Source: Candidatus Levyibacteriota bacterium (lineage in GTDB: Bacteria; Patescibacteriota; Microgenomatia; Levybacterales; UBA12049). From it: 64,000 nt of DNA. The position numbers and the translations under genes are program-made. Under the pieces are notes generated by a model. It did no database searches. It was not told where the DNA came from and was given only the letters and a program-made list of their open reading frames with translations. Positions 1 to 64,000 of this stretch are shown piece after piece. The stretch spans positions 124,707 to 188,706 of the forward strand of contig JAJDCG010000002.1 in assembly GCA_029260965.1 (NCBI GenBank). Direction: 5' to 3'. How positions within the stretch are numbered: the stretch's first letter is position 1; the number at the start of each line of letters is the position of its first letter.

Positions 1-48
1 GACCTTCGTCAATTTGTCCTGGAGTAAGTATTTTATTAAAATCTGGCA
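1..48 (-). CDS. 5' end of an ORF running off the window edge (MPDFNKILTPGQIDEG...). It lies downstream of gyrB on the same strand. Identity unknown.
   Basis: The reverse complement of nt 40-48 is ATG, and the open frame continues to the window edge. Only 16 codons are visible. Confidence 0.25.
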
Positions 49-94
49 TATAATTATTATAAATTATAACACAATATCAACCTCGGACATTTAT

Positions 95-2068
<1,974 letters not shown>

Positions 2069-2147
2069 TCAATCCATAATATACTAATCTATTAGTAATT
2101 TCAACCACTACAAGTATTTCTCACTCTCGTATTTTTTATTAAATATA

Positions 2148-2175
2148 TTGACAGGATAGGCTTTTTTGTTAAAAT
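2148..2175 (+). promoter_or_regulatory. sigma70-like promoter: TTGACA, 16-nt spacer, TAAAAT
   Basis: TTGACA at 2148-2153, TAAAAT at 2170-2175, and the ATG of the 2185 ORF 10 nt downstream. A divergent TTGAAA-N17-TATTAT reads toward gyrB on the other strand. Confidence 0.4.
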
Positions 2176-2184
2176 GATAGAGTC

Positions 2185-2637
2185 ATGGAGAATGATATTG
2201 GGTTTGAAAAAGATGCTCGAACAAAAGAAGAGGTAGTTAAAACCTTTATTAAAATGGTTAGAAGTTTTAACTCTCCTCGGATAAGCAGGAAACCACCTAC
2301 TCCATCAGATGTTGTAAGATATTGGCGTTCAGAGCGAGATACTAGAAAGAATCCATTTTCAATTCTAGAGGAGGAGCAGGAGTTCTTTATTAATGCTATT
2401 GGGGAAATAACAGGTGCGCATAAGTTATTGATTCATGATGGAATTAGCGAAGGGAGAAGGGTGCGTAAAGATAGTGATGGAGAACTTTTATCAATAGATG
2501 ATATCTCAAAATTGGCTAAGAGGTATGCAGATTATCAGACAAACCTGAAATCACATGCTCAGGTATGTCAAATAGCATTTATATTCGGCTACGGAGAAAC
2601 TATGGAAGAGGAGTTTGAGAGAGTTGTGAAACAATAA
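2185..2637 (+). CDS. hypothetical protein, 150 aa
   Basis: Clean ORF with the promoter above. No recognisable motif. Confidence 0.5.
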   Translation: MENDIGFEKDARTKEEVVKTFIKMVRSFNSPRISRKPPTPSDVVRYWRSERDTRKNPFSILEEEQEFFINAIGEITGAHKLLIHDGISEGRRVRKDSDGELLSIDDISKLAKRYADYQTNLKSHAQVCQIAFIFGYGETMEEEFERVVKQ

Positions 2638-2696
2638 TCCCCATGAGGTAAAACTGGGAATTATCGCGATTACCAATCTATGATAAGATTTATTGA

Positions 2697-3059
2697 ATGG
2701 ATAAATTAACAACTAATTTGAAAAGCAAAAAATGCGTGCCGTGTGAGGGTGGAGTCAAGCCTCTGACACCTGATGAGTATGGTGCTTATTTGCGCTCTGA
2801 ATTGGATGGATGGATTGATTTTGAGGAGAAACGGATCGAAAAGGATTATAAATTTAAAAACTTCAAAGAAGCATTGGAATTTGTGAATAAGGTTGGTGTT
2901 ATTGCTGAAGAGGAGGGGCATCATCCTGACATCAATCTGTTTGGCTGGAATAAGGTCAAATTAACTCTCTCTACCCACGCAATCGGTGGCTTGTCAGAAA
3001 ATGACTTTATCTTGGCATCCAAAATAGATAGTTGGCACTTATCCCTTGACATCATGTAA
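2697..3059 (+). CDS. pterin-4a-carbinolamine dehydratase (PCD/DCoH family)
   Basis: EEGHHPDINLFGWNKVKLTLSTHAIGGLS matches the PCD signature [E]-x-H-H-P-x5-6-[YW]-x9-H-x3-GL[ST]. N-terminal CxxC as in bacterial PhhB-like proteins. Confidence 0.8.
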   Translation: MDKLTTNLKSKKCVPCEGGVKPLTPDEYGAYLRSELDGWIDFEEKRIEKDYKFKNFKEALEFVNKVGVIAEEEGHHPDINLFGWNKVKLTLSTHAIGGLSENDFILASKIDSWHLSLDIM

Positions 3060-3075
3060 ATAATGTGATATACTA
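3047..3075 (+). promoter_or_regulatory. consensus promoter TTGACA, 17-nt spacer, TATACT, upstream of the transposase gene
   Basis: It sits in the last codons of the PCD gene (...SLDIM), so either the IS carries an outward/inward promoter at its end or the insertion fused onto the PCD 3' end. Confidence 0.45.
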
Positions 3076-3082
3076 GGCTAAG

Positions 3083-3964
3083 ATGAAAACATTCAGCCTC
3101 GGTACATTTTTATTAAAATATAAAAACGATGATGCCTGTTTAGAGCATATCAAAAATATAAGATTTCCTCAAGGAATAGGGTGTGCGAATTGTCGTACTA
3201 TTACTAAATTCACTAAAGTAAAAGGTCGCCCCGTCTATCAATGCTCTTGCGGTTATCAGGTAAGCCCTCTTGCAAACACAATCTTTGAGAAAACTACTAC
3301 ACCACTACAATACTGGTTTTATGCCATGTTCATAATGACCGCCACACGCTCTGGTATCTCTGCTAAGCAACTACAAAGAGAATTAGGGGTAACTTACAAG
3401 ACAGCTTGGCGTATGATGAAGCAAATAAGGCTTTTAATGGCAAATATTGACTATATACCCATGAGGGGTATCGTTGAGATTGATGAATCATATTTCGGTG
3501 GTAAACCAAGCAATAGAAAGTTCAAAGTTGCAGGCAAGGGAAAAGAGGCAGTTATGGGAATGGTTGAGCGTGAGGGCAAGGCATACATCAAACATATTCC
3601 AAATACTTATGGCTATACTTTGCTTGGTGTTATCAAGAAAAAGATTGATCCAAGAGCAAGGATAATGTCTGATGAATTACCCACATATAATCATCTTCGT
3701 AAAATGGGGTATGTTCACAGTAAGATCAATCACAGTAAAAGATATGTACTTGCTGATATCCACACTCAAAATATTGAGAGTATGTGGTCAAATATCAAAA
3801 GAGGTGTTTATGGAGTTTACAGGCACGTTTCCAGAGAATATCTACAGACTTACCTTGATGAGTATAGTTGGAGATTCAACCATCGCCAAAATCCAAGTGG
3901 TATGTTTGATTTGTTACTTTCTGAAATAGCTGAAGTGACGGCAATTAAAAGTAAATTGATATAG
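3083..3964 (+). CDS. IS1595-family (ISXO2-like) DDE transposase
   Basis: N-terminal zinc ribbon (CANCRTITKFTKVKGRPVYQCSCGY), then an HTH (ISAKQLQRELGVTYKTAWRMMKQI), then IVEIDESYFGGK, the ISXO2-like transposase core. Confidence 0.85.
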   Translation: MKTFSLGTFLLKYKNDDACLEHIKNIRFPQGIGCANCRTITKFTKVKGRPVYQCSCGYQVSPLANTIFEKTTTPLQYWFYAMFIMTATRSGISAKQLQRELGVTYKTAWRMMKQIRLLMANIDYIPMRGIVEIDESYFGGKPSNRKFKVAGKGKEAVMGMVEREGKAYIKHIPNTYGYTLLGVIKKKIDPRARIMSDELPTYNHLRKMGYVHSKINHSKRYVLADIHTQNIESMWSNIKRGVYGVYRHVSREYLQTYLDEYSWRFNHRQNPSGMFDLLLSEIAEVTAIKSKLI

Positions 3965-4433
3965 TTATATCTACTAGATCATAGTTGCTATTTTCTAAAA
4001 AAATGCTATGATTTATTTAGTATCTGAATAAGGATATTAGAGTTGAAGAAATTGACTTCAATTCGGCTAGAGAGAACAAACACAGCGATTTTTTTTCAGA
4101 AGATAAATCCTTTTTTGTGGTTTGAGAAGAAGTCGTACTGATTTCTTCTCTAGCCATAACGAAGGATTTTTTGTTTTCCGTTTCGACGCAGTTACTGACA
4201 TTGAACCTGAGCCGAGACATTGAAGGAGCGGAAATCGTAAACCTATTTTGGAGAGAAAACCAAGATGGTAAAAATGATAAAACCCGCTAGAAAATATAAA
4301 ATCTAATGCGGGATTTTTTTAGAGGACATTAACAATAAAAGACAATAATTAGGCAGGTATCATAAGTACTCCCTGAGTCATTGTAAATACAATTACAATG
4401 TTCCGTATATAACGGAGAAAGGAGTGATTACTA

Positions 4434-4538
4434 TGAATAATAAGAATAAGGTTCTGATATTCCGCTGGGCATTCAAACATCCAGTAACAGGAAAAATTAT
4501 CAGAGCAAAAACCAAGCCATTCCCCCTGTGGGTGTAGC
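4434..4538 (+). CDS. possible small basic protein, 34 aa (MNNKNKVLIFRWAFKHPVTGKIIRAKTKPFPLWV)
   Basis: Very good Shine-Dalgarno AAAGGAG 8 nt upstream of the ATG, inside an otherwise ORF-free 1.1 kb region. Confidence 0.3.
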
Positions 4539-4770
4539 TGGTGGTGTCATGTGCTAGGTTATTAACAGTCCTGAAATTGTTAAGTTAATAAAAATCTCAG
4601 GTATGGTATCTGCCTAATTGTTATCTTTTAAAGTGCAAAAACTATTAATGTTTGGGCGGACGTGTATTATACCATACGAGTCAAATGACATCAAAAGAAG
4701 ATTTTTGAGTCTGAAATCGGGCAGATTCAATACAGGCATACAATTAGTATCGGACTTTATTTGTATCTTG

Positions 4771-4953
4771 TCAAGTATCAAGACTTGTATCATTTTTATC
4801 AAATGCCTCATGCTTCGTACTCACTTTCACTAATCCAGCAAACATTTTCCTATCCACTTCTGCATTTTCAATAACCTTATGCAACTCTTTGTCCCCTTGA
4901 TTTTCGCTATGCCTTTTCTGTATTCTTTTTAATGTAAGCGTTTTAAAAGCCAT
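4771..4953 (-). CDS. small hypothetical protein, 60 aa, transcribed divergently from the Fic gene
   Basis: A minus-strand TTGACA-N16-TAGGAT element (about 4975-5003) directly precedes its ATG. Confidence 0.3.
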   Translation of the reverse strand: MAFKTLTLKRIQKRHSENQGDKELHKVIENAEVDRKMFAGLVKVSTKHEAFDKNDTSLDT

Positions 4954-5024
4954 ATCCCAATCCTAACAGATGACTATTTTCTGTCAAGATTCTTTACATG
5001 ACGTGTGGGTATATGTGCCTAGAT

Positions 5025-5096
5025 AGTTAGGTTTACATATAACCTTGCAATTAAGCTTACAAATAAACAGTATTGACAATTAGGTTTACAAATAGC
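5025..5096 (+). promoter_or_regulatory. two copies of the operator-like motif TTAGGTTTACA(T/A)ATA, 54 bp apart, upstream of the Fic promoter
   Basis: Copies at 5027-5041 and 5081-5095; the first lies within the palindrome AGGTTtacatatAACCT. Confidence 0.35.
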
Positions 5097-5125
5097 TTGA
5101 CAAATAGTCATAATTGTGTTATAAT
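5097..5125 (+). promoter_or_regulatory. consensus promoter TTGACA, 17-nt spacer, TGtTATAAT (extended -10)
   Basis: Perfect -35 and -10 at 5097-5102 and 5120-5125. The -10 lies inside the ORF-track start at 5114, so the real Fic start must be downstream. Confidence 0.55.
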
Positions 5126-5131
5126 TTATTC

Positions 5132-6178
5132 ATGTTTCAGCCTAAATTCACACTTAGTATGAAAATGCTCTCAACCCTGGGGAGTATTGAACGACTTTAT
5201 GGACAGCTTCATTCAGAAAAGTTAATTCCTTCCCTTTCGCTTCGTTTGACACAGGAAAATCAGATCCTGGCAACACATTACTCAACCAGCATTGAGGGCA
5301 ATCCCCTCTCGCCTCAGGACGTGACCAATGTAGTCCTGGGGGATCAGATCCCCAGCACCAAATCAGAGCGTGAAGTCAAGAATTACTTTGCGATTTTAAC
5401 TAGCCTGACTAATCTGGCGCGTCAAAATGTTCCTGTTTCAGTAGAGCTGACAGAAAAATTTCATGCTCAGCTCATGGACGGGCTTGAGGAGAAAAGTAAA
5501 TGGGGCCTCAGAGATGGAGGCGTTTTTGTCGGGCACAAGGAAAAGGATCAGATGGTCGTCAAGCACAATCCTCCATATCATACAAAAGCGGAGATCAAAA
5601 AAGCGCTCAATGAGCTTTATGATTGGCTAAAGAAAGAGAGTGATATTCATCCACTTCTAAAAGCTGGTATTTTTCATCATCAATTTGCCTATATCCATCC
5701 TTTTTTTGACGGAAATGGTCGTGTGGGTAGGATTTTGACTACTTATTTTTTACTTCTCAAGCACTATGAAGTCAGCAAATACTTTATATTGGATGATTAT
5801 TATGATATTGATCGTCATCTTTATTCAGACACACTGCATACTGCAGACAGTGGTGATAAGACAAGCTGGCTTGAATATTTCCTGGAGGGAATAGCCAGTT
5901 CAATGCAGGCAGCTGAGGGGCGGATAGTTGATTTGAAACGCATCAATTTGGATGATATTGAAGGAGAGAAAAGAGTTTTGGTAACTGCACGCGAGGAAGA
6001 TGTTTTGCAAATCATTATTGAGAAAAAAGCTATCAAAACATCTGATATAGAGGAGGCATTTAGTGTCACCCGCCAGCAGGCGCATGCGCTTCTTTCATCG
6101 CTTGTTGGTAAAGGGCTTCTTGAGAAGTTTGGTAAAACCAAAACAAGCTACTACAAATTGGCTAAGAATAGTTCTTGA
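5132..6178 (+). CDS. Fic-family protein (probable AMPylase) with N-terminal inhibitory motif and C-terminal winged helix
   Basis: Canonical Fic motif HPFFDGNGRVGR. An N-terminal S-x-x-x-E-G (STSIEGN) suggests a self-inhibited class. The start was moved downstream of the promoter; ATG 5132 or 5159 are both possible. Confidence 0.8.
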   Translation: MFQPKFTLSMKMLSTLGSIERLYGQLHSEKLIPSLSLRLTQENQILATHYSTSIEGNPLSPQDVTNVVLGDQIPSTKSEREVKNYFAILTSLTNLARQNVPVSVELTEKFHAQLMDGLEEKSKWGLRDGGVFVGHKEKDQMVVKHNPPYHTKAEIKKALNELYDWLKKESDIHPLLKAGIFHHQFAYIHPFFDGNGRVGRILTTYFLLLKHYEVSKYFILDDYYDIDRHLYSDTLHTADSGDKTSWLEYFLEGIASSMQAAEGRIVDLKRINLDDIEGEKRVLVTAREEDVLQIIIEKKAIKTSDIEEAFSVTRQQAHALLSSLVGKGLLEKFGKTKTSYYKLAKNSS

Positions 6179-6213
6179 CAGGTGGCATGTTGCTATTACT
6201 ATAATCAGTTAAT

Positions 6214-6708
6214 ATGGCATTCCCTGAGAGTGTCGCTTCTCATTTAGAACCGGAGAAACTTCGTGCTGCAATAATAACAGATACAAGTAGAAATATCTTT
6301 GTGGTAGATCAGGGTTTGATAGGAAGAGTGGGTAAAAGCATGATGGGTTTTTCTGTGGATGAAATAAATGATTCTTGGGTAGAGCCTGTTGCATTTGACT
6401 TAGGCTTAAGACATGATTTTATAGTCAAAGGAATTGAGAAAGGAAGAAAAATAGCTGAGGAGATGGAGCAGGTTTATCCATTGAGTGATAATAATCCAGA
6501 AACAAAGGGGTTAAGAACAATAGCGTATAGAGAAAATTCAGAAACATATCTTAGAGAGATCGAGGATGGACTAGAAAGGAATAGCTTTGCAGTTGGTTTT
6601 GCTGCTGGAATAGTACTGGGACAAAAAAAGATTCAAGAAAAAGTTTTGCTTGACTCCATGGGATTTGGTGATATAATCACTTCATTATGTCAAGTGCAGA
6701 AAGAATAA
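6214..6708 (+). CDS. hypothetical protein, 164 aa; first of three mosaic paralogous genes
   Basis: Its C-terminal region (VGFAAGIVLGQKKIQE) resembles the C-terminus of the third paralog. Its last ~18 codons are encoded by the duplicated promoter repeat. Confidence 0.55.
   Translation: MAFPESVASHLEPEKLRAAIITDTSRNIFVVDQGLIGRVGKSMMGFSVDEINDSWVEPVAFDLGLRHDFIVKGIEKGRKIAEEMEQVYPLSDNNPETKGLRTIAYRENSETYLREIEDGLERNSFAVGFAAGIVLGQKKIQEKVLLDSMGFGDIITSLCQVQKE
6650..6677 (+). promoter_or_regulatory. promoter copy 1: TTGACT, 16-nt spacer, TGaTATAAT
   Basis: Near-identical copy at 7234-7261. The ATG of the next gene is 9 nt after the -10, so the transcript is near-leaderless. Confidence 0.5.
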
Positions 6709-7184
6709 TCCCCGTAGATAAAAGTCCACTATTTGCCAAGCAAGTAAGTGAAGTGTTTGTATCGGCAATGTCCGAAGATCCTAGTAAATTTAAAGAACCT
6801 GCAAATGTTGTACGTCAATGGAGTATTGCAGCGGCCGAAGTTTATAACATTCATGACTGGCCTCCATTTATTAACGAGAAGCAAGAATTAGACGCATTCG
6901 TGGATACGATATCTAAAGCATATAATTGTGACCTAGAAGAAGTGAGAAAAGGCGTTGAGTTGGGTAAAAAGCTACGTGAAGCTGAGATGGTGAGGGGATA
7001 TGATCGCGAAAGAAAAAATAAAGTATTTGATTTATTGCGAGACAATGAATTCAAACAAGAAACCACAAATGAGGTTAGGGAGATAAGTTTGCAGGCTGGT
7101 TATTTGTTCCGGAAAAGAAGTCATCCTCCAGTTGTGAGGCAAAAGTATGAAAGAATTGACCGTGCATCTCTTCTAGAAGCATAA
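6687..7184 (+). CDS. hypothetical protein, 165 aa; paralog 2
   Basis: Homologous to paralog 3: VVRQWSIAAAEVY versus ITRQWIRVTADMY, and KAYNCDLEEVRKGVELGKKL versus EHFGCDPSVVMQGVSLGREI. Confidence 0.6.
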   Translation: MSSAERIIPVDKSPLFAKQVSEVFVSAMSEDPSKFKEPANVVRQWSIAAAEVYNIHDWPPFINEKQELDAFVDTISKAYNCDLEEVRKGVELGKKLREAEMVRGYDRERKNKVFDLLRDNEFKQETTNEVREISLQAGYLFRKRSHPPVVRQKYERIDRASLLEA

Positions 7185-7233
7185 ATCCATATTTTCCGTC
7201 TATTCAATTTATATGCTTTTTAAACAAAAAACG

Positions 7234-7261
7234 TTGACTCCATGGGATTTGGTGTTATAAT
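7234..7261 (+). promoter_or_regulatory. promoter copy 2: TTGACT, 16-nt spacer, TGtTATAAT
   Basis: 28 of 29 nt identical to copy 1 (ttgactccatgggatttggtg[a/t]tataat). Confidence 0.5.
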
Positions 7262-7264
7262 TGC

Positions 7265-7780
7265 ATGAATATGAAAGAAGTAGGGCCAGCAAAGGATCAA
7301 ATCGAAGGAGTAGCTAGGGAGATAAATCCTTTTGTGTTAATCGTGAAAGAGAATCCAGACTTATTCAAAGATTTAAAAACGCCTCAGAATCTAATGAATA
7401 TTACACGTCAGTGGATCCGAGTAACAGCAGATATGTATGGTGAAGTTCTTTTTGATAGGAGTATAAAAGAAAGAAGCTTTGCGGCAGATGTATCTGAGCA
7501 TTTTGGTTGTGATCCATCAGTTGTGATGCAGGGGGTCAGTCTAGGGAGAGAAATCTATGCAAGGCTAGAAAAAGCATATCCAGGAGCAGATCATGATGGG
7601 GATATCCGTGAAGCACGAAGAATAGCAAGATTAAAGGCGATGGAATATCATTTGGGAGATTTTGAGGAGGATCAGAGAGTTGGTGCAGCATTTGGTATAG
7701 AAGCAGGCGTTATATTTCCCCAGCAGAGAATTGAGGATCCTGAATTTCTGAGAAATCAGGGCATCAATCCATTTTCATAA
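7265..7780 (+). CDS. hypothetical protein, 171 aa; paralog 3. The real start is probably the second ATG at 7271, 9 nt after the -10.
   Basis: Combines the N-terminal region shared with paralog 2 and the C-terminal region shared with paralog 1. Confidence 0.6.
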   Translation: MNMKEVGPAKDQIEGVAREINPFVLIVKENPDLFKDLKTPQNLMNITRQWIRVTADMYGEVLFDRSIKERSFAADVSEHFGCDPSVVMQGVSLGREIYARLEKAYPGADHDGDIREARRIARLKAMEYHLGDFEEDQRVGAAFGIEAGVIFPQQRIEDPEFLRNQGINPFS

Positions 7781-7823
7781 AATTCTTTTTTGCTTCCCTA
7801 CAATTTAGATATATAATATCCTC

Positions 7824-8702
7824 ATGAGTGAGAATTCTCCCAAAATCGGTCTTGCGCTGGGATCAGGTGGTGCCAGAGGTTTGGCGCATATCGGCGTTCT
7901 TAAAGCGCTTGAGAAAGCGGACATAAAAATAGATTATGTTGCAGGTTCCAGTATCGGTGCGCTGATTGGTGCATACTATGCTGCCTCCCCCACTCTTTCA
8001 AAATTGGAAGAATTCATTTTCTCTTTCAACAAGAGAAAAGGTTTTGCACTTTTTGATCCTACACTCCGCGGAGGGCTTATAAAAGGCAACAAATTTGAAA
8101 AATTGATTGAAGACCTTCTGGATGAGAAAAAATTTGAACGTTTGCGTATACCATTCTCTGCAGTGGCAACTGATTTTAATACCGCAGAGGAGGTGGTCCT
8201 GGATAATGGCGTACTGGCCAAGGCGGTGCGTGCAAGCATCTCTGTTCCTGCAGTTTTCCGTCCTGTTGAGCTAGGAAAACAAATCTTGGCAGACGGAGGG
8301 TTGTCCAATCCCGTACCTGTATCAGTAGTGCGTGAGATGGGTGCTGATTTGGTGATTGCTGTAAATGTAGAGCCCAGCTATTTTTATAAACCTATTGAGA
8401 GCCTGCCGCCACTCACAGGTATACCTGCACATTCTGTAAATATTCTCAGGCATAATCTGACGTTTCATTCGCTCAAGACTGCGGACATAGTTATTTCCCC
8501 CGATACGCCCGTCAGGAGTCTCGTCGGGTGGGATTATTTTTTTGATCGTGAGAAAGCGCGTGCTGTCATCGCGGCAGGGGAAAAAGCCGCAGAAAAAGCA
8601 ATTCCCGAGATAAGAAGGTTAGTTGAGGAGAGAGGCAAGAGGAAAGAAAGTATTTGGGAAAAATTTATAATAGTTTTTAAAAACAAGCATAGGCTGCGTT
8701 AG
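7824..8702 (+). CDS. patatin-like phospholipase
   Basis: GxGxxG oxyanion motif (GSGGARG), nucleophile elbow GSSIG (GxSxG) and the catalytic Asp in ADGG. Confidence 0.85.
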   Translation: MSENSPKIGLALGSGGARGLAHIGVLKALEKADIKIDYVAGSSIGALIGAYYAASPTLSKLEEFIFSFNKRKGFALFDPTLRGGLIKGNKFEKLIEDLLDEKKFERLRIPFSAVATDFNTAEEVVLDNGVLAKAVRASISVPAVFRPVELGKQILADGGLSNPVPVSVVREMGADLVIAVNVEPSYFYKPIESLPPLTGIPAHSVNILRHNLTFHSLKTADIVISPDTPVRSLVGWDYFFDREKARAVIAAGEKAAEKAIPEIRRLVEERGKRKESIWEKFIIVFKNKHRLR

Positions 8703-9268
8703 TTACTTCTGGTCGATAGCTCAAATTCTTCAATAAGTTCTTTTGTAGGATTTATAACTTTTATTTCGTATTCTCTTTTCACCACTTTAATTGGGTTCTT
8801 ATTTATCTCAGATATTAGGAAATCTTCAATGTCATTATATAGCTTTAATATGTCTATATTAAGAACGCCGTTCGCAATGTAATGATTGTGGCTATTTATT
8901 GATATTCGCCAGTCGACAGTTTTGTTACCATACCTTGCTGTTGAGGGTACATCGCTATGTATTAGTGTGTGTCTAAACATCTTCCAAATAAGATTAGGCG
9001 CTTCATAATGTAGTTTTTCTTTTAAAAATTTTATAGATGGATTTTTTGTATTGGGATAATATGCTTTTGCTAGAGTTTCAATAATCGGCATGAGAAGTCG
9101 GATGCCAGACCAGAAACCGATATAATTTTTTAAAAAAGCATGCTTTTTAATAACTTCCATAAATACACCTGTTTCACCTTGCAGTCTTCCTTTAATTCCA
9201 ATTAAATAATCCCTGAGGAGAATTTTCTCTTTAGAATACTTTATTGTATTTTTTTTATTTTTCTTCAT
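8699..9268 (-). CDS. hypothetical protein, 189 aa
   Basis: ORF overlapping the start of rarA by 14 nt (operonic). No recognisable motif. Confidence 0.5.
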   Translation of the reverse strand: MKKNKKNTIKYSKEKILLRDYLIGIKGRLQGETGVFMEVIKKHAFLKNYIGFWSGIRLLMPIIETLAKAYYPNTKNPSIKFLKEKLHYEAPNLIWKMFRHTLIHSDVPSTARYGNKTVDWRISINSHNHYIANGVLNIDILKLYNDIEDFLISEINKNPIKVVKREYEIKVINPTKELIEEFELSTRSN

Positions 9269-10451
9269 AAAACTTTTTTCCTTTTAATTTCTCAGGCAGA
9301 TGATACAATCCTTCCTTCGTTCCGACTTCTCCTTCTTTCCAACTGTAATCTTTGCCGTAGCCGAGATTTTTCATGAGGCTAGTTGGGGCATTTCTGAGAT
9401 GAAGTGGGATGGGTTCATTGGGATATTCATAGACTGCTTTTTTGGCCTGTCCCAGCGCATTTGGTACTGCCCTACTTTTTTTGGCACTTGCAAGATAAAT
9501 CACAATGTGCGCGAGGATGAGCTGGGATTCTGGCATGCCGATTTTCTGGACTGCCTCAAAGCATTCGTTGGCTTGGATGAGGGCTCCCCGATCTGCAAGA
9601 CCTATGTCTTCTGATGCAAAAATAATCATGCGTCTTGCAATAAATTTGGGATCTTCACCATTCTCAAGCATTCTTAGTAGATAATACAAAGAAGCATCCA
9701 CATCAGATCCGCGCATGGATTTGATAAATGCTGAGATAATATTAAAGTGCTCATCTGCCTTCTTATCATAGAGGCCTGCGGATTTTGTTTGGAAAATTTC
9801 CTGCACTATTTCTGGTGTTATATTTTTATCTTTGTATCCATTTATTGCTAGCTCAAGTGCATTTAGCAGTATGCGTGCATCACCGCCAGAAAGACGGATT
9901 AATAATTTTCTCGCCTTATCTGGTAAAGTCTTTTTTGAAGACCCCAATCCCCTCTTTTTATCTGTGAGTGCTCTATCAATTATTTTTTCAAGATCTTTGG
10001 ATTCCAAGCTTTTTAAAACAAAAACGCGGGAACGGGATAGTAAAGCGCTTATTATTTCAAAAGACGGATTCTCAGTTGTCGCGCCAATGAGGGTGATAAG
10101 TCCTGACTCAACGTATGGGAGAAGTGCGTCTTGTTGAGTTTTATTCCAGCGATGAATCTCATCAATAAAAAGAATTGTTTTGTGTTCGGACTTTTGAGCT
10201 TTGCCCACTATATCCTTCAAATCAGCTTTGCCTGTTTCAACTGCTGAGAGGTGAAAAAAATCGGCATTTACCGACTTTGCGATGATGTGTGCCAGAGTGG
10301 TTTTGCCTGACCCTGGTGGTCCCCAAAAAATCATGGAGGAGATGTTGCCTGTCTCAATCATACGGCAAAGGATTTTGTCTTTTCCTACTAGATCATCCTG
10401 CCCGATGAATTCGTCAAAATTTTGAGGCCTCATTCTGTATGCGAGGTTCAT
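9255..10451 (-). CDS. rarA: replication-associated recombination protein A (AAA+ ATPase MgsA/RarA)
   Basis: Walker A GPPGSGKTT, and AAA+ lid and MgsA C-terminal domains conserved along the full length. Confidence 0.9.
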   Translation of the reverse strand: MNLAYRMRPQNFDEFIGQDDLVGKDKILCRMIETGNISSMIFWGPPGSGKTTLAHIIAKSVNADFFHLSAVETGKADLKDIVGKAQKSEHKTILFIDEIHRWNKTQQDALLPYVESGLITLIGATTENPSFEIISALLSRSRVFVLKSLESKDLEKIIDRALTDKKRGLGSSKKTLPDKARKLLIRLSGGDARILLNALELAINGYKDKNITPEIVQEIFQTKSAGLYDKKADEHFNIISAFIKSMRGSDVDASLYYLLRMLENGEDPKFIARRMIIFASEDIGLADRGALIQANECFEAVQKIGMPESQLILAHIVIYLASAKKSRAVPNALGQAKKAVYEYPNEPIPLHLRNAPTSLMKNLGYGKDYSWKEGEVGTKEGLYHLPEKLKGKKFYEEK

Positions 10452-10486
10452 AGTAAGAAGTATTGTAGCATAATAGCAATAAGCAG

Positions 10487-11173
10487 TTAGGAGTTAGAGG
10501 TTAGGGAAAGTAGGGTGTTTTCAATTGCAAAGCGTGGATTTACATTTGTGGTTTTGAGAAGTGTATGGAGAGACTGCATTGCACCAAGGGCTTCACGCGT
10601 ACTGCGAGTACCACCTGCTTCATTTATCATTTGTCCGTGGAGAATGCGGATGAGTTGTTCAATCCAGACGATTGCTTTATCTTTGTCTTTGGCTAGTATT
10701 TCTGCTTTCTTGAGTCTATCCCCTATCTTCATTGATGGGAGAGCTTTTATAAATTCTTCAAGCGTTTCTCTCCCCTCTCCCGATAAATGGGTTGTAGATT
10801 TTTCGAGTTTAATTATCTGACAACGGGAGAGTATGGTTGGTAGAAGTTTTTCAGTTGTTCCCGTGCCTAGCATGATGTAGGTATTGGTTGGTGGTTCCTC
10901 AAGGACTTTGAGAAGTGAGTTTTGCGCTTCAGTTGTGAGAAGGTCTGCGTCTTCTATGATTACGGCTTTTTCTTTGGAGTTTACTGGTTTGAGAAATATT
11001 TTCTTCTGTATTTTTTTGACATCATCAATACCTATGCTTTGTAGATTTTTGGAATCTTCTTCCTTTTGGATAAAAGTTATATCAAATCTGTCGATATTTT
11101 TTTTCTCAAAAAAATCCTTTGCGAATTCTTCCCTCTTTTTCTTATCAACTGATACAACAACAAAACTTGTCAT
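10487..11173 (-). CDS. holB: DNA polymerase III delta-prime-like clamp-loader subunit
   Basis: ILSRCQ motif and AAA+ fold without an intact Walker A. The start was placed at the internal ATG (MTSFVVV...), which has a TATAAT 6 nt upstream; the longer ORF to 11260 has an implausible N-terminal extension. Confidence 0.65.
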   Translation of the reverse strand: MTSFVVVSVDKKKREEFAKDFFEKKNIDRFDITFIQKEEDSKNLQSIGIDDVKKIQKKIFLKPVNSKEKAVIIEDADLLTTEAQNSLLKVLEEPPTNTYIMLGTGTTEKLLPTILSRCQIIKLEKSTTHLSGEGRETLEEFIKALPSMKIGDRLKKAEILAKDKDKAIVWIEQLIRILHGQMINEAGGTRSTREALGAMQSLHTLLKTTNVNPRFAIENTLLSLTSNS

Positions 11174-11271
11174 AAGGCTATTATAGCAGTATAATATCCC
11201 TATATGGATAGTAAAGAAACAATAAGAAGGAGCAGGATAGTTTCTATAGAGCAAGAGCAAAGAGAAAGTAA

Positions 11272-11604
11272 TGGATATACCAGGGACCTAGAATAAGAAA
11301 GACTCCAGATTCAAGCTGGATAGGAGACGCAAGGTGTAAAGATACAGATCCTAAAATATTTGAACGTGAAAAAACTAGAGGAAAGGATGGATTAGTAGTT
11401 GTTGAATTTCCTGATAATGGGAGATCGGCAAAACGCATTTGTGCAAAATGTCCAGTTGTCGATAGCTGCTTGCAATATGCAATTCAAACAAGAGATGAGT
11501 TAACTATTAGAGGTGGCTTAACGCCTGATGAAAGAAAACGTTATCGGGGTTTGCATTCAGATCCTGCAAAGGCGAGTTATCTAATATCTGCGAGGAAAGT
11601 TTAA
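11272..11604 (+). CDS. WhiB-like (Wbl) 4Fe-4S transcription factor. The open frame has no canonical in-frame start; the nearest ATG (11271) is 1 nt out of frame.
   Basis: The translation includes ...SSWIGDARCKDTDPKIFE...SAKRICAKCPVVDSCLQYAIQTRDELTIRGGLTPDERKRYRG. It has the C-x(n)-C-x2-C-x5-C cluster, a G[VI]WGG-like turn (IRGG) and a basic tail. Absent from the ORF track because there is no ATG. Confidence 0.6.
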   Translation, partial: WIYQGPRIRKTPDSSWIGDARCKDTDPKIFEREKTRGKDGLVVVEFPDNGRSAKRICAKCPVVDSCLQYAIQTRDELTIRGGLTPDERKRYRGLHSDPAKASYLISARKV

Positions 11605-11664
11605 TGATGTAATTTTTAGCTTTACCAATTGACTTGACCGCCTCTATTTCATACTATAATAGTA

Positions 11665-13401
11665 ATGCCCGATATACAATCTACACCTTCAGTTCAGTTG
11701 ACTGATCCAAAGTCAATTATAGATATACTCTTATCAGAGAATTTACTGACAAAAGAACAATATGATGCTGTTTCTGTAAAGGCTGCATCCGATGGAAGAT
11801 CCCCTACTGAAGTTTTGAAAGAAATGGGCTTGGTTTCTGAAGATCAGATCGGCAAAGCGCTGGCACAGCTTGTGGGAGTGCCCTATGTTGATTTGAGCAA
11901 TGTTTCATTTTCTCCGCAGGCAATTGGATTTTTAACACGTCCAGTTGTTGAAAGATTTTCCCTCATTCCTTTTCATTATGACGAAAAAGAGGGTACGTTG
12001 TCCGTTGCGATGGCAGATCCTCTTAATCTTGATGCGGTGACTTTTATAGGTCAAAAAACAGGACTTAGTATAAAATCTTTTGCTGCAAGTCCATCTGATA
12101 TCAAAAAAGCCATTGATCTGCAATATCAACATGGGTTGGCTGGTGATGTTGGCGAGGCAATAAAAGAAACAGAGGAGTTTAGAAAAGAAAGAACAGTTGA
12201 TAGTTCTGAAATAGGACAAATAATTCACGAAGCTCCGATTGCCAAGATTGTTTCAACGATTCTCGAATATGCTGTAAATTCAAGAGCGTCTGATGTGCAC
12301 ATTGAGCCACAGGAGGATCGCGTGAGAGTGCGCTATAGAATTGACGGAATTTTATATGACAAGCTCAGTCTGCCAATCAGTGTGCAGGAGTCGCTTACAT
12401 CGCGTATAAAAATCTTAGCCCAAATGAAAATTGATGAGCACAGGATTCCTCAGGATGGCAGGTTGAATTTCAAAGTAAAGGATCAAGAAGTTGACTTGCG
12501 TGTTTCAACTGTACCTACTGTCAAGGGTGAGAGTATTGCCATGAGGCTTTTGAGAAAAAGTGGCGGAATACCCACTCTTCAAGAGTTGGGTCTGGGTGGA
12601 TCAGCGCTCAAATCTCTGGAAACAGCAGCACTTCGTGCGCATGGGATAATACTTGTTTGTGGGCCAACTGGTTCAGGAAAAACAACAACACTTTATGCAC
12701 TTCTTTCGCGTCTAAATACGACCAGGGTTAACATCGCTTCTCTGGAGGATCCTGTAGAGTATGAGATTCCTGGAGTTAATCAGGTTCAGATCAATCCAGC
12801 AGTTGGTTTGACTTTTGCATCGGGCTTGAGATCTTTTTTGCGACAGGATCCAAATATAATACTTGTTGGAGAGGTAAGAGATGGTGAAACAACTGATCTA
12901 GCTATTCAGGCAGCATTAACTGGACATCTTGTTTTCTCAACACTTCATACATCTGATGCAGCAGGCGCACTTCCTCGCCTCATGGACCTGGGAGCAGAGA
13001 CTTTTTTGCTTTCATCAACAGTAAATGCGATTGTTGCGCAACGAATTGTCAGGAAGATCTGTCAGACCTGCAAGACGAGCTTTTCTCCACCACAGCAATT
13101 GTTGGAAGAGATAAAACTTGTTTTAGGTAGTTTTTTTCCAAAAGACAAAGAAATTATCCTTTACAAAGGTCAAGGCTGTGAGAAGTGCGCAAGGCTCGGC
13201 TATTTGGGAAGAATAGGTATATTTGAAGTCATGAACGTTGATGATAAGATTACTCGTCTTATTCTTGATAATGCAGGTAGTAGTGAGATTCAAAAGTTGG
13301 CCGTTCAGAATGGTATGATCACCATGAAGCAGGATGGTTACCTAAAAGCTTTAAGAGGTGAAACCACAATAGAGGAAGTGCTTCGGGTTGCACAAGAGTG
13401 A
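11665..13401 (+). CDS. pilB: type IV pilus assembly ATPase PilB (GspE family)
   Basis: N-terminal GSPII domain, Walker A GPTGSGKTTT and a tetracysteine motif (CQTC...CEKC). Confidence 0.9.
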   Translation: MPDIQSTPSVQLTDPKSIIDILLSENLLTKEQYDAVSVKAASDGRSPTEVLKEMGLVSEDQIGKALAQLVGVPYVDLSNVSFSPQAIGFLTRPVVERFSLIPFHYDEKEGTLSVAMADPLNLDAVTFIGQKTGLSIKSFAASPSDIKKAIDLQYQHGLAGDVGEAIKETEEFRKERTVDSSEIGQIIHEAPIAKIVSTILEYAVNSRASDVHIEPQEDRVRVRYRIDGILYDKLSLPISVQESLTSRIKILAQMKIDEHRIPQDGRLNFKVKDQEVDLRVSTVPTVKGESIAMRLLRKSGGIPTLQELGLGGSALKSLETAALRAHGIILVCGPTGSGKTTTLYALLSRLNTTRVNIASLEDPVEYEIPGVNQVQINPAVGLTFASGLRSFLRQDPNIILVGEVRDGETTDLAIQAALTGHLVFSTLHTSDAAGALPRLMDLGAETFLLSSTVNAIVAQRIVRKICQTCKTSFSPPQQLLEEIKLVLGSFFPKDKEIILYKGQGCEKCARLGYLGRIGIFEVMNVDDKITRLILDNAGSSEIQKLAVQNGMITMKQDGYLKALRGETTIEEVLRVAQE

Positions 13402-14476
13402 TTGTAGTATGAATATACAGGAATTATTAGGATTGACACTTAAAAATAATGCTTCAGATCTTCATCTGCTGGTTGGTATGCCTCCGACAATGAGGATAGA
13501 TGGGGCGTTGAGGTATCTGACAACTTATAAAATAATTACAGAGGAAGATGCGTCTGAAATGATCTTTGCTCTTCTTTCTCCTGAACAAAAAGAACTTCTT
13601 ATTACCAATAAAGAGTTAGACTTCTCATTTCCATATAAAGGTTCATCTGGACAGGAGGTCTGTAGGTTTCGTGTAAATGCATATTTTCAAAGGGGATATA
13701 TCTCTGCAGTTCTTCGCCTCTTATCCCCTGGCGTAAAGAGCATGGAAGAGTTAAATTTGCCTTCAATCTGTCATCAGTTTTCCAAGCTTAGGCAGGGATT
13801 TGTTCTGATGACAGGGCCTACTGGTCATGGTAAATCAACTACACTCGCCTCGATATTAAATGAAGTAAATAATGAACGGGCATGTCACATACTCACGATT
13901 GAGGATCCCATTGAATTCGTTTACCCCAAGGGTAATAGTATTATTTCTCAGCGTGAAATGGGTATGGATACTCATTCTTGGTCAATGGCGCTTAGATCAT
14001 CTCTACGTGAGGATCCAGATGTGGTCCTGGTTGGTGAGATGAGGGATACTGAGACAATGCAGGCTGCGATTACTCTGGCTGAGACTGGGCATCTTGTTTT
14101 TTCAACGCTTCATACCAATTCTGCATCCCAAACTATAGATAGAATAGTTGATGCATTTCCAGCAGATCAACGGTCCCAGATAAGGATTCAGCTGGCAGCT
14201 ACATTGAGAGGGATAATTTCCCAAAGGCTTCTTCCTAAAATTGGCGGTGGAAGAATTCCTGCAGTTGAAGTCTTACTTGGAACACCAGCAGTGGCAAGTA
14301 ATATTCGGGATGGAAAATCGCACTTGATAGATTCTATTATTCAGACCTCAAAAGAAATAGGTATGATTACACTTGATGAATCTCTTGCTCAGTTGGTTCG
14401 TGAAGGGCTCATAACCATGGATGATGCGAAAGCGTATTCTGAGAGGGAGGCCGATCTTCAAAGGATGGTGGGATAA
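13388..14476 (+). CDS. pilT: twitching-motility / pilus retraction ATPase PilT
   Basis: GPTGHGKSTT Walker A and the PilT signature AIxxAETGHLVFSTLHT. Confidence 0.9.
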   Translation: MHKSDCSMNIQELLGLTLKNNASDLHLLVGMPPTMRIDGALRYLTTYKIITEEDASEMIFALLSPEQKELLITNKELDFSFPYKGSSGQEVCRFRVNAYFQRGYISAVLRLLSPGVKSMEELNLPSICHQFSKLRQGFVLMTGPTGHGKSTTLASILNEVNNERACHILTIEDPIEFVYPKGNSIISQREMGMDTHSWSMALRSSLREDPDVVLVGEMRDTETMQAAITLAETGHLVFSTLHTNSASQTIDRIVDAFPADQRSQIRIQLAATLRGIISQRLLPKIGGGRIPAVEVLLGTPAVASNIRDGKSHLIDSIIQTSKEIGMITLDESLAQLVREGLITMDDAKAYSEREADLQRMVG

Positions 14477-14523
14477 GAATAAGGGTAGGGAATATTGATT
14501 AATTTCTTTATTATATATAGTAT

Positions 14524-15729
14524 ATGAAACTTTATTATAGGGCTGTTACACAAGATGGGAAGCAAATGAAGGGCATGATTGATGCACGCGATCAGCACGA
14601 GGCTGCATCTTATTTGAGGCAGCACAAACTGTTTCCAATAAAAATAAATCAGGTTACAAATACGGGTTGGAAAAGGTTCTTTCCTTTTTTGAATAAAGTT
14701 TCTACATCAGAGAAAGTTTTTTTTACAAGACAAATTTCTTCAATGTTGGCATCAGGACTCACTCTTATGCAGTCTCTAGAGATTGTTAAAAAACAAAGTC
14801 AAAGCACCTCAATGACAGAGATGATTGAGAGGATAATTGCTGATGTTCAGAACGGCAAGAGCTTTTCTCAGGCACTTGAGAAGCAGCAAAATACATTTTC
14901 GCCTATTTATATAGGTTTGGTCAAGACTGCAGAATCTTCTGGTCTCATGGATAAAACAATGTCAAGATTGGCAGATAATCTTGAAAAACAGCAGGAATTA
15001 TCAAGATCAATCAAAAACGCGCTAATGTATCCCATAATTGTTGTGGTAATGATGGTGCTTGTTGTTATAGTGATGATGGTTTTTGTAATACCACAGCTGA
15101 CAGGATTATATGATAACCTTGCTCTTTCTCTACCTTTGACTACGAGGATTGTGATAGGCTCCTCTAATTTTTTTGCTAAATATTGGCTTTTTGGAATTCT
15201 TACTTCGGTTATTGGCTATTACTATTTTAAACAATGGTACAAGGGTGAGTCTGGTAGGAAAATAGTGGATGGTTATGTCTTGAAATTGCCGGTATTTGGT
15301 AAGCTAATATCCCAAGTCATAATGGTTGAACTAACTAGGACTTTGGGTTTGTTGGTTGGTGCTGGTTCTTTGGTTGTTGAGTCTTTAATGCGTAGCTCAG
15401 AAGTAACCGATAACTATATTTATAGTCAAGCAGTGGTTTTGGTTGCAAGGCGTGTTGAGAAAGGAATCACCATGGGAGATGCTATGGAGGCAAGTGAGAT
15501 TTTTCCTCCTCTTGTCATTGAAATGGTGAAAATTGGTGAACAAACAGGAAAGCTTGATGAATCGCTCCTGAAGGCATCTGAGTATTATGAGCGCGAGGTA
15601 GATCAGACAGTAAAGACTTTAAGCACGCTTCTGGAGCCGATAATTATGGTTATTTTGGCTTTGGGAGTTGGTTTTCTTATTTTTTCCATCATCACACCTA
15701 TCTACAATCTGATTACCTCAATTAAGTAG
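14524..15729 (+). CDS. pilC: type IV pilus platform protein PilC (GspF family)
   Basis: Duplicated GspF domain polytopic membrane protein of 401 aa. Confidence 0.85.
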   Translation: MKLYYRAVTQDGKQMKGMIDARDQHEAASYLRQHKLFPIKINQVTNTGWKRFFPFLNKVSTSEKVFFTRQISSMLASGLTLMQSLEIVKKQSQSTSMTEMIERIIADVQNGKSFSQALEKQQNTFSPIYIGLVKTAESSGLMDKTMSRLADNLEKQQELSRSIKNALMYPIIVVVMMVLVVIVMMVFVIPQLTGLYDNLALSLPLTTRIVIGSSNFFAKYWLFGILTSVIGYYYFKQWYKGESGRKIVDGYVLKLPVFGKLISQVIMVELTRTLGLLVGAGSLVVESLMRSSEVTDNYIYSQAVVLVARRVEKGITMGDAMEASEIFPPLVIEMVKIGEQTGKLDESLLKASEYYEREVDQTVKTLSTLLEPIIMVILALGVGFLIFSIITPIYNLITSIK

Positions 15730-16105
15730 TTTGTGTAGATAAAACTTGTTTTATGTTTTCAGCTACCTGACCTGGCGTCATATTTACTTTTACTAAATTC
15801 ATTGTTACCATTTTTTTGTCTATGTCTTTTAAGAGCGGATCGTTTTCCAGGTTGGATAGAAGAATGATTGGGCCGATTGGATTGCTTGGTGGATCTTCAG
15901 ACAGTTTTTTTAAAACGCCTATACCATCAGTACCAGGCATGATTACATCTAGAAGTATCAGGTTATAGCGATTGGTATATAGTTTCGATAGCGCCTCATT
16001 GCCATCAGATGCAGTATCAACCTCATACCCCTCACCTATCAGAGTATCGCGGTAAATCTCGCGTATAAAAAGATCATCATCAACTACTAAAATTTTCTTG
16101 CTCAT
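15722..16105 (-). CDS. single-domain response regulator (CheY-like receiver)
   Basis: VVDDD...LILLDVIMPGTDG...K receiver motifs; no output domain. Confidence 0.8.
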   Translation of the reverse strand: MSKKILVVDDDLFIREIYRDTLIGEGYEVDTASDGNEALSKLYTNRYNLILLDVIMPGTDGIGVLKKLSEDPPSNPIGPIILLSNLENDPLLKDIDKKMVTMNLVKVNMTPGQVAENIKQVLSTQTT

Positions 16106-16159
16106 AGATTGAGGATAACAGCAGTATTGGCTAGAGTCAATGGAGGAGCGTTTAGTTTT

Positions 16160-16564
16160 TTATTTCTCAAGCATTTTTACTGCTTCCTTTGCGCACTCAG
16201 CATCTTTTTTTACATCCATTGAGCCACCTACTCCAACTCCGCCCACTACTTTGCCGTTCATTTTTACTGGTGCTCCGCCTGCTATTGCTGTGAGTTCTCC
16301 CCCAAATAAAGTGTTAAATCCGAAATAAGGTTTACCCTCCCCTGCATACGGCGCAAGTTCTTCTGTGGACGAGCCCAAGTTAGCAGATGTGTAGGCCTTT
16401 TCTAGCGCAAATTTGGGGCTGATATTTAGTGCTCCGTCCATTCTTGAAGCAGCTATTAACACCCCATGATCGTCGACTATAACAGTGGTTACTAAAACAC
16501 CTATGTCTTGGGCCATTTTTTCAGAGGCTTCTAGTGCTTGTTTTGCTTTTTTTAAAGAAATCAT
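16160..16564 (-). CDS. GlcG/HbpS-like (DUF336) putative heme-binding protein
   Basis: GGAPVKMNGKVVGGVGVGGS glycine-rich core typical of the family. Confidence 0.65.
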   Translation of the reverse strand: MISLKKAKQALEASEKMAQDIGVLVTTVIVDDHGVLIAASRMDGALNISPKFALEKAYTSANLGSSTEELAPYAGEGKPYFGFNTLFGGELTAIAGGAPVKMNGKVVGGVGVGGSMDVKKDAECAKEAVKMLEK

Positions 16565-16602
16565 TTTGTTCCTGGTATTATTATAGAGTATAGTTAATAT
16601 TT

Positions 16603-17760
16603 TTATTTGTCAAGATATGCCTTTAATAATTTGAAATCCTTGCCTGGTTGAACCTCGAGACATCTGCCGTTGTTCCACTTGAGAATCTCTTTTATCTTCC
16701 ATGATGTCTTTTCGCTCGCAACAAAAGTGCGATATGAGAATGGTTTTGAGAACCAGCTGATGTTAAAGTTTAATTTATCTGAATCTTTTTTATCGTTTTC
16801 TGCGAAATCTTGAAGTATCAAAATACCGTCGTGTTTTAGCATGTGACGTGCTATTGTTATTATCTTTTTTTGATCTTCAGGCATTTGATAACAAACAGTG
16901 CTTATGCAGATGGTGTCGTAATAGTGTTTTTTATAGAACAGTTTTTTTTTCGGGAGTTCTAGTATGTCTGATTGTAGGAATTTAATTTTTTTCACCTTCT
17001 TTAGTTTTTGCTCCATTTTTATAACATGCTTAAGCATCCCTAGTTCATTTGGGTAGAATGAGCATGTGTATCTCCATTTTTTTGAGGCAGGAAGATATGG
17101 GTTTTCTTTATCAACAGCAAGACCATGTTTGATATTTATTTTTTCTCTCAGAAGTTTTGTTAACTGTGAATCATCTGAATTATCGATGATTTTTTTGAAT
17201 TTCATTCCAGATACAATGCCTGGCAGGCCATAGTTTCCTCCGCACCCAAAATCTGCAACGTTGAGTGATTTTTCGTTTAACAATGAAGAGAGTATTATTT
17301 TTATTCCAGCATATCTTTGGTATATGGTTGTTGTTGTGTCTTTTTCTATGAGTACATTTTCAATATCATTTTTCTTGGTTTCTATGATAAGTTTTATTTC
17401 TTTTTCCCATAACTTTGGATTAATAAATTTTTTTGGATAATCCTTGTCTTTTGTCGGGAAAAGCTTTTCGAACTGAATCGTCCTAAAAAATAAATTTGCA
17501 AGATGTTTGTGGTTTATGTCCCTTTTTTTAAGTACTCTATATAAGACAGAAAAGATTGTTGGATCGGTTTTTAAAAGGTTTAGCGATGCCGAATAAAATG
17601 CCCTCATGTATTGATCATTTCCGTGCTCTGCTCTGGAAAGATCTGAAAATTCTTTTATCAAGTTTTTATATATTTTTTTTTCTTCAGGAGAAAAATGTTG
17701 TTGGTAGTTATCTCGTATTTTTTTGTTAGATATTTCTATTTTCTTGAGGTGATTGAGCAT
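16603..17760 (-). CDS. putative SAM-dependent methyltransferase, 385 aa
   Basis: Class I methyltransferase motif I (VADFGCGGNYG). Lys-rich, AT-rich. Confidence 0.5.
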   Translation of the reverse strand: MLNHLKKIEISNKKIRDNYQQHFSPEEKKIYKNLIKEFSDLSRAEHGNDQYMRAFYSASLNLLKTDPTIFSVLYRVLKKRDINHKHLANLFFRTIQFEKLFPTKDKDYPKKFINPKLWEKEIKLIIETKKNDIENVLIEKDTTTTIYQRYAGIKIILSSLLNEKSLNVADFGCGGNYGLPGIVSGMKFKKIIDNSDDSQLTKLLREKINIKHGLAVDKENPYLPASKKWRYTCSFYPNELGMLKHVIKMEQKLKKVKKIKFLQSDILELPKKKLFYKKHYYDTICISTVCYQMPEDQKKIITIARHMLKHDGILILQDFAENDKKDSDKLNFNISWFSKPFSYRTFVASEKTSWKIKEILKWNNGRCLEVQPGKDFKLLKAYLDK

Positions 17761-17815
17761 ATAGACAAAGATCAGTGTTCATTTCATTTATTTTTATGTA
17801 TAATCATTATAGGAA

Positions 17816-18688
17816 TTGCGTTTAGCGTTAGTCAAGCACATGAATAAAGAACACGGTAAGAGTCATCATTTTGAAACTTGTTCAATTTACGAAACAGAAT
17901 CCCTCCAGAAGGCAGCAGCATTAGTCGCTGAGGGAAAGCCTGTAGGTTTATACAACAGGGGGGTTTGTGCGATAATAGGAAATGGTGCGGATCCTAGCTT
18001 TTCAGAGGCAGTAAAAGAAGTGAAGGGAGAAAAAAGGGGCAACAGACCTCTTGCTGCAATGCTTCCTACAAGAAAATTCGTAGAACTTCTTGACCCAGAA
18101 AAAATCTCAGACAAGTTGCACGAAGTGTTTCTCGATGCAGATGAGCTGGCTAAGCGAACCAGTTCATTGTGCTTTATCCGTGGGCCAGTAACAGAAGAGG
18201 CTGCGCTGCTTTTGCCTGCTAGTATGGTTTTTAGGTTGGATGATGGTACGCCTGTTGTGCAAAATTGGGATCCAGAGGGAAATAATCCAGCGCATCTTTT
18301 AGTTGGTAGTATTATGGACAAGGGAGTTGCTTATCCTGCTGTTACTTCACTGAATGCAAGCGGTACTCCAGAGATAGTTGATCAGATAGAGGGTGAAAAA
18401 TTTTCTAGAGAACATGGGATTTCCCTCTTTCTTTCTGATCCAAAAGACAAGAAGAGAACCAAAGGTTCGTATTCAATTATTGGGATCAGTAATTCAGGTG
18501 TGCATTTAGTGCGTGATGGTAATGTCCCCGTTTCGTGGCTCAGAAAGATTTTGGGAATAGACATAGAGGATGGAGACGCAACACCTTCAAAGTTTGATCC
18601 ACCTGAAATCCCCAATAATTTTTTTGATAGTTCGAAGCCATTATATGATACGAGGGTTGCTGTTATTAGATATCTTCATGAAGAATAA
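17816..18688 (+). CDS. hypothetical protein, 290 aa (possible YrdC/Sua5-like fold, weak)
   Basis: ORF only; weak resemblance around PVGLYNRGVCAIIGNG. Confidence 0.4.
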   Translation: MRLALVKHMNKEHGKSHHFETCSIYETESLQKAAALVAEGKPVGLYNRGVCAIIGNGADPSFSEAVKEVKGEKRGNRPLAAMLPTRKFVELLDPEKISDKLHEVFLDADELAKRTSSLCFIRGPVTEEAALLLPASMVFRLDDGTPVVQNWDPEGNNPAHLLVGSIMDKGVAYPAVTSLNASGTPEIVDQIEGEKFSREHGISLFLSDPKDKKRTKGSYSIIGISNSGVHLVRDGNVPVSWLRKILGIDIEDGDATPSKFDPPEIPNNFFDSSKPLYDTRVAVIRYLHEE

Positions 18689-20030
18689 AACAAATAACAA
18701 TTCAGCAGACATCTTCAGTCCTCAGGTTCTTGATTCATTATGGAAGCTTCAAAAATTTATATTGGATACGCCGGATTTTGAAGGAGTTGTTCAGAGAACT
18801 GTAAATAGCATATTGGTAGAGCTCGGGTATCTTCAGCTCGGTTATCGCATATTAGTTTTGACATTGATCGACGAGAAAACGCAGACGCTCAAGCGCATAG
18901 CGCTTTCTCAAACCCCAGAGGCGGAAAGAGCGTTAAAGGCGTCTCCTGTGCCTTTTGAGAAGATAGAAATACCTCTTAGTGCAGATGATAATTTGCTGGT
19001 ACGGGCTATGAAAGAAAAAAGGCCGTTTGTTACATATTCTTGGCCAGATATATTTGTTCCTGTTTTAACTGCAGATCAGGCGATTAGCAATCAGCAAGCA
19101 GCAGGGATAAAAACAAGCATGCTTTATCCGTTAGTGGTTAAAGGCCAGGCACTTGGAGTAATGATCTTTAGTATGGTGAAGGATGAGCATCAGGTTACAG
19201 AAGGGGAAAAAATATTAATTGAAAAATTTACTGACATTGTTGGAATTGCAGTGCAGAATGCACAGCTTTACACTACCGTTAAAGACAATGCAGAAAGACT
19301 CAGACAGGCAAATGAAAAGCTGAAAGCTCTGGATAAGCTCAAGGATGAATTTGTATCGCTTGCCTCGCATGAGCTCAGAACACCCATGACAGCAGTCAGG
19401 TCGTATCTGTGGATGGTTTTGGATGAAAAAAGTGGAGAACTCAATGATAAGCAGAGGCTATATTTGCAGCGTGCATTTGACTCTGTTGATCGTCTGACCA
19501 AGCTGGTCAATGACATGTTGAATATTTCCAGAATTGAATCTGGCAGGATAACCCTAAATATGCAAAGTGTCAATGTACAGCAGTTGGTACAAGACGTTAT
19601 TGACGAAGTGACGCCCAGGGCTGTTGAGCTTGGTGTGAGTATTGTCATGGACTCTCCACCTTCCTCTGATTTATCTGTTAATGCTGATCAGGACAAGATA
19701 AAAGAGGTTATCATAAACCTTGTGGGTAATTCGCTTAAATTTACTTCAAAAGAAGGAAAAATTATTTTAGCTTTCGAGCAGAAAGAAGACATGATTCAAA
19801 TAAGTGTCAAAGATACGGGCATAGGTCTGTTGCCTAAAAATATATCAAAATTATTTCAAAAGTTCGGATTGATCCAGGATTCGTATAGTGTTAATAAGTC
19901 TGCATCAGGAACTGGTCTTGGTTTGTATATCTGTAAGTCAATAATAGAGCTTCACGGAGGAAAGATATGGGCTGAGTCCGAAGGTTTGGGTAAGGGATCA
20001 AAGTTTACTTTTTCACTAAAAGCTTCTTGA
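18678..20030 (+). CDS. GAF-domain sensor histidine kinase
   Basis: H-box SHELRTPMT and an HATPase_c G-boxes (GTGLGLYICKSIIELHGG). The start was moved to an internal ATG that overlaps the upstream stop by 11 nt. Confidence 0.8.
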   Translation: MKNKTNNNSADIFSPQVLDSLWKLQKFILDTPDFEGVVQRTVNSILVELGYLQLGYRILVLTLIDEKTQTLKRIALSQTPEAERALKASPVPFEKIEIPLSADDNLLVRAMKEKRPFVTYSWPDIFVPVLTADQAISNQQAAGIKTSMLYPLVVKGQALGVMIFSMVKDEHQVTEGEKILIEKFTDIVGIAVQNAQLYTTVKDNAERLRQANEKLKALDKLKDEFVSLASHELRTPMTAVRSYLWMVLDEKSGELNDKQRLYLQRAFDSVDRLTKLVNDMLNISRIESGRITLNMQSVNVQQLVQDVIDEVTPRAVELGVSIVMDSPPSSDLSVNADQDKIKEVIINLVGNSLKFTSKEGKIILAFEQKEDMIQISVKDTGIGLLPKNISKLFQKFGLIQDSYSVNKSASGTGLGLYICKSIIELHGGKIWAESEGLGKGSKFTFSLKAS

Positions 20031-20071
20031 TTTTTTGCATCTTGACATGTTGATAAATAAATGCTCTACTA

Positions 20072-20608
20072 ATGATAGGCATGAATAAGTTAGACAAAAA
20101 TATAAAAGGTTTCACGCTTATAGAGCTCCTCATAGCAGTTGCAATAATAGGAGTCCTCGCAGTAGGTCTATTGGCTATTATTAATCCTGCAGAACAGTTG
20201 GCAAGGGGACGTGATGGAGGTCGTAAGTCAGCAATAGCACAGCTTGGTCGTGCGGTTCTGTCATATTATACAACTCAGGGTTCAGTTTATCCACCTCCGG
20301 GAGAAATGTGGATGGATTCACTTCAGACAGCATCGGAGATCAAGACCCCCCCAACTAATCCTAGCTCAGCAGGATACACAATAGGATGTAACACTGCAAG
20401 CGCAGCACATAATGGATATTGTTATCTTACCAATAGTACTGATTCTGTAGTTTTTGCCCGAGCTGAATCAAATGCTGAAATTACCAAGGCTAATTGCGGA
20501 ACTGGTACGGCCTGGATTATATGGTCATCCCAGTTGGGAAAGACAGGTCTTACCTGTACCTCAGCAGCTACAACCGATCCTGCGATTACAGGATTAACCA
20601 TTAATTAG
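20072..20608 (+). CDS. type IV major pilin (prepilin, class III signal)
   Basis: Leader ...KG|FTLIELLIAVAIIGVLA with Glu at +5. Confidence 0.8.
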   Translation: MIGMNKLDKNIKGFTLIELLIAVAIIGVLAVGLLAIINPAEQLARGRDGGRKSAIAQLGRAVLSYYTTQGSVYPPPGEMWMDSLQTASEIKTPPTNPSSAGYTIGCNTASAAHNGYCYLTNSTDSVVFARAESNAEITKANCGTGTAWIIWSSQLGKTGLTCTSAATTDPAITGLTIN

Positions 20609-20636
20609 ATGTGGTTCTGTAAGTCGTTTCAATATT

Positions 20637-21182
20637 ATGTTGCGTTTTACTCATAAATTATCACACAAAAAATCCCTCAAAAAGGGCTTTACCCTCATAG
20701 AGCTCCTCATAGCAGTTGCCATCATCGGAGTCCTCGCTGTGGGTCTATTGGCTATTATTAATCCTCCGGAGCAATTGGCAAGAGGGCGCGACGGCACGAG
20801 AAAATCCGTAATTGCACAGTTGGGTAGGGCTATTAATTCATATTATGCTATTAATAGCGCATATCCGGATCAGACAACCGGTTGGATTACCGTTCTTCAA
20901 ATTGCTTCCGAAACTAAAGCCCTGCCATTTAATCCGACGGCTGAAGGATATAGCACTGAATGTTACACAGGCGCAGCAGAGAATGGATATTGTTATAAAA
21001 AGAGCGGAACCAATACGATTGTTTATGCGCGCGTAGAATCCAATGCTGATAAACAAAAGGCGGGGTGCAGTGTTGGCCAGATTGCTTGGATTGTATGGTC
21101 ATCAGAAGGAGGCAAAACCGGATTTACCTGTACAGCAAATGCTACAACTGACCCAGCGATTACTGGGTTGACGATTAACTGA
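20637..21182 (+). CDS. type IV major pilin, paralog 2
   Basis: Same N-terminal roughly 60 aa and an identical C-terminal ATTDPAITGLTIN; the middle part diverges. Confidence 0.8.
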   Translation: MLRFTHKLSHKKSLKKGFTLIELLIAVAIIGVLAVGLLAIINPPEQLARGRDGTRKSVIAQLGRAINSYYAINSAYPDQTTGWITVLQIASETKALPFNPTAEGYSTECYTGAAENGYCYKKSGTNTIVYARVESNADKQKAGCSVGQIAWIVWSSEGGKTGFTCTANATTDPAITGLTIN

Positions 21183-21213
21183 CACTTTATTTTTTCTTCA
21201 GTTACCTTCATAA

Positions 21214-22041
21214 TTGAATTATATGGGTATATTATTTATTATTGTATTGGTTTTTCTCATTGGCCTCGTTTTGGGTAGTTTTTTAAATGTAGTAGTCGAT
21301 AGATCTGTAGAGGGAAAATCGTTTGTGTCAGGCAGGTCAAAATGTGCATATTGCCATAGAGAACTATCACCAATTGAGCTTTTGCCACTTGTTTCTTATG
21401 TGATGCAGGGTGGTAAATGTAAGCATTGTTCAAAAAAATTGAGTATATATTATCCAGTGGTCGAATTGACTACAGGAATACTATTTGTCATAGCTATGTA
21501 TGATATTATCGGCAATACTCCCCTATCTCCTCCAACATATGGGATTCTAGATGCGACTTACGGTATGTATATTTTTGCAGTGATTTCTGTGTTAATAATT
21601 ATTTTTTTTACTGATTTAAAATATGGGTTAATACCCTTTTACACGACCCTATTAGCGATTTTGGTAGTTTTTTTAAAAAACATTTTTTTTCCATTATATG
21701 ATGATTTGAGTTTAATTAATTATTTTTTCTCCGCCTTTTTTTCACTCATTTTTTTCCTGATTTTATTTCTTGCCACCAAGGGTCGCGGCATGGGATTTGG
21801 TGATGTGGTTTATGTTTTTTTGATGGGATTATTACTTGGATTTCCGAAGATAGTGCTAGGGATGTATATCGCATTCTTGTCAGGTACAGTTGTAGCACTT
21901 TTCTTGGTTTTTTTAAAAAAGAAAAAGATGAAAGGAGGAACTATACCATTTGGTCCTTTTCTTGTGGCTGGAACTGTGATTAGTTTTTTTTGGGGCAATA
22001 TGATTATAGATGGAATCATGAAGTATTTAGTGATGATTTAA
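21214..22041 (+). CDS. pilD: prepilin peptidase / N-methyltransferase (A24 family)
   Basis: N-terminal zinc CxxC...CxxC (CAYCHRE...CKHC), eight TM segments and catalytic Asp residues. Confidence 0.85.
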   Translation: MNYMGILFIIVLVFLIGLVLGSFLNVVVDRSVEGKSFVSGRSKCAYCHRELSPIELLPLVSYVMQGGKCKHCSKKLSIYYPVVELTTGILFVIAMYDIIGNTPLSPPTYGILDATYGMYIFAVISVLIIIFFTDLKYGLIPFYTTLLAILVVFLKNIFFPLYDDLSLINYFFSAFFSLIFFLILFLATKGRGMGFGDVVYVFLMGLLLGFPKIVLGMYIAFLSGTVVALFLVFLKKKKMKGGTIPFGPFLVAGTVISFFWGNMIIDGIMKYLVMI

Positions 22042-22089
22042 TCTCAAGGGTTGCAAGTTTCAGTTCAAGAAGCCATAATTAAAATAGGT

Positions 22090-22590
22090 ATGATAAACGC
22101 AAAAATAAGCAAAGGGTTTACGTTTATTGAACTGCTTTTAACCATTGCTTTTTTAGCTGTTTTAGCAGTTGGGATACTGACGCTTATAAATCCTGTAGAA
22201 CAGATAAGTAAGGCAAATGATTCTAGAAGAAAGTCTGATTTGGAAATAATAAAGACAGCTGTTGATACTTATTATAACGATTTCGGTTCATATCCTACTT
22301 CAAATGCTTCCTATGAGATTTCTGGAGTAGCCTGGGGTGCTTCATGGCAGCCCTACCTAAGCCAGGTACCCAAAGACAAAAATGGGAGAACTTTTGTTTA
22401 CTATTCTCCCCCCGCATCTAACGGTCAAACTTATTATCTTTATACCTCTCTGGAGAGAGGAGGAAAAGATATTAATGCTTGTAATCCCGACGGTTCAGCT
22501 TGCTTGAATGTTCCAATGGGAGTTGTTTGTGGAGGTAATGCCTCTATGATATGTAATTATGGGGTGTCTAGCCCCAATGTGACACCATGA
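22090..22590 (+). CDS. minor pilin / pseudopilin (prepilin-type N-terminus)
   Basis: ...SKG|FTFIELLLTIAFLAVLA; the start was moved to the internal Met to give a normal-length leader. Confidence 0.65.
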   Translation: MINAKISKGFTFIELLLTIAFLAVLAVGILTLINPVEQISKANDSRRKSDLEIIKTAVDTYYNDFGSYPTSNASYEISGVAWGASWQPYLSQVPKDKNGRTFVYYSPPASNGQTYYLYTSLERGGKDINACNPDGSACLNVPMGVVCGGNASMICNYGVSSPNVTP

Positions 22591-23036
22591 GAAAGATTAA
22601 AAATATAAGTAAATTTAAAAAAGGTTTTACGCTCATAGAGCTTCTTCTTGTGATGGTAATTATAGGAATCATGGCTACTGCAGGGGTTGTAAACTACATT
22701 GCTGTAAGAGAGCGTGCTAGGGATGCAGAGAGAAAGGCTGATTTAGTTCAGCTTCGTTCAGCAGTGGAACTGTACAAGGCTGATCAGGGATCGTACCCAA
22801 CATCTCTTTCAACTTGTGGTTCTTCGCTTCAAAATTCAGGAATTGTGTATATGCAATCAGTTCCATGTGATCCTTCAACCTTATCAGACTATGATTATAT
22901 TCCCGGTGGGACCCCGCCCTCAAGCTATTATCTAGTTGCTTGTCTAGAAAACACAAATGATGCTCAAAAAGATGTACCCATTAATCCATATGGAACATCT
23001 TGTTCTGTTGCATCTTATTCAGTAACAAATCCATAA
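22587..23036 (+). CDS. GspG/PulG-like pseudopilin
   Basis: KKG|FTLIELLLVMVIIGIMA followed by the GspG-type ERARDAERKADL...YKADQGSYP motif. Confidence 0.75.
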   Translation: MRKIKNISKFKKGFTLIELLLVMVIIGIMATAGVVNYIAVRERARDAERKADLVQLRSAVELYKADQGSYPTSLSTCGSSLQNSGIVYMQSVPCDPSTLSDYDYIPGGTPPSSYYLVACLENTNDAQKDVPINPYGTSCSVASYSVTNP

Positions 23037-23047
23037 TCAGCTTATTC

Positions 23048-23557
23048 ATGTTGAATTACAATCCCAAAATTTTAAATAAAAAAAAATTAATTTCAATGAG
23101 AGGTTTTACGCTTATTGAGCTGGTTGTAGTTTTTTCTATTTCTGCAATTATCTCAACCGTTAGTCTTGCAGCATTTAGTTCGTATAGCAGCTCTCAAGTG
23201 TATCGTACAGCAGTATCTGATTTTGTTAGCATGCTCAATAGTGCTAGGTCAAAATCAGTTTCACAAGTAAAACCTGAGCAGTGTAGTGGAAGTTCGCTGG
23301 ATGGTTATCAGGTCTCTATAGATGAGGTTTCTTCAAATTACCAGTTGAATGTAATTTGCGGTGGCTCCATAAGTCTGCCTGTAATTGAGTCGAGAACTCT
23401 TCCTGAGGGTGTTATGTTTGGTTCAGGTTCAGTCTCAAGTATTAGGTTTGAGGTTTCTAGTGGAGCTGTTAATTCTGAATCTATACTGACAGTTGAAGGA
23501 TTTGGGAAGGCCAATACTGTAACTGTAGATACAACTGGTTTTGTTAATATTGATTAA
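23048..23557 (+). CDS. minor pilin (prepilin-type N-terminus)
   Basis: ...MRG|FTLIELVVVFSISAIIS. Confidence 0.6.
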   Translation: MLNYNPKILNKKKLISMRGFTLIELVVVFSISAIISTVSLAAFSSYSSSQVYRTAVSDFVSMLNSARSKSVSQVKPEQCSGSSLDGYQVSIDEVSSNYQLNVICGGSISLPVIESRTLPEGVMFGSGSVSSIRFEVSSGAVNSESILTVEGFGKANTVTVDTTGFVNID

Positions 23558-24011
23558 TATGAAAGGAAGTACTTTAATTGAGGCTGTTATTTCTCTTGGA
23601 ATAATAACAATTATTGTAACAGGAGTTACTGTTGTTGTTACAACCGCTTTGAGCAATAGTCAGCATAGTGTAAATCAAAATTCAGCTACGGAATTTGCTC
23701 AAGAAGGGTTAGAGATTGTCAGGAGTATTAGAAATAGCAATTACAATCAATTTAAGAATTTTGATGGTACGTATTGTTTGGATAAGGGAGATATCATGCT
23801 TGGTTCTCCTGTTTCTTCATGCAGCACACCAAATGTCGATAATTTTATTCGTTCTGTAGTTATCCAGCAGTCGCCTGGCTGCGCAGCTGATATAGCAAGT
23901 GTGACTGTGACGACTTCATGGTCCAGTTCAAAATGTCCATCTGAGAGTTTTTGTCACAAGAGTGAGCTTTCAACCTGCATGCTAACAGAGAATCCAGTTG
24001 GCGGATTATAG
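23541..24011 (+). CDS. minor pilin-like protein (PilV/GspI-like N-terminus)
   Basis: MKGSTLIEAVISLGIITIIV; overlaps its neighbours, operonic. Confidence 0.5.
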   Translation: MLILINMKGSTLIEAVISLGIITIIVTGVTVVVTTALSNSQHSVNQNSATEFAQEGLEIVRSIRNSNYNQFKNFDGTYCLDKGDIMLGSPVSSCSTPNVDNFIRSVVIQQSPGCAADIASVTVTTSWSSSKCPSESFCHKSELSTCMLTENPVGGL

Positions 24012-24564
24012 TTTTAACAAATTATTTATGGTTAGAAAATATTTAAATTCGAAGTGTTTAGAAAAGGGATTTACCCTGATTGAGGTTTTGACGGTAAGTG
24101 GAATAATTATAACACTGTCAGCAATTGTTTTGTCCATTTTATTTGCCTCATTCAGGGCAACAAGCAAGTCGGAAAGTCTCATATCTCTGAGGTATGGAGG
24201 GAATGCGGTTCTAGCTCAGATTAGTAAGAAAATTAGATATGCAAAGAGTCTCGAGGATCCTGCTTCCTGTGTTGTCCCTGTCACAACAGATTCGATTACC
24301 ATAATTGCTGATGATGATCGAAGTATTATATATTCATGCCTGGATTCTCCATCAACCATTGCTTCAAATAGTGTGAACCTTGTTGACCCGAGAGTTTTTA
24401 GTATTAGTGAATGCTCATTTACATGTTCACAGCCTAGTGTTGATTCATCTCCGACAATAAAGATTAACTTTCTACTTTCTGAAAATATTTCTACTAGTTC
24501 GGCTGGTGAAGCTGAATCATTACCTTTTCAGACATCGATAACATTTAGGAATTTTTTACGATAA
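23998..24564 (+). CDS. minor pilin (PilW/GspJ-like)
   Basis: EKG|FTLIEVLTVSGIIITLSAIVL. Confidence 0.6.
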   Translation: MADYSFNKLFMVRKYLNSKCLEKGFTLIEVLTVSGIIITLSAIVLSILFASFRATSKSESLISLRYGGNAVLAQISKKIRYAKSLEDPASCVVPVTTDSITIIADDDRSIIYSCLDSPSTIASNSVNLVDPRVFSISECSFTCSQPSVDSSPTIKINFLLSENISTSSAGEAESLPFQTSITFRNFLR

Positions 24565-24613
24565 CCTTGATCTTATTGACAGATCACTTTCGTGCCTGAT
24601 AAGCTTAAAATGC

Positions 24614-25477
24614 ATGTTGATAAAAAAATATAAAAAAACAGGAATTAGTCTTATCGATAGTTTTTATAAAGGTCAGACATTACTTGTGGTTGTTTTGATT
24701 ATGGTTATATCTCTTACTGTTGGGCTCTCTGTTGTTTCAAGAAGTATTACTGATATCAGAACAGCCTCTGATGATGAAAATTCACAGAGAGCGTTTACTG
24801 CTGCCGAGGCAGGTATTGAGCAGGCGCTTCAGGATGGTGAATCTTTGATATCGGGTAGTTTTTCGGGTAATAATGCTGTTTACGAAACAACTGTTGAGAC
24901 CTTGGGTGATTCAGGCGAATTTTTATTGAATAATGGAAGTAGTATCTTGAAAGATCAGCCAGCAGACATTTGGTTGTCAACTTACTCAGAAGATGATAAC
25001 TTGAATTATTCTAATCCATGGAGCGGAAATTTAACAATTAGTTGGGGATCAGATGATGATTTGTGTGATCCTGAGGAGTTAATAAATACCGAAGCTGCAC
25101 TAGAAATAGTGTTAATTAGGGGTTCCAAGGCTTCTCCGCAATCTTCGCATTTTCTTTTTGATCCTTGCGATTCGCGTCGAACAGGAGTTTCAGGTAATAA
25201 TTTTTCATCCCCTACTGTTGGTTCGTTTAGTGTGGCAGGTGACACATTTTCCAATCAAGTAACAATTCCGATTAACTCAGGTTTGCTTGCAAGGCTAATA
25301 CCGCTTTATGCTTCTGCAAAAATTGGCATTTCTGGAAATAGCACTCTTCCTCCCCAGGGAGTAGTGATTACGTCGATAGGCAGATCAGGATCTTCAGAAA
25401 GAAAAGTCGTAAGTTTTCGTTCTAATCCAGGGTTGCCTGTAGAGTTATTTCCTTATATATTATTCGTTCCTAAATAA
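24614..25477 (+). CDS. PilX-like pilus assembly protein
   Basis: Single N-terminal TM followed by a QRAFTAAEAGIE motif as in the PilX N-terminal domain. Confidence 0.5.
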   Translation: MLIKKYKKTGISLIDSFYKGQTLLVVVLIMVISLTVGLSVVSRSITDIRTASDDENSQRAFTAAEAGIEQALQDGESLISGSFSGNNAVYETTVETLGDSGEFLLNNGSSILKDQPADIWLSTYSEDDNLNYSNPWSGNLTISWGSDDDLCDPEELINTEAALEIVLIRGSKASPQSSHFLFDPCDSRRTGVSGNNFSSPTVGSFSVAGDTFSNQVTIPINSGLLARLIPLYASAKIGISGNSTLPPQGVVITSIGRSGSSERKVVSFRSNPGLPVELFPYILFVPK

Positions 25478-26514
25478 TGAAAAGTAATTCTTTTGGTTTA
25501 GACATAGGTACAAGTACTTTTAAAGCTGTTGTGCTTGAAAAAACGGGCGACGGCATTAAGCTGGTAAGTGCTGCATCTTCTGCAACACCAAAACCAGGCA
25601 TACAGTCAGAATCTCCCTTTGATCATCAGGATATGGCAAAAGTGATATTGAAAGTTTTGGAAGCAGCAAAGATATCTGAAGAAAATGTGAGCATAGCACT
25701 TCCAGAGAATCATGTTTTTACAAAAATAATAGAAATACCTGCAATTTCTGACAAAGAGCTTGAAACTGCAATTTATTGGGAGGCAGAACAGTATATTCCA
25801 GCATCTCTTGATACAGTTGCGCTAGCTTATACTGTTATCAGAAGGCCAAAAGATGGTTCAAAACAGGACAGGATGCAGGTTTTGCTCGTTGCAGCTCCAC
25901 ATCAGTTGATTCAGAGATATCAGAGTGTTTTAGACTATATTGGCATAAAGATTTCATCTGTCGAGACAGAGTCATTGTCTGTTGTTAGAGCTTTGATAAG
26001 AGACAATACTTCACCTACTTCTTTTGTTATTAATATTGGTTCAATGAACACAACTATTTCCATTGTTCAGGCGGGTGATATGATCTTTAATTACTATGTT
26101 CCATTGGGTGGGGTTGCTTTGACGCGGGCAATATCATCAGGATTTGGATTTTCTATTGAGAAAGCAGAAGAATATAAAAAGACATATGGTTTGTCAGACA
26201 AGAATTTTGGAGGGAAGGTTACTTCTGCGATTGAGCCTGTTCTTGCCTCGATCATTAGTGAAATTAAAAAAGCTCGGACATTTTATAATGAAAAATACCA
26301 GAATGATTCCCCTATTACTCAAATTCTTCTAACAGGTGGCGCATCAAGACTACCAGGAATTGATCTTTATTTTGTAAAAAACATTGACATTGAGACTGTT
26401 ATTGCAAATCCTTTTAAGACAGCCGGCATTAAGAATGTTCCTGATAATTTAGATTCTGCAGGACCTGAGTATTCAGTTGCAGTAGGGCTTGCTCTGAAAG
26501 ATTATGAAGAATAA
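25477..26514 (+). CDS. pilM: type IV pilus assembly protein PilM (actin-like ATPase fold)
   Basis: FGLDIGTSTFKAVVLE phosphate-1 motif, about 345 aa, followed by PilN/O-like genes. Confidence 0.8.
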   Translation: MKSNSFGLDIGTSTFKAVVLEKTGDGIKLVSAASSATPKPGIQSESPFDHQDMAKVILKVLEAAKISEENVSIALPENHVFTKIIEIPAISDKELETAIYWEAEQYIPASLDTVALAYTVIRRPKDGSKQDRMQVLLVAAPHQLIQRYQSVLDYIGIKISSVETESLSVVRALIRDNTSPTSFVINIGSMNTTISIVQAGDMIFNYYVPLGGVALTRAISSGFGFSIEKAEEYKKTYGLSDKNFGGKVTSAIEPVLASIISEIKKARTFYNEKYQNDSPITQILLTGGASRLPGIDLYFVKNIDIETVIANPFKTAGIKNVPDNLDSAGPEYSVAVGLALKDYEE

Positions 26515-27040
26515 TATTAATTTACTAAAAGCTAATGAAACTACAAAAGTATCCAAGCTTACAAGAACTCAAAGAATTTTGAGAATCATTGCTGTTAGCC
26601 TCCTGTTTGTTGTTTCTTCAGCATCAATGATTATTTTAGTATTGATTATTCTTTCACCGTTACCCGCGTTAAGGGAGGAAGAGCAAAATGCAAGACTCAC
26701 TTTGGAAAATGCTCATGCAGATTTAGCCAAGTTGATAGTTGTGAAAGAAAGAGCTGATAGCATTAATAATATTATTCTAAATCGTAAGTATTACGGTCAA
26801 TCGCTTGAAAAAATTTTTTCTAAAACAGCAGGTGTTTCAGTTGGGTCCATGGATATAAAATCAAAAACAATTTCAATGACTCTTAGTAGTAGTTCCCTTC
26901 TTTTGTTGGATAATTTTTTGATAGACATGGTAGAGACAGTTGAGCAAAAGGATGGATTTACCAAGATGAATGTAGTAAGCATAACCACAGCAGAAGGTTC
27001 AGCTGAATATGAAATGGAGATAATACTGGAGATGTTATGA
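26504..27040 (+). CDS. pilN: PilN-like bitopic pilus assembly protein
   Basis: Single TM after a short basic N-terminus, followed by a periplasmic-type domain; position after pilM. Confidence 0.55.
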   Translation: MKNNINLLKANETTKVSKLTRTQRILRIIAVSLLFVVSSASMIILVLIILSPLPALREEEQNARLTLENAHADLAKLIVVKERADSINNIILNRKYYGQSLEKIFSKTAGVSVGSMDIKSKTISMTLSSSSLLLLDNFLIDMVETVEQKDGFTKMNVVSITTAEGSAEYEMEIILEML

Positions 27041-27804
27041 GAAAAGTTTTAGGAGTCGGACAGAACAATTGGCGGTTTAGTTTTTATCGCTACAAAGATT
27101 CAAATTATTATGTTCCAAGTGTTATTGGTTTAATTTTTTTGATATCGTTTTTTTTGATTTTTTATGTAATTGTTCCCCAATTAAGTAATTGGTTTTCAAT
27201 AAAGAATGAAGCGATTGCAACAAGAAAAAGAATAGACATAATAAAAGGAAACATTAATTTTATGAATAATCTTGATAGATCAGTTGTGAATTCACAGTTT
27301 GATATAGTCACAAGCGCATTGCCAGCCAGTAGAGAGTTTACCAGCATACTTGATGTAATCTCCGAGGCTGCTTTAAATGCTGGAGTATCAGTAGATGATT
27401 ATAGTTTTGTGTTGGGTAAGCTTTCAGCAGAGTATAATGATGATATCGGAGAAGATGGAGCTGGTGTGGTAGTCAACAATGACGAGTTGTTGCCCATTAC
27501 TCTTCAAGTTACAATAGGAGGCGATGCGCAGGGTACAATGCTCTTTCTTCAACAATTAAGTAAAAAAATCCCTTTATCAGGGGTAATAGAAGTAGAGAAA
27601 AATTTTACAAATGCAACTCTGGATATAGAATTCTATTATAAACCAATTCCAGATATTGTTTTTGAAGACGATAAGCCAATAGAGCCTGTTTCAGATGAAC
27701 AAAAGAGATTAATAAGTGAAATTTCAGGCTGGAAACCGATTTTTTCATCAGAAGATTTTGTGACAACCCCTACAGGTTCTTCTTCATCAGCTCCTCTTTT
27801 TTAG
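27037..27804 (+). CDS. pilO: PilO-like pilus assembly protein
   Basis: N-terminal TM plus a coiled-coil and C-terminal domain; its start overlaps pilN. Confidence 0.5.
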   Translation: MRKVLGVGQNNWRFSFYRYKDSNYYVPSVIGLIFLISFFLIFYVIVPQLSNWFSIKNEAIATRKRIDIIKGNINFMNNLDRSVVNSQFDIVTSALPASREFTSILDVISEAALNAGVSVDDYSFVLGKLSAEYNDDIGEDGAGVVVNNDELLPITLQVTIGGDAQGTMLFLQQLSKKIPLSGVIEVEKNFTNATLDIEFYYKPIPDIVFEDDKPIEPVSDEQKRLISEISGWKPIFSSEDFVTTPTGSSSSAPLF

Positions 27805-28488
27805 GATGTCTGGTCGCATTTTTTTAGTTGCAGACAATGCTTTTTGTCTTCTCCATTTTTCAATTTCTTTATGATTTCCAGAAAGTAGAATTTCAGGCAC
27901 GGATTTATTATTGTAGGTTTGCGGTTTTGTATAGTGGGGATATTCGAGTTGAATTTTTCCATCTATTTCAGAGAAGGATTCCTCTTCGATCGCGCTGTCT
28001 GGTAGAACGCCCTTAATCAATCTCGTCACGCTATCTGCTATAAGCATGGCTGGTATCTCGCCTCCGGTTAAAATAAAGTCTCCAATCGATATTTCCTCAT
28101 CTATGTATTCCTTGACTCTTTCGTCTACACCTTCATAATGCCCACAGATTAGTATAAGATGGTCCAGCTTCGAATGTTCAAGAGCTATTTTCTGGTTATA
28201 TGTTTTTCCTGTTGCACTTAATAAAACTATTTTTTCTTTATTTTTTATACTCAAAGTATTGTGTCTCACGTTTTGGATAGCAGCATGTAGTACATCAACT
28301 TTCATAACCATCCCTACTCCTCCGCCATATTCTGTATCGTCGACCATTTTGTGTTTTCCTGCACCAAAGTTTCTGATGTTGACAATCTCAATTTCAATCA
28401 ATTTTCTTTCTTGAGCTCTTTTTACGATTGAATGATCAAAAGGACCTGAAAACATTTCAGGAAAAAGAGTTAAAATAGATATTTTCAT
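27787..28488 (-). CDS. trmD: tRNA (guanine37-N1)-methyltransferase
   Basis: SPOUT-fold TrmD sequence conserved along the full length (MKISILTLFPEMF...). Confidence 0.9.
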   Translation of the reverse strand: MKISILTLFPEMFSGPFDHSIVKRAQERKLIEIEIVNIRNFGAGKHKMVDDTEYGGGVGMVMKVDVLHAAIQNVRHNTLSIKNKEKIVLLSATGKTYNQKIALEHSKLDHLILICGHYEGVDERVKEYIDEEISIGDFILTGGEIPAMLIADSVTRLIKGVLPDSAIEEESFSEIDGKIQLEYPHYTKPQTYNNKSVPEILLSGNHKEIEKWRRQKALSATKKMRPDILKKRS

Positions 28489-28619
28489 TATTGCATTTTA
28501 GCACAGGTATTAGAAACTCGCCTAATCTGTTTTTGTTTAACAGAGAATATTATAATAAAAAGCAGTAATTAGATTGCTGAAAATTCAAGTATGAGAATTA
28601 TATGTAGAAATATTTAATG

Positions 28620-28862
28620 TTATTCTTCAGGTGTTTCGGCGAGGGTGATATTGATGCGTAGATCTTGCTTCATTGCCTTTATCTTCATGATATTTCGTAT
28701 GCCTCGTATGACCTTACCTTCTTTGCCGATAATTTTTCCCATGTCTTCTTTCGCAACTGAAACAACAAAGTTAAGCATGTCATCAGTTTCTGTTTCTTCT
28801 ATTTGAACATTGTCTGGACTATCAACTATGGAAGAGATTATGTGGTAAAGAGTGTCTTTCAT
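28620..28862 (-). CDS. KH-domain RNA-binding protein (YlqC/UPF0109 family)
   Basis: 80 aa with KH GxxG (IGKEGKVI); position between rpsP and trmD. Confidence 0.7.
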   Translation of the reverse strand: MKDTLYHIISSIVDSPDNVQIEETETDDMLNFVVSVAKEDMGKIIGKEGKVIRGIRNIMKIKAMKQDLRINITLAETPEE

Positions 28863-29089
28863 TATTTTACGATTTGTTGTACAGTGCTACTTGGTTTTGC
28901 GCCTTTTGAAACCCAGTAATTGTATTTTTCCATGTCAATTTTTCTATTTTTGAAGTCTTTTGATTTTTCAAACCAGCCTAAAAGATCGACATATCCACCA
29001 TCTCGTTTCGAACGTTTTTCTTTAACAACAACGCGGAATTTGCGCTCTCCTTTTTTACCTGTTCTAGCTAGTCTTATTACAAGTGACAT
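28862..29089 (-). CDS. rpsP: 30S ribosomal protein S16
   Basis: MSLVIRLARTGKKGERKFRVVV... Confidence 0.9.
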   Translation of the reverse strand: MSLVIRLARTGKKGERKFRVVVKEKRSKRDGGYVDLLGWFEKSKDFKNRKIDMEKYNYWVSKGAKPSSTVQQIVK

Positions 29090-29138
29090 ATATTTAGTTT
29101 GTGGCTTATATAGTCTAGTACGTAGCTTATATTTACGT

Positions 29139-29167
29139 TCTAAGCACTATCTGACCATACGATAGTA
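29139..29167 (-). promoter_or_regulatory. candidate promoter for rpsP on the minus strand: TTGAGA, 17-nt spacer, TATACT
   Basis: Read from the reverse complement of 29139-29167. Confidence 0.3.
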
Positions 29168-29195
29168 TACCAAAGTTCGTTCAGCTTCTCAAGCG

Positions 29196-29870
29196 TCAGG
29201 ATGTATCAGTTTTTTCCATCTGCGCAAGGGCTTCAGTAGCTGCTTTTTCTTCGGCTACTTGTTTTGATTTTCCTATGCCTGTTCCCAGTTTTTTATTTTC
29301 TATAAAAACACCAATTGTAAATTTTCTGGCATGTGCAGGTCCTTCCTCTGAAAGCACCTCATAGATAGGTGAATTTTGTTTTTTGGCTTGAACTTTTTCT
29401 TGTAGAAGGCTTTTAGGGTCTTTAAACACCTTTTTTTGTACGTGTTTTGAGATATTTGGGATTAAAACGTCATTTAGGAACTCTTTTACCTTTTCTATTC
29501 CTTGATCAATAAAGAGTGCACCAGTGAATGACTCGAAAGTATTAGCAAGAAGCGATTGATTTGTTCGTCCTCCATAGCTTTCTTCTCCTTTTGAAAGAAG
29601 AAGTTTTTCGCCAAAGTTTAGTTCCTCTGCTCTCTCAGAAAGGCTTTTTGTATTTACAACCAGCGAGCGTAAATTCGTAAGAATTCCTTCGTCAAAGTTA
29701 GGATAGGTATTGTAGAGATGTTCGGATACGACAAATGAAATAATACTATCTCCTAGGAATTCCAGTCTCTCATTTGACTCTAATTTTTCTCTTGACTCAT
29801 TTAGGTATGACCTATGGGTAAAAGCGTTTTTTAAAAGTTTTGGATTTTTAAATTTAGGTAAGTTTTTCAT
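29196..29870 (-). CDS. rnc: ribonuclease III
   Basis: RNase III signature ERLEFLGDS plus a C-terminal dsRBD. Confidence 0.9.
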   Translation of the reverse strand: MKNLPKFKNPKLLKNAFTHRSYLNESREKLESNERLEFLGDSIISFVVSEHLYNTYPNFDEGILTNLRSLVVNTKSLSERAEELNFGEKLLLSKGEESYGGRTNQSLLANTFESFTGALFIDQGIEKVKEFLNDVLIPNISKHVQKKVFKDPKSLLQEKVQAKKQNSPIYEVLSEEGPAHARKFTIGVFIENKKLGTGIGKSKQVAEEKAATEALAQMEKTDTS

Positions 29871-30213
29871 GTTTGATTATGTGCCCTAATACTCCGTTTA
29901 CAAAGCTGGGGCTTGTGTCTCCACCGTATTCTTTTGCTAGTTCAATAGCTTCATCTATTATAACGTTTTTGGGCTCTTTTTTCTCTATGAGGAGTTCAAA
30001 CGCTGCTAGTCGCAATATTGCTAAATCGACTCTGTTGATTTTTTCGAGTGGAAAATCAGGTGCAGCAGTTGTAATTTTTGAATCAATTACAGTTTTATTT
30101 TTCAATATTTCCTTGGTTCTGTCTCCAACTGATTGCTGATGGAATTCGAGCCCAAAAAGATCTTTAATTGCTTTTTGCCTTTTTCTGTGGCGAGGGTCGT
30201 CAGAGGTTTTCAT
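29854..30213 (-). CDS. nusB: NusB-like antitermination factor
   Basis: About 119 aa helical protein with the NusB-family pattern (RHRKRQKAI...LAILRLAAFEL). Confidence 0.65.
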   Translation of the reverse strand: MKTSDDPRHRKRQKAIKDLFGLEFHQQSVGDRTKEILKNKTVIDSKITTAAPDFPLEKINRVDLAILRLAAFELLIEKKEPKNVIIDEAIELAKEYGGDTSPSFVNGVLGHIIKHEKLT

Positions 30214-30222
30214 ATAAAATCT

Positions 30223-30408
30223 TTAGGATTTTTTGTTTTCAACAACTTGTTTTCCCTTATAGTATCCGCAACTTGAGCAAATTGAGTGTGATAGAACTTT
30301 TGTTCCGCAATTTTTACAAACCACAGGCTTAGTGGTTGTAAAACTGATTGATGCTCGTCTTTTTCCTTTCCTAGCCCGTGAATGGCGTTTCTTTGGTTCT
30401 TGTGGCAT
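30223..30408 (-). CDS. rpmF: 50S ribosomal protein L32
   Basis: KRHSRARKGKRR plus a CxxC...CxxC zinc ribbon. Confidence 0.85.
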   Translation of the reverse strand: MPQEPKKRHSRARKGKRRASISFTTTKPVVCKNCGTKVLSHSICSSCGYYKGKQVVENKKS

Positions 30409-30457
30409 TTGACTATTTTACTTCATTTACGCTCAACATGCAAGAGATATATAGATA

Positions 30458-30814
30458 TTAGAGGTCTTGTAAGTCTTGTTCTATTTCTACAAAATCAGTC
30501 GGTGTAGTATCTTGGACATCTACAGCCTCCACTTCATCTACTACTGTTGTGGGCGACGGGGTAGATGGCGGATTTGTAGGGCGTATTGTTGGTATTGGCC
30601 CTGAGGTGTTTCCTGTTTGGTTTTGGCTAACTAAAAATACAACCAAGCTCATAATTATAATTGTTACAATTACTACAGCAATCAAAATTGGCATCTTGTT
30701 ATTTTTTGGAGCTTGTGTCCTTGTGTTTTCCGAAGGGGCGATAGTCCCATTTTGGGTAGGATTGGGATCTGTTTTTGTATTTGCTGCTTGATTGGTTTGT
30801 TCTTGTTCGATCAT
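30458..30814 (-). CDS. Pro/Thr-rich single-pass membrane protein
   Basis: One TM (ILIAVVIVTIIIMSLVVFLV) flanked by low-complexity T/P/N/Q-rich segments. Confidence 0.45.
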   Translation of the reverse strand: MIEQEQTNQAANTKTDPNPTQNGTIAPSENTRTQAPKNNKMPILIAVVIVTIIIMSLVVFLVSQNQTGNTSGPIPTIRPTNPPSTPSPTTVVDEVEAVDVQDTTPTDFVEIEQDLQDL

Positions 30815-30830
30815 GTTATTTTTGGGAAAA

Positions 30831-31487
30831 TTATTCTTTGATTAAATCTCTCAATTTCTGTGCTGCATCTTTAACTTTATTTTTCGCATCTTTTACTATT
30901 CCAAACACCTCTTTTAGGTCACTTTTTAGTGCTTGAACAGTTTCAGAAACTGACTCACCGAGATTGTCTGTGTTTGAAATGTCAGGTATATATTCTTTGC
31001 TGGCTTGGTTTACTATTGCTGTTTTGGCAGTTTCTATTGAGTCAGTCGCTGTTGCAATTGCAGCCTCTGTTTCAGCAGTGTCTTTTCCTTCATTTTTTGC
31101 AGCCTCGGTGTCTTCTGTAATCTTATTCAAAATCTCTTCAAGCCTTGCTGTTGCGTTTGTTAGTTTGTCCGTGTATTTTGTGTTCATAATAGTTAGTCTG
31201 TTCCCTATTTTTTCAATTATTGCTGCTTTTTTTTCATCATTTAGATTATTCAGTCTCTCACTAAATTTTTCATTCTCACCAGCAAAGCGTTTTTTTGCTT
31301 CCTCTCTTTGGGTTTTGACTTTTTCTCGAAATTCGGCTTGAGCTGCCTGACGCTTATTGATTGCATCTTTTCGTTGTTCTTTTGTAATACTTCCGTCAGG
31401 TGTGCTGGCAGATGATGTGGAATCTTGCGCATTTGCAACAGGTGCAAACAATAGGAAAAAACTGAGGATAAAAATAGAAATTTTCAT
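30831..31487 (-). CDS. secreted coiled-coil protein (signal peptide plus K/E/A-rich repeats)
   Basis: N-terminal MKISIFILSFFLLFAPVANA signal; the remainder is predicted coiled coil. Confidence 0.5.
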   Translation of the reverse strand: MKISIFILSFFLLFAPVANAQDSTSSASTPDGSITKEQRKDAINKRQAAQAEFREKVKTQREEAKKRFAGENEKFSERLNNLNDEKKAAIIEKIGNRLTIMNTKYTDKLTNATARLEEILNKITEDTEAAKNEGKDTAETEAAIATATDSIETAKTAIVNQASKEYIPDISNTDNLGESVSETVQALKSDLKEVFGIVKDAKNKVKDAAQKLRDLIKE

Positions 31488-31535
31488 TAGGTATTAGATA
31501 TAGTTTATGAATTTTTTCTGTCCTTTGTCAAGGCT

Positions 31536-33614
31536 CTAATCCGGTGAGACTTCTTGAAGAGTTATTTGTTTTGTTTTTTCTAAAAGTTTTGGATAGTTAG
31601 ATAATTTATCAAATAGTCTATCAGCTTCAGATTTAACAATTTGCAAAAGTTGAGTATCAGAAAAATTTGCAGCTTTTAGTTTTGGTATTCCATGTTGGGT
31701 GGTGCCATACATATTACCGGGACCACGTAGACGCAGGTCCAGTTCTGCCAGTTCTGCTCCCGAATAAAGCGTTTCCATTCCTTTGAGCCTTTTTGAGTTT
31801 TGTGCAAAATCATTGTCTGTAAATAAAAGACAATATGATTGTTTTTCTCCCCTACCTACTCTTCCGCGTAGTTGATGAAGCTGAGCAAGACCAAATCGTT
31901 CTGCGGTCTCAATCATGATAATTGTTGCGTTTTGTATGTCGATTCCTACTTCAACAACAGGAGTTGCAACCAAGATTTCGTATTTGCCTTTTTTAAATTC
32001 TTCTAAAATTTTGCTTTTTTCCTTTGCTTTTTGTTTTCCATGCAGGAGTCCAAGCTTTAGTTCGGGATAAACCTCATTTTTTAGCCTTTCAAACTCGATA
32101 TTTGCGGCTCTGACTGTCTGCATACTTTCTGATTCGTCTATAAAAGGACAAATTATAAATGCCTGTGATTTAGTCTCTTTAATCTGTTTTTTTATCCATT
32201 CATATGCTTTTTCTCGCTTTATAGGTGGTACAAGCCATGTTTTTACTATCTGCCTGCCCTTTGGCATCTCAGAGAGATACGAGAGATCTAGATCGCCATA
32301 CATAGTCAGGGCAACGGTTCTAGGTATGGGGGTTGCTGTCATGGTTAGAAGATGTGGATTTTCTCCTTTTTCTCGTATAACTCCTCTTTGGGCAACTCCG
32401 AAGCGCTGCTGCTCATCAATAATTACTAATTTTAGTTTGTCGAATTTTATACTTTCATGAAGTACTGCATGAGTACCAACCAGGATATCAGGCTTAAACA
32501 TTAAGTCCGAGGCATTGAGTTTTTTTTCTTCTCCTTTCTTACTTGCTCCCTTCCTCTTATTGGATCCTGTTGCGATGCCTACTTTTACCCCAAGAGGTTT
32601 TAGAAGATTTGAAATTGTTTTGAAGTGTTGTTCTGCCAGGATCTCAGTTGGTGCCATTAGGACTGACTGGTAGCCATTGAGAAAAGAAACAAACATCGCG
32701 ATTGCAGATACAACTGTTTTGCCTGATCCGACATCACCCTGAAGAAGCCTATTCATAGGCTTATTTCTAGATAAATCTTTTAAGATTTCCTCAATTGCTT
32801 TGTCTTGAGATGCTGTCAGAGTAAAAGGAAGTGAGTTTATAAGTTTTTTTATTTCATTATCAAATTTTTGAATTTCAAAAGGAGTTCCTTTTTTTTGCTT
32901 GTTCCATTTATCTCTTCTGACATTTGCTGCAAGTTGCATAAGGAGCAGCTCGTCAAATGCCAAGCGTTTTTTGGCTATTTTCGCATCGGTCAAGTTGGTG
33001 GGAAAATGTGTATTCTTTATCGCTTGTTTTATATCTGGAAAATTGTATTTTTTAATTAGATCACCTGGTAGGTATTCTTGAATCTCATCAAGTGTTTCTT
33101 TAATAATGTTATGTATCTGCCGACGCAGCCATTTGGACGAAACACCTTTTGTTTCAGGATAAATAGGTATAAGTCTTCCTGTGTGTAGCGGACTTGTCTG
33201 ATTGTTATAGAGCACTTCGTATTTTGGTGATTTGATGCTTTTTCCTTTTTTTGATAATTCTACTTTGCCGGAAATTGAGACATCAGCACCAATTGGCAAA
33301 TTCTTAACCAAAAAAGATTGGTTAAACCATGTCAGCTCAAGTTTTCCTGTTTCGTCCTCAATAACTGCTTTCTGGATGTTCTTTAGGCGTGTTGACCTGA
33401 CGTATTGATTTTTGATATCTGTTATTTTTCCCTGAACTGTGACAACTTCTCCCGGTTGTACATCAGATATTTTTGAGATCAATGAGTAATCATCGTATCT
33501 TGTCGGAAAGTGAAAAAGAAAATCTTCAAATTTTATAATTCCTAATTTTTCAAGTCTGCGCGCGTACATTTTGAGTGCGCGGTTTCCGTCTGTGATAGGA
33601 GCTTGTAAATTCAT
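31536..33614 (-). CDS. recG: ATP-dependent DNA helicase RecG
   Basis: N-terminal wedge/OB, helicase motif I GDVGSGKT, DEQQRFG (motif II). Confidence 0.9.
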   Translation of the reverse strand: MNLQAPITDGNRALKMYARRLEKLGIIKFEDFLFHFPTRYDDYSLISKISDVQPGEVVTVQGKITDIKNQYVRSTRLKNIQKAVIEDETGKLELTWFNQSFLVKNLPIGADVSISGKVELSKKGKSIKSPKYEVLYNNQTSPLHTGRLIPIYPETKGVSSKWLRRQIHNIIKETLDEIQEYLPGDLIKKYNFPDIKQAIKNTHFPTNLTDAKIAKKRLAFDELLLMQLAANVRRDKWNKQKKGTPFEIQKFDNEIKKLINSLPFTLTASQDKAIEEILKDLSRNKPMNRLLQGDVGSGKTVVSAIAMFVSFLNGYQSVLMAPTEILAEQHFKTISNLLKPLGVKVGIATGSNKRKGASKKGEEKKLNASDLMFKPDILVGTHAVLHESIKFDKLKLVIIDEQQRFGVAQRGVIREKGENPHLLTMTATPIPRTVALTMYGDLDLSYLSEMPKGRQIVKTWLVPPIKREKAYEWIKKQIKETKSQAFIICPFIDESESMQTVRAANIEFERLKNEVYPELKLGLLHGKQKAKEKSKILEEFKKGKYEILVATPVVEVGIDIQNATIIMIETAERFGLAQLHQLRGRVGRGEKQSYCLLFTDNDFAQNSKRLKGMETLYSGAELAELDLRLRGPGNMYGTTQHGIPKLKAANFSDTQLLQIVKSEADRLFDKLSNYPKLLEKTKQITLQEVSPD

Positions 33615-33828
33615 ACTTCTTTAATGAATTATATCATTTGCCATTTTTCTAGCTTATTGGAGGTAAAGAAGATATGGAAGAGTCGATGCAGCAATGAGTG
33701 CGATTGCAACAATAAAGACAACTATTTTCCAAAAAAGACTGTGTTTTTTAAACATATTTTTATAATTTACGATAAAAAATCAACTAATTAATATAAATTA
33801 TAGATAAGATGAGCTTAGGTATCAAGGA

Positions 33829-35022
33829 TTATTTTTTTAGAATTTTTATAAACTTACGTTTTCCCACTCTTAATATGCCTTCGCTTATTTGAAAATTAAT
33901 ATTTGAAACCTTTTCATTATTGAGAGCTACTCCACCTTGTTCTATTAGTCTTTTTGCTTCAGAATTGCTGGAAGCAAGTTTTGAATTTACCAATATGTCA
34001 ACAATGTTTGGTCCTCCATTGTTAAAGTTAAAAGTAAAGATTTTAATTTCATCAGGATTTTCGCCTTCTTGTACAGTTTTACCGAAGTTTTTTTCAGATT
34101 TGACTGCAGCTTCTTCATCGTTTAGTTGTTTAACTATCTCAAAAGCCATGCGTTTCTTGTATTCAATCGGATTTTTGCCAGATTTAATTTCCTTATCTAT
34201 TTTTTTAATTTCATCCATCCCTATATCTGTTAAGTATTCAAGACCTCTTACAATTACATCATCTCCTAGTGCCATAATCTCGCCAAACAGCTCATCCGGT
34301 TTATCAGTGAGTCCTATCACGTTTCCCTCAGTTTTTCCAATCTTTTTACCCTCACTGTCTGTAAGAAGCGGTGTTGTCATGACGAACTTGTCTTTATTTC
34401 TCATAGACTTCATGAGTGAACGGCCTGCAAGCATATTAAACATCTGGTCTGTACCGCCTATTTCCAGATCTACATCCATTGCAACAGAATCATATCCCTG
34501 AAGAAGTGGATATAAAAATTCGCGTAGATTTACTGTTTCTCCTCTTTTTATTCTTTCCTGGAAAAGATCACGTTCTGATAACTGTTGAAGTGAAAATTTA
34601 CCTGCTATTTCTAGAATATCTGTTAATGTAAGGCTATTTAGCCAATCACCATTGTACAAAATTTCAACAGGATTATCTCCTTTGAAATTCACAATTTTGG
34701 AAGCCTGCATGACATATTCGCGGGCATTTTCGCGCAGTTCCTCCCGTGTCATAAATTTATCTCGTGCTGTTAGTTTGCCTGATGGATCGCCTGCTTGACC
34801 CGTGCCGTCACCGATTAGAAAAATCACATGATGTCCCAAGTATTGCCACTGGCGGAGTTTTCTGAATCCTACCATATGTCCGATGTGAAGTCTTTCTCCC
34901 GTTGGGTCAAATCCCTGATAGAGTCTGAGTTTTTTACCTGAGCGGAGAACTTTTTCTAACTCTTCTTGTGATGGGTATATTTTGTCAACTCCTCGCGTCA
35001 GGAGTTCTTCAATCTTGTCCAT
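33829..35022 (-). CDS. tyrS: tyrosyl-tRNA synthetase
   Basis: HIGH (LHIGH), KMSKS-like (KIGKTEGN) and a C-terminal S4-like domain. Confidence 0.85.
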   Translation of the reverse strand: MDKIEELLTRGVDKIYPSQEELEKVLRSGKKLRLYQGFDPTGERLHIGHMVGFRKLRQWQYLGHHVIFLIGDGTGQAGDPSGKLTARDKFMTREELRENAREYVMQASKIVNFKGDNPVEILYNGDWLNSLTLTDILEIAGKFSLQQLSERDLFQERIKRGETVNLREFLYPLLQGYDSVAMDVDLEIGGTDQMFNMLAGRSLMKSMRNKDKFVMTTPLLTDSEGKKIGKTEGNVIGLTDKPDELFGEIMALGDDVIVRGLEYLTDIGMDEIKKIDKEIKSGKNPIEYKKRMAFEIVKQLNDEEAAVKSEKNFGKTVQEGENPDEIKIFTFNFNNGGPNIVDILVNSKLASSNSEAKRLIEQGGVALNNEKVSNINFQISEGILRVGKRKFIKILKK

Positions 35023-35061
35023 AGTATGAGTATAACATAAACTTTTTTCAAATTTGATATA

Positions 35062-37383
35062 ATGTATGATACTTCTATGAATTACTTATCTAGACGCAGA
35101 AGTAGACTTGCTAGAAAAAATGTGTTTTCAGGACGCAAAATAAAGATTCCTGGATTATCTAAAATACTTTCAGGCAATAAGCTTCCCAGATATGCTTTTT
35201 ATTCACTAATAGCACTTGTTGTTGCGATTCCCCTTGTGTTTTTATGGTTCTCCCGTGATCTTCCCACACCTGGAAAACTGATAACCTCTCAATACAAAGA
35301 CGCAACACGAATTTATGATCGAGAAGGAGAGCTTCTTTACTCTGTGTTTCAGGATGAGAACAGAACATATGTATCACTTGATAAAATACCTAAAAAACTT
35401 CAGGAGGCTACTATTGCTATAGAAGATGAAGATTTTTATGAGAATAGTGGATTTTCTCCCATTGCTTATCTTCGTGTCGCGCGCGACGCGGTGCTAGGTC
35501 GTGGTCTTACAGGAGGATCAACAATTAGTCAGCAGCTTGTAAAAAACGTGCTTCTTTCAAGCGAGCGAACGCTCCCACGTAAGATAAAAGAGTTGATCCT
35601 TGCGATTCAGGTTAATCAGCGCTACAGTAAAGATGAAATACTTGAGATGTATCTTAACAACATTCCTTATGGTGGAACTGCAATTGGGGCCGAGGCAGCA
35701 TCTCAGCAATATTTTGGTAAAAAAGCACAGGAATTAGATCTTGCTGAGTCGGCATTCCTGGCTGGCCTTCCTCAATCGCCGACTAGATACGCACCGTTTA
35801 CAGGAGGGGATGCATACATTGGTAGGACTGAGGCGGTTCTCAAGCAAATGGTTACTAATGATTATATAGTACAAGATGAAGCAGACAAGGCACTAGATAA
35901 AATCAAAAAATATAAATTTTCAGACAGAAATGAAGCAATAAAAGCGCCACATTTTGTGATGTACGTTAGAGAGCTTCTTGCGGAAAAATTTGGCGAGGCA
36001 GCTGTTACTTCAGGAGGGCTTCAGGTAACAACATCTCTTGATTATAAGATTCAAGACGAAGCTGAAAAAATAGTTAAAGAAGAGGTAGGTAGCTTGAAAG
36101 CTGAAAAGGTAGGAAATGGTGCAGCCATGGTGACTGATCCCAAAACGGGTGAGATTCTGGCAATGGTTGGTTCTAAAGATTATTTTGACCGAGAAAATGA
36201 TGGTAATTTTAATGCAGCAGTGCAAGCAAAAAGACAGCCTGGTTCTTCGATGAAGCCGATTGTCTATGCAGCTGCGCTGGAAAAGGGCTATACAGCATCC
36301 ACTCTTTTGTTTGATGCGAAAACAGAATTCCCGTTGGGTTCAGGTCAGGAACCATATATACCTGGAAATTACGATGGTAATTTTATAGGACCAGTACAGA
36401 TGAGATTTGCCTTGGGCAATTCACTTAATATACCAGCTGTAAAGATACTGGCTATGACTGGTATAGATTCTGTGATGAAAAAAGCATACGAGATGGGAAT
36501 TGAGAATTGGGAACCGACAGCAGAAAACAAAGCAAGAGTGGGTTTGTCTCTGGTTTTGGGAGGACGGGAAATATCACTCCTTGAAGAAATGACAGCATAC
36601 GGAGTACTTGCCAACAAAGGGATCAAGAAAGAGCCGGTTGGTATATTAAAAGTTACAAATGCAAAAGGTAAAACATTATTCCAACACAAAGATACAGATG
36701 GTAAAAAAGTACTTTCAGAAGAAATTGCTTTTATTGTTTCACATATTCTTTTGGACAATAATGCTAGAACAGGTGCTTTTGGACCTAGCTCTTCATTGAA
36801 TATTTCTGGAAAGACAGTATCGGTCAAGACTGGTACAACTAATGAAAAACGGGATAATTGGACAATCGGATATACCCCTTCGTATGTTGTGGGTGTTTGG
36901 GTCGGTAATAATGACAATACTCCAATGAATCCTTCAATTGCCAGTGGTATCACTGGAGCATCTCCCATCTGGAACAAGATAATGAGTGTAGTACTTGATG
37001 GAAAACCAGATGAGCAGCCTGAAAAACCAGAAAATGTAATTGCACTTCAAATCGATGCTTTTGGAGGAGGATTACCTCATGGAGCTCAACCGACAAGATC
37101 TGAGTATTTTGTCAAAGGAACAGAGCCAACAGCGGAATCTGGAATATATCAGAGTAAGGATGGGCAAGAATATTTTGTTTTTAAAGAAGAAGATCCTGTA
37201 TCAACAGATGGTCGTAATCGATGGCAGGAGGGTATAAATGCCTGGATAGAGCAATTCCGCAAAGAAGATAAGATGTACAATCCGCCGGATGAGTTGAAAA
37301 ATCCAGGAAAAAGCGAGGAGGAAAAAAAAGAAGAAGAGGAAGAGGTCGAAGGAGAATCAGTAACTCCAACGCCTACTTCTTAA
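35062..37383 (+). CDS. class A penicillin-binding protein (glycosyltransferase GT51 plus transpeptidase)
   Basis: GT51 motifs EDxxFxxHxG-like (EDEDFYENSG), RKxxE and (KELI/RKIKE). SxxK (SSMK), SxN and KTGT transpeptidase motifs. Confidence 0.9.
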   Translation: MYDTSMNYLSRRRSRLARKNVFSGRKIKIPGLSKILSGNKLPRYAFYSLIALVVAIPLVFLWFSRDLPTPGKLITSQYKDATRIYDREGELLYSVFQDENRTYVSLDKIPKKLQEATIAIEDEDFYENSGFSPIAYLRVARDAVLGRGLTGGSTISQQLVKNVLLSSERTLPRKIKELILAIQVNQRYSKDEILEMYLNNIPYGGTAIGAEAASQQYFGKKAQELDLAESAFLAGLPQSPTRYAPFTGGDAYIGRTEAVLKQMVTNDYIVQDEADKALDKIKKYKFSDRNEAIKAPHFVMYVRELLAEKFGEAAVTSGGLQVTTSLDYKIQDEAEKIVKEEVGSLKAEKVGNGAAMVTDPKTGEILAMVGSKDYFDRENDGNFNAAVQAKRQPGSSMKPIVYAAALEKGYTASTLLFDAKTEFPLGSGQEPYIPGNYDGNFIGPVQMRFALGNSLNIPAVKILAMTGIDSVMKKAYEMGIENWEPTAENKARVGLSLVLGGREISLLEEMTAYGVLANKGIKKEPVGILKVTNAKGKTLFQHKDTDGKKVLSEEIAFIVSHILLDNNARTGAFGPSSSLNISGKTVSVKTGTTNEKRDNWTIGYTPSYVVGVWVGNNDNTPMNPSIASGITGASPIWNKIMSVVLDGKPDEQPEKPENVIALQIDAFGGGLPHGAQPTRSEYFVKGTEPTAESGIYQSKDGQEYFVFKEEDPVSTDGRNRWQEGINAWIEQFRKEDKMYNPPDELKNPGKSEEEKKEEEEEVEGESVTPTPTS

Positions 37384-37828
37384 ACTTCATTTTGGATAAG
37401 TCTTGATTTAGAAATATGCAGTCAATTGCCTTCAGTTCTTCTTCAAATGGGGACTTACTATCAATAGGATTTAGAATAAAAATCCGAAGTTTCTGCATGT
37501 AGGCTACGGTTATTTCCATAAGTACATTTCCTCCGATGTAGCCCTTAATCCCTTTTTTTTCATTGTTCACAACAAGAATTGCATCCGATCTTAAGATTTT
37601 TTTGAAATGTCCGTCCATGAGGGATTTTTTTATTTTGTAATCTTTTTCGTTTGTAAGCCATGTGCGGTGTTTGTTATCATTATAGTCACCCTTTTTCTGC
37701 ATAATCCGCGCGGTTTTGGGAATAAGAACCTTGTAGCCTGACTTTTTTAACTTTTTTTCAACACTAATCACATCCTTATAAAAAGAGGCGCTTGAGCAGA
37801 TGCAGATAATTTTTTTATTATTTGCCAT
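37373..37828 (-). CDS. hypothetical Rossmann-like protein (possibly nucleoside 2-deoxyribosyltransferase-like)
   Basis: Start set at the internal Met (MANNKKIICICSS...). Weak similarity only. Confidence 0.4.
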   Translation of the reverse strand: MANNKKIICICSSASFYKDVISVEKKLKKSGYKVLIPKTARIMQKKGDYNDNKHRTWLTNEKDYKIKKSLMDGHFKKILRSDAILVVNNEKKGIKGYIGGNVLMEITVAYMQKLRIFILNPIDSKSPFEEELKAIDCIFLNQDLSKMKFKK

Positions 37829-38087
37829 AGAAAATTTTTTGCCAGATATTACGTACAACTGGAAGGGTGAGGGTTGATAGGAAAAAACCAATTGAAGGTA
37901 TGAGTGCATTAGCCCAAGGGTTGGGGTTTTGGATTGTTGAAAGAGTAAATCCTGCAACTACATATGTTAGTATGCTCAAAATTACCTTTCTTGTAACACT
38001 TGTTTCCCAGGCTTTATTTGTGTCAACCTTTCTATTGCGACTTTTCAGTTCTTCAATCTCAAATTTTAATTTATTGAGCTCAGACAT
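37818..38087 (-). CDS. small membrane protein, 89 aa
   Basis: Coiled N-terminus plus two TM helices. Lies immediately downstream of pheT on the same strand. Confidence 0.35.
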   Translation of the reverse strand: MSELNKLKFEIEELKSRNRKVDTNKAWETSVTRKVILSILTYVVAGFTLSTIQNPNPWANALIPSIGFFLSTLTLPVVRNIWQKIFYGK

Positions 38088-38088
38088 A

Positions 38089-40041
38089 TTATTCTTTGAT
38101 ATTCGCGTTATGTTTTCTTTTTAGTTCCACTAAGATTTTTTTCCGAAGCTCACCCACTTCTTTGACAGTTAAATTACGCTTATCGCTCTGATATCTTATG
38201 TGAAATGTACGCGTATCCTCATATTTATCAAGAAGCGAGACCTCTTTAACAAGCGGGCTTTGTTTTTCTATGGTACTCATGAGGTCTCCTGTCGCAATAT
38301 TTTTTTCTGCGATGATTGAAAGGTCTTCAACAATGGGCGGAAACTTACTAATAGGCTTGTATGTTTTTTTAAATGTTGCATGTTCAAGTATCTTTTCAAA
38401 ATCCAGTTCGAAATCTACAATTTCTTCATCAAGGATTTCTATCTCCCCAATTATCTCATTATTAAATTTCAGAATAGCACCATTTCCGTCTGTTGCCTGA
38501 GAAAATGAAATGTCAACAAGGCCAAGATCTTGAAGTAAATTTTCCAGTAAGCCCTTTATTTTGAAAAATGATAAATTTTTATCTCTTACAACTCCTGCCA
38601 TTCTCTGTGTTTGTAAAGGCAGTTCCTGTCCGTTTTTTGCATAAACATTCCCTATCTCAAAAATGGATATTTTCTCATGTGTTTTGTTTTCACTGACAAT
38701 TTTTAGGAGGCTTGGTACTAGACTTTTTCTCATATAGACAAACTCCTCATTTAACGGGTTTTGTATAGTTACAGCCTTGTCCAGCTCCCCTTCATAAAGA
38801 TTTTCTGAGACCATAGGATATGTATAAACCTCGTTAAAACCCCAATATTTTAATGCATTTTTAGCATGTGATTCAAAATAAAACTGATTATTTTCAAGTG
38901 GAGATATATCTTGGGTGCTAACAGCTGGAAGTTGATTTGGTATATTGTGATAGCCATAAATTCTAGCAATTTCCTCGATAATATCTTCTTCTATTTCCAC
39001 GTCTTGAGTACGAAATGTTGGCGGAGTTGTCAAAAGAGTCCCATTTTCTGTCTTAGTTTCAAATCCTAGATCCCTGAGGATACCAGCTGATGTATCAAGC
39101 GGTATGTTAACACCTATTACCTGATCAATTTTTTCTTTTTTTACGCTGATAGTATTGGATTTGATTTTATCAGGATAGATATCAATAATCTCAGATATTA
39201 TTTTCCCTTCTGCCAGGTCCCTGAAAAGTTCTGCGCCATGTATTAGCGCATCCATTGCGAGAGTCGGATCAATACCTTTTTCATTTAGTATCGCGGCCTC
39301 AGTTCTGATGCCCAATCTCATGGAGGTTTTCCTTATCCTATGCGGATCATTGTTGTTGATAAAAAAAAGAATTTTCTTGGTTTCATCTGTTACAGCACTA
39401 TTTTCAAGACCCATCACGCCCATTAGATCAATTATGTTTCCTAGTCCGTCATCTGCCACAATATCTCCACCCGTGAGTATGTATTTTTTGCCATCAAGTG
39501 TCTTTATCTCCTCTTTGGGTCGAGACTCACGGATGTTGAGTGTCTTTGTTGGTATTTTGTCAAAATCAAAAACGTGTGTGGGGTGACCAATGGTTCGCAT
39601 TACATAATTTGTAATGTCTATTAGATTGTTGAGGCTTCTTATGCCGCTTGACTCGAGTCTACTTTTTATTTTATCAGGAGATTTTTTGACAGAAACCTCC
39701 ATTACAACAGCGCAAATTCTTTTTGTCAGATTTGATTTTATTGTTATACTTACCTTTTCGGTTATTTCTAATACTTTTGGTGTCTCAAGTCTGGGTTTTA
39801 CAAATGTTGCTTCTAGATCATTGTGACTCAGGACTGTTGCTGTCTCTCTGGCAAGTCCAACAATGGACATAAGATCAGGCCTGTTGGTCGTAACCTCTAT
39901 ATCATAGAGATAATCGTCTCCTTTTTTTTCAAGTCTTTCAACAGAAACGCTTGAAAGCGAGAGAAGTTCTGCTATCTTTTTTGGAGAAGCCTCTGTTCGC
40001 AGATGTTCTCTTAGCCAGCTGTCTAGTATTCGTATATTCAT
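38089..40041 (-). CDS. pheT: phenylalanyl-tRNA synthetase beta subunit (short form without the N-terminal tRNA-binding domain)
   Basis: B3/B4, B5 and C-terminal anticodon-binding-like regions; paired with pheS. Confidence 0.85.
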   Translation of the reverse strand: MNIRILDSWLREHLRTEASPKKIAELLSLSSVSVERLEKKGDDYLYDIEVTTNRPDLMSIVGLARETATVLSHNDLEATFVKPRLETPKVLEITEKVSITIKSNLTKRICAVVMEVSVKKSPDKIKSRLESSGIRSLNNLIDITNYVMRTIGHPTHVFDFDKIPTKTLNIRESRPKEEIKTLDGKKYILTGGDIVADDGLGNIIDLMGVMGLENSAVTDETKKILFFINNNDPHRIRKTSMRLGIRTEAAILNEKGIDPTLAMDALIHGAELFRDLAEGKIISEIIDIYPDKIKSNTISVKKEKIDQVIGVNIPLDTSAGILRDLGFETKTENGTLLTTPPTFRTQDVEIEEDIIEEIARIYGYHNIPNQLPAVSTQDISPLENNQFYFESHAKNALKYWGFNEVYTYPMVSENLYEGELDKAVTIQNPLNEEFVYMRKSLVPSLLKIVSENKTHEKISIFEIGNVYAKNGQELPLQTQRMAGVVRDKNLSFFKIKGLLENLLQDLGLVDISFSQATDGNGAILKFNNEIIGEIEILDEEIVDFELDFEKILEHATFKKTYKPISKFPPIVEDLSIIAEKNIATGDLMSTIEKQSPLVKEVSLLDKYEDTRTFHIRYQSDKRNLTVKEVGELRKKILVELKRKHNANIKE

Positions 40042-40052
40042 AAATTGCTTGT

Positions 40053-41081
40053 TCAGAATTGTGTCAAAAAATCCAGGTTATTTGCATAAAGTGTTCTGAG
40101 ATCGTTAATTTGAATTCCTTCTTTCATCATCAGCACTCTTTCTACTCCCCATCCAGATGCAAAGCCAGAATATTTTTCAGGATCGATGCCGCAGTTCTTG
40201 AGAACATTTGGGTGCACCATACCCGCCCCACCTATTTCAAGCCAACCCTCTTTGCAGAGTTTACAGCCACGACCATCACAAACTCCACACGAAACATCTG
40301 TCTCAAATGAAGGTTCTGTAAATTGGAAATGGTAGGGTCTGATTCTGGATTTTCTGTTTTCACCAAAATATGATTTGACGAAAAAATCAAGAGTTCCCTT
40401 CAGGTCAGCAATAGATATTTTTTCACCTATAACCAATGTTTCAAATTGGTGAAACATAGGTGTGTGGGATACGTCAGATTGTCTTCTGTAAGTTTTGGCA
40501 ATATTTAGCATCTTTATCGGCGGTTTGCTGTTTTCCATTTGTCTGATTTGTCCTGATGAGGTGTGGGGTGTAAGAACAAGAGAGCCATATTTTGGGTGTG
40601 GGTCCTGTTGTATAAAAAAGGTTTCCCAGTCGTCACGGGCTGGATGATTTTCGGGAAAGTTGAGTGCCTCAAACGCATACCAATCCCATTCTATTTCAGG
40701 ATAGCGGACACGCGTGAAGCCGATGTGCTCAAATATTTTTGTTATCTCCTGTATTGCTTGTGTGACAAGATGGAGGGAGCCAAGCGGTGGCTTAATGCCA
40801 GGTTCAGTTATATCAATGATAAAATTTGTTTGTCTTTTTTTGTTTAGTTCATTTTCTTTTCTATTTATTGCATCTTCTATAACGTTTTTTGTATTGTTTG
40901 CAACCCGTCCCATGAGCGGTTTCTCATCATCCGGCAGCTTAGTGAGATCTTTAAGTGCAATTGTCAGCTTGCCCGAGCGTCCGAGGAATTGGAGTCTTAT
41001 TGCATCAAGTTCCTTATTGTTTTCTGCGTCAAGAATCATTGAAAGCGCGTTGTTCTTGATTGTTAGAAATTCTTTTTCCAT
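40053..41081 (-). CDS. pheS: phenylalanyl-tRNA synthetase alpha subunit
   Basis: Class II motifs 2 and 3 (FRPxxFPFTEPS-like FQFTEPSFE; GxGxGxER-like GWGVERV). Confidence 0.9.
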   Translation of the reverse strand: MEKEFLTIKNNALSMILDAENNKELDAIRLQFLGRSGKLTIALKDLTKLPDDEKPLMGRVANNTKNVIEDAINRKENELNKKRQTNFIIDITEPGIKPPLGSLHLVTQAIQEITKIFEHIGFTRVRYPEIEWDWYAFEALNFPENHPARDDWETFFIQQDPHPKYGSLVLTPHTSSGQIRQMENSKPPIKMLNIAKTYRRQSDVSHTPMFHQFETLVIGEKISIADLKGTLDFFVKSYFGENRKSRIRPYHFQFTEPSFETDVSCGVCDGRGCKLCKEGWLEIGGAGMVHPNVLKNCGIDPEKYSGFASGWGVERVLMMKEGIQINDLRTLYANNLDFLTQF

Positions 41082-41150
41082 AAGTATTATAATTATTATC
41101 TCATTTCATCCTTAATTTGTCATGTTAGTGCAATTTTAGATATATTACAC

Positions 41151-41173
41151 AAAAAAACCTCCTTTTTGGGAGG
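41151..41173 (-). terminator. Rho-independent terminator between rplT and pheS (minus-strand reading)
   Basis: Minus-strand reading is CCTCCcaaaaaGGAGG followed by TTTTTTT. Confidence 0.5.
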
Positions 41174-41270
41174 CTGTTGTTTGGTTTTTACCTATTTTAC
41201 CAATTACTTATCCTTCCGATTCGGGAAAGTAAAGTAAAAGTAAAACAAATTTGTTTGTAGTTTGTTCATG

Positions 41271-41621
41271 TTATGACTTTTTTGCTGCATCAACAATTTT
41301 TTTGAAAGTTTCTTGATCCTCAACTATTAGATTTGAGATAATTTTACGATCAAGTTCGATTTTTGCTTTTTTGAGTTTGTTGATGAACACACTGTATGAG
41401 ACACCTTCTTTTTTGACAGCTTCAGCAATTCTTGTAATCCAAAGAGTTCTGAAATTTCTCTTGCGCAGTTTCCTTCCATGGTATGCGTATGAACCTGCAT
41501 GGAGGCTTGCCTCTTTTGCTACTTTAACCAATTTTGATTTTGTACCACGATATCCTTTAGTCATGGACAAAAGCTTGTTATGTTTTCTTTTTGATACTGT
41601 ACCTCTTTTTATTCTTGCCAT
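41271..41621 (-). CDS. rplT: 50S ribosomal protein L20
   Basis: MARIKRG...RKRNFRTLWI. Confidence 0.9.
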   Translation of the reverse strand: MARIKRGTVSKRKHNKLLSMTKGYRGTKSKLVKVAKEASLHAGSYAYHGRKLRKRNFRTLWITRIAEAVKKEGVSYSVFINKLKKAKIELDRKIISNLIVEDQETFKKIVDAAKKS

Positions 41622-41625
41622 AGTT

Positions 41626-41829
41626 TTATCCTTTTGCTAGTAATTTTTTAATTTTTTTGCCGAATTTTCCTTTTAATTCTGCTGGTTCTTTTATTTTCCT
41701 AAGTCTTCTTTTAGATTTGCCAAGCTTCAGATGGCTCCCAAATTGATGACCATGCATGACCTTCCCTGTTTTCGTGACCTTGAATCTTTTACTTGCTGAT
41801 TTCCTTGTTTTTAGTTTTGTTTTTTTCAT
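41626..41829 (-). CDS. rpmI: 50S ribosomal protein L35
   Basis: MKKTKLKTRKSASKRFKVTKTGKV. Confidence 0.85.
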   Translation of the reverse strand: MKKTKLKTRKSASKRFKVTKTGKVMHGHQFGSHLKLGKSKRRLRKIKEPAELKGKFGKKIKKLLAKG

Positions 41830-42395
41830 AATTTTTCTGGCTCTTTTACTTGTCTTTTTTTCTTGTCAGGCGACATTACTGCGACCAGTTGTCTTCCTTC
41901 AAATCGCGTTTCTCGATCGAGCTTTGATATTTCTGAAAGATCATTAAGAACTTTTTGAATTATCTTGTGTCCAAATTCTGGATGAACGATTTGCCTGCCC
42001 TTGAATTTTACAACCAGTTTTATTTTGTGTCCTTCTTCGAGAAATTCTCTTGTTTTTCTGACTGCGACCTGAAAATCATTGTCAGATATAAAAGGGCTAA
42101 GTCTCACCTCTTTAGTATCACTAGACTTAGCATGTTTTTTTTCCTCTTTTTCTTTCTTTGCTTTTTGATAAAGAAATTTATTGAAGTCTATTATCTTGGC
42201 AACTGGTGGTTGAGCCTTTGGTGCTACTTCAACCAAATCCAACTCCTGTTCTTGTGCCAGCTTTAGGGCTTCATTTTTGGGCAGAACTCCAATCATTTCG
42301 CCTGATGCATCCAAAACTCTTAGAGTTGATGCAAAGATGCGCTGATTCAGTCTGTAAATCTTTTTTTGATTGGGCTTGTTAGATCTTCTTATCAA
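41826..42395 (-). CDS. infC: translation initiation factor IF-3
   Basis: IF3 N- and C-domains (LDLVEVAP...; GRQ...). The annotated ATG may be upstream of the true non-ATG start. Confidence 0.85.
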   Translation of the reverse strand: MIRRSNKPNQKKIYRLNQRIFASTLRVLDASGEMIGVLPKNEALKLAQEQELDLVEVAPKAQPPVAKIIDFNKFLYQKAKKEKEEKKHAKSSDTKEVRLSPFISDNDFQVAVRKTREFLEEGHKIKLVVKFKGRQIVHPEFGHKIIQKVLNDLSEISKLDRETRFEGRQLVAVMSPDKKKRQVKEPEKL

Positions 42396-43599
42396 TTTCT
42401 TGTTTTATCTTTTGTATAAACGAGGAAATGGACATAGTTCCTAGGTCTTCTCCATCCCTTCTTCTTACAGATAAAGAGGCTTCCTCAACCTCCTTATCCC
42501 CTATTATACCTAAATAAGGGACTTTTTGTAAAGTAGCATCCCTTATTTTGGCTTGAAGCCTTTCAGAGCGCGTATCTGTCTCTATGCGGATTCCGTTTTC
42601 TAGCATTTCTTTTTTTACTTTTTCAGCATGTTCGTGATGTCTGTCAGCAATTGGTAAAAGCATTATCTGAACTGGCGCAAGCCAGGTTGGAAAAGCTCCC
42701 TGAAAATGCTCTATCACCATTGCTAGAAATCTCTCGTAGGAACCATAGGTTGCTCGGTGAAGCATAACTGGACGTTTTTTGTTTCCAGTTTCATCAATGT
42801 AGGAAATGTTAAATCTTTCAGGTAAATTAAAGTCAACTTGTATAGTTGAAACTTGCCATTCTTTACGATTTGAGTCTGTTGTCATGAGATCCATCTTGGG
42901 TCCATAAAAAGCTGCCTCACCCTCTGCTTTTTTATATTCAATTTTTGATTCTTTGAGTATCTCCTCCATTAGGCTTTGCATACTTTCCCAAACTTTTTTA
43001 TCCCCCAAGTATTTGCTCTTATTTTTCGGATCCCATTCAGAAAGTCTTATCCAATAGTCAAGTTTAAAATCAGTTAGCATCTGTCTGTTTATTGCTAGTG
43101 CTCTTCTAAATTCTTCTTTTATTTGGTCAGGACGGGCGAAAACATGAGAATCATCAAGCGTAAGTGCTAACACTCTTGCTAAGCCTTCAAGTTCGCCTGA
43201 TTGTTCAGAGCGGTATTGTGTGGTTGATTCTGCATAGCGTTGTGGCATTTCGCGATAAGAATGAGGTTTGCGAGCAAATATTTGAATGTGATGAGGACAA
43301 TTAGCTGGTTTTAACATATATTCTCTGCCTTTGGTTTTCATTACTGGGAACATATCATCGGAAAATTTCTCCAAATGTCCAGATTTTTCATAAAGACTTT
43401 TTTTAGCAATGTGAGGAATCCAGACAAACTCATAGCCTTGTTTTTCAAGTTGTTCGTCAATATATTTTTGGAGGATTCTGCGAAGAGTTGCGCCTTTGGG
43501 AGCGAATAAAGGAAGACCAGATCCGACTATGTCAGTCAAAAAAAATAAATCTTGCTCCTGGCCTATTTGCTGGTGTGATTTGATTTGTTTCTTGTCCAT
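42379..43599 (-). CDS. thrS: threonyl-tRNA synthetase, catalytic plus anticodon-binding domains only (no TGS or editing domain)
   Basis: Class II core with Zn-binding residues and a C-terminal anticodon-binding domain. Only 406 aa versus about 640 aa for canonical bacterial ThrRS. Confidence 0.85.
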   Translation of the reverse strand: MDKKQIKSHQQIGQEQDLFFLTDIVGSGLPLFAPKGATLRRILQKYIDEQLEKQGYEFVWIPHIAKKSLYEKSGHLEKFSDDMFPVMKTKGREYMLKPANCPHHIQIFARKPHSYREMPQRYAESTTQYRSEQSGELEGLARVLALTLDDSHVFARPDQIKEEFRRALAINRQMLTDFKLDYWIRLSEWDPKNKSKYLGDKKVWESMQSLMEEILKESKIEYKKAEGEAAFYGPKMDLMTTDSNRKEWQVSTIQVDFNLPERFNISYIDETGNKKRPVMLHRATYGSYERFLAMVIEHFQGAFPTWLAPVQIMLLPIADRHHEHAEKVKKEMLENGIRIETDTRSERLQAKIRDATLQKVPYLGIIGDKEVEEASLSVRRRDGEDLGTMSISSFIQKIKQEIDKKI

Positions 43600-43641
43600 G
43601 GATTTGATTATAGCTTAATTTTTTGGTTTTATAAAGTTGAT

Positions 43642-43872
43642 TTAGAGGTTGGGATTGCGGTGGGCGATAAAATCAAGTATGTCTGCGACAAATTCACCAA
43701 CAACTGGTACTATATCGATGTTTTTTGAAACAAATCCGACAATGGCAAAAATAACAGCTAATCCAACTGTTGCGCCAAGTGCCCAAAATATGCCACCCAG
43801 GAAATTATAAAAAACTATTTCTTTTTTTGAAAGTTTGCTTGATCGTTCAAATGGCTGATTTTTTTGTTCCAT
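43642..43872 (-). CDS. small membrane protein, 76 aa
   Basis: Two TM helices; AT-rich host-like composition. Confidence 0.4.
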   Translation of the reverse strand: MEQKNQPFERSSKLSKKEIVFYNFLGGIFWALGATVGLAVIFAIVGFVSKNIDIVPVVGEFVADILDFIAHRNPNL

Positions 43873-44061
43873 TAGATGAGTATAGCAGAATGCGAAGAGC
43901 CCTTGTCAATTGAGGTGGGACAGCATTTCTGACATGGAACTAAAGCGTCAAGAAATTCTTCCGCTTCAATTTTACTACGACGACATAGATATTAAAATTC
44001 TCCACTATGCGACAAGTGGTAACTTGTTTTCGCCTGGCGACAAGTACATTTCAGCCTAAAT

Positions 44062-44682
44062 ATGAATAACAAACAGATTAAAGCTAAAAACCACGAGAAC
44101 GACTTCATTAAACAGCACGTTACCGACGGTGTTTATCGAAAAATCGCTAAGGAACTGTCGGAAGCGGAAGACCCTAAAGGTCGCGGCAGAAAAATAGAAC
44201 TAACCGCCGAAAAACTTCATAATTTCCTATTCTATTTGTCTATGGGTGCAAGCTACAAATACGCCTCTGAATGGGCGCAAATCCCTGAAAACACACGACA
44301 AAAGTACATGGCAAAGTCAGAAGAATTCCGGCGGGTCGCTAGCCTGGCGAAAGCAAACGTAGAAATAGTAGCATTAGAAGTCCTGTACTGGGCTATGGTA
44401 GGGCGAAAACCTGGCTACTATGAATATATTCACCCGATTACCAAAGAACCTACCTATATTCTTCTTGACGCAATCCAGCCAAACGTTAAAGTAGCTATGT
44501 GGTGGCTAGATAAATGTCGATATTTTGAAAAACGAGAAGAAGCCGAAGCTAAAGAAAAAGGTTCAAACCAACTCGGTGCGCCACAAAACGAACATGAGGC
44601 TGAATTATTAGAAATGCTTATGAATCGACATTACGATTACGTTAAAAGAAAACAACAAGAAGTCACAACTAAAACTATCTAG
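44062..44682 (+). CDS. hypothetical protein, 206 aa (island-borne)
   Basis: GC-richer codons; basic or helical; no motif recognised. Confidence 0.5.
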   Translation: MNNKQIKAKNHENDFIKQHVTDGVYRKIAKELSEAEDPKGRGRKIELTAEKLHNFLFYLSMGASYKYASEWAQIPENTRQKYMAKSEEFRRVASLAKANVEIVALEVLYWAMVGRKPGYYEYIHPITKEPTYILLDAIQPNVKVAMWWLDKCRYFEKREEAEAKEKGSNQLGAPQNEHEAELLEMLMNRHYDYVKRKQQEVTTKTI

Positions 44683-44717
44683 GAATTCACCCTGGGTAAC
44701 TGTTATACTAATCTTAT

Positions 44718-45590
44718 ATGCAACAGAAGACAAAAAGCCTACTTGAAATACATATTGCGGTGTTACTTTTTGGTTTGGCAGGGCTTTTTGGGAAATTTAT
44801 TATCTTACCGTCGGCATTAATTGTTTTGGGTAGAGTTTTCTTCGCAAGTATCGCTTTAGGTGCTGTTTTACGATTTTCAAAACAAGATATTAGACTAGCT
44901 TCGAAAAAAGACTATTTTTTACTTGGACTATTAGGCATAATCTTAGCTATTCACTGGACGACATTTTTTCATTCGGTTCAAATTTCGACAGTCGCTATCG
45001 GATTGCTTACGTTTTCAACGTTTCCCGTATTTACAACATTTATAGAACCATTTGTATTTAAGGAAAAATTAAAAACTAAAGATATAGTTATCGCGTTGGT
45101 TACACTATTCGGGGTTGCACTAATTATTCCTACATTCGAATTAGGAAATAATGTTACACAGGGCGCAATTTGGGGAACTGTTTCAGGATTTACATTTGCA
45201 ATTCTATCTATCCTAAACAGAAAATACGTCAAGAAGTATTCAAGTTTAACAATAGCCTTTTATCAGGATTTAGTCGCCACTATTGTTTTACTACCGTTTC
45301 TTTTTTTCACTAACGCGTCATTCCATTTAAAAGATATTTTATTATTAATTTTACTAGGCGTGGTATTTACCGCTGTTTCCCACTCACTATTTATCAAAGG
45401 AATGACTCACATCAAAGCACAGCTCGCGAGTATCATTGCCAGCTTAGAACCTGTATATGGAATTATCTTTGCAATTTTTCTGCTGAACGAAATACCTACC
45501 GCACGAACTATCATGGGTGGAGTAATAATTTTAGGAGCAACCTTTGTAGCTTCAAACGACCAATTATTATCAAAGTTGAAAAAAGGGTAA
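44718..45590 (+). CDS. EamA/DMT-family transporter (10 TM)
   Basis: Two EamA-like repeats of about five TM helices each. Confidence 0.7.
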   Translation: MQQKTKSLLEIHIAVLLFGLAGLFGKFIILPSALIVLGRVFFASIALGAVLRFSKQDIRLASKKDYFLLGLLGIILAIHWTTFFHSVQISTVAIGLLTFSTFPVFTTFIEPFVFKEKLKTKDIVIALVTLFGVALIIPTFELGNNVTQGAIWGTVSGFTFAILSILNRKYVKKYSSLTIAFYQDLVATIVLLPFLFFTNASFHLKDILLLILLGVVFTAVSHSLFIKGMTHIKAQLASIIASLEPVYGIIFAIFLLNEIPTARTIMGGVIILGATFVASNDQLLSKLKKG

Positions 45591-45686
45591 GTCAAGTATT
45601 TGCACTATAACAAAACTATCTTATCCCTTGGTGAATAAGATTTGCTTTCCCAGCTTACTAAAAAGTTCTCACTTTGGCGATAAAAT

Positions 45687-47171
45687 TTACGCTTTTGACG
45701 CAGAAGGTTTATTGTCTTTTCTTGCGTCAATCAGAACGATATTTTCTATTCCTTCTAGTCCTAGCCTTTTAAGTATTCCTTGAACGCGTCGCAGTTCTTG
45801 AAAGGTAAAATAGATAATAACTTTGATACTTTTCTTCGTGTCATTTGCTTCTTCATATACACCTACCTGATTTTGCAAGTTCCTTTCAAGTTGGGTATTT
45901 GTAGCTAGTTTCAGTTCAACAAGACTTTTATCGGCTGAACCCTTAGATACTTTTACATCCACTGGGCCACGTCCATTGTTTACTTCGGTATTAAAATCAA
46001 ACGTAGAACCGCGCCAAGTAAGACGGTAGGCAATTTTTAAATCTTCTTCCCGCCGTATGGGTTCGTTATCTACATAGAAGAATCTATATCCGTCGTTGTT
46101 TTCAATAACTGATTTTAGGTACTGTACGCGTTGCATAGCTTCGTCGTATGAATCACAAGGTGTTTTATAAAAGTCTGTTTTTTCGGCAAGTAGTTTTGCG
46201 AAAGCCGTAAATTGGTCAACGTACATTAGTTCTGAATGCGTTACCTTTTGTTCGCTAATGCTCGTAGCTCTATCACCATTGTCTTCTTTATGTTTAATGT
46301 AGTAGTCAATCAGTTCGGGAAATGCCAGTATCGTCTTAACAGCGGCTTCTTTTTCATCCTTCTTTTTAGGGTCTTTTGGCAATACGCTTCTAAAATAGTT
46401 ATTAACTTTTGCACGCAGTTCATCATTAGAGATAGCATTCGGGATATTGTAAAAATCTTCAACTAAGTCATTTTTATTTATCCAGGTTTCATCTTTTGTA
46501 AGTAAGTCTTTTGGGGTCAAGATTACGAAATCATTTTGGTAAGACGGCAGTATGTAAGTGCCTTCTTCCCACGATTCCGTTTGATAGTTAAAGCGGACAC
46601 GAGGAATACGGAATTCCTGGCAAAGCATGGGGTCAAGATATTTCTTGGCAAATGCCTGGGTATATTGTAGTAAGAAGTCTAGGGTCAGATTAGTTGTGAA
46701 ATCGCTTATATTGTCTTTACCGACACCGTCTTTTATAAGACATAATTTCTCTAGGTGAGAACTTCTTGTTACCTTTTCTTGGCCGTAATCAGTGAAGATT
46801 TTGGCAAAGTTTTCGTTTAATGCTTTAGCAAAATCCGCCCCTAACGCGCTACCACTATTTCCATCAACAGAAAAACCTAGCCAGTTTTGTTTTACTTCTT
46901 TGAAACGATACCACGCGGCTAATAAGCCTTTATCTATTGGCTGGGAAATAGACTTGTCGCGTAAGAACCGTAAATAGGCAATCATTCCGTCATGCAACTG
47001 TTGGTATTCTGGCTTTTTACTATTAAAAAGAAGGAAAGGGTCAATGAATAATGGAAAATCAGCAACTAATGAAATATCAAAAGCCCCGTATTTGTCGAGT
47101 GCTTTTTTGTCAACATTGAAGTGGTCGGAAAAAAGTATTTTTGGCTGGGTATTTTCGGTATCGTTACTCAT
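45687..47171 (-). CDS. hypothetical 494-aa island cargo protein; its C-terminus has a possible PD-(D/E)xK-like motif
   Basis: Its start overlaps the Xis-like gene. ...GRGPVDVKVSKGSADKSLVELKLA fits hD...(D/E)xK spacing. No other recognisable domain. Confidence 0.5.
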   Translation of the reverse strand: MSNDTENTQPKILFSDHFNVDKKALDKYGAFDISLVADFPLFIDPFLLFNSKKPEYQQLHDGMIAYLRFLRDKSISQPIDKGLLAAWYRFKEVKQNWLGFSVDGNSGSALGADFAKALNENFAKIFTDYGQEKVTRSSHLEKLCLIKDGVGKDNISDFTTNLTLDFLLQYTQAFAKKYLDPMLCQEFRIPRVRFNYQTESWEEGTYILPSYQNDFVILTPKDLLTKDETWINKNDLVEDFYNIPNAISNDELRAKVNNYFRSVLPKDPKKKDEKEAAVKTILAFPELIDYYIKHKEDNGDRATSISEQKVTHSELMYVDQFTAFAKLLAEKTDFYKTPCDSYDEAMQRVQYLKSVIENNDGYRFFYVDNEPIRREEDLKIAYRLTWRGSTFDFNTEVNNGRGPVDVKVSKGSADKSLVELKLATNTQLERNLQNQVGVYEEANDTKKSIKVIIYFTFQELRRVQGILKRLGLEGIENIVLIDARKDNKPSASKA

Positions 47172-47352
47172 TGTTTGTTTTACCTTCGATAATCTTTTGA
47201 ACGTCTTCTGGCCTATATCTTCTATCTTGCCTTTTACCTATCCGAATGGCCTTTAAGCGGCCTTCATTGTCCCAACGCCTTAATGTTTCTGGGTTTACCC
47301 CCAACAATTCGGCCGCTTCCCTTATTCTTAACAGTTTTATTTTCTCTGACAT
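47164..47352 (-). CDS. excisionase/AlpA-family HTH DNA-binding protein
   Basis: AAELLGVNPETLRRWDNEGRLKAIRIGKRQDRRY matches the excisionase-family HTH. Confidence 0.65.
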   Translation of the reverse strand: MSEKIKLLRIREAAELLGVNPETLRRWDNEGRLKAIRIGKRQDRRYRPEDVQKIIEGKTNNE

Positions 47353-47386
47353 AACTTATACTAAATTATACATGTTTAGGCTATAA

Positions 47387-47800
47387 TTGGTAATAGGAAT
47401 TATGACTAAGAAAAACAAAAAATACGAACTTCCCGAATTTGCAGACGATATATTTATGCCCGACGATTTAATGAAGGTTCTTGTAAAGCGTAATGGGTGT
47501 ATGTATTTCTGGGGCATACCTTACAAAATCTACAAATCTAGTCGATTTCAGGATATGGAAGAACCGTACAAGGACGAAGATTTAGAGGCACTAGGTGGGG
47601 TTTTGTTAGATATTCTAGTACTTAATGGGCTTTCAATTGACTTCAAGCAAAAAACGGGCGTACAGAAGCTAAGCGTCATTGTACGGTCGTCTGAAAGCGA
47701 AGATAAACAGCTACTTCATAAATTGGCTACTGGGATTCGTGCAAATGACAAGCAATTGAATAGAGATAGCATTCCAGGAACTAATAACGACAATGAATAA
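47387..47800 (+). CDS. hypothetical protein, 137 aa (island-borne)
   Basis: ORF overlapping the integrase start by 8 nt. Confidence 0.45.
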   Translation: MVIGIMTKKNKKYELPEFADDIFMPDDLMKVLVKRNGCMYFWGIPYKIYKSSRFQDMEEPYKDEDLEALGGVLLDILVLNGLSIDFKQKTGVQKLSVIVRSSESEDKQLLHKLATGIRANDKQLNRDSIPGTNNDNE

Positions 47801-49583
47801 ACAACAGACTGCACCACTTCGAGCCGCCGTTTATCTTCGGGTATCTACTGACGACCAGATAGAAAAATATGGCATACCTTTACAGAAGGCGGCTGTTGAA
47901 GCGGTAGTTAATTCAAAAGGTAAACTAGACGACGGCTCACCCGCTATGGTTCTAGCTGGCGAACAATACATTTACAAAGACGAAGGGATTAGTGGTACTA
48001 CGCCACTAGAAGAACGGCCTGGTTTTGTACTAATGAAGGAAGATATTGAAAACGCGCTAGGTGGCGTAAAACCTTTTGATATTGTAGCCGTCTATCGTAT
48101 CGACAGATTCGCCCGTAAATTAAAAATCTTGCTAGAAGTAATCGACTATTTCGAAGCGCGCGATATTCAGTTCATTTCAGCCAATGAGAGCATAGATACT
48201 TCTACGCCATTCGGTAAAGCCATGCTAGGGATTATCGGTGTAATAGCCGAGCTAGAAAGGGAAACTACCAAAGCTAGAACACAAGCTGGTAAGGAACAAG
48301 CTATCGAACGTGGGGTGTATATGGGTGCAAGCGCGCCTTATGGGTACGTAAAGGACAAGGATAAGCGACTGCAAATTTTCCCGCCAGAAGCCGATATTGT
48401 ACGCAGTATATTTGAAATGTTTGTAGTTGAAAAAAGAAATACCCAGCAAATAGCCGACCGCCTTACAGATAAAAAGGTGCTTACACCCCTACCTTCCGCA
48501 ATTAAATACGAAAAAAGGAAAGCTGGACGGACAAAAGTTAATGACCCGTATTTCTGGCGTGATTCGACAGTTAGAGATATTGTCAAAGACGAAGTGTATC
48601 TAGGAATTTATCACTACAATAAAAACCAGGGAACTAAGCGGTTAGATAGGTCTTTATGGAAAGAATCACCATACCGCCACGGTGATATTGTTGACTTGGG
48701 TACTTTCGAACTGGCGCAAAGACGCATTAAAGAAGATATTGCCTTACGTAACAGTATGAAAACGGCTGATAATCACCTTTACCTACTATCTGGTCTATTA
48801 AAATGTCATGCTTGCTACGACCCCCATTCTGACCGTGACCCGCTTAACTGGACGGGTACGAGTAAAGTCATTAAGAAAAGTAATAAGCGCGCCTACTACT
48901 ACCAATGTGGAGCTAAGAATACTAAAAAATACTCTACCGTTTGTAAGGCTATACCATTTCCAGCCGACGAAATCGAACAGTTTGCAACTGACTTTGTAAA
49001 GAACCTTCTAAGCGACCCTGAAAGCGTCTATAACCATGTTAATTCCCTTCAATCAACCAAAGTTAAGAAACGGCTATTAGAGAAAAAACAGTCAGAAGTT
49101 ACCAAATTACTTAATGAACTACCGCGCCGACGCCAGAATGTGAAGCGAATGTATAAGCGCTGCGATATTGGCGATAGTGAGTATGACGAAGAAATGGAAG
49201 GTATAAAGGCAAAGGAAGCTGAATACAAGACAGATTTAGACGCAATACAATTGCAAATCGGCGAAAGCAAGCTGTCGGATATATATACCCGCACACTTAA
49301 ATTATTTGCAAAGAAGTATAAGCCTTTCCTAGACGGCTTAATGACTGATAGGCAAGAAGTATCAGAACTAATTCACCTTATTGTCGATAGAATCCACGTT
49401 TATACACGTAAGGCGACTAAAAACGACAAAATAGCGGGTCGGAAGAAGGAAGACCAGGTAATACCATACCAAGTTAGAATCGACTTACGCCTGCCACAAG
49501 ACATGATGAAACGATTTGCCCAGCAAGGCAAGTTCGAAGTCAAAAATGCTGAATTGTGGGCGCAAGAGGAGTCGAACCCCTGA
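47793..49583 (+). CDS. large serine recombinase (integrase)
   Basis: Resolvase catalytic domain with AAVYLRVSTDDQ (the Ser nucleophile), a recombinase domain, a Cys-rich zinc ribbon (CHACY...CGAK...C) and a coiled-coil. The last 9 codons are encoded by the tRNA-Val 3' half on the opposite strand. Confidence 0.9.
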   Translation: MNKQQTAPLRAAVYLRVSTDDQIEKYGIPLQKAAVEAVVNSKGKLDDGSPAMVLAGEQYIYKDEGISGTTPLEERPGFVLMKEDIENALGGVKPFDIVAVYRIDRFARKLKILLEVIDYFEARDIQFISANESIDTSTPFGKAMLGIIGVIAELERETTKARTQAGKEQAIERGVYMGASAPYGYVKDKDKRLQIFPPEADIVRSIFEMFVVEKRNTQQIADRLTDKKVLTPLPSAIKYEKRKAGRTKVNDPYFWRDSTVRDIVKDEVYLGIYHYNKNQGTKRLDRSLWKESPYRHGDIVDLGTFELAQRRIKEDIALRNSMKTADNHLYLLSGLLKCHACYDPHSDRDPLNWTGTSKVIKKSNKRAYYYQCGAKNTKKYSTVCKAIPFPADEIEQFATDFVKNLLSDPESVYNHVNSLQSTKVKKRLLEKKQSEVTKLLNELPRRRQNVKRMYKRCDIGDSEYDEEMEGIKAKEAEYKTDLDAIQLQIGESKLSDIYTRTLKLFAKKYKPFLDGLMTDRQEVSELIHLIVDRIHVYTRKATKNDKIAGRKKEDQVIPYQVRIDLRLPQDMMKRFAQQGKFEVKNAELWAQEESNP

Positions 49584-49630
49584 CCTTTACAATGTCAATG
49601 TAACGCTCTAACCAGCTGAGCTATGCGCCC
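49557..49630 (-). tRNA. tRNA-Val (anticodon GAC)
   Basis: Reverse complement GGGCGCATAGCTCAGCTGGTTAGAGCG TTACA-TTGACAT-TGTAA ...GGTTCGACTCC...TGCGCCCA; cloverleaf with the GAC anticodon. Confidence 0.85.
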
Positions 49631-49650
49631 GAGAGGTAAATTATAGCATA

Positions 49651-50745
49651 TCAGCTTATTGTGAGTAGGAATTTTTCAAGAATTTTGTAGTATTTTTTTA
49701 GGCTTTTCATGTCTACCCATTCATCGGAGTGATGATGGCTGCCACCTATGGGTCCAAATTCCACGCCGTCACAGCCTGCTTCTGTAAAATGTCGTACATC
49801 AGATGTGCCGTGTGCATTGGCCAGAATCATTTTTTCTCGTGCTGTATGGTGACTAGCCTGCTCAAGAAGTTTTATATATCTGTTGTCTATGTCAGTAGTG
49901 TGAATATGGCTTGAATGAGTTATCTCATGACTCACGCGATCTCCTATTATTGATTGAATCCGAGATAAGATTGTGGAACTATCCTCGTGGGCAAATCGGA
50001 TATCCAATATTGCTTCACAATAGTCAGGTGTGACTGTGTGATGTTGATGGTTAAGTGTTGTGATGTGTGTCACTGTGACAGTAGTTCCGTGCGTTTCTGT
50101 TTCAGGATGAGGAAAGTGATTTATAAGTTCAGCAATCACGTTTTGTAGCTTTATAATAGCATTTTCGCCCAGCCACGGATAGGCACTATGTGATGATCTG
50201 CCCTCTGCGACAAGTTTTATTTTTATCATACCTTTTGATTGGTGAATTGCTCGCAGATTTGTACCCTCACCTGTTATAACGAAATCAGCTCTGACGCCTT
50301 TTTTAATTTGATATTTAGTTCCATTATCCCCACCTAGTTCCTCATCAGTTGTCAACTGAAGCCCCAGAGGATAGTTGACTTTTTTTGCCAGATTTTTGTA
50401 GAGATAGATCATGGCTGCTGTTGCTGCCTTCATGTCATAGGAACCGCGACCATGAAGCTTACCGTTTTTGACAAATGGTTTGAACTCTTTGTCAGTTGCT
50501 GGTACGACATCCAGATGAGCGTTAAGAATTATTTTGAATCTTTCTGGTCTTTTTTTAGTGTTGCGGACCAGCAGGCTAGGTATGCCGTTTTTTTCAAATT
50601 CTTCGATTTCAAACCCACTGCCAACTGTTTTTTTACAGATAGTAAGAGCTTTTTTCATAGCTTTTGGATTAGCTGCAGTTGAACAAATTGTGATCAACTC
50701 TTTTGCCAGATCAAGAATTTGTTTGTTTGTATTATTTTTTTTCAT
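49651..50745 (-). CDS. M20-family metallopeptidase (ArgE/DapE-like deacylase)
   Basis: HLDVVP metal-binding motif and dimerisation-domain pattern. Confidence 0.75.
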   Translation of the reverse strand: MKKNNTNKQILDLAKELITICSTAANPKAMKKALTICKKTVGSGFEIEEFEKNGIPSLLVRNTKKRPERFKIILNAHLDVVPATDKEFKPFVKNGKLHGRGSYDMKAATAAMIYLYKNLAKKVNYPLGLQLTTDEELGGDNGTKYQIKKGVRADFVITGEGTNLRAIHQSKGMIKIKLVAEGRSSHSAYPWLGENAIIKLQNVIAELINHFPHPETETHGTTVTVTHITTLNHQHHTVTPDYCEAILDIRFAHEDSSTILSRIQSIIGDRVSHEITHSSHIHTTDIDNRYIKLLEQASHHTAREKMILANAHGTSDVRHFTEAGCDGVEFGPIGGSHHHSDEWVDMKSLKKYYKILEKFLLTIS

Positions 50746-50777
50746 AACTATATACTGCTTGTAGATCTTTTTGACTA

Positions 50778-52385
50778 TCAGACGAGCACTGATTTTATTG
50801 TTTCTCCCACCACAAGGTTTGTTCTTCCTTTCCGTTCTGTATCCAGTGCAAAATCTATAGCCTTTTCTATTCTAGCAGAGGCTAATTTCTTATCTCCAGT
50901 TAAAATCATCCCCGCAGGATTATCTGGCATTCGCATAAAAGCTCTGTGCTTTCCCCAACCATGGGTATAAGCGAGCTGATCTAATTCGTACATTTCGTCT
51001 CTAACGGCTGAAACATCCGCTCCTCTTAGGTCATATCCGTCAATTGTGGTAACGCCCTCCCATACAATTTTTTGTATTTCTCTAGGAGAGGGATATCTGT
51101 TTGTTAAGCCGGTAACAGCAAGAACCCCGTCAGTATAATTTGTAAATCTAGCGTTTGACTCAGCCACATAGTAACCGTATTCTTTGCCCATTTTTCGTCT
51201 CAGTTCTGCTTCCCTGGGGCCAGGAAGCATAATGTCTACATTCACAATTCCACTAATTTCCTCATATGATATTCCCCATTTTTTAGCTGTTTCTTTTATA
51301 AATGCTATGAAATCATCTGTTGTTTTTTCTTCATAAATTGCTTGAAGTCTTTTAAGATGAGGATTGTCAGGCTGGTATCTTTCTGTTCCTCTGCATGCCA
51401 TTGTTCCCTCTTGTTGTATTTGTCCGTTCCATCCTAAGCTTTCTTCATCGCCTTTGTTGATAACAATTGATAGTCCAGGTGAATCTACAATATCCATAAA
51501 CCTTGTTACAACAAATTGAGGATTTGCGTCTCTATTGAACGAACTATCCAAGATCCTTTTTGCTTCTTTAATAGCTTGTCTCCAGTTACCATTTCTGTAT
51601 ATTTTTTCCGTTTCTTTACCATCTACCTCTTCCGTTATTGGCTTACTATTAATAATTACGTGAATTCCGTCAGTTTTTTCGTAAATTATTACGTTTCCTC
51701 CATAGTTTCCATCAGATTCGTCAGCTCTAATTACGACTCCAAGAGGGTATGTGTTTGACATATCATGTTCTGTGTATAAATCTTGCGCTTCATTTAAGAC
51801 TCTGATGGATTCACGTTCTAACGTGTCAAGATTAGCAATACGATAATCAGGGATTTCAAATCCTCCAACTTGAGAATCTCTAACTATTTCATGAAAATTG
51901 ACTTTATTCTTTAGTTTCGTGACCATCTCAGGGGGTAGTCCCCATGATTCTTGACCGAGTGCTCTTATATCTGCTTGAGTATGAGATGTATGAATATATG
52001 GCACTACTAGTGTGTTTGCAGGATGATGACCATTTTGTATTTCTTTAAGTTCATAAACATTCAGTGCTCTTATCGCAGTTCCACTCAAATAGGCTGCGTG
52101 ATCACACACTCTTGAGGTTTTTCTCCGAACCAGTATTCCGGCTTCTCTCCTGCTCCAATCCAAAGCCCCAGCTCTTGGTCCATAATGTCCCTCAATTTCT
52201 AATGCCTCTTGAGGTGATACACCAGGAAGAACATGGTGGATGTTTTGCCAATGTAATGATATCTTGATTTCCACCCCATCAGATGTGTGGGATGGGAAGA
52301 TTGACTGGTCTCTTCCTCTGATTGTTTCTGTCCTACTCATAACAATAAAAAACCCGCTCATTTTGGCGGGTAATATAGTTGACAC
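50778..52385 (-). CDS. hypothetical protein, 535 aa
   Basis: Long clean ORF with moderate GC; no motif recognised. Confidence 0.5.
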   Translation of the reverse strand: MSTILPAKMSGFFIVMSRTETIRGRDQSIFPSHTSDGVEIKISLHWQNIHHVLPGVSPQEALEIEGHYGPRAGALDWSRREAGILVRRKTSRVCDHAAYLSGTAIRALNVYELKEIQNGHHPANTLVVPYIHTSHTQADIRALGQESWGLPPEMVTKLKNKVNFHEIVRDSQVGGFEIPDYRIANLDTLERESIRVLNEAQDLYTEHDMSNTYPLGVVIRADESDGNYGGNVIIYEKTDGIHVIINSKPITEEVDGKETEKIYRNGNWRQAIKEAKRILDSSFNRDANPQFVVTRFMDIVDSPGLSIVINKGDEESLGWNGQIQQEGTMACRGTERYQPDNPHLKRLQAIYEEKTTDDFIAFIKETAKKWGISYEEISGIVNVDIMLPGPREAELRRKMGKEYGYYVAESNARFTNYTDGVLAVTGLTNRYPSPREIQKIVWEGVTTIDGYDLRGADVSAVRDEMYELDQLAYTHGWGKHRAFMRMPDNPAGMILTGDKKLASARIEKAIDFALDTERKGRTNLVVGETIKSVLV

Positions 52386-52507
52386 TACTCTTACTCCGCC
52401 CTCACGGGTTAATAAAGAGTATGAGAGATAGTGTGACTGATTTATTTAGTTTTTTCATCATCTTATTTGGAGTATAACAAAATATATCAGGCTGTCAATC
52501 CCCAAAC

Positions 52508-53152
52508 CTATCCTACCTGTGTTGCGACTGCCCGTTCTCCCGATAGACCAAATGTTGTTCCATGTTTTTTGAACATATTCCAGTAGGATTTTGCACCCTT
52601 CTTACTCTTTAATGCATTTAGCCAATTTCCTGAGTCTTCAACGTTTTGTCTTGCTTGTTTAATAACAATGAGCATCCATTCGAAGAAATTGACATGATAT
52701 GTTCCTTTTTGGGTTTCATCCAGAGTAATTGCAACTTCAGCAAATTCAACTTCCAGTTCTTTGGAGGATGCTACCAAATCTTTTAATTCTTTTAGAATTT
52801 CATCAACCTTGCGGTTAACCTCGTTGTTCATCTGTTTTAGAGATCTTTCTGAACCTCTCACAATCTCGCCATGATAGTTTATGGCAGCCTCAATTCTCAT
52901 TTCAGGCTTTGATTCCTCCTCGTGTGTTTGGGTTTGTTTGGATGCGTTGAAAATATCGATTGAACCATCAGAGTTTGTTTTGTTTGATTCTTTTTTAGAT
53001 CCAGGTAAGCTGTAGTCAATGAGTTGACTGAAGAGGTCAGCAGTCCCACTGCTCAAATTGGCTTTAATAGCTTCATTAAAATCCGATCCAAGCTCCTTGA
53101 CTGATTCAAGTGGATTTTTTGTATATGACTGTTTTTGTTTTTTCCCTGCCAT
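52508..53152 (-). CDS. hypothetical protein, 214 aa
   Basis: ORF only. Confidence 0.5.
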   Translation of the reverse strand: MAGKKQKQSYTKNPLESVKELGSDFNEAIKANLSSGTADLFSQLIDYSLPGSKKESNKTNSDGSIDIFNASKQTQTHEEESKPEMRIEAAINYHGEIVRGSERSLKQMNNEVNRKVDEILKELKDLVASSKELEVEFAEVAITLDETQKGTYHVNFFEWMLIVIKQARQNVEDSGNWLNALKSKKGAKSYWNMFKKHGTTFGLSGERAVATQVG

Positions 53153-53167
53153 GTCAGGCTGATCCTA

Positions 53168-54001
53168 TCACAATCCTATAAGAAAATCAAGAGTTTTTTG
53201 TTGTCTTAGGATTGCTGCCAGCATGTAACGGTTTCCTTCAAGATTTTTTTTCTCTTCAGGTGATTTTGCTTTGTTTATTGCCTCATCTATTTCTTTATTG
53301 TCCACTGTTATATTTTCAGCTTCAGCAATCTTTGAAAGAATAAATTCAAGTTTTATGTCGTTCTCAGCGCGTGTCTTGTATTCGCTTCGTAGATCATCTG
53401 CCGATCTTTTGGTAGATGCAAGGTATTGATCAAGCGATAGACCGAGCTTTTTGACATCCTCCAGAAGTTGTGAAAGAAGCCTGTCAGCCTCTTGCTCAGC
53501 CAGGATGTTTGGAATTGGTGCTTTTGCACTGTCAAGAAGTGCTTTCATAATCATATCTGTTGACGGCTTTTGGGGTTCTTTGCCAGGAAGCACAATTTTT
53601 GATTTAGCTGTGACATCTTTTACTGCTTTTTTGTAGTCTCCAGGATCAATTTCAGGTACCTCACAGGTGAGTGCGCTAAACGTCCAGTCCTTGCCCTCTT
53701 CGATTTCCTCTATATGAATTTTGGGGTTCATAATAGGACGTATGTTGTGCTCTGTAATCGCTTTGCTGTAATGTTCTGGAAGAAGTTTTTTAAGCACTTC
53801 TTCTTTTACATGATCTTTATTGAGCTTTTCCTCAATGATTTTTTTAGGAGCTTTTCCAGGTCGGAAACCTTCAATCTTGGCTGATTTTACGAATTCTTCA
53901 ATTGTATCATCCCAAAGTTTTTTAATTGCAACTTGAGGAATCGTAATTGTCAGTTTTATTGTCTTATCTTCGAGTCTTTCTATTTTTGATTTTGTTACCA
54001 T
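53168..54001 (-). CDS. tig: trigger factor-like ribosome-associated chaperone, short form lacking the PPIase domain
   Basis: The N-terminal ribosome-binding signature GFRPGKAPKK is followed directly by a C-terminal-arm-like region. 277 aa versus about 430. Confidence 0.65.
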   Translation of the reverse strand: MVTKSKIERLEDKTIKLTITIPQVAIKKLWDDTIEEFVKSAKIEGFRPGKAPKKIIEEKLNKDHVKEEVLKKLLPEHYSKAITEHNIRPIMNPKIHIEEIEEGKDWTFSALTCEVPEIDPGDYKKAVKDVTAKSKIVLPGKEPQKPSTDMIMKALLDSAKAPIPNILAEQEADRLLSQLLEDVKKLGLSLDQYLASTKRSADDLRSEYKTRAENDIKLEFILSKIAEAENITVDNKEIDEAINKAKSPEEKKNLEGNRYMLAAILRQQKTLDFLIGL

Positions 54002-54076
54002 ATATTGTGTTTTAAGCTGTTATTTAATTTTTGTTATTTAAAAACTTTTATTATTGCGAAATCTGCTTTGCAGATG

Positions 54077-54159
54077 TGCGGACGAAGGGACTTGAACCCC
54101 CACGCCCTTACGGGCACAAGTTCCTAAAACTTGCGTGTCTACCATTTCACCACGTCCGC
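54077..54159 (-). tRNA. tRNA-Leu (anticodon TAG), long variable arm
   Basis: Reverse complement GCGGACGTGGTGAAATGGTAGACACG CAAGT-TTTAGGA-ACTTG TGCCCGTAAGGGCGT GGGGGTTCAAGTCCC TTCGTCCGCA. Confidence 0.8.
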
Positions 54160-54188
54160 TCATTCCTTCCGAATATATTATAAAAGAT

Positions 54189-54785
54189 TTAGATTGAAAT
54201 GGAAAGGGCCTCGATACTTACTTTTTTTTCAAAAGATTCAATTTGCTCATAAAAATGTGTTACTTTTGATGCCCATCTGGGATCAGCTGCGTAAATTAAG
54301 CCGATTTCTTTTATATTGGTTGCGCTCCATTTGTCCATATACTCTGTTCTTAGAGCTCGTGAAACAACACCTATTCCATCTTCCCACGACGAAAACCTCC
54401 GAACATTATTGCCATACACACCATAACCCCAAGCATTATAAGAATTGTATGGGATCATCTGACCAAAGTATGATTCATTTCCAGCTATTGAGGCAACAAG
54501 CTTCCAATCAAGATTGTTTTTGTCAGCCTCTTTCACAAACACACTTGCATATGGTGCAAGAGGAGAATTGTATGATTCTAGATAGTCTTTCAGAATTTGT
54601 GTTCTATTGTCAATTTTTTTAGCCTCAATTTCAGTTGCAAGTGCAGCAGAAGATGCCGACACTCGAGCCTCAGCCTGAGCGGGGTTAAAGAGTAGGATTA
54701 ATACAAGGGTAGTAAATATAAGTTTTTTCATAGAAATTAATAAATTTAGAATCGGGAGTCTTTTAGTCAAGATCGCATAATTCAA
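54189..54785 (-). CDS. secreted protein, putative glycoside-hydrolase/lysozyme-like (paralog A)
   Basis: Signal peptide. Conserved ...IAGNESYFG... and W/G-rich motifs (NAWGYGVYG) shared with the downstream paralog. Confidence 0.5.
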   Translation of the reverse strand: MNYAILTKRLPILNLLISMKKLIFTTLVLILLFNPAQAEARVSASSAALATEIEAKKIDNRTQILKDYLESYNSPLAPYASVFVKEADKNNLDWKLVASIAGNESYFGQMIPYNSYNAWGYGVYGNNVRRFSSWEDGIGVVSRALRTEYMDKWSATNIKEIGLIYAADPRWASKVTHFYEQIESFEKKVSIEALSISI

Positions 54786-54926
54786 GCCGAAAAATATAGA
54801 ATTTATTTAGTCTTATATTTTTAGGGCAAAAAAAATCCTAACGCAAGTGTTTTGGGCACTTGCCTTAGGATCTAATGAGGATTATAACATATAACTATGG
54901 GTTTGTCAACCCCCAAAGTTATAGGA

Positions 54927-55499
54927 CTATTTGATTTGTTCCATGAAAAAGTTGACTCCTTTTGCCCAGGATCCATCACTAGATGGTGTATACATAGACA
55001 TTATCTCCTCGGGAGTTACTAAGCCATGTTTGTCTCTGTAGCGAGTGCCAAGTGCTTTTGATACTGTATAGATCCCTTCGTTGTAGTCTTTGAAGCGTGT
55101 TACTGTGGTTCCGTATATGCCAAATCCCCAACAGTTATGTGAGTTATCAGGTATCACACGGCATGCTCCTGATTCTTTCATAGAAATTGCAGGTAGGAGT
55201 CTATAGTCGAGACCATAATCATCTGCTGCATTCACGACATCTACTGAATAATCAGCCAAAGGTGATTTATATCGCACAAAAAATTCCCTTACTTTTTCAG
55301 CGCGTTTTGCAGAGTCTTCAGTTATTGCTGCTGAGAGAACATTTTGAGCAGAAGGAAGTGCAGCAAAGGTAACATTTTTGCCATATGCCAGTGTGGTGTG
55401 GGAAGTACTACTGTATAGAATAAAGAAGAATATTAGTCCGAAAACAAATATAAATGGTGCAATAATAAAGAAAGCCGTAATGGTGAAATACTTTCTCAT
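54927..55499 (-). CDS. secreted or membrane-anchored protein, paralog B of 54189..54785
   Basis: N-terminal TM or signal; ISMKESGA...HNCWGFGIYG mirrors the paralog A motifs. Confidence 0.5.
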   Translation of the reverse strand: MRKYFTITAFFIIAPFIFVFGLIFFFILYSSTSHTTLAYGKNVTFAALPSAQNVLSAAITEDSAKRAEKVREFFVRYKSPLADYSVDVVNAADDYGLDYRLLPAISMKESGACRVIPDNSHNCWGFGIYGTTVTRFKDYNEGIYTVSKALGTRYRDKHGLVTPEEIMSMYTPSSDGSWAKGVNFFMEQIK

Positions 55500-55579
55500 G
55501 GAGTATAACCATACTTACAAAACTAAAGATATTTGTCAAGCAGGTTTGCTTCTGGTAAAATTGGAAAACGTCTGAGTAA

Positions 55580-55662
55580 GCCCAGGTGGCGGAATGGTAG
55601 ACGCGCTGGCTTCAGGTGCCAGTGCCCTCAAGGGCGTGGAGGTTCAACTCCTCTCCTGGGCA
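55580..55662 (+). tRNA. tRNA-Leu (anticodon CAG)
   Basis: GCCCAGGTGGCGGAATGGTAGACGCG CTGGC-TTCAGGT-GCCAG with a long variable arm and a T-arm GGAGGTTCAACTCCTCT. Confidence 0.85.
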
Positions 55663-55701
55663 CAAATATTAGCTGATAATAAGTCGCAGGAAGCTAAATA
55701 T

Positions 55702-55784
55702 GCGGATGTGGTGAAATGGTATACACGCTACCTTGAGGTGGTAGTGCTCGCAAGGGCGTGGAGGTTCAACTCCTCTCATCCGCA
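55702..55784 (+). tRNA. tRNA-Leu (anticodon GAG)
   Basis: GCGGATGTGGTGAAATGGTATACACG CTACC-TTGAGGT-GGTAG; the variable and T arms are near-identical to the preceding tRNA-Leu. Confidence 0.85.
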
Positions 55785-55891
55785 CATTTGCAATACAAAT
55801 GAGAAAAATTTTTAAAATTATGAATCGGCTCAAAAAATTAATTGTAGATAATTAGAAAGATTTACAGTAGAATGAATTTTGCTTTGCAAAA

Positions 55892-55964
55892 GGACGATTA
55901 GCTCAGTTGGTAGAGCGCTTCATTTACACTGAAGATGTCGCGGGTTCGAATCCTGCATCGTCCA
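55892..55964 (+). tRNA. tRNA-Val (anticodon TAC)
   Basis: GGACGATTAGCTCAGTTGGTAGAGCG CTTCA-TTTACAC-TGAAG ...GGTTCGAATCC...ATCGTCCA. Confidence 0.85.
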
Positions 55965-55968
55965 CATT

Positions 55969-56041
55969 GCTGAGGTAGCCAAGGTGGTCAAGGCACCTGT
56001 CTGAAGAACAGGCCATGTCAGTTCGACTCTGACCCTCAGCA
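55969..56041 (+). tRNA. tRNA-Phe (anticodon GAA)
   Basis: GCTGAGGTAGCC...CCTGT-CTGAAGA-ACAGG...GTTCGACTC...CCTCAGCA. Confidence 0.8.
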
Positions 56042-56175
56042 CACAGCATTATTTGCTTATGCGTCCTCTTTGAATTTCTTATAACTGATGTTTTTCCTCA
56101 CTTTTTGCCCAAATTAATAGTTATAGGTTATGGTTCATTATTATTTCTAAGCTTGGAATTTATACACTATACGAC

Positions 56176-56204
56176 TTGACAAATGTAAAAAAGTAGTATA
56201 TACT
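56176..56204 (+). promoter_or_regulatory. promoter TTGACA, 17-nt spacer, TATACT, upstream of the Rpf-like gene
   Basis: Followed by a GATTGAGATTAATCAATAGTTGATCTCAG hairpin or palindrome in the 5' UTR. Confidence 0.45.
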
Positions 56205-56266
56205 TTCCACTTCTGATTGAGATTAATCAATAGTTGATCTCAGCCAGACATACAATTTAATATATT

Positions 56267-56968
56267 ATGCTTGGAACAATACTTACAAGTATTATTTCCT
56301 CAGCTTTACTCCTCTCAACACCTTTTCCATCTTCACAATCAGCCACAAACAGCTACATATTTACGCGTGTTCTCCCTCAGGAGAATTACGTAGCTCATGT
56401 GGTGGAGGAAAAAGACACACTCTCAAGAATTGCTCTTGAGCGCTACGGAGACAAGGATTACTGGATAAATATCTGGAAAGATAATCCAGAGATAAAAAAT
56501 CCAGATGATCTTGAGATTGGTACGTTTTTGAGAATTAGTATGGAAAAACCTGATAAGAAGTTTGAGCTGGAGCAGAAAGAGAATTCTGAACCTGAAAATG
56601 AAGCACCATCTCTGCCTACAATTCAGCCTACCGAAACTGTCGCATTACCTACAACAGTTCCTAATCTACCAGAGCCAGAGGTAACTGAGCTGCCTCCAAG
56701 TCCGAATGTCTTGAATGATGCGCAGATCACATACCTTGGAAACTGCGAAGCAGGTATGGATCCGACAAAAAATACCGGGAATGGTTACTATGGAGCTTTC
56801 CAGTTCTCATACGGCACTTGGAAAAGCATGGGTACAGGTTATGAAAGGGCTGATTTAGCACCACTTGAGGTTCAGGTCGATGCTGTACAGAGACTTCTTT
56901 CCAGATCAAGTATTTACACACAATTCCCAGGTTGTGCTCGCAAAATGGCAAGTGCTGGTCTTTTGTAA
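56267..56968 (+). CDS. LysM-domain protein with a C-terminal Rpf-type (transglycosylase-like) domain
   Basis: N-terminal signal/TM and a LysM (HVVEEKDTLSRIALERYGD...). C-terminal CEAG...NTGNGYYGAFQFSYGTWKSMG...ADLAPLEVQVDAVQRL closely parallels the resuscitation-promoting-factor catalytic domain. Confidence 0.8.
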   Translation: MLGTILTSIISSALLLSTPFPSSQSATNSYIFTRVLPQENYVAHVVEEKDTLSRIALERYGDKDYWINIWKDNPEIKNPDDLEIGTFLRISMEKPDKKFELEQKENSEPENEAPSLPTIQPTETVALPTTVPNLPEPEVTELPPSPNVLNDAQITYLGNCEAGMDPTKNTGNGYYGAFQFSYGTWKSMGTGYERADLAPLEVQVDAVQRLLSRSSIYTQFPGCARKMASAGLL

Positions 56969-57013
56969 CGCTACTTTTTTTATCTCCCCCTTTTTGGTAA
57001 AATGAAATTCATT

Positions 57014-57084
57014 GCGGCTATAGCATAATGGTAGTGCGTCTCGTTGCCAACGAGAATACACGGGTCCGATTCCCGTTAGCCGCT
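57014..57084 (+). tRNA. tRNA-Gly (anticodon GCC)
   Basis: GCGGCTATAGCATAATGGTAGTGCG TCTCG-TTGCCAA-CGAGA ...GGGTCCGATTCCCG TTAGCCGCT. Confidence 0.85.
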
Positions 57085-57142
57085 CATCTTACAGACCTCT
57101 TACTTGAAAAATACGTGATAACTTGTTAAGTTATATCTAATT

Positions 57143-57763
57143 ATGTTCACTCTTCCTGATCTTCCATATGAATACGACGCATTGGCGCCATTTATTAGTA
57201 GTCAGATCCAGCATTTGCATCATGACAAGCACCACAGAGCCTACGTGGACAAGCTCAATATTGCGCTTGAGAAATATCCAGACTGGCAGAATAAAAGTAT
57301 AGAGGAAATAATAAAGTCTCTGGACAATCTCCCGGATGATGTCAAAACTGCTGTGCGTAATAACGGTGGCGGACACTACAATCATTCAATGTTTTGGGAG
57401 ATGATGGCGCCTGCTTCAAATCAGAGCCCCACGGGTGCATTGCTTGACAAGATTCAACATTCCTTTGGCGATGTTGATAGCTTTAAGAAGCAATTTGGTG
57501 ATAATGCGATGAAAATTTTCGGTAGTGGTTGGCAGTGGTTGATTCTGGATGGAGACAGAGTTTCACTTTTTTCAACTCCCAATCAGGACAATCCTCTCGA
57601 AAAGGGTAAGGCTCCCCTACTGGGGCTTGACGTTTGGGAGCATGCTTATTATCTGCAGTATTATAACCGCAGGCCTGACTATGTCGAGGCGTGGTGGAAT
57701 GTGGTTAACTGGGACAATGTTGCCCGTAGACTAGATGAGGCTATGAAAAGCAAGCTTGTTTAG
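57143..57763 (+). CDS. sodA: Fe/Mn superoxide dismutase
   Basis: LPDLPYEYDALAPFIS...HHDKHH, with the metal ligands and DVWEHAYY motif. Confidence 0.9.
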   Translation: MFTLPDLPYEYDALAPFISSQIQHLHHDKHHRAYVDKLNIALEKYPDWQNKSIEEIIKSLDNLPDDVKTAVRNNGGGHYNHSMFWEMMAPASNQSPTGALLDKIQHSFGDVDSFKKQFGDNAMKIFGSGWQWLILDGDRVSLFSTPNQDNPLEKGKAPLLGLDVWEHAYYLQYYNRRPDYVEAWWNVVNWDNVARRLDEAMKSKLV

Positions 57764-58139
57764 GATTGTGATTTTTTAACCTCTTCAAAGATCTCTAACA
57801 AACTCTTTCCGAGTCTCTGTTCTTGATCAGCTAGCATAGCTTTGCTTAGGAGTAAATCCTTCTGTTGTGTTTTGGGGAGGTGGATCAAGATAAGGAATCA
57901 TCTCTTTTCCCATATGGGCTATTATATCAAGCAAAAATGTACAAAATCAAGGACAATTTTTAGCTGGTTGATTGTGGATTTTTGGCTCGGAATAAAAAAT
58001 GAGTTGCCCAGGAATAGCTGATATGCTTTAGTATGTTGCTAGGGAGCTGCTGTCTAATATGCCCATTTTTCTTTGCATTACTGATTACTCGAGTGATAAT
58101 ATATTCAGCCCAAATCAAATAGTCATTTATTTGTTTTTT

Positions 58140-59459
58140 TTACAAAGATAGCATGTCCTTGATGAAGTATGCTTGTCTTTTTTGTTTTGTTTTATTATCT
58201 ATTTTGGCAAGCTCCTCTTCCTCTTTTTTGGAAAGTTGTTGTAGCTTCTGATCTAGCTGTAATACCTCATCATTTACCATCAGCGCAGTTGAATTAATAC
58301 CCAGCAGCTTTATGCCATTTAATGTTCTGACGCGGGAGAGGGCGACATAACCCATTCCTGGTTCAAACGCCTTTGAGAGATCAATCACAGCTGTATCAAG
58401 ACTCATTCCCTGGCTTTTATGAACTGTGATAGCCCAGGCAAGTCTGAGTGGGACTTGGGCAATTTGTGCAAGCACTTTGTCGTTTTCTTCTATTTTCCAG
58501 CTCTCTGGTGTAGCGATAATTTTTTTCTTATTTATCGTTTCAACAATTGGATTGTTTTCCTCATCAAATCCAACAATTTTGCCTTGAGTTCCATTGACAT
58601 AGCCTTTGTTGAAATTATTTTTGACAAACATCACCACTGCTCCCTTTTTCAAGACCAGCTCCTCAGGCGCGAGGCAACTTTTTTTCAGCATATCTACCAG
58701 TGTTTTATTGCCAATTGCTGCCATGTTGTAAGTTTGTGAAGCCTCCTTTATCTTTGTTAATTCAGTATTATTGATCGCATCAACATCAGCGTTATGTGCA
58801 AAAAGCTTGGTGGGTTTGATATCTGTTTGAAGTTTCTTGTTTAGTCTTTTTATAAGTAAACTTTTTGTGGTCTCAGAAAGAGTATTGTTTCGTATTTCTG
58901 TAAGAATTTGCAAAAATTGCATATCTTCCTGGCGGAACTGCTCATGCAAATAGCAAATCTTGATATCCATTTTGGTCCAAACCTCAGACATATGAACAAA
59001 TTCACCCTTTACCCCATTTCTGCTTACAGGTGGTAGTTGGAACAAGTCCCCGCACAAAATTACCTGCATGCCCCCAAATGCCAGTTGGTTGTTTTTGAAA
59101 GCCTGACAAATTCGGTTAACCATATCCAGTCTGAAAGAATGAAGCATGGATACCTCGTCAATCACAAGCACATTTGTTTTGGCAAAGGTTGATTGTAGAT
59201 GAGGCTTCCAGAGAAGCGCCTCGATCTCAGTATCAGTTATTTGATCTTTTATCCCGATTCCAGAAAATGAATGGATTGTCTTGCCGTTCATGTGTGTTGC
59301 TGCGATTCCAGTTGATGCTGTTACCCCTACGCCTATACCATTGCTTTTTAGATATTTGATGTAAGTATTTAGAAGATGTGTTTTTCCTGATCCAGCAGCG
59401 CCCGTGAGGTAAACATTGTGTCCGAGTTTTAGTAAGTCAAGCGCGTTTTTTTGAGTCAT
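58140..59459 (-). CDS. PIF1/RecD-like SF1 DNA helicase
   Basis: Walker A GAAGSGKTH and the motif II (VLVIDEVSM) of the AAA_30 / UvrD_C_2-type architecture. Confidence 0.75.
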   Translation of the reverse strand: MTQKNALDLLKLGHNVYLTGAAGSGKTHLLNTYIKYLKSNGIGVGVTASTGIAATHMNGKTIHSFSGIGIKDQITDTEIEALLWKPHLQSTFAKTNVLVIDEVSMLHSFRLDMVNRICQAFKNNQLAFGGMQVILCGDLFQLPPVSRNGVKGEFVHMSEVWTKMDIKICYLHEQFRQEDMQFLQILTEIRNNTLSETTKSLLIKRLNKKLQTDIKPTKLFAHNADVDAINNTELTKIKEASQTYNMAAIGNKTLVDMLKKSCLAPEELVLKKGAVVMFVKNNFNKGYVNGTQGKIVGFDEENNPIVETINKKKIIATPESWKIEENDKVLAQIAQVPLRLAWAITVHKSQGMSLDTAVIDLSKAFEPGMGYVALSRVRTLNGIKLLGINSTALMVNDEVLQLDQKLQQLSKKEEEELAKIDNKTKQKRQAYFIKDMLSL

Positions 59460-59541
59460 AGGTCAAGACCTAGTGTAGCATTTATGGAGCAAAGTAAAAA
59501 CCTAAATACAACACCCCAAAATTCTCAAGCACGTTAGGGTG

Positions 59542-59856
59542 TCATTGTGTGAATTGGAATGCTTTGAGAAAATTGTACAGTTTGCGACCGTAGGGTGAGA
59601 GTGTGTGTTCAACAAAGCGACCCTTATATTTTTTATTAAGAAGTCCTGCTATATAAAGTCGTCTAGTGTGCTCCCCTATTGTTTTTTCATTTGCTTTTAG
59701 TTTTTCGACAATGTCTTCAAGTGTTACTCTAGGTTTTTCAGCGACAAAAAATAAAATCTCGATCCGATAATGATTGGCCACTCCTTTGAGATGTCTCTCC
59801 ATCTGCAGTGATGTTTTTAACTTACTCATATATTTATTATTACATAATACCCTCAC
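59542..59856 (-). CDS. small winged-helix transcriptional regulator (ArsR/SmtB-like)
   Basis: About 100 aa with an HTH-like core (RIEILFFVAEKPRVTLEDIVEKL). Confidence 0.4.
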   Translation of the reverse strand: MRVLCNNKYMSKLKTSLQMERHLKGVANHYRIEILFFVAEKPRVTLEDIVEKLKANEKTIGEHTRRLYIAGLLNKKYKGRFVEHTLSPYGRKLYNFLKAFQFTQ

Positions 59857-59986
59857 ATTCTCAAGTATGTTGGTATATTATTTTGTTGTAAACTTGGAGC
59901 CTGGAGAGACCGAAAAATCTCGGCAAGCGAACCTTCCTAGTCCCGGGGGTTGAATAACTTCGAGTGTAAGGATTTAAGTGTAGAAA

Positions 59987-60502
59987 TTACTTCAAATAAT
60001 TTTCCCCTCTCGGTTCTTGGATTTGTTTGGAAAGATAATTTGTATCTACTCCAAACCAAGCTTTTTTGAATTTGCCAATATGTGTAAAGCCCAGTTTTTC
60101 ATAATATGTAATGTTCCTGTCATCTGATACGAGATATAAAGCATGAACTCCTTGCTTTTTCATTTCCTCCTCCCATTCTTTGAGAAGTTTTTTTCCTATT
60201 CCCCTTTTCTGCATGTCTGGATCAACTATCAACCATGAACAAAAGCTAAGACCTGTATTTGGGGGCGCGGCATCAAGCATGCCGGTTATTTTGTTATTTA
60301 CAAATGCGCCTATCAAAAACCTGGTTTGTTTTTTAATTTTCTCTCTATAGTTTTCTTTTGTATAGGCGTTTTTATTGGCTAGTAGATAGTTAACCATTTT
60401 TTCATCATATTCGGGGAATTGAGTTCTCACCCAGTTTGAAAAAAGCGTATAAAAATCATCAAGATCCTCAAGTTTTATTTTCCGTATTTTTACATCTTCC
60501 AT
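59987..60502 (-). CDS. GNAT-family N-acetyltransferase
   Basis: Acetyl-CoA binding motif A (QKRGIGKKLL). Confidence 0.75.
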   Translation of the reverse strand: MEDVKIRKIKLEDLDDFYTLFSNWVRTQFPEYDEKMVNYLLANKNAYTKENYREKIKKQTRFLIGAFVNNKITGMLDAAPPNTGLSFCSWLIVDPDMQKRGIGKKLLKEWEEEMKKQGVHALYLVSDDRNITYYEKLGFTHIGKFKKAWFGVDTNYLSKQIQEPRGENYLK

Positions 60503-60554
60503 AGTTGGAGTATAGCAAATTGGCTTTGAGATGTGGTAATTTATGCGTTTGGTT

Positions 60555-61028
60555 TTATTTCTTTAATCCAAAGTCTTTTTTTCTTTTAGGTTTGCCATAG
60601 TTGTAGTTTACTGTAATTTCTTCGTCTTTTTCTATGTTTTTGAGAGCAATAAACTCAATTGTCTGGTTTTTAATTTTTTTCTTGTAAGTTGCATTGGGAG
60701 CGTAAGAGTGGTTGAAAAATGATCCATAGCCAAAACAAATTGCAGAAGTGGATTTGCCCCACAAGAAATAATAATTTCTGAGGATTGTTTTCTTTACCTG
60801 AGGATAGTCCTTCCTCGGAAGTACCAACACAGGGCATGTTTCTATGATTTCGTTTTCTTTAATAGATACTGACGTAAATACGCCTCTCCCCGCTTCTGGT
60901 ACTTGAGAATTTGCAATGTATAAATTTTTTGGTGATTTGATTTTAGTCATAGTTTGCCGAGCGTATTGGTCAAGAACCATTTTATCAGTATAACTTAATA
61001 AGTCCATATGTCTCCTTTGTAAAGCCAT
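60555..61028 (-). CDS. SET-domain protein (putative lysine methyltransferase)
   Basis: GxG...YG core plus FFNHSYAPN, which matches the SET NHSCxPN signature, plus a post-SET segment. Confidence 0.75.
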   Translation of the reverse strand: MALQRRHMDLLSYTDKMVLDQYARQTMTKIKSPKNLYIANSQVPEAGRGVFTSVSIKENEIIETCPVLVLPRKDYPQVKKTILRNYYFLWGKSTSAICFGYGSFFNHSYAPNATYKKKIKNQTIEFIALKNIEKDEEITVNYNYGKPKRKKDFGLKK

Positions 61029-62242
61029 TCCGGAATTTTTTTTCTGTCTGCTTTTGGGTGGTTTTGAAGAATGAGGCGCAAAAATCTTAATGCTGTATAA
61101 GCTTCTATTAAAAGATTTCGTTGTTTTTTGAAGTATCTCATGTCGAATTTATCTTCTTGAATTGTATGAGCTGGCTTTTGTCTGAGTTTACGAATTTTTT
61201 TTAATGTAATAAACAGATCATCCATGGGTTTGATATATTTAGGTTTAAACCAACCTCTAATATATTCTTCAAGCATTTGTATGCTTCCTTTTGTCTTAAT
61301 AACAACTTTTCCATCTTCACGGGAGTTCTCGGTTGTGGGAGATACTAACCCTTTAAAAAATTTCACATTAATATTTTCACTTATAAGTTTATCAAGTACG
61401 TGAATGAACTCATCAAATTCCTTAGCGGTTGGTTTAATGAGAAACGCAAGCTCTTTGGGTCTATCTTTTTCCCAATAGTCATTTTTAAATAACTTTTTCT
61501 CGTAAGCATCCATGGCAATTTCATTTATGGTTTTAAGTTCACCAGTAAATGCTTCTTGTAAGGACGCTTTTTCTGGCCATTGTCCATATACTTGCGACAT
61601 GATGAAGTCTGGATGAGGTTTATAAGTTCCTTTTACTTCGTATTGCTTCCAGTACATTTGTTGATTTTTGCTTAGATCCATAAGGTCTGTGTAAAAAATA
61701 CAAACTGCCCTGTTCATATTTTTATCGTAAGCAAAGCCAACAGATTTAATGTAGATGTCATTATTTTTACCTAACCCTTTTATGTCATAATTATAGATTG
61801 CGCCAACAATGTCATTGATTTTGTAAAAAAACCGTGGGTCGTTTCTAAATTTTTCTAAGACTTCTAGCTTGAAATACGCACAGTCTAAACTTGGTCTTCC
61901 TTTCGCAACTATCATGCGATAAGGTTTTCCAATATATTTTTGTGGTTTAACTGCTTTTAATAGCTTTGGGCCTTCGGGGTATGCCACGACATGGGTTATG
62001 TCCTTTTTATTTTTTAAGTGGAGTATTTGCTTTTCCGTATCCCAAGGTTTTAAACATTTAACATGTGGATTAGGATGTTGCTCCTCAAATACCAAAGAGA
62101 TATCTCCCTCCTGTATTAATTCAGACAGTTTTTCTTTTAATTTCGTCAGCGGCAACTCGAATACTCTTATGGGCAACCCATTAAAATCCCTAGAGGTAAG
62201 ATAGTATTCTGTTATTTGCTTGAGAATTTCATCGTTTGACAT
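60995..62242 (-). CDS. hypothetical 415-aa protein overlapping the SET gene start (operonic); possible HEPN-like Rx4H near the C-terminus
   Basis: ORF; C-terminal ...KLRQKPAHT... contains R-x4-H. Confidence 0.5.
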   Translation of the reverse strand: MSNDEILKQITEYYLTSRDFNGLPIRVFELPLTKLKEKLSELIQEGDISLVFEEQHPNPHVKCLKPWDTEKQILHLKNKKDITHVVAYPEGPKLLKAVKPQKYIGKPYRMIVAKGRPSLDCAYFKLEVLEKFRNDPRFFYKINDIVGAIYNYDIKGLGKNNDIYIKSVGFAYDKNMNRAVCIFYTDLMDLSKNQQMYWKQYEVKGTYKPHPDFIMSQVYGQWPEKASLQEAFTGELKTINEIAMDAYEKKLFKNDYWEKDRPKELAFLIKPTAKEFDEFIHVLDKLISENINVKFFKGLVSPTTENSREDGKVVIKTKGSIQMLEEYIRGWFKPKYIKPMDDLFITLKKIRKLRQKPAHTIQEDKFDMRYFKKQRNLLIEAYTALRFLRLILQNHPKADRKKIPEWLYKGDIWTY

Positions 62243-62321
62243 ATTACTGCACGTGCATGTTGCCCAGCTAGGATCCTTGTTTAGCGGGACAAGTTGAACC
62301 TTGCAATATTCGTGTCCATTG

Positions 62322-62392
62322 CTACCGAGCCTGGATTCGAACCAGAATAAACAGCTCCAAAGGCTGTTGTCCTACCGTTAGACGACTCGGTA
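62322..62392 (-). tRNA. tRNA-Gln (anticodon TTG), U1-A72 acceptor pair
   Basis: Reverse complement TACCGAGTCGTCTAACGGTAGGACA ACAGC-CTTTGGA-GCTGT ...TCTGGTTCGAATCCAGG CTCGGTAG. Confidence 0.8.
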
Positions 62393-62452
62393 ATAAATTT
62401 TATTTTACTAAACTTGGAGCTTAAATGCTAATGTAATGGTACAATACAGATA

Positions 62453-63409
62453 ATGTTTGTAGATGAAGTAACTCTCACAGTAAAGGCCGGCAAGGGTGGA
62501 GATGGTTCGCCTTCACTTCTCAGGAATGGCATGACTGCCAGGGGCGGTCCCGATGGTGGCAATGGTGGCGATGGGGGAAGTATATATTTTCGAGGTTCAA
62601 ATAACTTGCGTGATTTGAGAGAGTTTAATTTCAAAAAGAAAATCACCGCTTTAGATGGAAAAAAGGGTGCCAAGAACAAGCTTCATGGGAAGAATGCTGA
62701 TGACTTAACAGTATTTTTACCTCTTGGAACACGAATTACTGATCTTCAAACTGAAAAGGTTTACGAAATAGTGGATGATGCACCTTTGCTTTTTGCTCGT
62801 GGTGGACAGGGAGGCCGAGGTAATATAGAATTCAAAACTTCGACAAATCAAGCACCAGCTTATGCAGAGCATGGTAAGGGTGGGCAGGAGAAGAAGATAA
62901 AACTTGAACTACGGATAATCGCTGACATAGGTTTAATTGGTTTACCAAATGCAGGGAAAAGTAGCCTGCTCTCTGTCTTGACACATGCGACACCCAAAAT
63001 TGGTAATTACCCATTCACAACGCTTGAGCCAAATATTGGCATGATGGGATCTGTACCGATTGCTGATATACCAGGCCTGATTGAAGGCGCAGCTGATGGT
63101 CGTGGATTGGGTGCAGCCTTTCTTAAGCATATTGAAAAGACAAAAATACTGGTTCATTGCATAGAGTTGACTGACGGAGATGCACAAGAGAAATACCAGA
63201 CTGTTAGAGCAGAGTTTGAGAGTTTTAATATAGAGCTTCTTGAAAAGCCTGAGATTGTACTGTTGACAAAAATAGATTTGGTGGATGATAAAACAGTGCA
63301 AAAAAACAAAAAGCTTTTTGAAAAAAAGGGAAAAAAAGTTTTGACCTGTTCGCTTCTTGATGACAAATCCATTAAGGATTTGCAAAAAGAGTTAGCAGAT
63401 CTGATATAA
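62453..63409 (+). CDS. obg: GTPase Obg/CgtA
   Basis: Gly-rich Obg fold N-terminus (MFVDEVTLTVKAGKGGDG...), then G1 GLPNAGKSS, G3 (DIPG) and G4 (TKID). Confidence 0.9.
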   Translation: MFVDEVTLTVKAGKGGDGSPSLLRNGMTARGGPDGGNGGDGGSIYFRGSNNLRDLREFNFKKKITALDGKKGAKNKLHGKNADDLTVFLPLGTRITDLQTEKVYEIVDDAPLLFARGGQGGRGNIEFKTSTNQAPAYAEHGKGGQEKKIKLELRIIADIGLIGLPNAGKSSLLSVLTHATPKIGNYPFTTLEPNIGMMGSVPIADIPGLIEGAADGRGLGAAFLKHIEKTKILVHCIELTDGDAQEKYQTVRAEFESFNIELLEKPEIVLLTKIDLVDDKTVQKNKKLFEKKGKKVLTCSLLDDKSIKDLQKELADLI

Positions 63410-63416
63410 TATCATT

Positions 63417-63866
63417 ATGAATAAATTCTTGAAATTTTTGGCAGCAATAGTTATTTGCCAAGGAGCAGGGATTTTGGGTTCGTTTTTTACAATCAACTCT
63501 GTTAACACATGGTACGCAACGCTTGAAAAACCGATCTTTAATCCCCCATCCTGGGTATTTGGTCCTGTTTGGATAACTCTTTATTTTTTGATGGGAGTTT
63601 CTCTCTTTCTTGCCTGGGACAAGAAGATAAATCTCAGATGGTTTTGGACACAGCTCGTGTTAAATAGCCTTTGGAGCATCATTTTTTTTGGACTTCAGAA
63701 TCCTACGCTTGCACTGGCAAACATCATACTTCTTTGGGTTGCGATTTTTATGACAATAAAGACTTTCTGGAAAAAGAACAGGACTGCATCTCTTCTGTTA
63801 TATCCATATCTTCTTTGGGTTACTTATGCTAGTTTTTTAAATCTTTACATCGTAATCCTAAATTAA
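63417..63866 (+). CDS. tspO: TspO/MBR tryptophan-rich sensory protein
   Basis: Five TM segments, with the W-rich WYATLEKPIFNPPSWVFGPVW signature. Confidence 0.8.
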   Translation: MNKFLKFLAAIVICQGAGILGSFFTINSVNTWYATLEKPIFNPPSWVFGPVWITLYFLMGVSLFLAWDKKINLRWFWTQLVLNSLWSIIFFGLQNPTLALANIILLWVAIFMTIKTFWKKNRTASLLLYPYLLWVTYASFLNLYIVILN

Positions 63867-63902
63867 AACAGTGGATAAAGTACATAAATCAAGGCAGGTG
63901 CG

Positions 63903-64000
63903 AATGTTTTTTAGGAAAAAAAGAAAGATTTTTATTTTTCTCCTTGTTTTCATACCAATTGTTCTTTATATTTTTTCAATCATGACGTCTTCTAGGATTA
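63903..64000 (+). CDS. 5' end of an ORF running off the window (N-terminal TM or signal)
   Basis: ATG at 63903; the open frame continues to the window end. Confidence 0.2.

What the first reader, a model, noticed from the sequence alone, without database searches (positions are those of the whole stretch)
11240..11604. WhiB-like (Wbl) Fe-S regulator gene lacking an in-frame start codon
The open frame 11272-11604 encodes a clear WhiB-type protein, with C...C-x2-C-x5-C, an IRGG turn and a basic tail. The ORF track missed it because there is no ATG, GTG or TTG in frame before the first Cys. The nearest ATG (11271, preceded by a purine-rich AAGAGAAAG) is in a frame 1 nt upstream and terminates after 6 codons. 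The possibilities are a +1 frameshift (programmed or mutational), a sequencing indel, or a rare start codon. Wbl proteins are regarded as hallmarks of Actinobacteria and their phages. Together with the Rpf-like gene at 56267, this suggests exchange with an actinobacterial partner or phage. That idea would fit a Saccharibacteria-type epibiont, but it is inference.
Basis: partly seen in the sequence, partly recalled or inferred. Interest (0 to 1): 0.7.

Follow-up and report, generated by a model that had tools for sequence, protein, structure and literature searches.

The report
Frame-broken WhiB-like gene in a CPR bacterium
An iron-sulfur regulator gene of a type described only from Actinobacteria and their phages sits inside the chromosome of a tiny candidate-phyla-radiation bacterium, and it lacks a start codon most probably because a one-base frame break separates it from its real start 68 bases upstream.

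Summary
Frame 11272-11604 encodes an intact WhiB-like (Wbl) domain: Pfam PF02467 scores 61 bits, all family-invariant residues are present, the AF2 model has pLDDT 89, and the top 13 PDB fold hits are all Wbl. There is no in-frame ATG, GTG or TTG before codon 67.

This genome makes no use of Shine-Dalgarno sites (4/50 genes, equal to background) and is rich in leaderless mRNAs (22/50 genes have a -10 box 4-11 nt before the ATG). A near-consensus promoter, TTGTCA-17-TATAAT, sits 8 nt before ATG 11204. That ATG opens a 30-codon ORF in the -1 frame, which overlaps the Wbl frame at 11272-11296. One added base in 11272-11293 gives a single 133-codon gene.

I found no slippery site, no stimulatory RNA structure and no other broken gene in the window. 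My best reading (about 0.5) is a leaderless Wbl gene with a one-base frame break, either a young pseudogene or an uncorrected indel. The main rival (about 0.2) is a leader ORF coupled to an ATA start at 11293.

Three syntenic relatives have holB next to pilB with no wbl, so the gene is a lineage-specific insertion. Its GC matches the host and its best homologue is 53% identical or less. The host is Patescibacteria, with Levybacteria as the nearest named relatives rather than Saccharibacteria.

The parts
11167..11195 (+). Sigma-70-type promoter TTGTCA (11167-11172), 17 nt spacer, TATAAT (11190-11195). The -35 overlaps the holB start codon (CAT 11171-11173) and is the ancestral -35 of the pilB promoter in relatives.
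   Evidence: 11 of 12 matches; and alignment A1 show the same aaaacTTGTCAtaa in L005, L030 and L031.
11204..11296 (+). ATG-initiated 30-codon ORF (MDSKETIRRSRIVSIEQEQRESNGYTRDLE*), 8 nt after the -10 box. It is the likely leaderless translation start. I read it as the N-terminal part of the Wbl gene (preferred) or as a leader ORF.
   Evidence: The -10-to-ATG geometry is found at 22/50 curated genes against 5.3% of other ATGs. Stop-free for 29 codons with p=0.088 given composition.
11272..11293 (+). Overlap of the two open frames, where the frame break must lie. One added base here (for example GGG 11283-11285 to GGGG) fuses 11204 to 11604 into one 133-codon ORF. No X XXY YYZ heptamer is present.
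   Evidence: five one-base insertions each give a 133-aa product; direct reading.
11271..11291 (+).
11272..11604 (+). Start-less open frame of 110 codons encoding the Wbl protein. In-frame ATA codons at 11275, 11293 and 11320. ATA 11293 overlaps the TAA of the upstream ORF (ATAA).
11317..11541 (+). Whib domain (residues 16-90): W16 (AP1), C22, F30 (AP2), C57, C60, C66, I79-R80-G81-G82 turn, R88.
   Evidence: profile 1-64 of 65; alignment to WhiB1; invariant columns.
11177..11626 (+). Approximate extent of the lineage-specific insertion between the ancestral -35 (TTGTCAtaa) and the remains of the ancestral pilB promoter spacer.
   Evidence: holB|pilB gaps of 23, 29 and 164 bp with no wbl in L005, L030 and L031; tblastn finds no Wbl in those loci.
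11629..11657 (+). pilB promoter in the window (TTGACT-17-TACTAT, then 7 nt to ATG 11665). The TTGACTTGACC duplication appears to have rebuilt a -35 after the insertion.
   Evidence: inference from the alignment.
10487..11173 (-). Left flank: holB (DNA polymerase III delta'), itself leaderless (TATAAT 11185-11180, 6 nt, ATG 11173).
11665..13401 (+). Right flank: pilB, the first gene of pilB-pilT-pilC. No terminator was predicted on the + strand between wbl and pilB.

Best explanation
A single Wbl gene was inserted between holB and pilB in the chromosome of a Patescibacteria (Levybacteria-like) bacterium.

It is transcribed from a composite promoter made of the resident -35 TTGTCA and its own TATAAT. 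The mRNA is leaderless, with ATG 11204 at its 5' end.

The intact gene would be 133 codons. It would have a 37-residue charged N-terminal extension ahead of W16, followed by a standard Wbl domain. That domain would hold a [4Fe-4S] cluster on C22/C57/C60/C66 and dock on region 4 of the primary sigma factor through W16, F30 and the cluster pocket.

In the sequence as given, one base is missing somewhere in 11272-11293. Ribosomes starting at 11204 therefore stop at TAA 11294 after 30 codons, and the Wbl frame has no start of its own. The locus is thus either a very recently inactivated gene or an intact gene with a one-base error in the assembly. It is not a programmed recoding site.

Shown here: the Wbl identity and fold, the lack of a canonical start, the promoter and ATG geometry, the overlap of the two frames, the repair by one base, and the insertion relative to relatives.

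Inferred: that transcription starts near 11202-11204, that 11204 is the start codon used, that the break is a deletion rather than a natural arrangement, and cluster and sigma binding.
For: Wbl identity:
- Pfam 61.2 bits.
- All eight invariant and seven near-invariant columns of a 47-sequence alignment are present.
- AF2 pLDDT 89.3, and the 13 best PDB fold matches are all Wbl; 6ono_A has TM 0.84 and rmsd 2.0 A.

Start codon:
- The promoter matches 11 of 12 consensus positions and lies 8 nt before ATG 11204.
- The same architecture (-35, 17 nt, -10, 7 nt, ATG) drives pilB in three relatives.
- 22/50 curated genes have a -10-like box 4-11 nt before the ATG, against 5.3% of other ATGs. SD-like words occur at 4/50, against a 9% background.
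- Of eight strong-promoter-plus-ATG sites in the window, five open long genes.

Frames:
- The 11204 ORF and the Wbl frame overlap by 25 nt, and any of five one-base insertions gives one 133-aa ORF.
- The 29 codons after the ATG are stop-free, p=0.088.

Not programmed:
- There is no slippery heptamer.
- The RNA fold of 11203-11345 has z=-0.87.

One event suffices and explains both the missing start and the orphan ATG.
Against: - No orthologue exists to show the intact state. The best homologue is 53% identical or less.
- No intact version is in the 15-billion-protein collection, even though neighbouring proteins of this genome are there from both NCBI and Logan assemblies. That argues against a simple assembler error, but it does not decide between a mutation and a natural arrangement.
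- No frameshift was seen in the roughly 50 genes of the window that I inspected or annotated, so the assembly looks clean.
- The Wbl domain shows no decay at all.
- The stop of the upstream ORF overlaps an in-frame ATA as ATAA. This is exactly the geometry of the ATGA stop-start overlaps used elsewhere in the window. The chance of this is about 0.3, so it modestly favours the leader-ORF rival.
- This genome has at least one other leaderless short ORF upstream of a gene (52461).
- The codon-usage score of 11204-11269 looks coding (5.9), but stop-free shuffles of the same bases score the same. It therefore gives no frame evidence.
- The N-terminal 22 residues have no homologue.
Confidence: 0.5

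Rival explanations
1. The arrangement is natural, or nearly so. ATG 11204 opens a separate leaderless 30-codon leader ORF. Ribosomes terminating at TAA 11294-11296 reinitiate on the overlapping in-frame ATA 11293 (ATAA, possibly an ATGA that suffered a G-to-A change at 11295), or initiate at ATA 11275. The result is a 103- or 109-residue Wbl made at a low, possibly regulated, level.
For: - The Wbl frame is exactly the frame expected for a 4-nt stop/start overlap with the upstream ORF.
- 4-nt stop-start overlaps occur between other genes of the window, from the coordinates at 22587-22590 and 27037-27040.
- Starting at 11293 gives MRKTPDSSW..., which resembles the N-termini of homologues such as P0028 (MTPDLSWHDEAVC).
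- WhiB1 needs only two residues before the conserved Trp.
- A second leaderless short ORF with a terminator-like hairpin lies upstream of the gene at 52340.
- The Wbl domain is fully intact and no intact single-ORF version is on record.
- From my own knowledge, not tested here: uORF-controlled expression is established for whiB7/wblC.
Against: - All 50 curated genes start with ATG (although I chose the starts myself).
- From my recollection of Hecht et al. 2017, not checked here: ATA initiates at no more than a few percent of AUG in E. coli.
- Short leader ORFs are the minority outcome of strong leaderless promoters here (3 of 8).
- No attenuator-like structure is present.
- There is no conservation to test.
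Confidence: 0.22
2. Translation starts at ATG 11271, and a +1 shift is needed to enter the Wbl frame. This could be a one-base insertion in the sequence, for example GGG instead of GG, or a ribosomal +1 slip on GGG-A. The product would be a 110-residue protein, MDIPGPRIRK...
For: - Deleting one base in 11280-11288 gives a clean 110-aa ORF.
- A tRNA-Gly could re-pair from GGG to GGA (reasoning from the sequence).
- The length would be typical for a Wbl.
Against: - No promoter box or SD-like word lies before 11271.
- SD sites are not used in this genome.
- The strong promoter puts a different ATG at the 5' end of the transcript, and ribosomes translating from 11204 run across 11271.
- The codon after GGG (ACC) is neither a stop nor a known slow codon, so there is no known +1 stimulator.
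- It leaves the leaderless ATG and its 30-codon open frame unexplained.
Confidence: 0.07
3. Programmed -1 ribosomal frameshifting from the 11204 ORF into the Wbl frame makes a 133-residue protein from the sequence exactly as given.
For: Two overlapping open frames in a -1 relation, an intact downstream domain, and a 5-bp hairpin at 11304-11320 a few bases after the overlap.
Against: - No X XXY YYZ heptamer lies anywhere in 11270-11293.
- No tRNA re-pairing is possible at any codon of the overlap (read).
- The region folds no better than shuffles (z=-0.87).
- There is no homopolymer for transcriptional slippage.
- There are no orthologues to show conservation.
Confidence: 0.05
4. Artefact: a mis-assembled or contaminating actinobacterial or phage fragment, or a chance open frame.
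For: In the literature Wbl is restricted to Actinobacteria and their phages (PMC6282962, PMC13013590).
Against: - The gene lies inside a conserved patatin-mgsA-holB | pilB-pilT-pilC block shared with three CPR relatives. A chimera would need two junctions within 450 bp.
- Its GC of 39.3% equals the host's, and its GC3 is lower still.
- It shares a promoter element with holB.
- Chance openness has p=0.0002.
- The Pfam score is 61 bits.
Confidence: 0.01

Closest known systems
Mycobacterium tuberculosis WhiB1 (PDB 5OAY, 6ONO) and Streptomyces venezuelae WhiB (8DY7/8DY9)
   Same: The Wbl fold is shared (6ono_A TM 0.84, rmsd 2.0 A). So are the four Cys ligands, the conserved Trp before Cys1 (W3 = W16), F17 = F30, the DP motif, the GG turn and the ER(R/K) helix. 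Sequence E-values are 2e-8 to 7e-8 at 30-33% identity.
   Different: - AP3 is Glu (E31) instead of Phe, and AP4 is Arg (R80) instead of Trp.
- There is a 7-residue longer loop between Cys1 and Cys2, modelled as a beta-hairpin.
- The tail is only weakly basic.
- The host is a CPR bacterium.
- There is no canonical start codon.
Actinophage WhiB-family transcription factors (e.g. Mycobacterium phage YoureAdopted gp49)
   Same: Small single-domain Wbl proteins carried as single mobile genes. 669 phage records match, all with actinobacterial hosts among the categories listed. Variants of the turn such as IRGG, IMGG and IKGG occur among the nearest uncultured homologues, some of them on phage-like contigs.
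   Different: The best identity is only 38% over 85% of the length. The gene here is chromosomal, has no phage genes around it, and has host-like composition.
whiB7/wblC leader with upstream ORF (ribosome-mediated attenuation)
   Same: A short translated ORF lies in front of a Wbl coding sequence on the same transcript.
   Different: From my own knowledge, whiB7 has its own canonical start and a terminator/antiterminator leader. Here the two frames overlap, no structure is predicted, and the Wbl frame has no canonical start.
Programmed frameshift genes (dnaX -1, prfB +1)
   Same: Two overlapping frames are needed for one product.
   Different: There is no slippery sequence, no stimulatory SD or structure, and no conservation.

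Membership tests
WhiB-like (Wbl) family, Pfam PF02467 | Profile match above the curated threshold over the whole domain | tested here: met
   61.2 bits against a cutoff of 23.6, E=1.5e-16, profile positions 1-64 of 65.
WhiB-like (Wbl) family, Pfam PF02467 | Four Cys ligands, C-x(n)-C-x2-C-x5-C | tested here: met
   C22, C57, C60 and C66 are all invariant columns in a 47-sequence alignment.
WhiB-like (Wbl) family, Pfam PF02467 | Gly-rich beta-turn (G[V/I]WGG) | tested here: inconclusive
   The turn reads T-I-R-G-G. The invariant GG is present, but the Trp is Arg and the first Gly is Thr. The same IRGG is seen in homologue P0018.
WhiB-like (Wbl) family, Pfam PF02467 | Aromatic patch AP1-4 (W3, F17, F18, W60 of WhiB1). 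In PMC13013590, 98.7% of 995 Wbls have at least two aromatic residues at AP1-4, including at least one at AP2-3. | tested here: met
   By the alignment, W16 = AP1 and F30 = AP2, while E31 sits at AP3 and R80 at AP4. This meets the minimal pattern only.
WhiB-like (Wbl) family, Pfam PF02467 | Wbl fold | tested here: met
   AF2 mean pLDDT 89.3 and pTM 0.71. The top 13 Foldseek PDB matches are all WhiB, WhiB1, WhiB3 or WhiB7.
WhiB-like (Wbl) family, Pfam PF02467 | Binds a [4Fe-4S] cluster | not testable with these tools
   Needs anaerobic purification and UV-visible or EPR spectroscopy.
WhiB-like (Wbl) family, Pfam PF02467 | Binds region 4 of the primary sigma factor in a manner dependent on His516/Pro517 (Mtb SigA numbering) | not testable with these tools
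   The host rpoD was not found among the window proteins I annotated. The requirement is taken from PMC6954389 and PMC13013590.
WhiB-like (Wbl) family, Pfam PF02467 | Occurs in Actinobacteria or actinophages (a taxonomic restriction stated in reviews) | tested here: not met
   The host block is syntenic with CPR relatives. The named relatives are mostly Levybacteria or 'Patescibacteria group', with a few other names. This is a distribution statement, not a structural criterion.
Functional protein-coding gene | Canonical start codon in frame with the domain | tested here: not met
   There is no ATG, GTG or TTG between TAA 11269 and codon 67.
Leaderless mRNA gene | -10 box about 5-9 nt upstream of an ATG, with a -35 at 16-18 nt | tested here: met
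   TTGTCA-17-TATAAT-8-ATG 11204. The geometry is enriched at gene starts of this window.
Leaderless mRNA gene | Mapped 5' end at the start codon | not testable with these tools
   Needs 5'-RACE or dRNA-seq.
Programmed -1 ribosomal frameshift site | Slippery heptamer X XXY YYZ in the overlap | tested here: not met
   None is present in 11270-11293.
Programmed -1 ribosomal frameshift site | Stable downstream structure or upstream SD stimulator | tested here: not met
   MFE -18.2 kcal/mol against shuffles at -15.7 +/- 2.9, z=-0.87.
Programmed -1 ribosomal frameshift site | Conservation of the two-frame arrangement in orthologues | not testable with these tools
   No orthologue was found in the genome, metagenome or viral collections.

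The most novel reading that the evidence does not exclude
The locus is a working Wbl regulator native to a Patescibacteria genome. It would be the first outside Actinobacteria and their phages. It was acquired long ago (host-like composition, a rebuilt pilB promoter next to it) and is expressed from a leaderless transcript, either through a short leader ORF with non-AUG reinitiation at ATA 11293 or through an unrecognised recoding event. It may also feed transcription into the type IV pilus operon immediately downstream.
Probability: 0.22. Interest if true: 0.7.

Novelty: new member of a known kind. Interest (0 to 1): 0.5.

Why it matters
Reviews and a 2026 structural survey state that Wbl proteins occur exclusively in Actinobacteria and actinophages (PMC6282962, PMC13013590). 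Phage studies use whiB as a marker to assign actinobacterial hosts (bioRxiv 10.1101/2023.05.30.542503).

A Wbl gene integrated in a CPR chromosome, with host-like composition and a promoter shared with a housekeeping neighbour, shows that the family can settle outside that phylum. This would weaken host assignment by whiB alone. If the protein is made, it raises the question of whether the Wbl-sigma region 4 mechanism works with a non-actinobacterial sigma factor.

Together with the Rpf-domain gene in the same window, it is a trace of gene flow between CPR bacteria and Actinobacteria or their phages.

There is also a practical lesson. In SD-free, leaderless-rich genomes, the place to look for a start is the ATG just after a -10 box, and gene callers will silently drop a gene like this one.

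Tried and rejected
1. Word-indexed homologue search with the 110-aa frame found nothing.

2. The full HMMER scan found 4984 Wbl relatives but none closer than 53% identity. No orthologue could be aligned to settle the start.

3. Back-translated pattern scans of GTDB genomes, JGI metagenomes and IMG/VR found only distant, mostly high-GC Wbl genes.

Exact look-ups of the 30-aa ORF, the 44-aa TTG ORF and seven 'repaired' proteins were all absent. The tenth query in that call (holB) used a start one codon too long and is meaningless.

5. Codon-usage scoring of 11204-11269 looked coding (5.9, against 6.1 +/- 3.6 for real genes). I rejected it as frame evidence because stop-free mononucleotide shuffles score 6.3.

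6. I looked for homology of the 22-residue N-terminal piece to the N-termini of 150 Wbl hits and found none.

7. I suspected a frameshift at 17816/18570. Instead, the kinase ORF most likely starts at a later in-frame ATG, about 18678, which removes most of the overlap; the upstream ORF has no Pfam match.

8. Gaps at 28.5-29.2 kb and 29.9-30.8 kb hold intact small ORFs that look like ribosomal-protein and NusB-type genes (read by eye, not searched), not broken genes.

9. I checked the contexts of four low-GC Wbl hits. Two are on phage-like contigs, one is on a 1.4-kb contig too short to tell, and one is on a 942-kb low-GC contig whose gene content does not look like CPR. None is in a CPR context.

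10. The similarity between the 11204 leader and the 5' end of the gene at 52340 (22 of 29 nt) is probably chance in purine-rich DNA.

11. Literature searches for WhiB together with Saccharibacteria, Patescibacteria or candidate phyla radiation found no report of a CPR-encoded Wbl.
Full report
OBSERVATION

The plus-strand frame 11272-11604 opens right after TAA 11269-11271. It runs 110 codons to TAA 11602-11604.

Its translation is WIYQGPRIRKTPDSSWIGDARCKDTDPKIFEREKTRGKDGLVVVEFPDNGRSAKRICAKCPVVDSCLQYAIQTRDELTIRGGLTPDERKRYRGLHSDPAKASYLISARKV.

It matches Pfam Whib (PF02467) at 61.2 bits against a curated cutoff of 23.6, with E=1.5e-16, over profile positions 1-64 of 65.

The first in-frame ATG, GTG or TTG is TTG 11470 (codon 67), downstream of all four Cys.

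Among all open frames in the window with a coding-like codon score, this one has the most codons before a canonical start (66). The next ones I checked lie inside or beside known genes. A stop-free run of 110 codons with this composition has p=0.0002.

IS IT A REAL WBL?

A full HMMER scan of 1.84 billion cluster representatives gave 4984 relatives at E<=0.001. The best is only 44-53% identical (E about 2e-11), and none reaches E<=1e-30.

In an alignment with 46 of these relatives, every invariant column is present in the window protein: C22, A53, C57, C60, C66, G81, G82 and R88. So is every near-invariant column: W16, D26, P27, F30, V62, L67 and A70.

AlphaFold2 with that alignment gives mean pLDDT 89.3. 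The 13 best Foldseek matches in the PDB are all Wbl proteins: S. venezuelae WhiB and Mtb WhiB1, WhiB3 and WhiB7. For 6ono_A the TM-score is 0.84 and the rmsd 2.0 A.

By sequence, the closest solved proteins are WhiB1 (E 2e-8) and WhiB (6e-8).

I mapped the 'aromatic patch' that PMC13013590 describes as a shared Wbl motif for sigma-factor binding onto that alignment:
- W16 corresponds to AP1 and F30 to AP2.
- AP3 is Glu (E31) and AP4 is Arg (R80, hence IRGG rather than VWGG).
- The protein therefore has the pattern found in 98.7% of the Wbls surveyed there (at least two aromatics, including at least one at AP2-3), but not the full patch.

The domain shows no sign of decay.

THE GENOME'S WAY OF STARTING GENES

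This is what changes the reading. In 50 curated genes of the window:
- All starts I assigned are ATG.
- Stops are TAA 32, TAG 8 and TGA 10, which is the standard code.
- SD-like words 4-12 nt upstream occur at 4/50 genes, no more than at random ATGs (9%).
- A TATAAT-like box ending 4-11 nt before the ATG occurs at 22/50 genes, against 5.3% of other ATGs.

The genome therefore largely uses leaderless mRNAs for genes that follow a promoter. The purine-rich AAGAGAAAG before ATG 11271 cannot be taken as a ribosome-binding site.

THE MISSED START

The promoter scan finds TTGTCA (11167-11172), a 17-nt spacer and TATAAT (11190-11195), matching 11 of 12 consensus positions. ATG 11204 lies 8 nt downstream.

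That ATG opens a 30-codon ORF (MDSKETIRRSRIVSIEQEQRESNGYTRDLE*), which ends at TAA 11294-11296. This ORF is in the -1 frame relative to Wbl, and the two frames overlap at 11272-11296.

Of eight sites in the window with a strong -35, a strong -10 and an ATG 5-9 nt downstream, five open long genes. The 29 codons after ATG 11204 are stop-free with p=0.088 given their composition.

Adding one base anywhere suitable in 11272-11293 joins 11204 to 11604 into a single 133-codon ORF. For example, GGG 11283-11285 could become GGGG, or either CC could become CCC.

ORIGIN OF THE LOCUS

The neighbouring PilB has relatives at 73-75% identity. I fetched three of their loci. All keep the block patatin, (one gene), mgsA, holB | pilB, pilT, pilC, response regulator. 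In all three, holB and pilB are only 23, 29 or 164 bp apart with no wbl. tblastn confirms no Wbl in those loci.

In these relatives pilB is itself leaderless: aaaacTTGTCAt.a, 17 nt, TACACT, 7 nt, ATGcccgat.

In the window, the left half of that promoter (TTGTCAtaa, overlapping the holB start codon CAT 11171-11173) now serves wbl together with a new TATAAT. The right half (TACTAT aatagta ATGcccgat) still serves pilB. It is preceded by a TTGACTTGACC duplication that supplies a new -35 at 17 nt.

The wbl cassette, about 11177-11626, is therefore a lineage-specific insertion into the pilB promoter. The promoter seems to have been repaired afterwards, although that last step is inference.

The gene's GC is 39.3%, against 38.8 +/- 3.1% for host genes. 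Its GC3 is 22.5%, against 32.7 +/- 4.7%. The best cultured-phage WhiB is 38% identical. This is not a fresh import from a high-GC actinobacterium, and an assembly chimera is very unlikely.

HOST

The window carries gyrB, aminoacyl-tRNA synthetases, ribosomal proteins, a type IV pilus operon, a PBP and Obg.

In the PheT search the taxon-informative names on relatives are Levybacteria/Levyibacteriota, 'Patescibacteria group', and one 'Methylomirabilota' name (P0298, 60% identity), which I suspect is a mis-binned genome. In the PilB search the names are mixed: one 'Saccharimonadales' at 72%, Levybacteria at 70%, 'Patescibacteria group', and a few other phylum names. Levyibacteriota belongs to the Microgenomates group of Patescibacteria.

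The host is a CPR bacterium. A Saccharibacteria epibiont is not shown.

WHY THE FRAME IS BROKEN

Programmed recoding finds no support:
- No X XXY YYZ heptamer is present.
- No codon in the overlap allows tRNA re-pairing.
- There is no homopolymer for transcriptional slippage.
- The 143-nt RNA from 11203 folds no better than shuffles (z=-0.87).

An assembly that is error-prone throughout is also unlikely. I saw no frameshift in the roughly 50 genes of the window that I inspected or annotated. No intact version of the protein exists in the 15-billion-protein collection, although PilB and PheT of this same contig are there from both NCBI and Logan.

That leaves two readings that each need a single event.

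(a) A 133-codon leaderless gene that lost one base within a 22-nt stretch. This is my preferred reading. A promoter followed directly by a long gene is the usual architecture in this window, and this reading explains both the orphan ATG and the start-less domain.

(b) A leader ORF coupled to the Wbl frame. The stop of the 11204 ORF and the in-frame ATA 11293 overlap as ATAA, the same geometry as the 4-nt stop-start overlaps at 22587 and 27037 (coordinates). A G at 11295 would give ATG-AGA-AAG-ACT-CCA-GAT-TCA-AGC-TGG, that is MRKTPDSSW, much like the N-termini of several homologues.

A second leaderless short ORF exists in the window, at 52461-52402. It has 19 codons and is followed by a terminator-like hairpin directly before the ATG of the next gene. 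Leader ORFs are therefore not foreign to this genome.

My rough weighting is:
- One-base break in a single leaderless gene: 0.5.
- Leader ORF with a non-AUG start: 0.22.
- Programmed -1 frameshifting: 0.05.
- Artefact: 0.01.

The codon-usage score of the 22 upstream codons looks coding. I do not count it, because shuffles of the same bases score equally.

WHAT IT WOULD DO

If the protein is made, everything testable says it is a standard monomeric Wbl. It would carry a [4Fe-4S] cluster on four Cys and dock on region 4 of the primary sigma factor, with the cluster acting as an O2/NO/redox-sensitive switch. This mechanism is taken from PMC6954389, PMC6282962 and PMC13013590.

Cluster binding and sigma binding are inferred, not shown. 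Glu at AP3 and Arg at AP4 make the strength of sigma binding uncertain.

No terminator is predicted between wbl and pilB. The strong wbl promoter may therefore also read into the pilus operon, which is inference.

COMPARISON AND NOVELTY

The protein is a new, divergent member of a known family. What is unusual is where it is and how it is (not) started.

Wbl proteins are described as exclusive to Actinobacteria and actinophages (PMC6282962, PMC13013590). My literature searches found no report of one encoded by a CPR genome.

Of four low-GC Wbl relatives whose contexts I looked up, two are on phage-like contigs, one is on a 1.4-kb contig too short to tell, and one is on a 942-kb contig whose gene content does not look like CPR. 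That sample is too small to claim uniqueness.

The same window has an Rpf-domain protein. Its best solved relatives are Mtb RpfB/E/C, at E 3e-10. The general idea of gene flow from the actinobacterial world is therefore reasonable.

Because the gene is seen in one genome only and may be dead, I score interest at 0.5.

Noticed in passing
whole window (e.g. 5126-5134, 6206-6216, 6678-6689, 7818-7826, 11661-11667, 43606-43597, 63411-63419): Gene starts show no Shine-Dalgarno enrichment (4/50 against a 9% background). 22/50 have a TATAAT-like box 4-11 nt before the ATG (5.3% background), so leaderless mRNAs seem to be the main mode of initiation for promoter-proximal genes in this CPR genome.
   Followed up: yes
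52461-52340 (- strand): TTGACA-16-TATACT-9-ATG drives a 19-codon ORF (MMKKLNKSVTLSLILFINP*, 52461-52402). It is followed by a CCCGC/GCGGG hairpin (52370-52353) and a T-run ending directly at ATG 52340 of a 520-aa gene with no Pfam match. This looks like a leader-peptide attenuator.
   Followed up: partly
56267-56968 (+): A 233-aa protein with a C-terminal Rpf-type transglycosylase domain (PF06737, E 1.5e-11). Its best solved relatives are Mtb RpfB, RpfE and RpfC (E 3e-10), and its CEAG aligns with the CEAGG of RpfB. To my knowledge this is mainly an actinobacterial family, which would make it the second such family in this CPR window.
   Followed up: partly
47793-49630: A large serine recombinase gene (596 aa; Resolvase, Recombinase and Zn-ribbon domains) whose 3' end overlaps tRNA-Val (49556-49630, - strand). 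This may be the edge of an integrated element.
   Followed up: no
3083-3964 and 5132-6178: An IS1595-family transposase and a Fic-domain protein with a 1.1-kb gene-poor stretch between them (3965-5113).
   Followed up: no
6650-6689 and 7234-7273: Two nearly identical promoters (TTGACTccatgggatttggtg[a/t]TATAAT) precede the ORFs at 6687-7184 and 7265/7271-7780, which have no Pfam match. This looks like a tandem duplication including the promoter.
   Followed up: no
11204-11232 versus 52340-52312 (- strand): The first 29 nt after ATG 11204 are 22/29 identical, without gaps, to the first 29 nt of the gene at 52340 (MDSKETIRRSR against MSRTETIRGRD). This is probably chance in purine-rich sequence, but it could mean the wbl leader was copied from a resident gene.
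   Followed up: partly
42395-42340 (- strand): The IF3 gene (infC) has only a TTG (42395), immediately followed by ATA, as a candidate start, and it overlaps the upstream tRNA-synthetase gene by 17 nt. Its true start codon is unclear; to my knowledge infC uses a non-AUG start in many bacteria.
   Followed up: no
L031 2837-3000: One relative has a 164-bp non-coding expansion at exactly the same holB|pilB promoter site where the window carries wbl. This suggests the spot tolerates or attracts insertions.
   Followed up: no
L027 6001-6396: A 131-aa Wbl (P0136, IKGG turn) lies on a 942-kb contig of only 36.8% GC, next to DivIC- and bactofilin-like genes. This is a low-GC cellular lineage with a Wbl, and its taxon was not determined.
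   Followed up: no

What the first reader, a model, noticed from the sequence alone, without database searches (positions are those of the whole stretch)
43880..49630. Serine-recombinase integrative element at tRNA-Val with the integrase C-terminus encoded inside the tRNA
A roughly 5.7 kb block of noticeably higher GC and different codon usage ends exactly at tRNA-Val(GAC). The large serine recombinase ORF reads into the tRNA 3' half on the opposite strand, so its last 9 codons are tRNA sequence. This is the arrangement expected when integration regenerates a tRNA 3' end. The contents are an Xis-like HTH, an EamA transporter, two small unknowns and a 494-aa unknown. tRNA-targeting is classic for tyrosine integrases and less typical for large serine recombinases, so the att site is worth defining.
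Basis: partly seen in the sequence, partly recalled or inferred. Interest (0 to 1): 0.6.

Follow-up and report, generated by a model that had tools for sequence, protein, structure and literature searches.

The report
Serine-integrase island inserted at tRNA end
A 5.6 kb mobile island in a candidate-phyla-radiation bacterium is inserted by a large serine integrase exactly after the last base of an intact tRNA-Val gene, and because the crossover site lies inside the integrase gene, insertion swaps the enzyme's conserved tail for a few codons of antisense tRNA.

Summary
[quoted passage not shown] Comparison with a 96%-identical element beside tRNA-Glu in another genome, with about ten further insertions, and with island-free relatives sets the element at 43915/16 to 49556/57 (5,641 bp). 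The 2-bp crossover GT equals A73 plus the next base on the tRNA strand.

The tRNA is entirely host DNA. GC is not raised, but tetranucleotide usage is an outlier.

The arrangement is family-wide in Patescibacteria: nearly every relative abuts a tRNA (Val, Glu, Lys, Ala, Gly, Leu). The element-side arms carry a T-arm-like GTTCGRRG motif 4 bp further from the core than the tRNA's own T-loop.

Read across the reconstructed attP, the LSR ORF continues for 47 codons (43916-44056). These codons evolve as coding sequence, have no start of their own, and have counterparts in distant lineages. The integrase gene therefore most likely spans attP and loses a conserved tail on integration, a serine-integrase counterpart of Mx8 IntP/IntX. 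No excised form was observed, and any function of the tail is inferred.

The parts
43890..43914 (.). attL, host B arm. This is the original tRNA 3' flank and includes the -35 TTGACA (43904-43909, minus strand) of the DUF5665 promoter.
   Evidence: It aligns base for base with the island-free relative L102 (tRNA...CCCA|CC|CAACTTGACA against the window reconstruction ...CCCA|CC|TCAATTGACA). Homology to other elements stops here.
43915..43916 (.). Crossover dinucleotide GT, left copy.
   Evidence: GT is the only dinucleotide common to attL and attR of the window, L003, L006, L088 and L091.
43917..43941 (.). attL, element P' arm (GGGACAGCATTTCTGACATGGAACT).
   Evidence: It forms an inverted repeat with 49531-49551 (21 nt, 86%, I12). 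It is conserved at the left end of 12 independent insertions.
43916..44059 (+). Orphan 3' part of the integrase gene: 47 codons (WDSISDMELKRQEILPLQFYYDDIDIKILHYATSGNLFSPGDKYISA) plus a stop. It is in frame with the LSR ORF only across the reconstructed attP and has no conserved start codon of its own.
   Evidence: The frame is open for 45-47 codons, against 5-8 in the other frames. Variable sites by codon position are 5/3/17, and pairwise changes are 255 synonymous to 113 nonsynonymous, against 17/296 and 35/274 in the other frames. Codon 7 is M, I or L. Database proteins that contain the peptide have unrelated, flank-derived N-termini. In-frame tails are present in 7 lineages.
44062..44682 (+). 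206-aa conserved element protein of unknown function, with a weak small-terminase / HTH-like hit.
   Evidence: No Pfam hit. phrog_4102 at E=2e-4. 92% identical in L003 and 65% in L006.
44718..45590 (+). EamA-family transporter, variable cargo.
   Evidence: PF00892 at 2.8e-35. In L003 it is replaced by HAD and histidine phosphatase genes.
45687..47171 (-). 494-aa cargo protein, a candidate anti-phage defence gene.
   Evidence: PADLOC PDC-M36A at 1.6e-21. phrog_30194 at 2.9e-41. Precomputed Pfam hits DUF8370/DUF8371. 97% identical in L003.
47164..47352 (-). 62-aa HTH_17 / excisionase-family protein, the candidate recombination directionality factor.
   Evidence: PF12728 at 1.5e-12. NCBIfam TIGR01764 'excise' at 35.3 bits, above the 28.8 cut-off. 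Conserved in L003, L006 and L009.
47387..47800 (+). 137-aa unknown protein. It overlaps the LSR start by 8 nt, so it is probably co-transcribed.
   Evidence: No family hit. 98% identical in L003 and 63% in L006, always directly upstream of the LSR.
47793..49583 (+). Large serine recombinase as encoded in the integrated state (596 aa). Codons 1-588 are element DNA; the last 8 codons plus the stop are antisense tRNA.
   Evidence: Pfam Resolvase, Recombinase and Zn ribbon. Catalytic S18 and four Cys are invariant. The AF2 body has pLDDT of about 80-90 with a long coiled coil. The best Foldseek matches are the SPbeta, Bxb1, phiC31 and LI integrases.
49531..49555 (.). attR, element P arm, lying inside the LSR coding sequence (codons KFEVKNAEL). 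It contains the T-arm-like GTTCGAAG at -24 to -17 from the core.
   Evidence: Inverted repeat with the P' arm. GTTC at -24 to -21 is present in all 22 family loci listed.
49556..49557 (.). Crossover dinucleotide GT, right copy. It is the complement of C74 and A73 of the tRNA strand.
49557..49630 (-). Intact host tRNA-Val(GAC). Its acceptor and T arm (49558-49582) serve as the B' arm.
   Evidence: It is orthologous to the tRNA at the empty site of L102, with compensatory acceptor-stem changes.

Best explanation
What is shown. Window 43915/16-49556/57 is a 5.64 kb integrative island. It belongs to a family that is widespread in Patescibacteria (CPR). The island is inserted without target duplication, precisely between the discriminator base (A73) of an intact tRNA-Val(GAC) gene and that tRNA's former 3' flank. 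The crossover is the 2-bp GT, which reads AC (A73-N74) on the tRNA strand. The enzyme is a canonical large serine recombinase. The same or a near-identical enzyme has used tRNA-Val(GAC), tRNA-Val(TAC), tRNA-Glu(TTC) and tRNA-Glu(CTC). More distant members use Lys, Ala, Gly and Leu tRNAs, and the core changes to GA where the discriminator is U.

What is inferred from anatomy.
- The excised circle carries attP = P arm (the last 25 nt of the element-encoded integrase coding sequence) + GT + P' arm.
- Both P arms carry a GTTCGRRG / CYCCGAAC motif that mimics the tRNA T-loop. The motif sits 4 bp further from the core than the genuine TCGAAC of the tRNA.
- This is the geometry expected if the zinc-ribbon domain reads the T-loop motif in both attP and attB. 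It would explain how one enzyme can accept many tRNA genes while the other host arm (B) has no recognisable motif.
- Because attP lies inside the integrase ORF, the circular form encodes a 635-aa enzyme with a conserved 47-aa C-terminal tail.
- Integration moves that tail to the far end of the element, where it has no start codon, and replaces it with 0-40 residues of antisense tRNA (8 here).

What is hypothesis. The full-length and tail-less isoforms differ in activity or directionality. On this view the full-length enzyme integrates, and the tail-less enzyme, together with the excisionase-like HTH_17 protein, excises or is damped. The physical state of the element would then set the form of its own recombinase, as in Mx8 IntP/IntX.

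Cargo is variable and often defence-like.
For: Boundaries and mobility.
- blastn homology with L003, L005 and L006 starts at 43914/5. The junction alignments agree.
- Island-free relatives L100 and L102 keep the synteny, and the reconstructed empty site matches L102 base for base in spacing.
- The L003 element is 93-96% identical in nucleotides but sits at tRNA-Glu in unrelated flanks.
- Tetranucleotide usage is an outlier.

Enzyme.

Family-wide tRNA junction.
- 22 of the genome loci L003-L030 have an opposite-strand tRNA at the LSR stop; the rest are mostly contig ends.
- Of the 120 closest homologues, all stop at or shortly after the junction or run on into antisense tRNA or other sequence, 35 of them through T-loop antisense (xSNP and similar). 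None carries the tail.

No tRNA duplication.

Core tracks the discriminator: GT with A73, and GA with the tRNA-Gly elements L014 and L016.

P/P' inverted repeat and T-arm mimic. The LI integrase ZD motif lies at positions 16-24 in attP and is shifted 5 bp inward in attB (PMC3783163).

Tail.
- Open only in the read-through frame, with a third-position substitution bias and no conserved start.
- An independent coding signal in L014/L016: variable sites 6/4/15.
- In-frame tails sharing a Y.L.F...(D/N)ID.(K/E)I block in L009, L012, L014, L016, L018, L021, L023 and L024.
- The predicted window peptide ranks 3rd of 1806 six-frame peptides against an HMM built from the distant tails only.
- Database proteins that contain the tail have random flank-derived N-termini.

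Excisionase-family HTH.

Cargo.
Against: - No excised (attP) form and no full-length 635-aa protein was found in viral contigs, JGI metagenome contigs, or the 5.8-billion or 1.8-billion protein sets. Excision is therefore inferred, not observed.
- No empty site was found in the same species; the closest island-free relatives have only 64% identical flanking proteins.
- Homology between the window's tail and the tails of distant lineages is not significant on sequence alone (HMM E = 0.83).
- In some distant loci I chose the left core partly by requiring an in-frame read-through.
- AlphaFold gives no confident structure or docking for the tail (pLDDT < 50), and the tail hits no known family.
- The host B arm shows no recognisable half-site, which is unusual for serine integrases.
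- The motif shift is 4 bp, not the 5 bp of the LI paradigm.
- The truncated enzyme keeps every canonical domain, so the tail may be dispensable.
- No transfer or replication genes were found, so how the element moves between cells is unknown.
Confidence: 0.72

Rival explanations
1. The element integrated inside the tRNA gene and carries its own copy of the tRNA 3' half, which regenerates the gene, as classical tRNA-targeting islands do.
For: The ORF does contain 27 nt of tRNA sequence, and tRNA 3' halves are the classical target of integrative islands.
Against: There is no displaced tRNA 3' fragment anywhere in the window, even allowing 3 mismatches. LSRs that are 81-98% identical abut tRNAs with different acceptor and T-arm sequences. 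Element homology ends at the GT, 1 nt outside the acceptor stem. The empty site in L102 shows the tRNA followed directly by the window's left flank.
Confidence: 0.03
2. The att sites and mobility are as described, but the 47 codons at the left end are not part of the integrase. They would be a small independent gene, or a conserved protein-binding or regulatory DNA segment (P' arm plus the promoter of the 206-aa gene), and the frame continuity across attP would be incidental.
For: No attP-form protein has been seen. Gene callers do predict small ORFs there. A weak promoter-like site lies inside it at 43971-43998. The first ~25 nt are constrained as the P' arm anyway. The cross-lineage HMM is not significant.
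Against: Substitutions are concentrated at third positions of exactly the read-through frame, well beyond the P' arm. No in-frame start is conserved: codon 7 is ATG, ATC, ATA, CTA or CTG. The N-termini of the called small ORFs are unrelated host flank. Frame continuity with the LSR recurs in about 7 diverged lineages, each ending after 29-49 codons with a shared motif.
Confidence: 0.15
3. The block is a degenerate prophage or phage satellite rather than an autonomous integrative island. The LSR would be a phage integrase remnant and the element would no longer move.
For: The LSR matches phrog_95 'integrase', and the 206-aa protein weakly matches a small terminase PHROG. No transfer genes are present.
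Against: There are no capsid, tail, portal, large terminase or lysis hits. No relative was found in 2.9 million viral contigs. All family members are small (4.5-11.4 kb), with intact LSRs and exchangeable cargo. Near-identical copies at different tRNAs in different genomes indicate recent movement.
Confidence: 0.05
4. The gene block is ancestral at this locus and not mobile (the refutation condition named by the first reader).
For: GC content does not differ from the surroundings.
Against: Syntenic relatives lack the block. Tetranucleotide usage is an outlier. The same element is found at other tRNAs.
Confidence: 0.02

Closest known systems
Phage and ICE large serine integrases (phiC31, Bxb1, A118/LI, SPbeta SprA, SCCmec CcrAB)
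   Same: Same domain architecture: catalytic Ser domain, recombinase domain, and Zn ribbon with a coiled coil. The best NCBIfam similarities are CcrB and XisF, both far below their cut-offs. The att sites are short, with imperfect inverted arms around a 2-bp crossover and no target duplication. A shared distal motif lies further out in the attP arms than in the attB arm, as in the LI integrase model (PMC3783163).
   Different: The target is the end of tRNA genes, and several different tRNAs are used per enzyme lineage, rather than one protein-coding gene. One host arm (B) has no recognisable motif. attP lies inside the integrase ORF, so the C-terminus changes on integration. The motif shift is 4 bp, not 5. 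Sequence identity to solved LSRs is only 13-18%.
Myxococcus phage Mx8 IntP/IntX (tyrosine integrase)
   Same: attP lies within the int coding sequence, so integration creates a recombinant gene with a new 3' end. This is reported to modify rather than inactivate the integrase and to act as a switch (PMC6070905, citing Tojo 1996 and Magrini 1999). From my own memory, the Mx8 attB sites are in tRNA-Asp genes.
   Different: Mx8 uses a tyrosine recombinase with a different mechanism and a longer identity core. It is a 50 kb phage in a proteobacterium. Here the enzyme is a serine integrase, only about 47 residues are exchanged, and no biochemical data exist.
Archaeal SSV1-type 'suicidal' tyrosine integrases
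   Same: The recombination site lies inside the integrase gene, so integration (typically into tRNA genes) partitions the gene. The element is an all-in-one module of integrase, att site and directionality control (PMC8371274).
   Different: Those are tyrosine recombinases. The split separates the catalytic domain and inactivates the enzyme. That review describes self-disrupting recombinases as exclusive to archaea. Here the catalytic and DNA-binding domains stay intact and the host is bacterial.
Serine recombinases already known to target tRNA genes: filamentous phage phiRSM1 (tRNA-Ser 3' end) and Mycobacterium AICEs (tRNA-Leu)
   Same: Serine-recombinase-mediated insertion at a tRNA gene, described as rare (PMC3218068).
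   Different: phiRSM1 uses a small resolvase-like enzyme. Each of those systems uses one tRNA. No T-arm mimicry, A73/N74 crossover or split integrase gene is described for them in the text I could read.
Classical tRNA-targeting genomic islands with tyrosine integrases
   Same: A small island with integrase, excisionase-like HTH and cargo next to a tRNA gene.
   Different: No tyrosine integrase, no direct repeat of the tRNA 3' part, and no regeneration of the tRNA.

Membership tests
Large serine recombinase (serine integrase) | N-terminal resolvase-type catalytic domain with the nucleophilic serine | tested here: met
   PF00239 at 8.7e-33. R16-V17-S18 is invariant in 40-67 homologues. The catalytic domain matches TP901-1, gamma-delta and Gin structures.
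Large serine recombinase (serine integrase) | Recombinase domain followed by a zinc-ribbon domain with an inserted coiled coil | tested here: met
   PF07508 at 2e-18. PF13408 scores 24.6 bits, just under its 25.3 cut-off. C338, C341, C372 and C384 are invariant. The AF2 model has helices 420-513. Full-length Foldseek matches to SPbeta, Bxb1 and phiC31 integrases have E of 1e-13 to 1e-21.
Large serine recombinase (serine integrase) | Short att sites with imperfect inverted half-sites around a 2-bp crossover, and no target-site duplication | tested here: met
   P/P' inverted repeat of 21 nt at 86%. Only GT is common to all attL/attR pairs. The empty-site spacing is identical in L102.
Large serine recombinase (serine integrase) | Distal (ZD) motif shared by attP and attB half-sites and shifted about 5 bp inward in attB | tested here: inconclusive
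   GTTC lies at -24 to -21 in P and P', against the equivalent of -20 to -17 in the tRNA arm, a 4-bp shift. No motif was found in the B arm. That the ZD binds this motif is inferred from PMC3783163.
Large serine recombinase (serine integrase) | Unidirectional attP x attB recombination, reversed by a recombination directionality factor | not testable with these tools
   Only candidates were found: the excisionase-family HTH_17 protein, the conserved 137-aa protein, and the exchangeable C-terminal tail.
Integrases whose attP lies inside their own gene (Mx8 IntP/IntX, SSV-type) | The crossover site lies within the integrase ORF, so integration changes or splits the protein | tested here: met
   The crossover lies at codon 588/589 of the ORF. 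The downstream 47 codons are found at attL in frame, with a coding-type substitution pattern and no start. This rests on a reconstructed attP, not an observed one.
Integrases whose attP lies inside their own gene (Mx8 IntP/IntX, SSV-type) | Tyrosine recombinase catalytic fold | tested here: not met
   The enzyme is a serine recombinase. It is therefore an analogue, not a member.
Classical tRNA-regenerating genomic island | Direct repeat of the tRNA 3' segment at the distal island end | tested here: not met
   There is no second match to the 29-nt tRNA 3' part with up to 3 mismatches. The distal end carries the P' arm instead.
Prophage | Virion, packaging or lysis genes | tested here: not met
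   There is only a weak (E=2e-4) small-terminase-like hit, and no other structural hits. No relatives were found in the viral contig collection.
Defence island / defence cargo | Carries a recognised anti-phage system | tested here: inconclusive
   The window's 494-aa protein matches only the candidate family PDC-M36A. Related elements carry a type I R-M system, AbiV-HEPN plus an OLD-like ATPase, DUF4238 and a SNase nuclease.

The most novel reading that the evidence does not exclude
A family of large serine integrases has placed attP inside its own gene and shaped the attP arms to mimic the universal tRNA T-arm. Two consequences would follow. First, one enzyme could insert DNA exactly after the discriminator base of many different tRNA genes without damaging them. 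Second, the element's physical state would determine which integrase isoform is made: a full-length enzyme with a conserved tail from the circle, and a tail-less enzyme from the chromosome. The tail would act as a built-in directionality or activity switch, which has not been described for serine integrases.
Probability: 0.4. Interest if true: 0.85.

Novelty: new variant of a known kind. Interest (0 to 1): 0.72.

Why it matters
Serine integrases are the main tools for inserting large DNA payloads, and their directionality control is under active structural study. This family would add three things.
- A target defined by the most conserved short DNA motif in biology, the tRNA T-loop plus acceptor end. 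That may allow landing at native tRNA genes in many organisms without disrupting them.
- A clear natural example of attP/attB discrimination by a shifted distal motif.
- A self-contained isoform switch, in which integration edits the recombinase's own C-terminus. This was known only for the tyrosine integrase of Mx8 and, in a destructive form, for archaeal SSV-type integrases.

It also identifies a common vehicle for defence and other cargo genes in CPR bacteria, whose mobile elements are poorly known. All of this is directly testable with synthetic att sites and two protein constructs.

Tried and rejected
- Searched for a displaced tRNA 3' fragment as an attL/attR direct repeat: none.
- Scanned viral contigs with the LSR and with the P' arm: nothing.
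- Scanned the metagenome for the P' arm: 11 integrated copies and 6 chance matches, but no attP form.
- Searched two protein collections for the tail peptide: only small mis-called ORFs, no full-length integrase.
- Ungapped search for P' arms by reverse complement of the P arm worked for only about half of the distant loci. The rest were found by a peptide motif or not at all, because the elements are probably longer than the 10 kb flank or are cut by contig ends.
- HMM of distant tails against the window's six-frame peptides: the right peptide ranks 3rd of 1806, but E = 0.83, so I do not claim sequence-level significance.
- Single-sequence AlphaFold was useless (pLDDT 38). The MSA-based model is good for the body and uninformative for the tail.
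- MAFFT misplaced the short tail ORFs in alignment A2.
- Exact look-ups of the flanking DUF5665 and aaRS proteins gave no island-free contig of the same species.
- tblastx of the L003 flanks against the window found no shared host genes, so host divergence could not be measured.
- The promoter and terminator scan found no more sites than in shuffled sequence.
- Pfam found nothing for the tails.
- Considered an inovirus-like prophage after a literature hit. Rejected because there is no morphogenesis ATPase or other phage genes.

Full report
**1. Checking the observation.**
ARAGORN and Rfam both find tRNA-Val(GAC) at 49557-49630 on the minus strand. The ORF at 47793-49583 (+) encodes 596 aa with Resolvase (8.7e-33), Recombinase (2e-18) and Zn_ribbon_recom domains. 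Its last eight sense codons and the stop (TGG GCG CAA GAG GAG TCG AAC CCC TGA, 49557-49583) are the reverse complement of the tRNA acceptor stem and T arm.

The listed genes are present: an excisionase-type HTH_17 of 62 aa, an EamA transporter of 290 aa, unknowns of 206 and 137 aa, and a 494-aa unknown.

GC is not raised. The block has 0.390 against 0.381 for the rest, and 28% of equal-sized control windows are at least as high. Tetranucleotide usage is a clear outlier: the distance is 0.026, against 0.0114 +/- 0.0019 for the controls, with a control maximum of 0.0156.

**2. Boundaries and crossover.**
A scan of one genome per species with an alignment of LSR homologues returned about 27 loci of the same family, all from Patescibacteria/CPR MAGs.

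L003 carries an LSR that is 98% identical. Its element is 93-96% identical in nucleotides to the window's, but it lies next to tRNA-Glu(TTC) in unrelated flanks. Homology of the window with L003, L005 and L006 begins at 43914/5. A metagenome scan for the left-end sequence added eleven more integrated copies, each in a different host flank.

Aligning the junctions gives the following:
- Left ends read flank|GT|GGGACAGC....
- Right ends read ...GAATT|GT|tRNA, or ...AACTT|GT|tRNA.
- GT is the only dinucleotide common to both ends of every element for which both ends are available (window, L003, L006, L088, L091).

In window coordinates the two copies are 43915-16 and 49556-57, so the element is 5,641 bp. 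On the tRNA strand the core reads AC, that is A73 followed by the first base after the tRNA.

**3. Empty sites.**
The closest relatives of the flanking M20 peptidase (64% identity) lie on long contigs L100 and L102. These contigs have the same gene order as the window: trigger factor, DUF5660, a ~520-aa protein, M20, tRNA-Val(GAC), DUF5665, class II aaRS, IF3, L35, L20, PheS and PheT. L102 lacks a called DUF5665 gene, but the sequence is there. Neither contig has anything inserted at the tRNA.

Joining the window at 43914|GT|49558 reproduces the L102 arrangement with identical spacing. L102 reads ...GGGCCCA CC CAACTTGACA...TATACT and the window reconstruction reads ...GCGCCCA CC TCAATTGACA...TATACT. 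The insertion is therefore precise, without duplication or loss, as expected for a serine recombinase.

**4. The tRNA is host DNA and is not regenerated.**
There is no second copy of the tRNA 3' part in the window. The C-termini of the 120 closest homologues all stop at or shortly after the junction or run on into antisense tRNA or other sequence, and 35 of them run through the T-loop (..DSNP....ESNP....NRTP..). The tRNA-derived tails differ among enzymes that are 67-91% identical.

In the genome loci the abutting tRNAs are Val-TAC, Glu-TTC, Lys-CTT, Lys-TTT, Ala-TGC, Leu-CAG, Leu-GAG, Gly-TCC and Gly-CCC; tRNA-Glu(CTC) is used in the metagenome locus L088. Where the discriminator is U (the tRNA-Gly elements L014 and L016) the core is GA instead of GT.

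The tRNA part of the ORF is thus a by-product of where the element landed.

**5. Anatomy of the att sites.**
The last 25 nt of element-encoded integrase coding sequence (P arm, 49531-49555) and the first 25 nt at the left end (P' arm, 43917-43941) form an imperfect inverted repeat (I12).

In all 22 family loci examined, the P arm carries GTTC(G/C/T)(G/A)(G/A)G with GTTC at -24 to -21 from the core. The P' arms carry the complementary (C/T)(C/G)(C/G)GAAC. This is the tRNA T-loop sequence (G53 T54 T55 C56).

In the tRNA arm (B') the genuine motif sits at the equivalent of -20 to -17, which is 4 bp closer to the core. For the Listeria LI integrase, the zinc-ribbon-domain motif occupies positions 16-24 of attP half-sites and is shifted 5 bp inward in attB (PMC3783163).

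I therefore infer that this family reads the T-loop motif with its zinc-ribbon domain, and that the 4-bp offset is what distinguishes the attP-type arms from the attB-type arm. This inference is not tested.

The other host arm (B) differs in every insertion and shows at most a T/G preference next to the core. In several loci it contains the displaced terminator hairpin of the tRNA.

**6. The integrase gene spans attP.**
Reading the LSR ORF through the reconstructed attP (…AAT GCT GAA TTG | TGG GAC AGC ATT…) gives 47 further codons, at 43916-44056, with the stop at 44057-59. The peptide is WDSISDMELKRQEILPLQFYYDDIDIKILHYATSGNLFSPGDKYISA.

In ten close elements:
- This frame is open for 45-47 codons, against 5-8 in the other two frames.
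- Variable sites fall 5/3/17 by codon position.
- Pairwise codon changes are 255 synonymous to 113 nonsynonymous, against 17/296 and 35/274 in the other frames.
- The only candidate start (codon 7) is ATG, ATC, ATA, CTA or CTG.

Proteins in public collections that contain the peptide are 46-105-aa ORFs whose N-termini are unrelated host flank.

In distant lineages (LSR 42-49% identical) where I could find the left end, the same construction gives in-frame tails of 29-49 codons:
- L009: ...EKYNLVLFCYNIDKEIQRIG...
- L012: ...EKYPLVLICYDIDKQIRRIG...
- L014 and L016: ...EKYNLTFI..N(I/L)DK.I.RIG...
- L018: ...HNLVLFCYDIDKQIRRIH...
- L021 and L023: ...DKYPLILTY.DID...
- L024: ...SRYHFIFTFSNISSKIRRVG

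L014/L016 again show a third-position bias, 6/4/15.

An HMM built only from these distant tails ranks the window's predicted peptide 3rd among 1806 six-frame peptides of the window. The E-value is 0.83, so the sequence similarity is suggestive and not proven.

Taken together, the most economical reading has three parts:
- The excised element encodes a 635-aa integrase.
- Integration cuts the gene at codon 588/589.
- The tail is left silent at attL.

**7. What the element is.**
Elements of the family are 4.5-11.4 kb. The close subfamily shares the tail segment, the 206-aa protein, the HTH_17 excisionase-family protein (TIGR01764, above its cut-off), the 137-aa protein and the LSR. The middle is exchangeable. 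Cargo by element is as follows:

| Element | Cargo |
|---|---|
| Window | EamA transporter; 494-aa protein matching PADLOC candidate PDC-M36A, phrog_30194 and DUF8370/8371 |
| L003 | HAD hydrolase; histidine phosphatase |
| L006 | DUF4238; DUF7380/DUF4209; an rRNA adenine dimethylase |
| L009 | Type I R-M system plus a Dam-like methylase |
| L024 | AbiV-HEPN plus an OLD-like ATPase-TOPRIM protein |
| L014 | DUF4238; SNase |
| L018 | HerA-like ATPase |

No virion, replication or conjugation genes were found, and there are no relatives in the viral contig collection.

The AlphaFold model built with 67 sequences is confident for the body. It shows the long coiled coil, and its best structural matches are the SPbeta, Bxb1, phiC31 and LI integrases. 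The tail is modelled with pLDDT below 50.

**8. Comparison with what is known.**
Integration of serine recombinases into tRNA genes is described as rare. The cited cases are phiRSM1 (tRNA-Ser) and a group of Mycobacterium AICEs (tRNA-Leu) (PMC3218068).

An attP inside the integrase gene that changes the protein's C-terminus on integration is established for the tyrosine integrase of Myxococcus phage Mx8 (PMC6070905). Gene-splitting 'suicidal' tyrosine integrases are described as exclusive to archaea (PMC8371274).

Ten full-text searches found no description of a serine integrase with either property in CPR bacteria, nor of the T-arm mimicry. The library is incomplete, so prior description cannot be excluded.

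**9. Verdict.**
| Claim | Status | Confidence |
|---|---|---|
| The observation | Real | - |
| Mobile-element interpretation | Right | ~0.95 |
| 'tRNA regeneration' mechanism | Wrong | - |
| att-site definition, including the A73/N74 crossover | Shown by comparison | ~0.9 |
| Integrase gene spans attP and loses a conserved tail on integration | Inferred from anatomy and substitution patterns | ~0.75 |
| The tail functions as a switch | Hypothesis | ~0.4 |

Excision itself was not observed.

Noticed in passing
L023 1-11860 (JAUIMI010000001.1): Upstream of one LSR plus tRNA-Val(TAC) there are five copies, 87-90% identical, of a 95-178 bp module. The module consists of a hairpin, the GT core, the P' arm and the tail ORF. 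Each copy sits at the 3' end of a different minus-strand gene (391, 584, 187 and 659 aa), so the region looks like an array of attL-like cassettes. The host-side hairpin is repeated too, which simple serial attP x attB integration would not produce.
   Followed up: partly
L102 895-2500 (ENA k119_304486, the island-free relative): A different serine recombinase of 513 aa, only 24% identical to the window's LSR, also reads its last codons into the 3' end of an opposite-strand tRNA (Leu-GAG). The tRNA-end arrangement may therefore extend beyond this one LSR family in CPR genomes.
   Followed up: partly
window 55892-56042: The window's own tRNA-Val(TAC) is the tRNA species used as attB by the 86%-identical LSR of L004. 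Here it is unoccupied and is followed after 3 nt by tRNA-Phe. It lies in a cluster Leu(CAG)-Leu(GAG)-Val(TAC)-Phe(GAA).
   Followed up: partly
window 49585-49614; L001 and L002: In the Logan assembly of run SRR15505512 the island contig and the M20-side contig both end inside the tRNA, with a 30-nt overlap. This indicates a branch in the assembly graph. It could reflect occupied and empty sites in the population, or simply other tRNA-Val genes in the sample.
   Followed up: no
window 43877-43909 (minus strand): A conserved promoter-like TTGACA-19 nt-TGCTATACT for the DUF5665 gene lies 5 bp from the insertion point and is also present at the empty site of L102. The insertion left it intact. The consensus scan missed it because of the 19-nt spacer.
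   Followed up: partly
window 45687-47171 (-): The 494-aa cargo protein matches the PADLOC candidate defence family PDC-M36A (1.6e-21), phrog_30194 and DUF8370/DUF8371. By eye, its C-terminal part has a D...ELK pattern reminiscent of PD-(D/E)XK nucleases; I did not test this.
   Followed up: partly
window 50778-52385 (-): A 535-aa protein with no Pfam hit is conserved in position next to the M20 peptidase in the relatives (516, 543 and 515 aa). It is a lineage-specific unknown.
   Followed up: no
L003, L005-L008, L011, L013 and other locus titles: Several CPR-type contigs carrying this family are titled 'uncultured Gammaproteobacteria/Pseudomonadales/Yersinia' in their public records, and one is titled Methanofastidiosum (L025). 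Their gene content and relatives point to Patescibacteria, so the taxonomic labels look unreliable.
   Followed up: no

What the first reader, a model, noticed from the sequence alone, without database searches (positions are those of the whole stretch)
45687..47171. Uncharacterised 494-aa island cargo protein with a possible C-terminal PD-(D/E)xK nuclease motif
This is the largest gene of the integrative element and has no recognisable domain. The C-terminus has ...PVDVKV...(13 aa)...VELK..., compatible with a PD-(D/E)xK fold as seen in the nuclease domains of some phage-defence proteins. It overlaps the Xis-like gene start by 8 nt, so the two are co-transcribed. Cargo of small integrative elements is frequently anti-phage defence or abortive-infection genes.
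Basis: inference. Interest (0 to 1): 0.55.

Follow-up and report, generated by a model that had tools for sequence, protein, structure and literature searches.

The report
Candidate anti-phage sensor–nuclease on mini-island
The 494-aa gene belongs to a large, untested protein family (Pfam DUF8370+DUF8371) that joins a strongly conserved N-terminal module of unknown fold to a restriction-enzyme-like nuclease, which relatives replace with other cell-killing immune domains, so it is most likely a one-protein anti-phage defence gene on a small mobile element.

Summary
The ORF, the D405…E419-x-K421 motif and the 8-nt overlap with the HTH gene are all present. The bare motif means nothing alone: it occurs in 99% of shuffles. 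What makes it credible is an invariant set (E396, D405, E419-x-K421, Q435-xxx-Y439) sitting on a modelled αβββαβ core. The structural neighbours are almost all PD-(D/E)xK nucleases, although every hit is below significance.

The protein is not an orphan. It is Pfam DUF8370+DUF8371 and PHROG 30194, with more than 6,500 relatives at about 60% identity across many phyla. RefSeq annotates it as "hypothetical protein".

It has no fixed partner gene. Neighbours are Type I R-M, DISARM, MADS and BREX-type genes, integrases and transposases.

Relatives keep the N-terminal module but add or substitute TIR, SIR2, CHAT or caspase domains. In the fusions checked, the nuclease's catalytic residues are lost. 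That marks the nuclease as an exchangeable effector under a constant sensor or regulator.

The defence function is inferred, not tested. In this window the gene travels with the backbone of a 5.7-kb serine-recombinase element at the 3′ end of tRNA-Val.

Verdict: a plausible new defence family of a familiar architectural type, of moderate interest.

The parts
45687..47171 (-). 494-aa DUF8370+DUF8371 protein (the finding)
   Evidence: ORF. Precomputed Pfam DUF8370/DUF8371 on the identical protein. PHROG 30194 full-length match at E=2.9e-41. More than 6,500 homologues.
46377..47171 (-). N-terminal DUF8370 module (residues 1-265): the constant part of the family and the candidate sensor, regulator or enzyme. 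Motifs: D38-x-P-x3-D44-P45, E92, G99, N105-x-G107, H139-x-E141, D153-x3-D157.
   Evidence: These residues are at least 95% conserved in 84 representatives, including the effector-swapped ones. The profile finds 2,014 representative clusters. It matches PADLOC PDC-M36A and phrog_27295 over this part only. No structural neighbour was found.
46077..46376 (-). Helical linker region (residues 266-365)
   Evidence: AlphaFold model shows helices 270-283, 287-297, 299-331 and 341-358. The region is retained in the TIR variants up to about residue 326-388.
45690..46076 (-). C-terminal PD-(D/E)xK-like nuclease domain (residues 366-494, within DUF8371)
   Evidence: Topology alpha375-384, beta392-394, beta406-409, beta415-422, alpha428-442, beta448-454, alpha457-469, beta478-482. 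Foldseek top hits are NucS/EndoMS, Cdn1, Can2, PspGI, SfsA and DdmD and viral restriction-endonuclease/Mrr-like proteins. Weak Pfam hits to PDDEXK_9 and DpnII-MboI.
45855..45986 (-). Codons of the putative catalytic set: E396, D405, E419, K421, Q435, Y439
   Evidence: Invariant in 43 homologues. Lost or deleted in the CHAT, TIR and caspase fusions that were aligned directly.
47164..47352 (-). 62-aa HTH_17/MerR/excisionase-type gene, translationally coupled to the 494-aa gene by an 8-nt overlap. It belongs to the element and is not a family-wide partner.
   Evidence: Pfam HTH_17 at 1.5e-12 and TIGR01764 excisionase-type domain at 1.1e-8. Overlap read. Present near the DUF gene in only 3 of 85 loci.
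47365..47393 (-). Promoter-like site TTACCA-17-TATAAT, 13 nt upstream of the HTH start
   Evidence: 10 of 12 matches. The number of such sites in the region is not above the shuffled expectation, so this is consistency only.
47387..47800 (+). 137-aa orphan backbone gene, divergent from the HTH gene. It overlaps the recombinase start by 8 nt. An alternative ATG start is visible at about 47402 in the sequence read.
   Evidence: ORF. No family match. Conserved in L014 (98% aa) and L002 (65% aa).
47793..49583 (+). Large serine recombinase (596 aa). Its last codons run into the tRNA.
   Evidence: Resolvase at 8.7e-33, Recombinase at 2e-18, Zn_ribbon_recom at 3.4e-5. Sequence.
49556..49630 (-). tRNA-Val(GAC), intact. 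This is the integration site at the right end of the element.
   Evidence: ARAGORN. Rfam tRNA at 69.7 bits over the full model. Junction alignment.
44718..45590 (+). EamA-family transporter occupying the variable cargo slot of the element
   Evidence: Pfam EamA at 2.8e-35. This interval is replaced by other genes in L014 and L002.
44062..44682 (+). 206-aa backbone gene at the left end, weakly similar to a small terminase subunit
   Evidence: phrog_4102 at E=2.1e-4. Conserved in L014 (92% aa) and L002 (66% aa).
43914..49580 (.). Approximate extent of the integrative element (about 5.7 kb)
   Evidence: Limits of blastn homology to the related elements in L014 and L002, which sit at other tRNA genes.

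Best explanation
The gene encodes a self-contained, single-polypeptide immune protein. Steps are marked as shown or inferred.

1. Its N-terminal about 265 residues (DUF8370) plus a helical linker form the constant module of a very large, horizontally mobile family (shown). I infer that this module senses an infection-associated cue or otherwise gates activity. Its dense, near-universal Asp/Glu/His/Asn/Gly motifs suggest a small-molecule, metal or nucleic-acid binding pocket, or an enzymatic site, rather than recognition of a variable phage protein.
2. The C-terminal about 130 residues are a Mg2+-dependent PD-(D/E)xK DNase with an intact E396/D405/E419-x-K421/Q435-xxx-Y439 set. Fold and motif are supported; activity is inferred.
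3. The nuclease is the effector. I infer this from relatives in which TIR, SIR2, CHAT or caspase domains are appended or substituted and the nuclease residues have decayed.
4. On activation the nuclease would cut DNA, either of the invader or of the cell itself, stopping phage spread (inferred; abortive infection is favoured because the alternative effectors are cell-suicide or NADase/protease types).
5. In this genome the gene is transcribed together with, and translationally coupled to, the element's small HTH gene (inferred from the 8-nt overlap and a promoter-like site). It rides on a 5.7-kb serine-recombinase element integrated at the 3' end of tRNA-Val.
For: Family size and mobility:
- More than 6,500 homologues at 56-97% identity.
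- At least 572 species-representative genomes across Patescibacteria, Acidobacteriota, Bacillota, Chloroflexota, Nitrospirota, Pseudomonadota, Actinomycetota, Bacteroidota and others.
- 16 plasmids, 9 of them conjugative.

Nuclease:
- Invariant catalytic set placed canonically on an alpha-beta-beta-beta-alpha-beta core.
- 8 of the top 11 PDB neighbours of the isolated domain are PD-(D/E)xK nucleases, with probability up to 0.84.
- Viral-library neighbours are restriction-endonuclease/Mrr-like, with probability up to 0.99.
- PDDEXK_9 at E=0.0014 and DpnII-MboI at E=0.022 recur weakly among members.

Modularity:
- The DUF8370 profile finds 2,014 clusters.
- The longer ones carry CHAT, SIR2_2, Peptidase_C14+EAD7, or TIR/SEFIR.
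- These appended domains match effector modules of validated systems: bSEFIR at 6e-44, ThsA, ThsB, LmuA, and CBASS-type CHAT and caspase.
- In the fusions, D405 and the E396 loop are lost while the fold remains.
- P0176 is DUF8370+TIR with no DUF8371.

Context:
- No conserved partner gene.
- Embedded after hsdS with a 4-nt overlap in Bryobacteraceae.
- Neighbours include ResIII, HsdR/M/S, Eco57I, Type ISP, DpnII, SLFN-type helicase, PLD and integrases, plus DrmA/DrmD, MADS, BrxH, Hma and Dpd components.
- It is the last gene of an MTase / DEAD helicase / GIY-YIG operon on a Paenarthrobacter plasmid.
- Elsewhere it sits in an island with PycTM, an R-M pair and a PhD/PIN pair.
- The N-terminal half matches PADLOC PDC-M36A, a candidate found by 'guilt-by-embedding' in BREX, DISARM and Type I R-M.

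No methyltransferase lies in the window's element, so an unregulated restriction nuclease is unlikely.
Against: - No member of the family, nor PDC-M36, has been tested experimentally.
- No structural or sequence match of the nuclease domain reaches significance. Foldseek has no hit at E<=0.001 and TM is at most 0.41. Nothing in the PDB matches by sequence or by profile.
- The N-terminal module has no detectable relative of known function, so the sensing or gating step is pure inference.
- The defence association is qualitative. I did not compute an enrichment statistic against a genomic background.
- About 60% identity across phyla is unusually high for an immune sensor.
- The family is absent from 50,697 deposited phage genomes. 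That neither helps nor hurts, but the PHROG membership is not mirrored there.
Confidence: 0.6

Rival explanations
1. It is a direct, Type IV-like or otherwise self/non-self discriminating restriction endonuclease. The N-terminal module would read a feature of foreign DNA, such as a base modification, a free end or an unusual structure, and the nuclease would cut only that DNA without killing the host.
For: The arrangement of N-terminal reader plus C-terminal PD-(D/E)xK nuclease, with no cognate methyltransferase in the element, resembles modification-dependent enzymes (established knowledge of Type IV enzymes). The gene is frequently embedded in methylation-based systems (Type I R-M, DISARM, MADS, BREX-type helicases), as are known Type IV enzymes such as BrxU. 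Very high conservation of the N-terminal module fits recognition of an invariant chemical feature.
Against: Replacement of the nuclease by TIR, SIR2, CHAT or caspase domains makes little sense for a DNA-targeting restriction enzyme, and fits a sensor driving generic toxic effectors. No known DNA-modification reader domain (SRA, YTH, winged helix, etc.) was detected by Pfam, PADLOC or Foldseek.
Confidence: 0.15
2. It serves the mobile element rather than the host. It would be an addiction or post-segregational killing toxin held in check by the co-transcribed HTH protein, or a weapon against competing mobile elements.
For: Here the small HTH gene lies upstream and overlaps by 8 nt, a toxin-antitoxin-like layout. 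The gene is the most conserved member of the five-gene backbone in three related elements: 82% identity versus 65-77% for the others. Many copies lie on conjugative plasmids, next to transposases, or in a TraG/ParA context.
Against: The HTH_17 partner occurs in only 3 of 85 loci, all of one lineage. Other small upstream ORFs are not DNA-binding regulators. No partner family is conserved. Most copies sit in R-M or defence operons without any recombinase.
Confidence: 0.1
3. It is part of the element's own DNA transactions (excision, replication or packaging), or it is a DNA-repair nuclease.
For: It is linked to the backbone together with the recombinase, the excisionase-type HTH and a weakly TerS-like protein. 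The best PDB neighbour is the repair nuclease NucS/EndoMS.
Against: Only 3 of 85 loci have this recombinase. The family is scattered, non-syntenic and largely found in R-M or defence operons. The TIR, SIR2 and caspase fusions are incompatible with a repair or recombination role. The NucS match is weak and limited to the generic nuclease core (E=0.036, TM 0.38).
Confidence: 0.05
4. The C-terminal domain is not an active nuclease. The motif would be a structural relic or a binding site, and the protein would act through the N-terminal module alone.
For: No statistically significant match to any nuclease. The same fold persists without catalytic residues in the fusion relatives, which shows the domain can serve as a scaffold. 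The loop carrying E396-G402 is modelled with low confidence (pLDDT below 50 in the full-length model).
Against: All six catalytic-type residues are invariant in 43 diverse homologues of the 490-aa form. They are lost specifically where another effector is present. That pattern is expected only if they are functional in the 490-aa form.
Confidence: 0.1

Closest known systems
Pfam DUF8370 (PF28123) + DUF8371 (PF28130); PHROG 30194
   Same: The protein is a full-length member. The identical sequence carries both Pfam hits, and it matches PHROG 30194 at E=2.9e-41 over residues 10-493.
   Different: These entries are only labels for 'unknown function'. No mechanism, structure or phenotype is attached, and no paper in the searchable library mentions them.
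PADLOC phage defence candidate PDC-M36, component A (Payne et al., bioRxiv 10.1101/2024.01.29.577857)
   Same: It shares the N-terminal module (E=1.6e-21, residues 15-261 against profile positions 9-248 of 457). Both are found embedded in R-M-type systems.
   Different: Only the N-terminal half aligns. PDC-M36 is a three-gene cassette (FAM_01399>>FAM_00303>>FAM_00303), whereas this gene has no conserved partners. PDC-M36 is itself untested.
Shedu (SduA, DUF4263) and similar single-protein defences with a PD-(D/E)xK effector
   Same: By analogy, it works the same way: one polypeptide with an N-terminal regulatory or sensing part and a C-terminal PD-(D/E)xK nuclease, located in defence islands (established knowledge; contexts).
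   Different: There is no sequence match to DUF4263 or PADLOC Shedu models. Here the N-terminal part is the conserved one and the effector varies. By my recollection Shedu has the opposite pattern (variable N-terminus, constant nuclease); this was not tested here.
CARF/SAVED-nuclease effectors Card1, Can2 and Cdn1
   Same: They are among the best structural neighbours of the nuclease domain. They follow the same logic of a ligand-sensing N-terminal domain gating a PD-(D/E)xK nuclease (established knowledge).
   Different: No CARF or SAVED domain was detected. No CRISPR or CBASS genes lie nearby. The matches are weak (E 0.036-0.1, TM about 0.3) and restricted to the nuclease core.
NucS/EndoMS (PDB 2vld, 5gke)
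   Same: It is the top structural neighbour of the C-terminal domain (E=0.036, probability 0.84, 122 aligned columns).
   Different: TM is only 0.38 and identity 13%. NucS is a conserved repair enzyme with a different N-terminal domain. The genomic behaviour here is that of a mobile accessory gene.
Effector-swapping immune families (Thoeris ThsA/ThsB, Lamassu LmuA, bSEFIR, CBASS CHAT/caspase effectors)
   Same: Relatives of this protein carry domains that match these effectors. The principle of a constant sensor with interchangeable toxic domains is the same (established knowledge).
   Different: The constant module here (DUF8370) is unrelated to the sensors of those systems. The window's protein itself carries none of those domains.

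Membership tests
Pfam DUF8370/DUF8371 family | Matches to both profile HMMs PF28123 and PF28130 in N-to-C order | tested here: met
   Precomputed hits on the identical 494-aa protein and on all 120 listed homologues. My local Pfam copy lacks these models, so I did not re-score them.
PHROG 30194 | Full-length profile match | tested here: met
   E=2.9e-41, residues 10-493 against profile positions 6-476 of 478.
PD-(D/E)xK (restriction-endonuclease-like) nuclease superfamily | Core alpha-beta-beta-beta-alpha-beta fold | tested here: met
   AlphaFold models (pLDDT 79 full-length, 84 for the domain alone) give alpha375-384, beta392-394, beta406-409, beta415-422, alpha428-442, beta448-454. This is a predicted structure, not an experimental one.
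PD-(D/E)xK (restriction-endonuclease-like) nuclease superfamily | Acidic residue at the start of strand 2 and (D/E)xK in strand 3, conserved across homologues | tested here: met
   D405, E419 and K421 are invariant in 43 homologues, as are E396, Q435 and Y439.
PD-(D/E)xK (restriction-endonuclease-like) nuclease superfamily | Statistically significant sequence or structure similarity to an established member | tested here: inconclusive
   Best Foldseek E is 0.036 (PDB) and 0.016 (BFVD). Probability is 0.84-0.99 and TM at most 0.41. Pfam PDDEXK_9 reaches E=0.0014 in 2 of 43 members. Sequence and profile searches of the PDB found nothing.
PD-(D/E)xK (restriction-endonuclease-like) nuclease superfamily | Metal-dependent phosphodiester cleavage | not testable with these tools
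   Needs biochemistry.
PADLOC PDC-M36 candidate system | Full-length match to component A | tested here: not met
   Only residues 15-261 align, to profile positions 9-248 of 457. The same partial match is seen in all relatives tested.
PADLOC PDC-M36 candidate system | Adjacent B and C components (cassette FAM_01399>>FAM_00303>>FAM_00303) | tested here: not met
   The HTH, 137-aa and 206-aa neighbours have no PDC-M36 hits. No conserved partner exists in 85 loci. Cassette definition.
Shedu (DUF4263) | DUF4263 nuclease domain match | tested here: not met
   No Pfam or PADLOC hit.
CARF/SAVED-nuclease effectors (Card1/Can2/Cdn1) | N-terminal CARF or SAVED sensor domain | tested here: not met
   No Pfam or PADLOC match. 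Foldseek alignments cover only the nuclease core (86-113 columns).
Type II toxin-antitoxin pair (HTH antitoxin + toxin) | Conserved genetic pairing of toxin and antitoxin across homologues | tested here: not met
   An HTH_17 gene lies within 1.5 kb in 3 of 85 loci. Other small upstream ORFs are unrelated.
Classical Type II restriction-modification system | Cognate methyltransferase adjacent | tested here: not met
   The window's element encodes a recombinase, the 137-aa protein, the HTH, this protein, EamA and the 206-aa protein, with no methyltransferase. Methyltransferases neighbour only a minority of homologues.
Experimentally validated anti-phage defence system | Demonstrated protection against phage | not testable with these tools
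   No paper in the library reports a test. PDCs are explicitly described as untested.

The most novel reading that the evidence does not exclude
DUF8370 would be a previously unrecognised, widespread and strongly conserved sensor or signal-processing domain, possibly enzymatic. It would define a new family of one-protein immune systems whose output domain is interchangeable: PD-(D/E)xK nuclease, TIR, SIR2, CHAT or caspase+EAD7. The window would show its nuclease form being spread among CPR/Patescibacteria-like genomes by a minimal 5.7-kb serine-recombinase island that inserts at the 3' ends of different tRNA genes.
Probability: 0.45. Interest if true: 0.7.

Novelty: new variant of a known kind. 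Interest (0 to 1): 0.52.

Why it matters
If this is right, a family with thousands of members in at least ten phyla would gain a function. At present it is annotated only as 'hypothetical protein' or DUF.

The family includes members in host-dependent CPR bacteria, which by my recollection are reported to carry few recognised defence systems.

The N-terminal module would be a new immune sensor domain. Its ligand or trigger is unknown, but its conservation suggests something invariant, such as a nucleotide, a DNA feature or a host process.

The natural effector swaps give a ready-made experimental handle. The family also supplies cultivable sources for testing, including Paenibacillus, Cytobacillus, Halomonas, Bradyrhizobium, Streptomyces and S. 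meliloti plasmid pSmeSM11a.

If it is wrong, the gene remains one more uncharacterised accessory gene on a small island.

Tried and rejected
1. Local Pfam and NCBIfam gave no hit.
2. PDB searches by sequence and by family profile returned nothing relevant. The only hits were spurious 37-residue matches to designed or knotted proteins.
3. The N-terminal region had no credible Foldseek neighbour in the full-length search. The long alignments to methyltransferases had rmsd 17-22 Å.
4. The weak Pfam 'Beta_protein' hits in 4 of 43 members were followed to the satellite phage P4 beta protein of the gop-beta-cII locus. hhalign gave probability 0.2%, so the lead was rejected.
5. Membership of PDC-M36 was rejected because the match is partial and there are no partner genes.
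6. A conserved partner or operon was sought by all-against-all clustering of ±4 neighbours in 85 loci. None was found.
7. The toxin-antitoxin or dedicated-regulator idea was rejected.
8. There was no match in the deposited phage genomes.
9. No direct repeats flank the element above chance length.
10. Rfam found only the tRNA across the element.
11. Solved-structure relatives of the 206-aa and 137-aa backbone proteins were sought. Nothing meaningful was found.
12. Literature searches for PDC-M36, PF28123/PF28130, DUF8370/8371, RefSeq accessions and descriptive terms returned no characterisation.
13. The window's M20 peptidase gave no tblastn match at E<=1e-5 on the Amesbacteria contig L002, which encodes an M20 peptidase of its own. 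Host affiliation therefore remains unverified.
Full report
**1. The observation**

- An ORF of 494 aa lies at 45687..47171 on the minus strand.
- Its ATG overlaps by 8 nt (ATGAGTAA) the end of a 62-aa ORF at 47164..47352. That ORF is an HTH_17/MerR/excisionase-type DNA-binding protein (Pfam 1.5e-12, TIGR01764 1.1e-8).
- Two details were wrong. The serine recombinase (596 aa) is larger than this gene. The protein is also not without a family: the identical sequence is pre-annotated as Pfam DUF8370+DUF8371.
- It also matches PHROG 30194 over its full length at 2.9e-41. Its N-terminal half matches PADLOC PDC-M36A at 1.6e-21.
- The bare motif carries no information. D-x(10-20)-[DE]xK occurs in 32 of 39 long ORFs of the window and in 99% of shuffles of this protein.

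**2. Is the C-terminus a nuclease?**

- Among 43 homologues of 56-85% identity, E396, D405, E419, K421, Q435 and Y439 are invariant. The combined four-part pattern occurs in 1 of 39 ORFs and 4.8% of shuffles.
- I recognise the E…D…ExK…QxxxY arrangement from memory as typical of RecB/Cas4-type PD-(D/E)xK nucleases. That is a lead, not a test.
- AlphaFold models (full length: pLDDT 79, pTM 0.80; residues 340-494 alone: pLDDT 84) give α375-384, β392-394, β406-409, β415-422, α428-442, β448-454, α457-469, β478-482.
- D405 lies at the start of strand 2, E419-x-K421 lies in strand 3, and Q435/Y439 lie on the next helix. This is the canonical arrangement.
- With the domain alone, Foldseek ranks NucS/EndoMS, Cdn1, Can2, PspGI, SfsA and DdmD at the top. 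With the full model, the viral library returns restriction-endonuclease/Mrr/VRR-NUC-like proteins.
- No hit is significant (best E 0.016-0.036, TM at most 0.41). Sequence and profile searches of the PDB found nothing.
- I rate the fold assignment as likely (about 0.85) but not proven.

**3. The family**

- There are more than 6,500 relatives at 90% clustering, and at least 572 species-representative genomes carry one.
- Identity stays at 52-63% between Patescibacteria, Acidobacteriota, Bacillota, Chloroflexota, Nitrospirota, Pseudomonadota, Actinomycetota, Bacteroidota and others. This is the signature of a horizontally moving gene under strong constraint.
- Sixteen plasmids carry it, nine of them conjugative. 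No deposited phage genome does.
- RefSeq calls it 'hypothetical protein'.

**4. Context**

- Clustering the ±4 neighbours in 85 non-redundant loci shows no conserved partner.
- The commonest flanking families are ResIII, integrases, N6_Mtase, Eco57I, Methylase_S, HsdR domains, SLFN-type and SNF2 helicases, PLD, DpnII, Type ISP and AAA_15/21.
- With PADLOC models the neighbours include DrmA/DrmD, Type I specificity, methylase and restriction subunits, BrxH, Hma, MADS and Dpd components.
- Individual examples:
  - hsdM-hsdS-DUF with a 4-nt overlap in Bryobacteraceae.
  - An island with HNH, MTase+EcoO109I, PycTM and PhD/PIN.
  - An MTase / DEAD helicase / GIY-YIG / DUF operon on a Paenarthrobacter plasmid.
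  - A Tn3/IS256 neighbourhood near an AbiEii-family toxin gene on S. meliloti pSmeSM11a.
- This is the 'guilt-by-embedding' pattern that produced the PADLOC PDC candidates. Their authors describe those candidates as untested.
- I did not compute a formal enrichment statistic.

**5. Architecture: the most informative result**

- A profile of residues 1-265 finds 2,014 representative clusters at E<=0.001.
- Most are about 490 aa, but some are 600-860 aa. These carry, after the shared core, CHAT, SIR2_2, Peptidase_C14+EAD7, or TIR/SEFIR.
- The appended domains match effector modules of validated systems: bSEFIR at 6e-44, ThsA, ThsB, LmuA, and CBASS-type CHAT and caspase.
- In two TIR versions, homology stops before the nuclease. 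One of them is annotated DUF8370+TIR with no DUF8371.
- In the others the nuclease fold is retained but D405 and the E396-G402 loop are substituted or deleted. This is seen in the multiple alignment and confirmed by pairwise alignments for CHAT, TIR and caspase fusions.
- The N-terminal motifs D38, D44-P45, E92, G99, N105, G107, H139-x-E141 and D153…D157 stay at least 95% conserved in all 84 representatives.
- About half of the representatives keep the full catalytic set.
- The simplest reading is that DUF8370 plus the linker is a constant sensing or gating module, and that the PD-(D/E)xK domain is one of several interchangeable toxic outputs.

**6. Mechanism**

- Shown: the family, its mobility, its contexts, the modular architecture, and the conservation and predicted placement of nuclease residues.
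- Inferred:
  - The nuclease is active and normally restrained.
  - The N-terminal module triggers it in response to infection.
  - The outcome is DNA destruction that aborts infection.
- The alternative effectors are NADase- or protease-type suicide modules. That favours an abortive mechanism over Type IV-like restriction of foreign DNA, but the latter is not excluded.
- The unusual conservation of the N-terminal module argues for an invariant cue rather than a fast-evolving phage protein. That cue could be a small molecule, a DNA feature or the state of a host process.

**7. The local element**

- blastn against two related contigs defines two conserved backbone blocks:
  - 45694-49579: this gene, the HTH, the 137-aa gene and the recombinase.
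  - 43914-44665: the 206-aa gene.
- A variable slot separates them. It holds EamA here and Ldh_2/His_Phos_1/HIT in the Amesbacteria relative.
- The 494-aa protein is the best conserved backbone protein: 82% identity versus 65-77% for the others.
- The right end abuts the 3' end of an intact tRNA-Val. The relatives sit at tRNA-Glu(CTC) and tRNA-Glu(TTC), and a more distant serine-recombinase island sits at tRNA-Gln.
- The HTH gene accompanies the family only in this lineage (3 of 85 loci). It is therefore an element gene, either an excision factor or a regulator. Its coupling to the 494-aa gene is local.
- A promoter-like site (10 of 12 matches) lies 13 nt upstream of the HTH start.

**8. Comparison with known systems**

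- The protein is a member of Pfam DUF8370/DUF8371 and PHROG 30194, both of unknown function.
- It is not a PDC-M36 system, not Shedu, and not a CARF- or SAVED-nuclease (see the membership table).
- It works like the single-protein sensor-nuclease defences. It differs in its constant module, which has no known relative.

**9. Verdict**

The gene is a credible but untested member of a large candidate defence family. I call it a new variant of a known kind of system and rate it of moderate interest (0.52). The most attractive follow-up is the nature of the DUF8370 module.

Noticed in passing
window 49540-49630; L002 4952-5025; L014 2427-2499; L012 3702-3773: Related small islands driven by large serine recombinases sit at the 3' ends of different tRNA genes: Val-GAC here, Glu-CTC, Glu-TTC and Gln-CTG elsewhere. 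In the window the recombinase ORF's last codons are encoded by tRNA sequence, and in L012 the recombinase gene likewise overlaps the tRNA. By my recollection, tRNA targeting is typical of tyrosine integrases, so this looks unusual for serine recombinases.
   Followed up: partly
window 44683-45690 (EamA gene at 44718-45590); L002 9480-12234: The element has a variable cargo slot between the 494-aa gene and the 206-aa gene. It holds an EamA transporter here and a 205-aa protein plus Ldh_2, His_Phos_1 and HIT in the Amesbacteria relative. L014 holds about 1.1 kb of unrelated sequence.
   Followed up: partly
window 44062-44682 (+): The 206-aa backbone protein at the left end of the element weakly resembles a phage small terminase subunit (phrog_4102, E=2.1e-4). 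This raises the possibility that the element is a phage-satellite-like island. There was no support from Pfam or the PDB.
   Followed up: partly
L014 (CAZMSJ010000021.1), whole locus: A MAG labelled 'uncultured Gammaproteobacteria' carries an element 96% identical in DNA to the window's, but at tRNA-Glu rather than tRNA-Val. The next closest relative is in Candidatus Amesbacteria. This could be a mislabelled bin or very recent transfer.
   Followed up: no
window 50778-52385 (-): A 535-aa ORF two genes to the right of the element, beyond the M20 peptidase gene, has no Pfam match at E<=0.1.
   Followed up: no
L098 (Paenarthrobacter plasmid pA) 1074-12834: The homologue is the last gene of an operon annotated DNA methyltransferase / DEAD/DEAH helicase / GIY-YIG nuclease, with an 8-nt overlap. 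Beside it, on the opposite strand, is a cluster that includes an Hsp70-family protein. The whole region may be a composite defence locus.
   Followed up: no
L095 184-2718 (P0126): A caspase-bearing relative ends in an EAD7 'effector-associated domain'. I recall that domain type from NTPase-centred conflict systems. This hints that some family members plug into larger multi-protein systems. The contig is too short to show partners.
   Followed up: partly
window 47353-47401: The divergent intergenic region between the HTH gene and the 137-aa gene is only about 34-49 nt long, depending on the start codon chosen, and contains the promoter-like TATAAT. It is a likely site of autoregulation by the HTH protein.
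   Followed up: no
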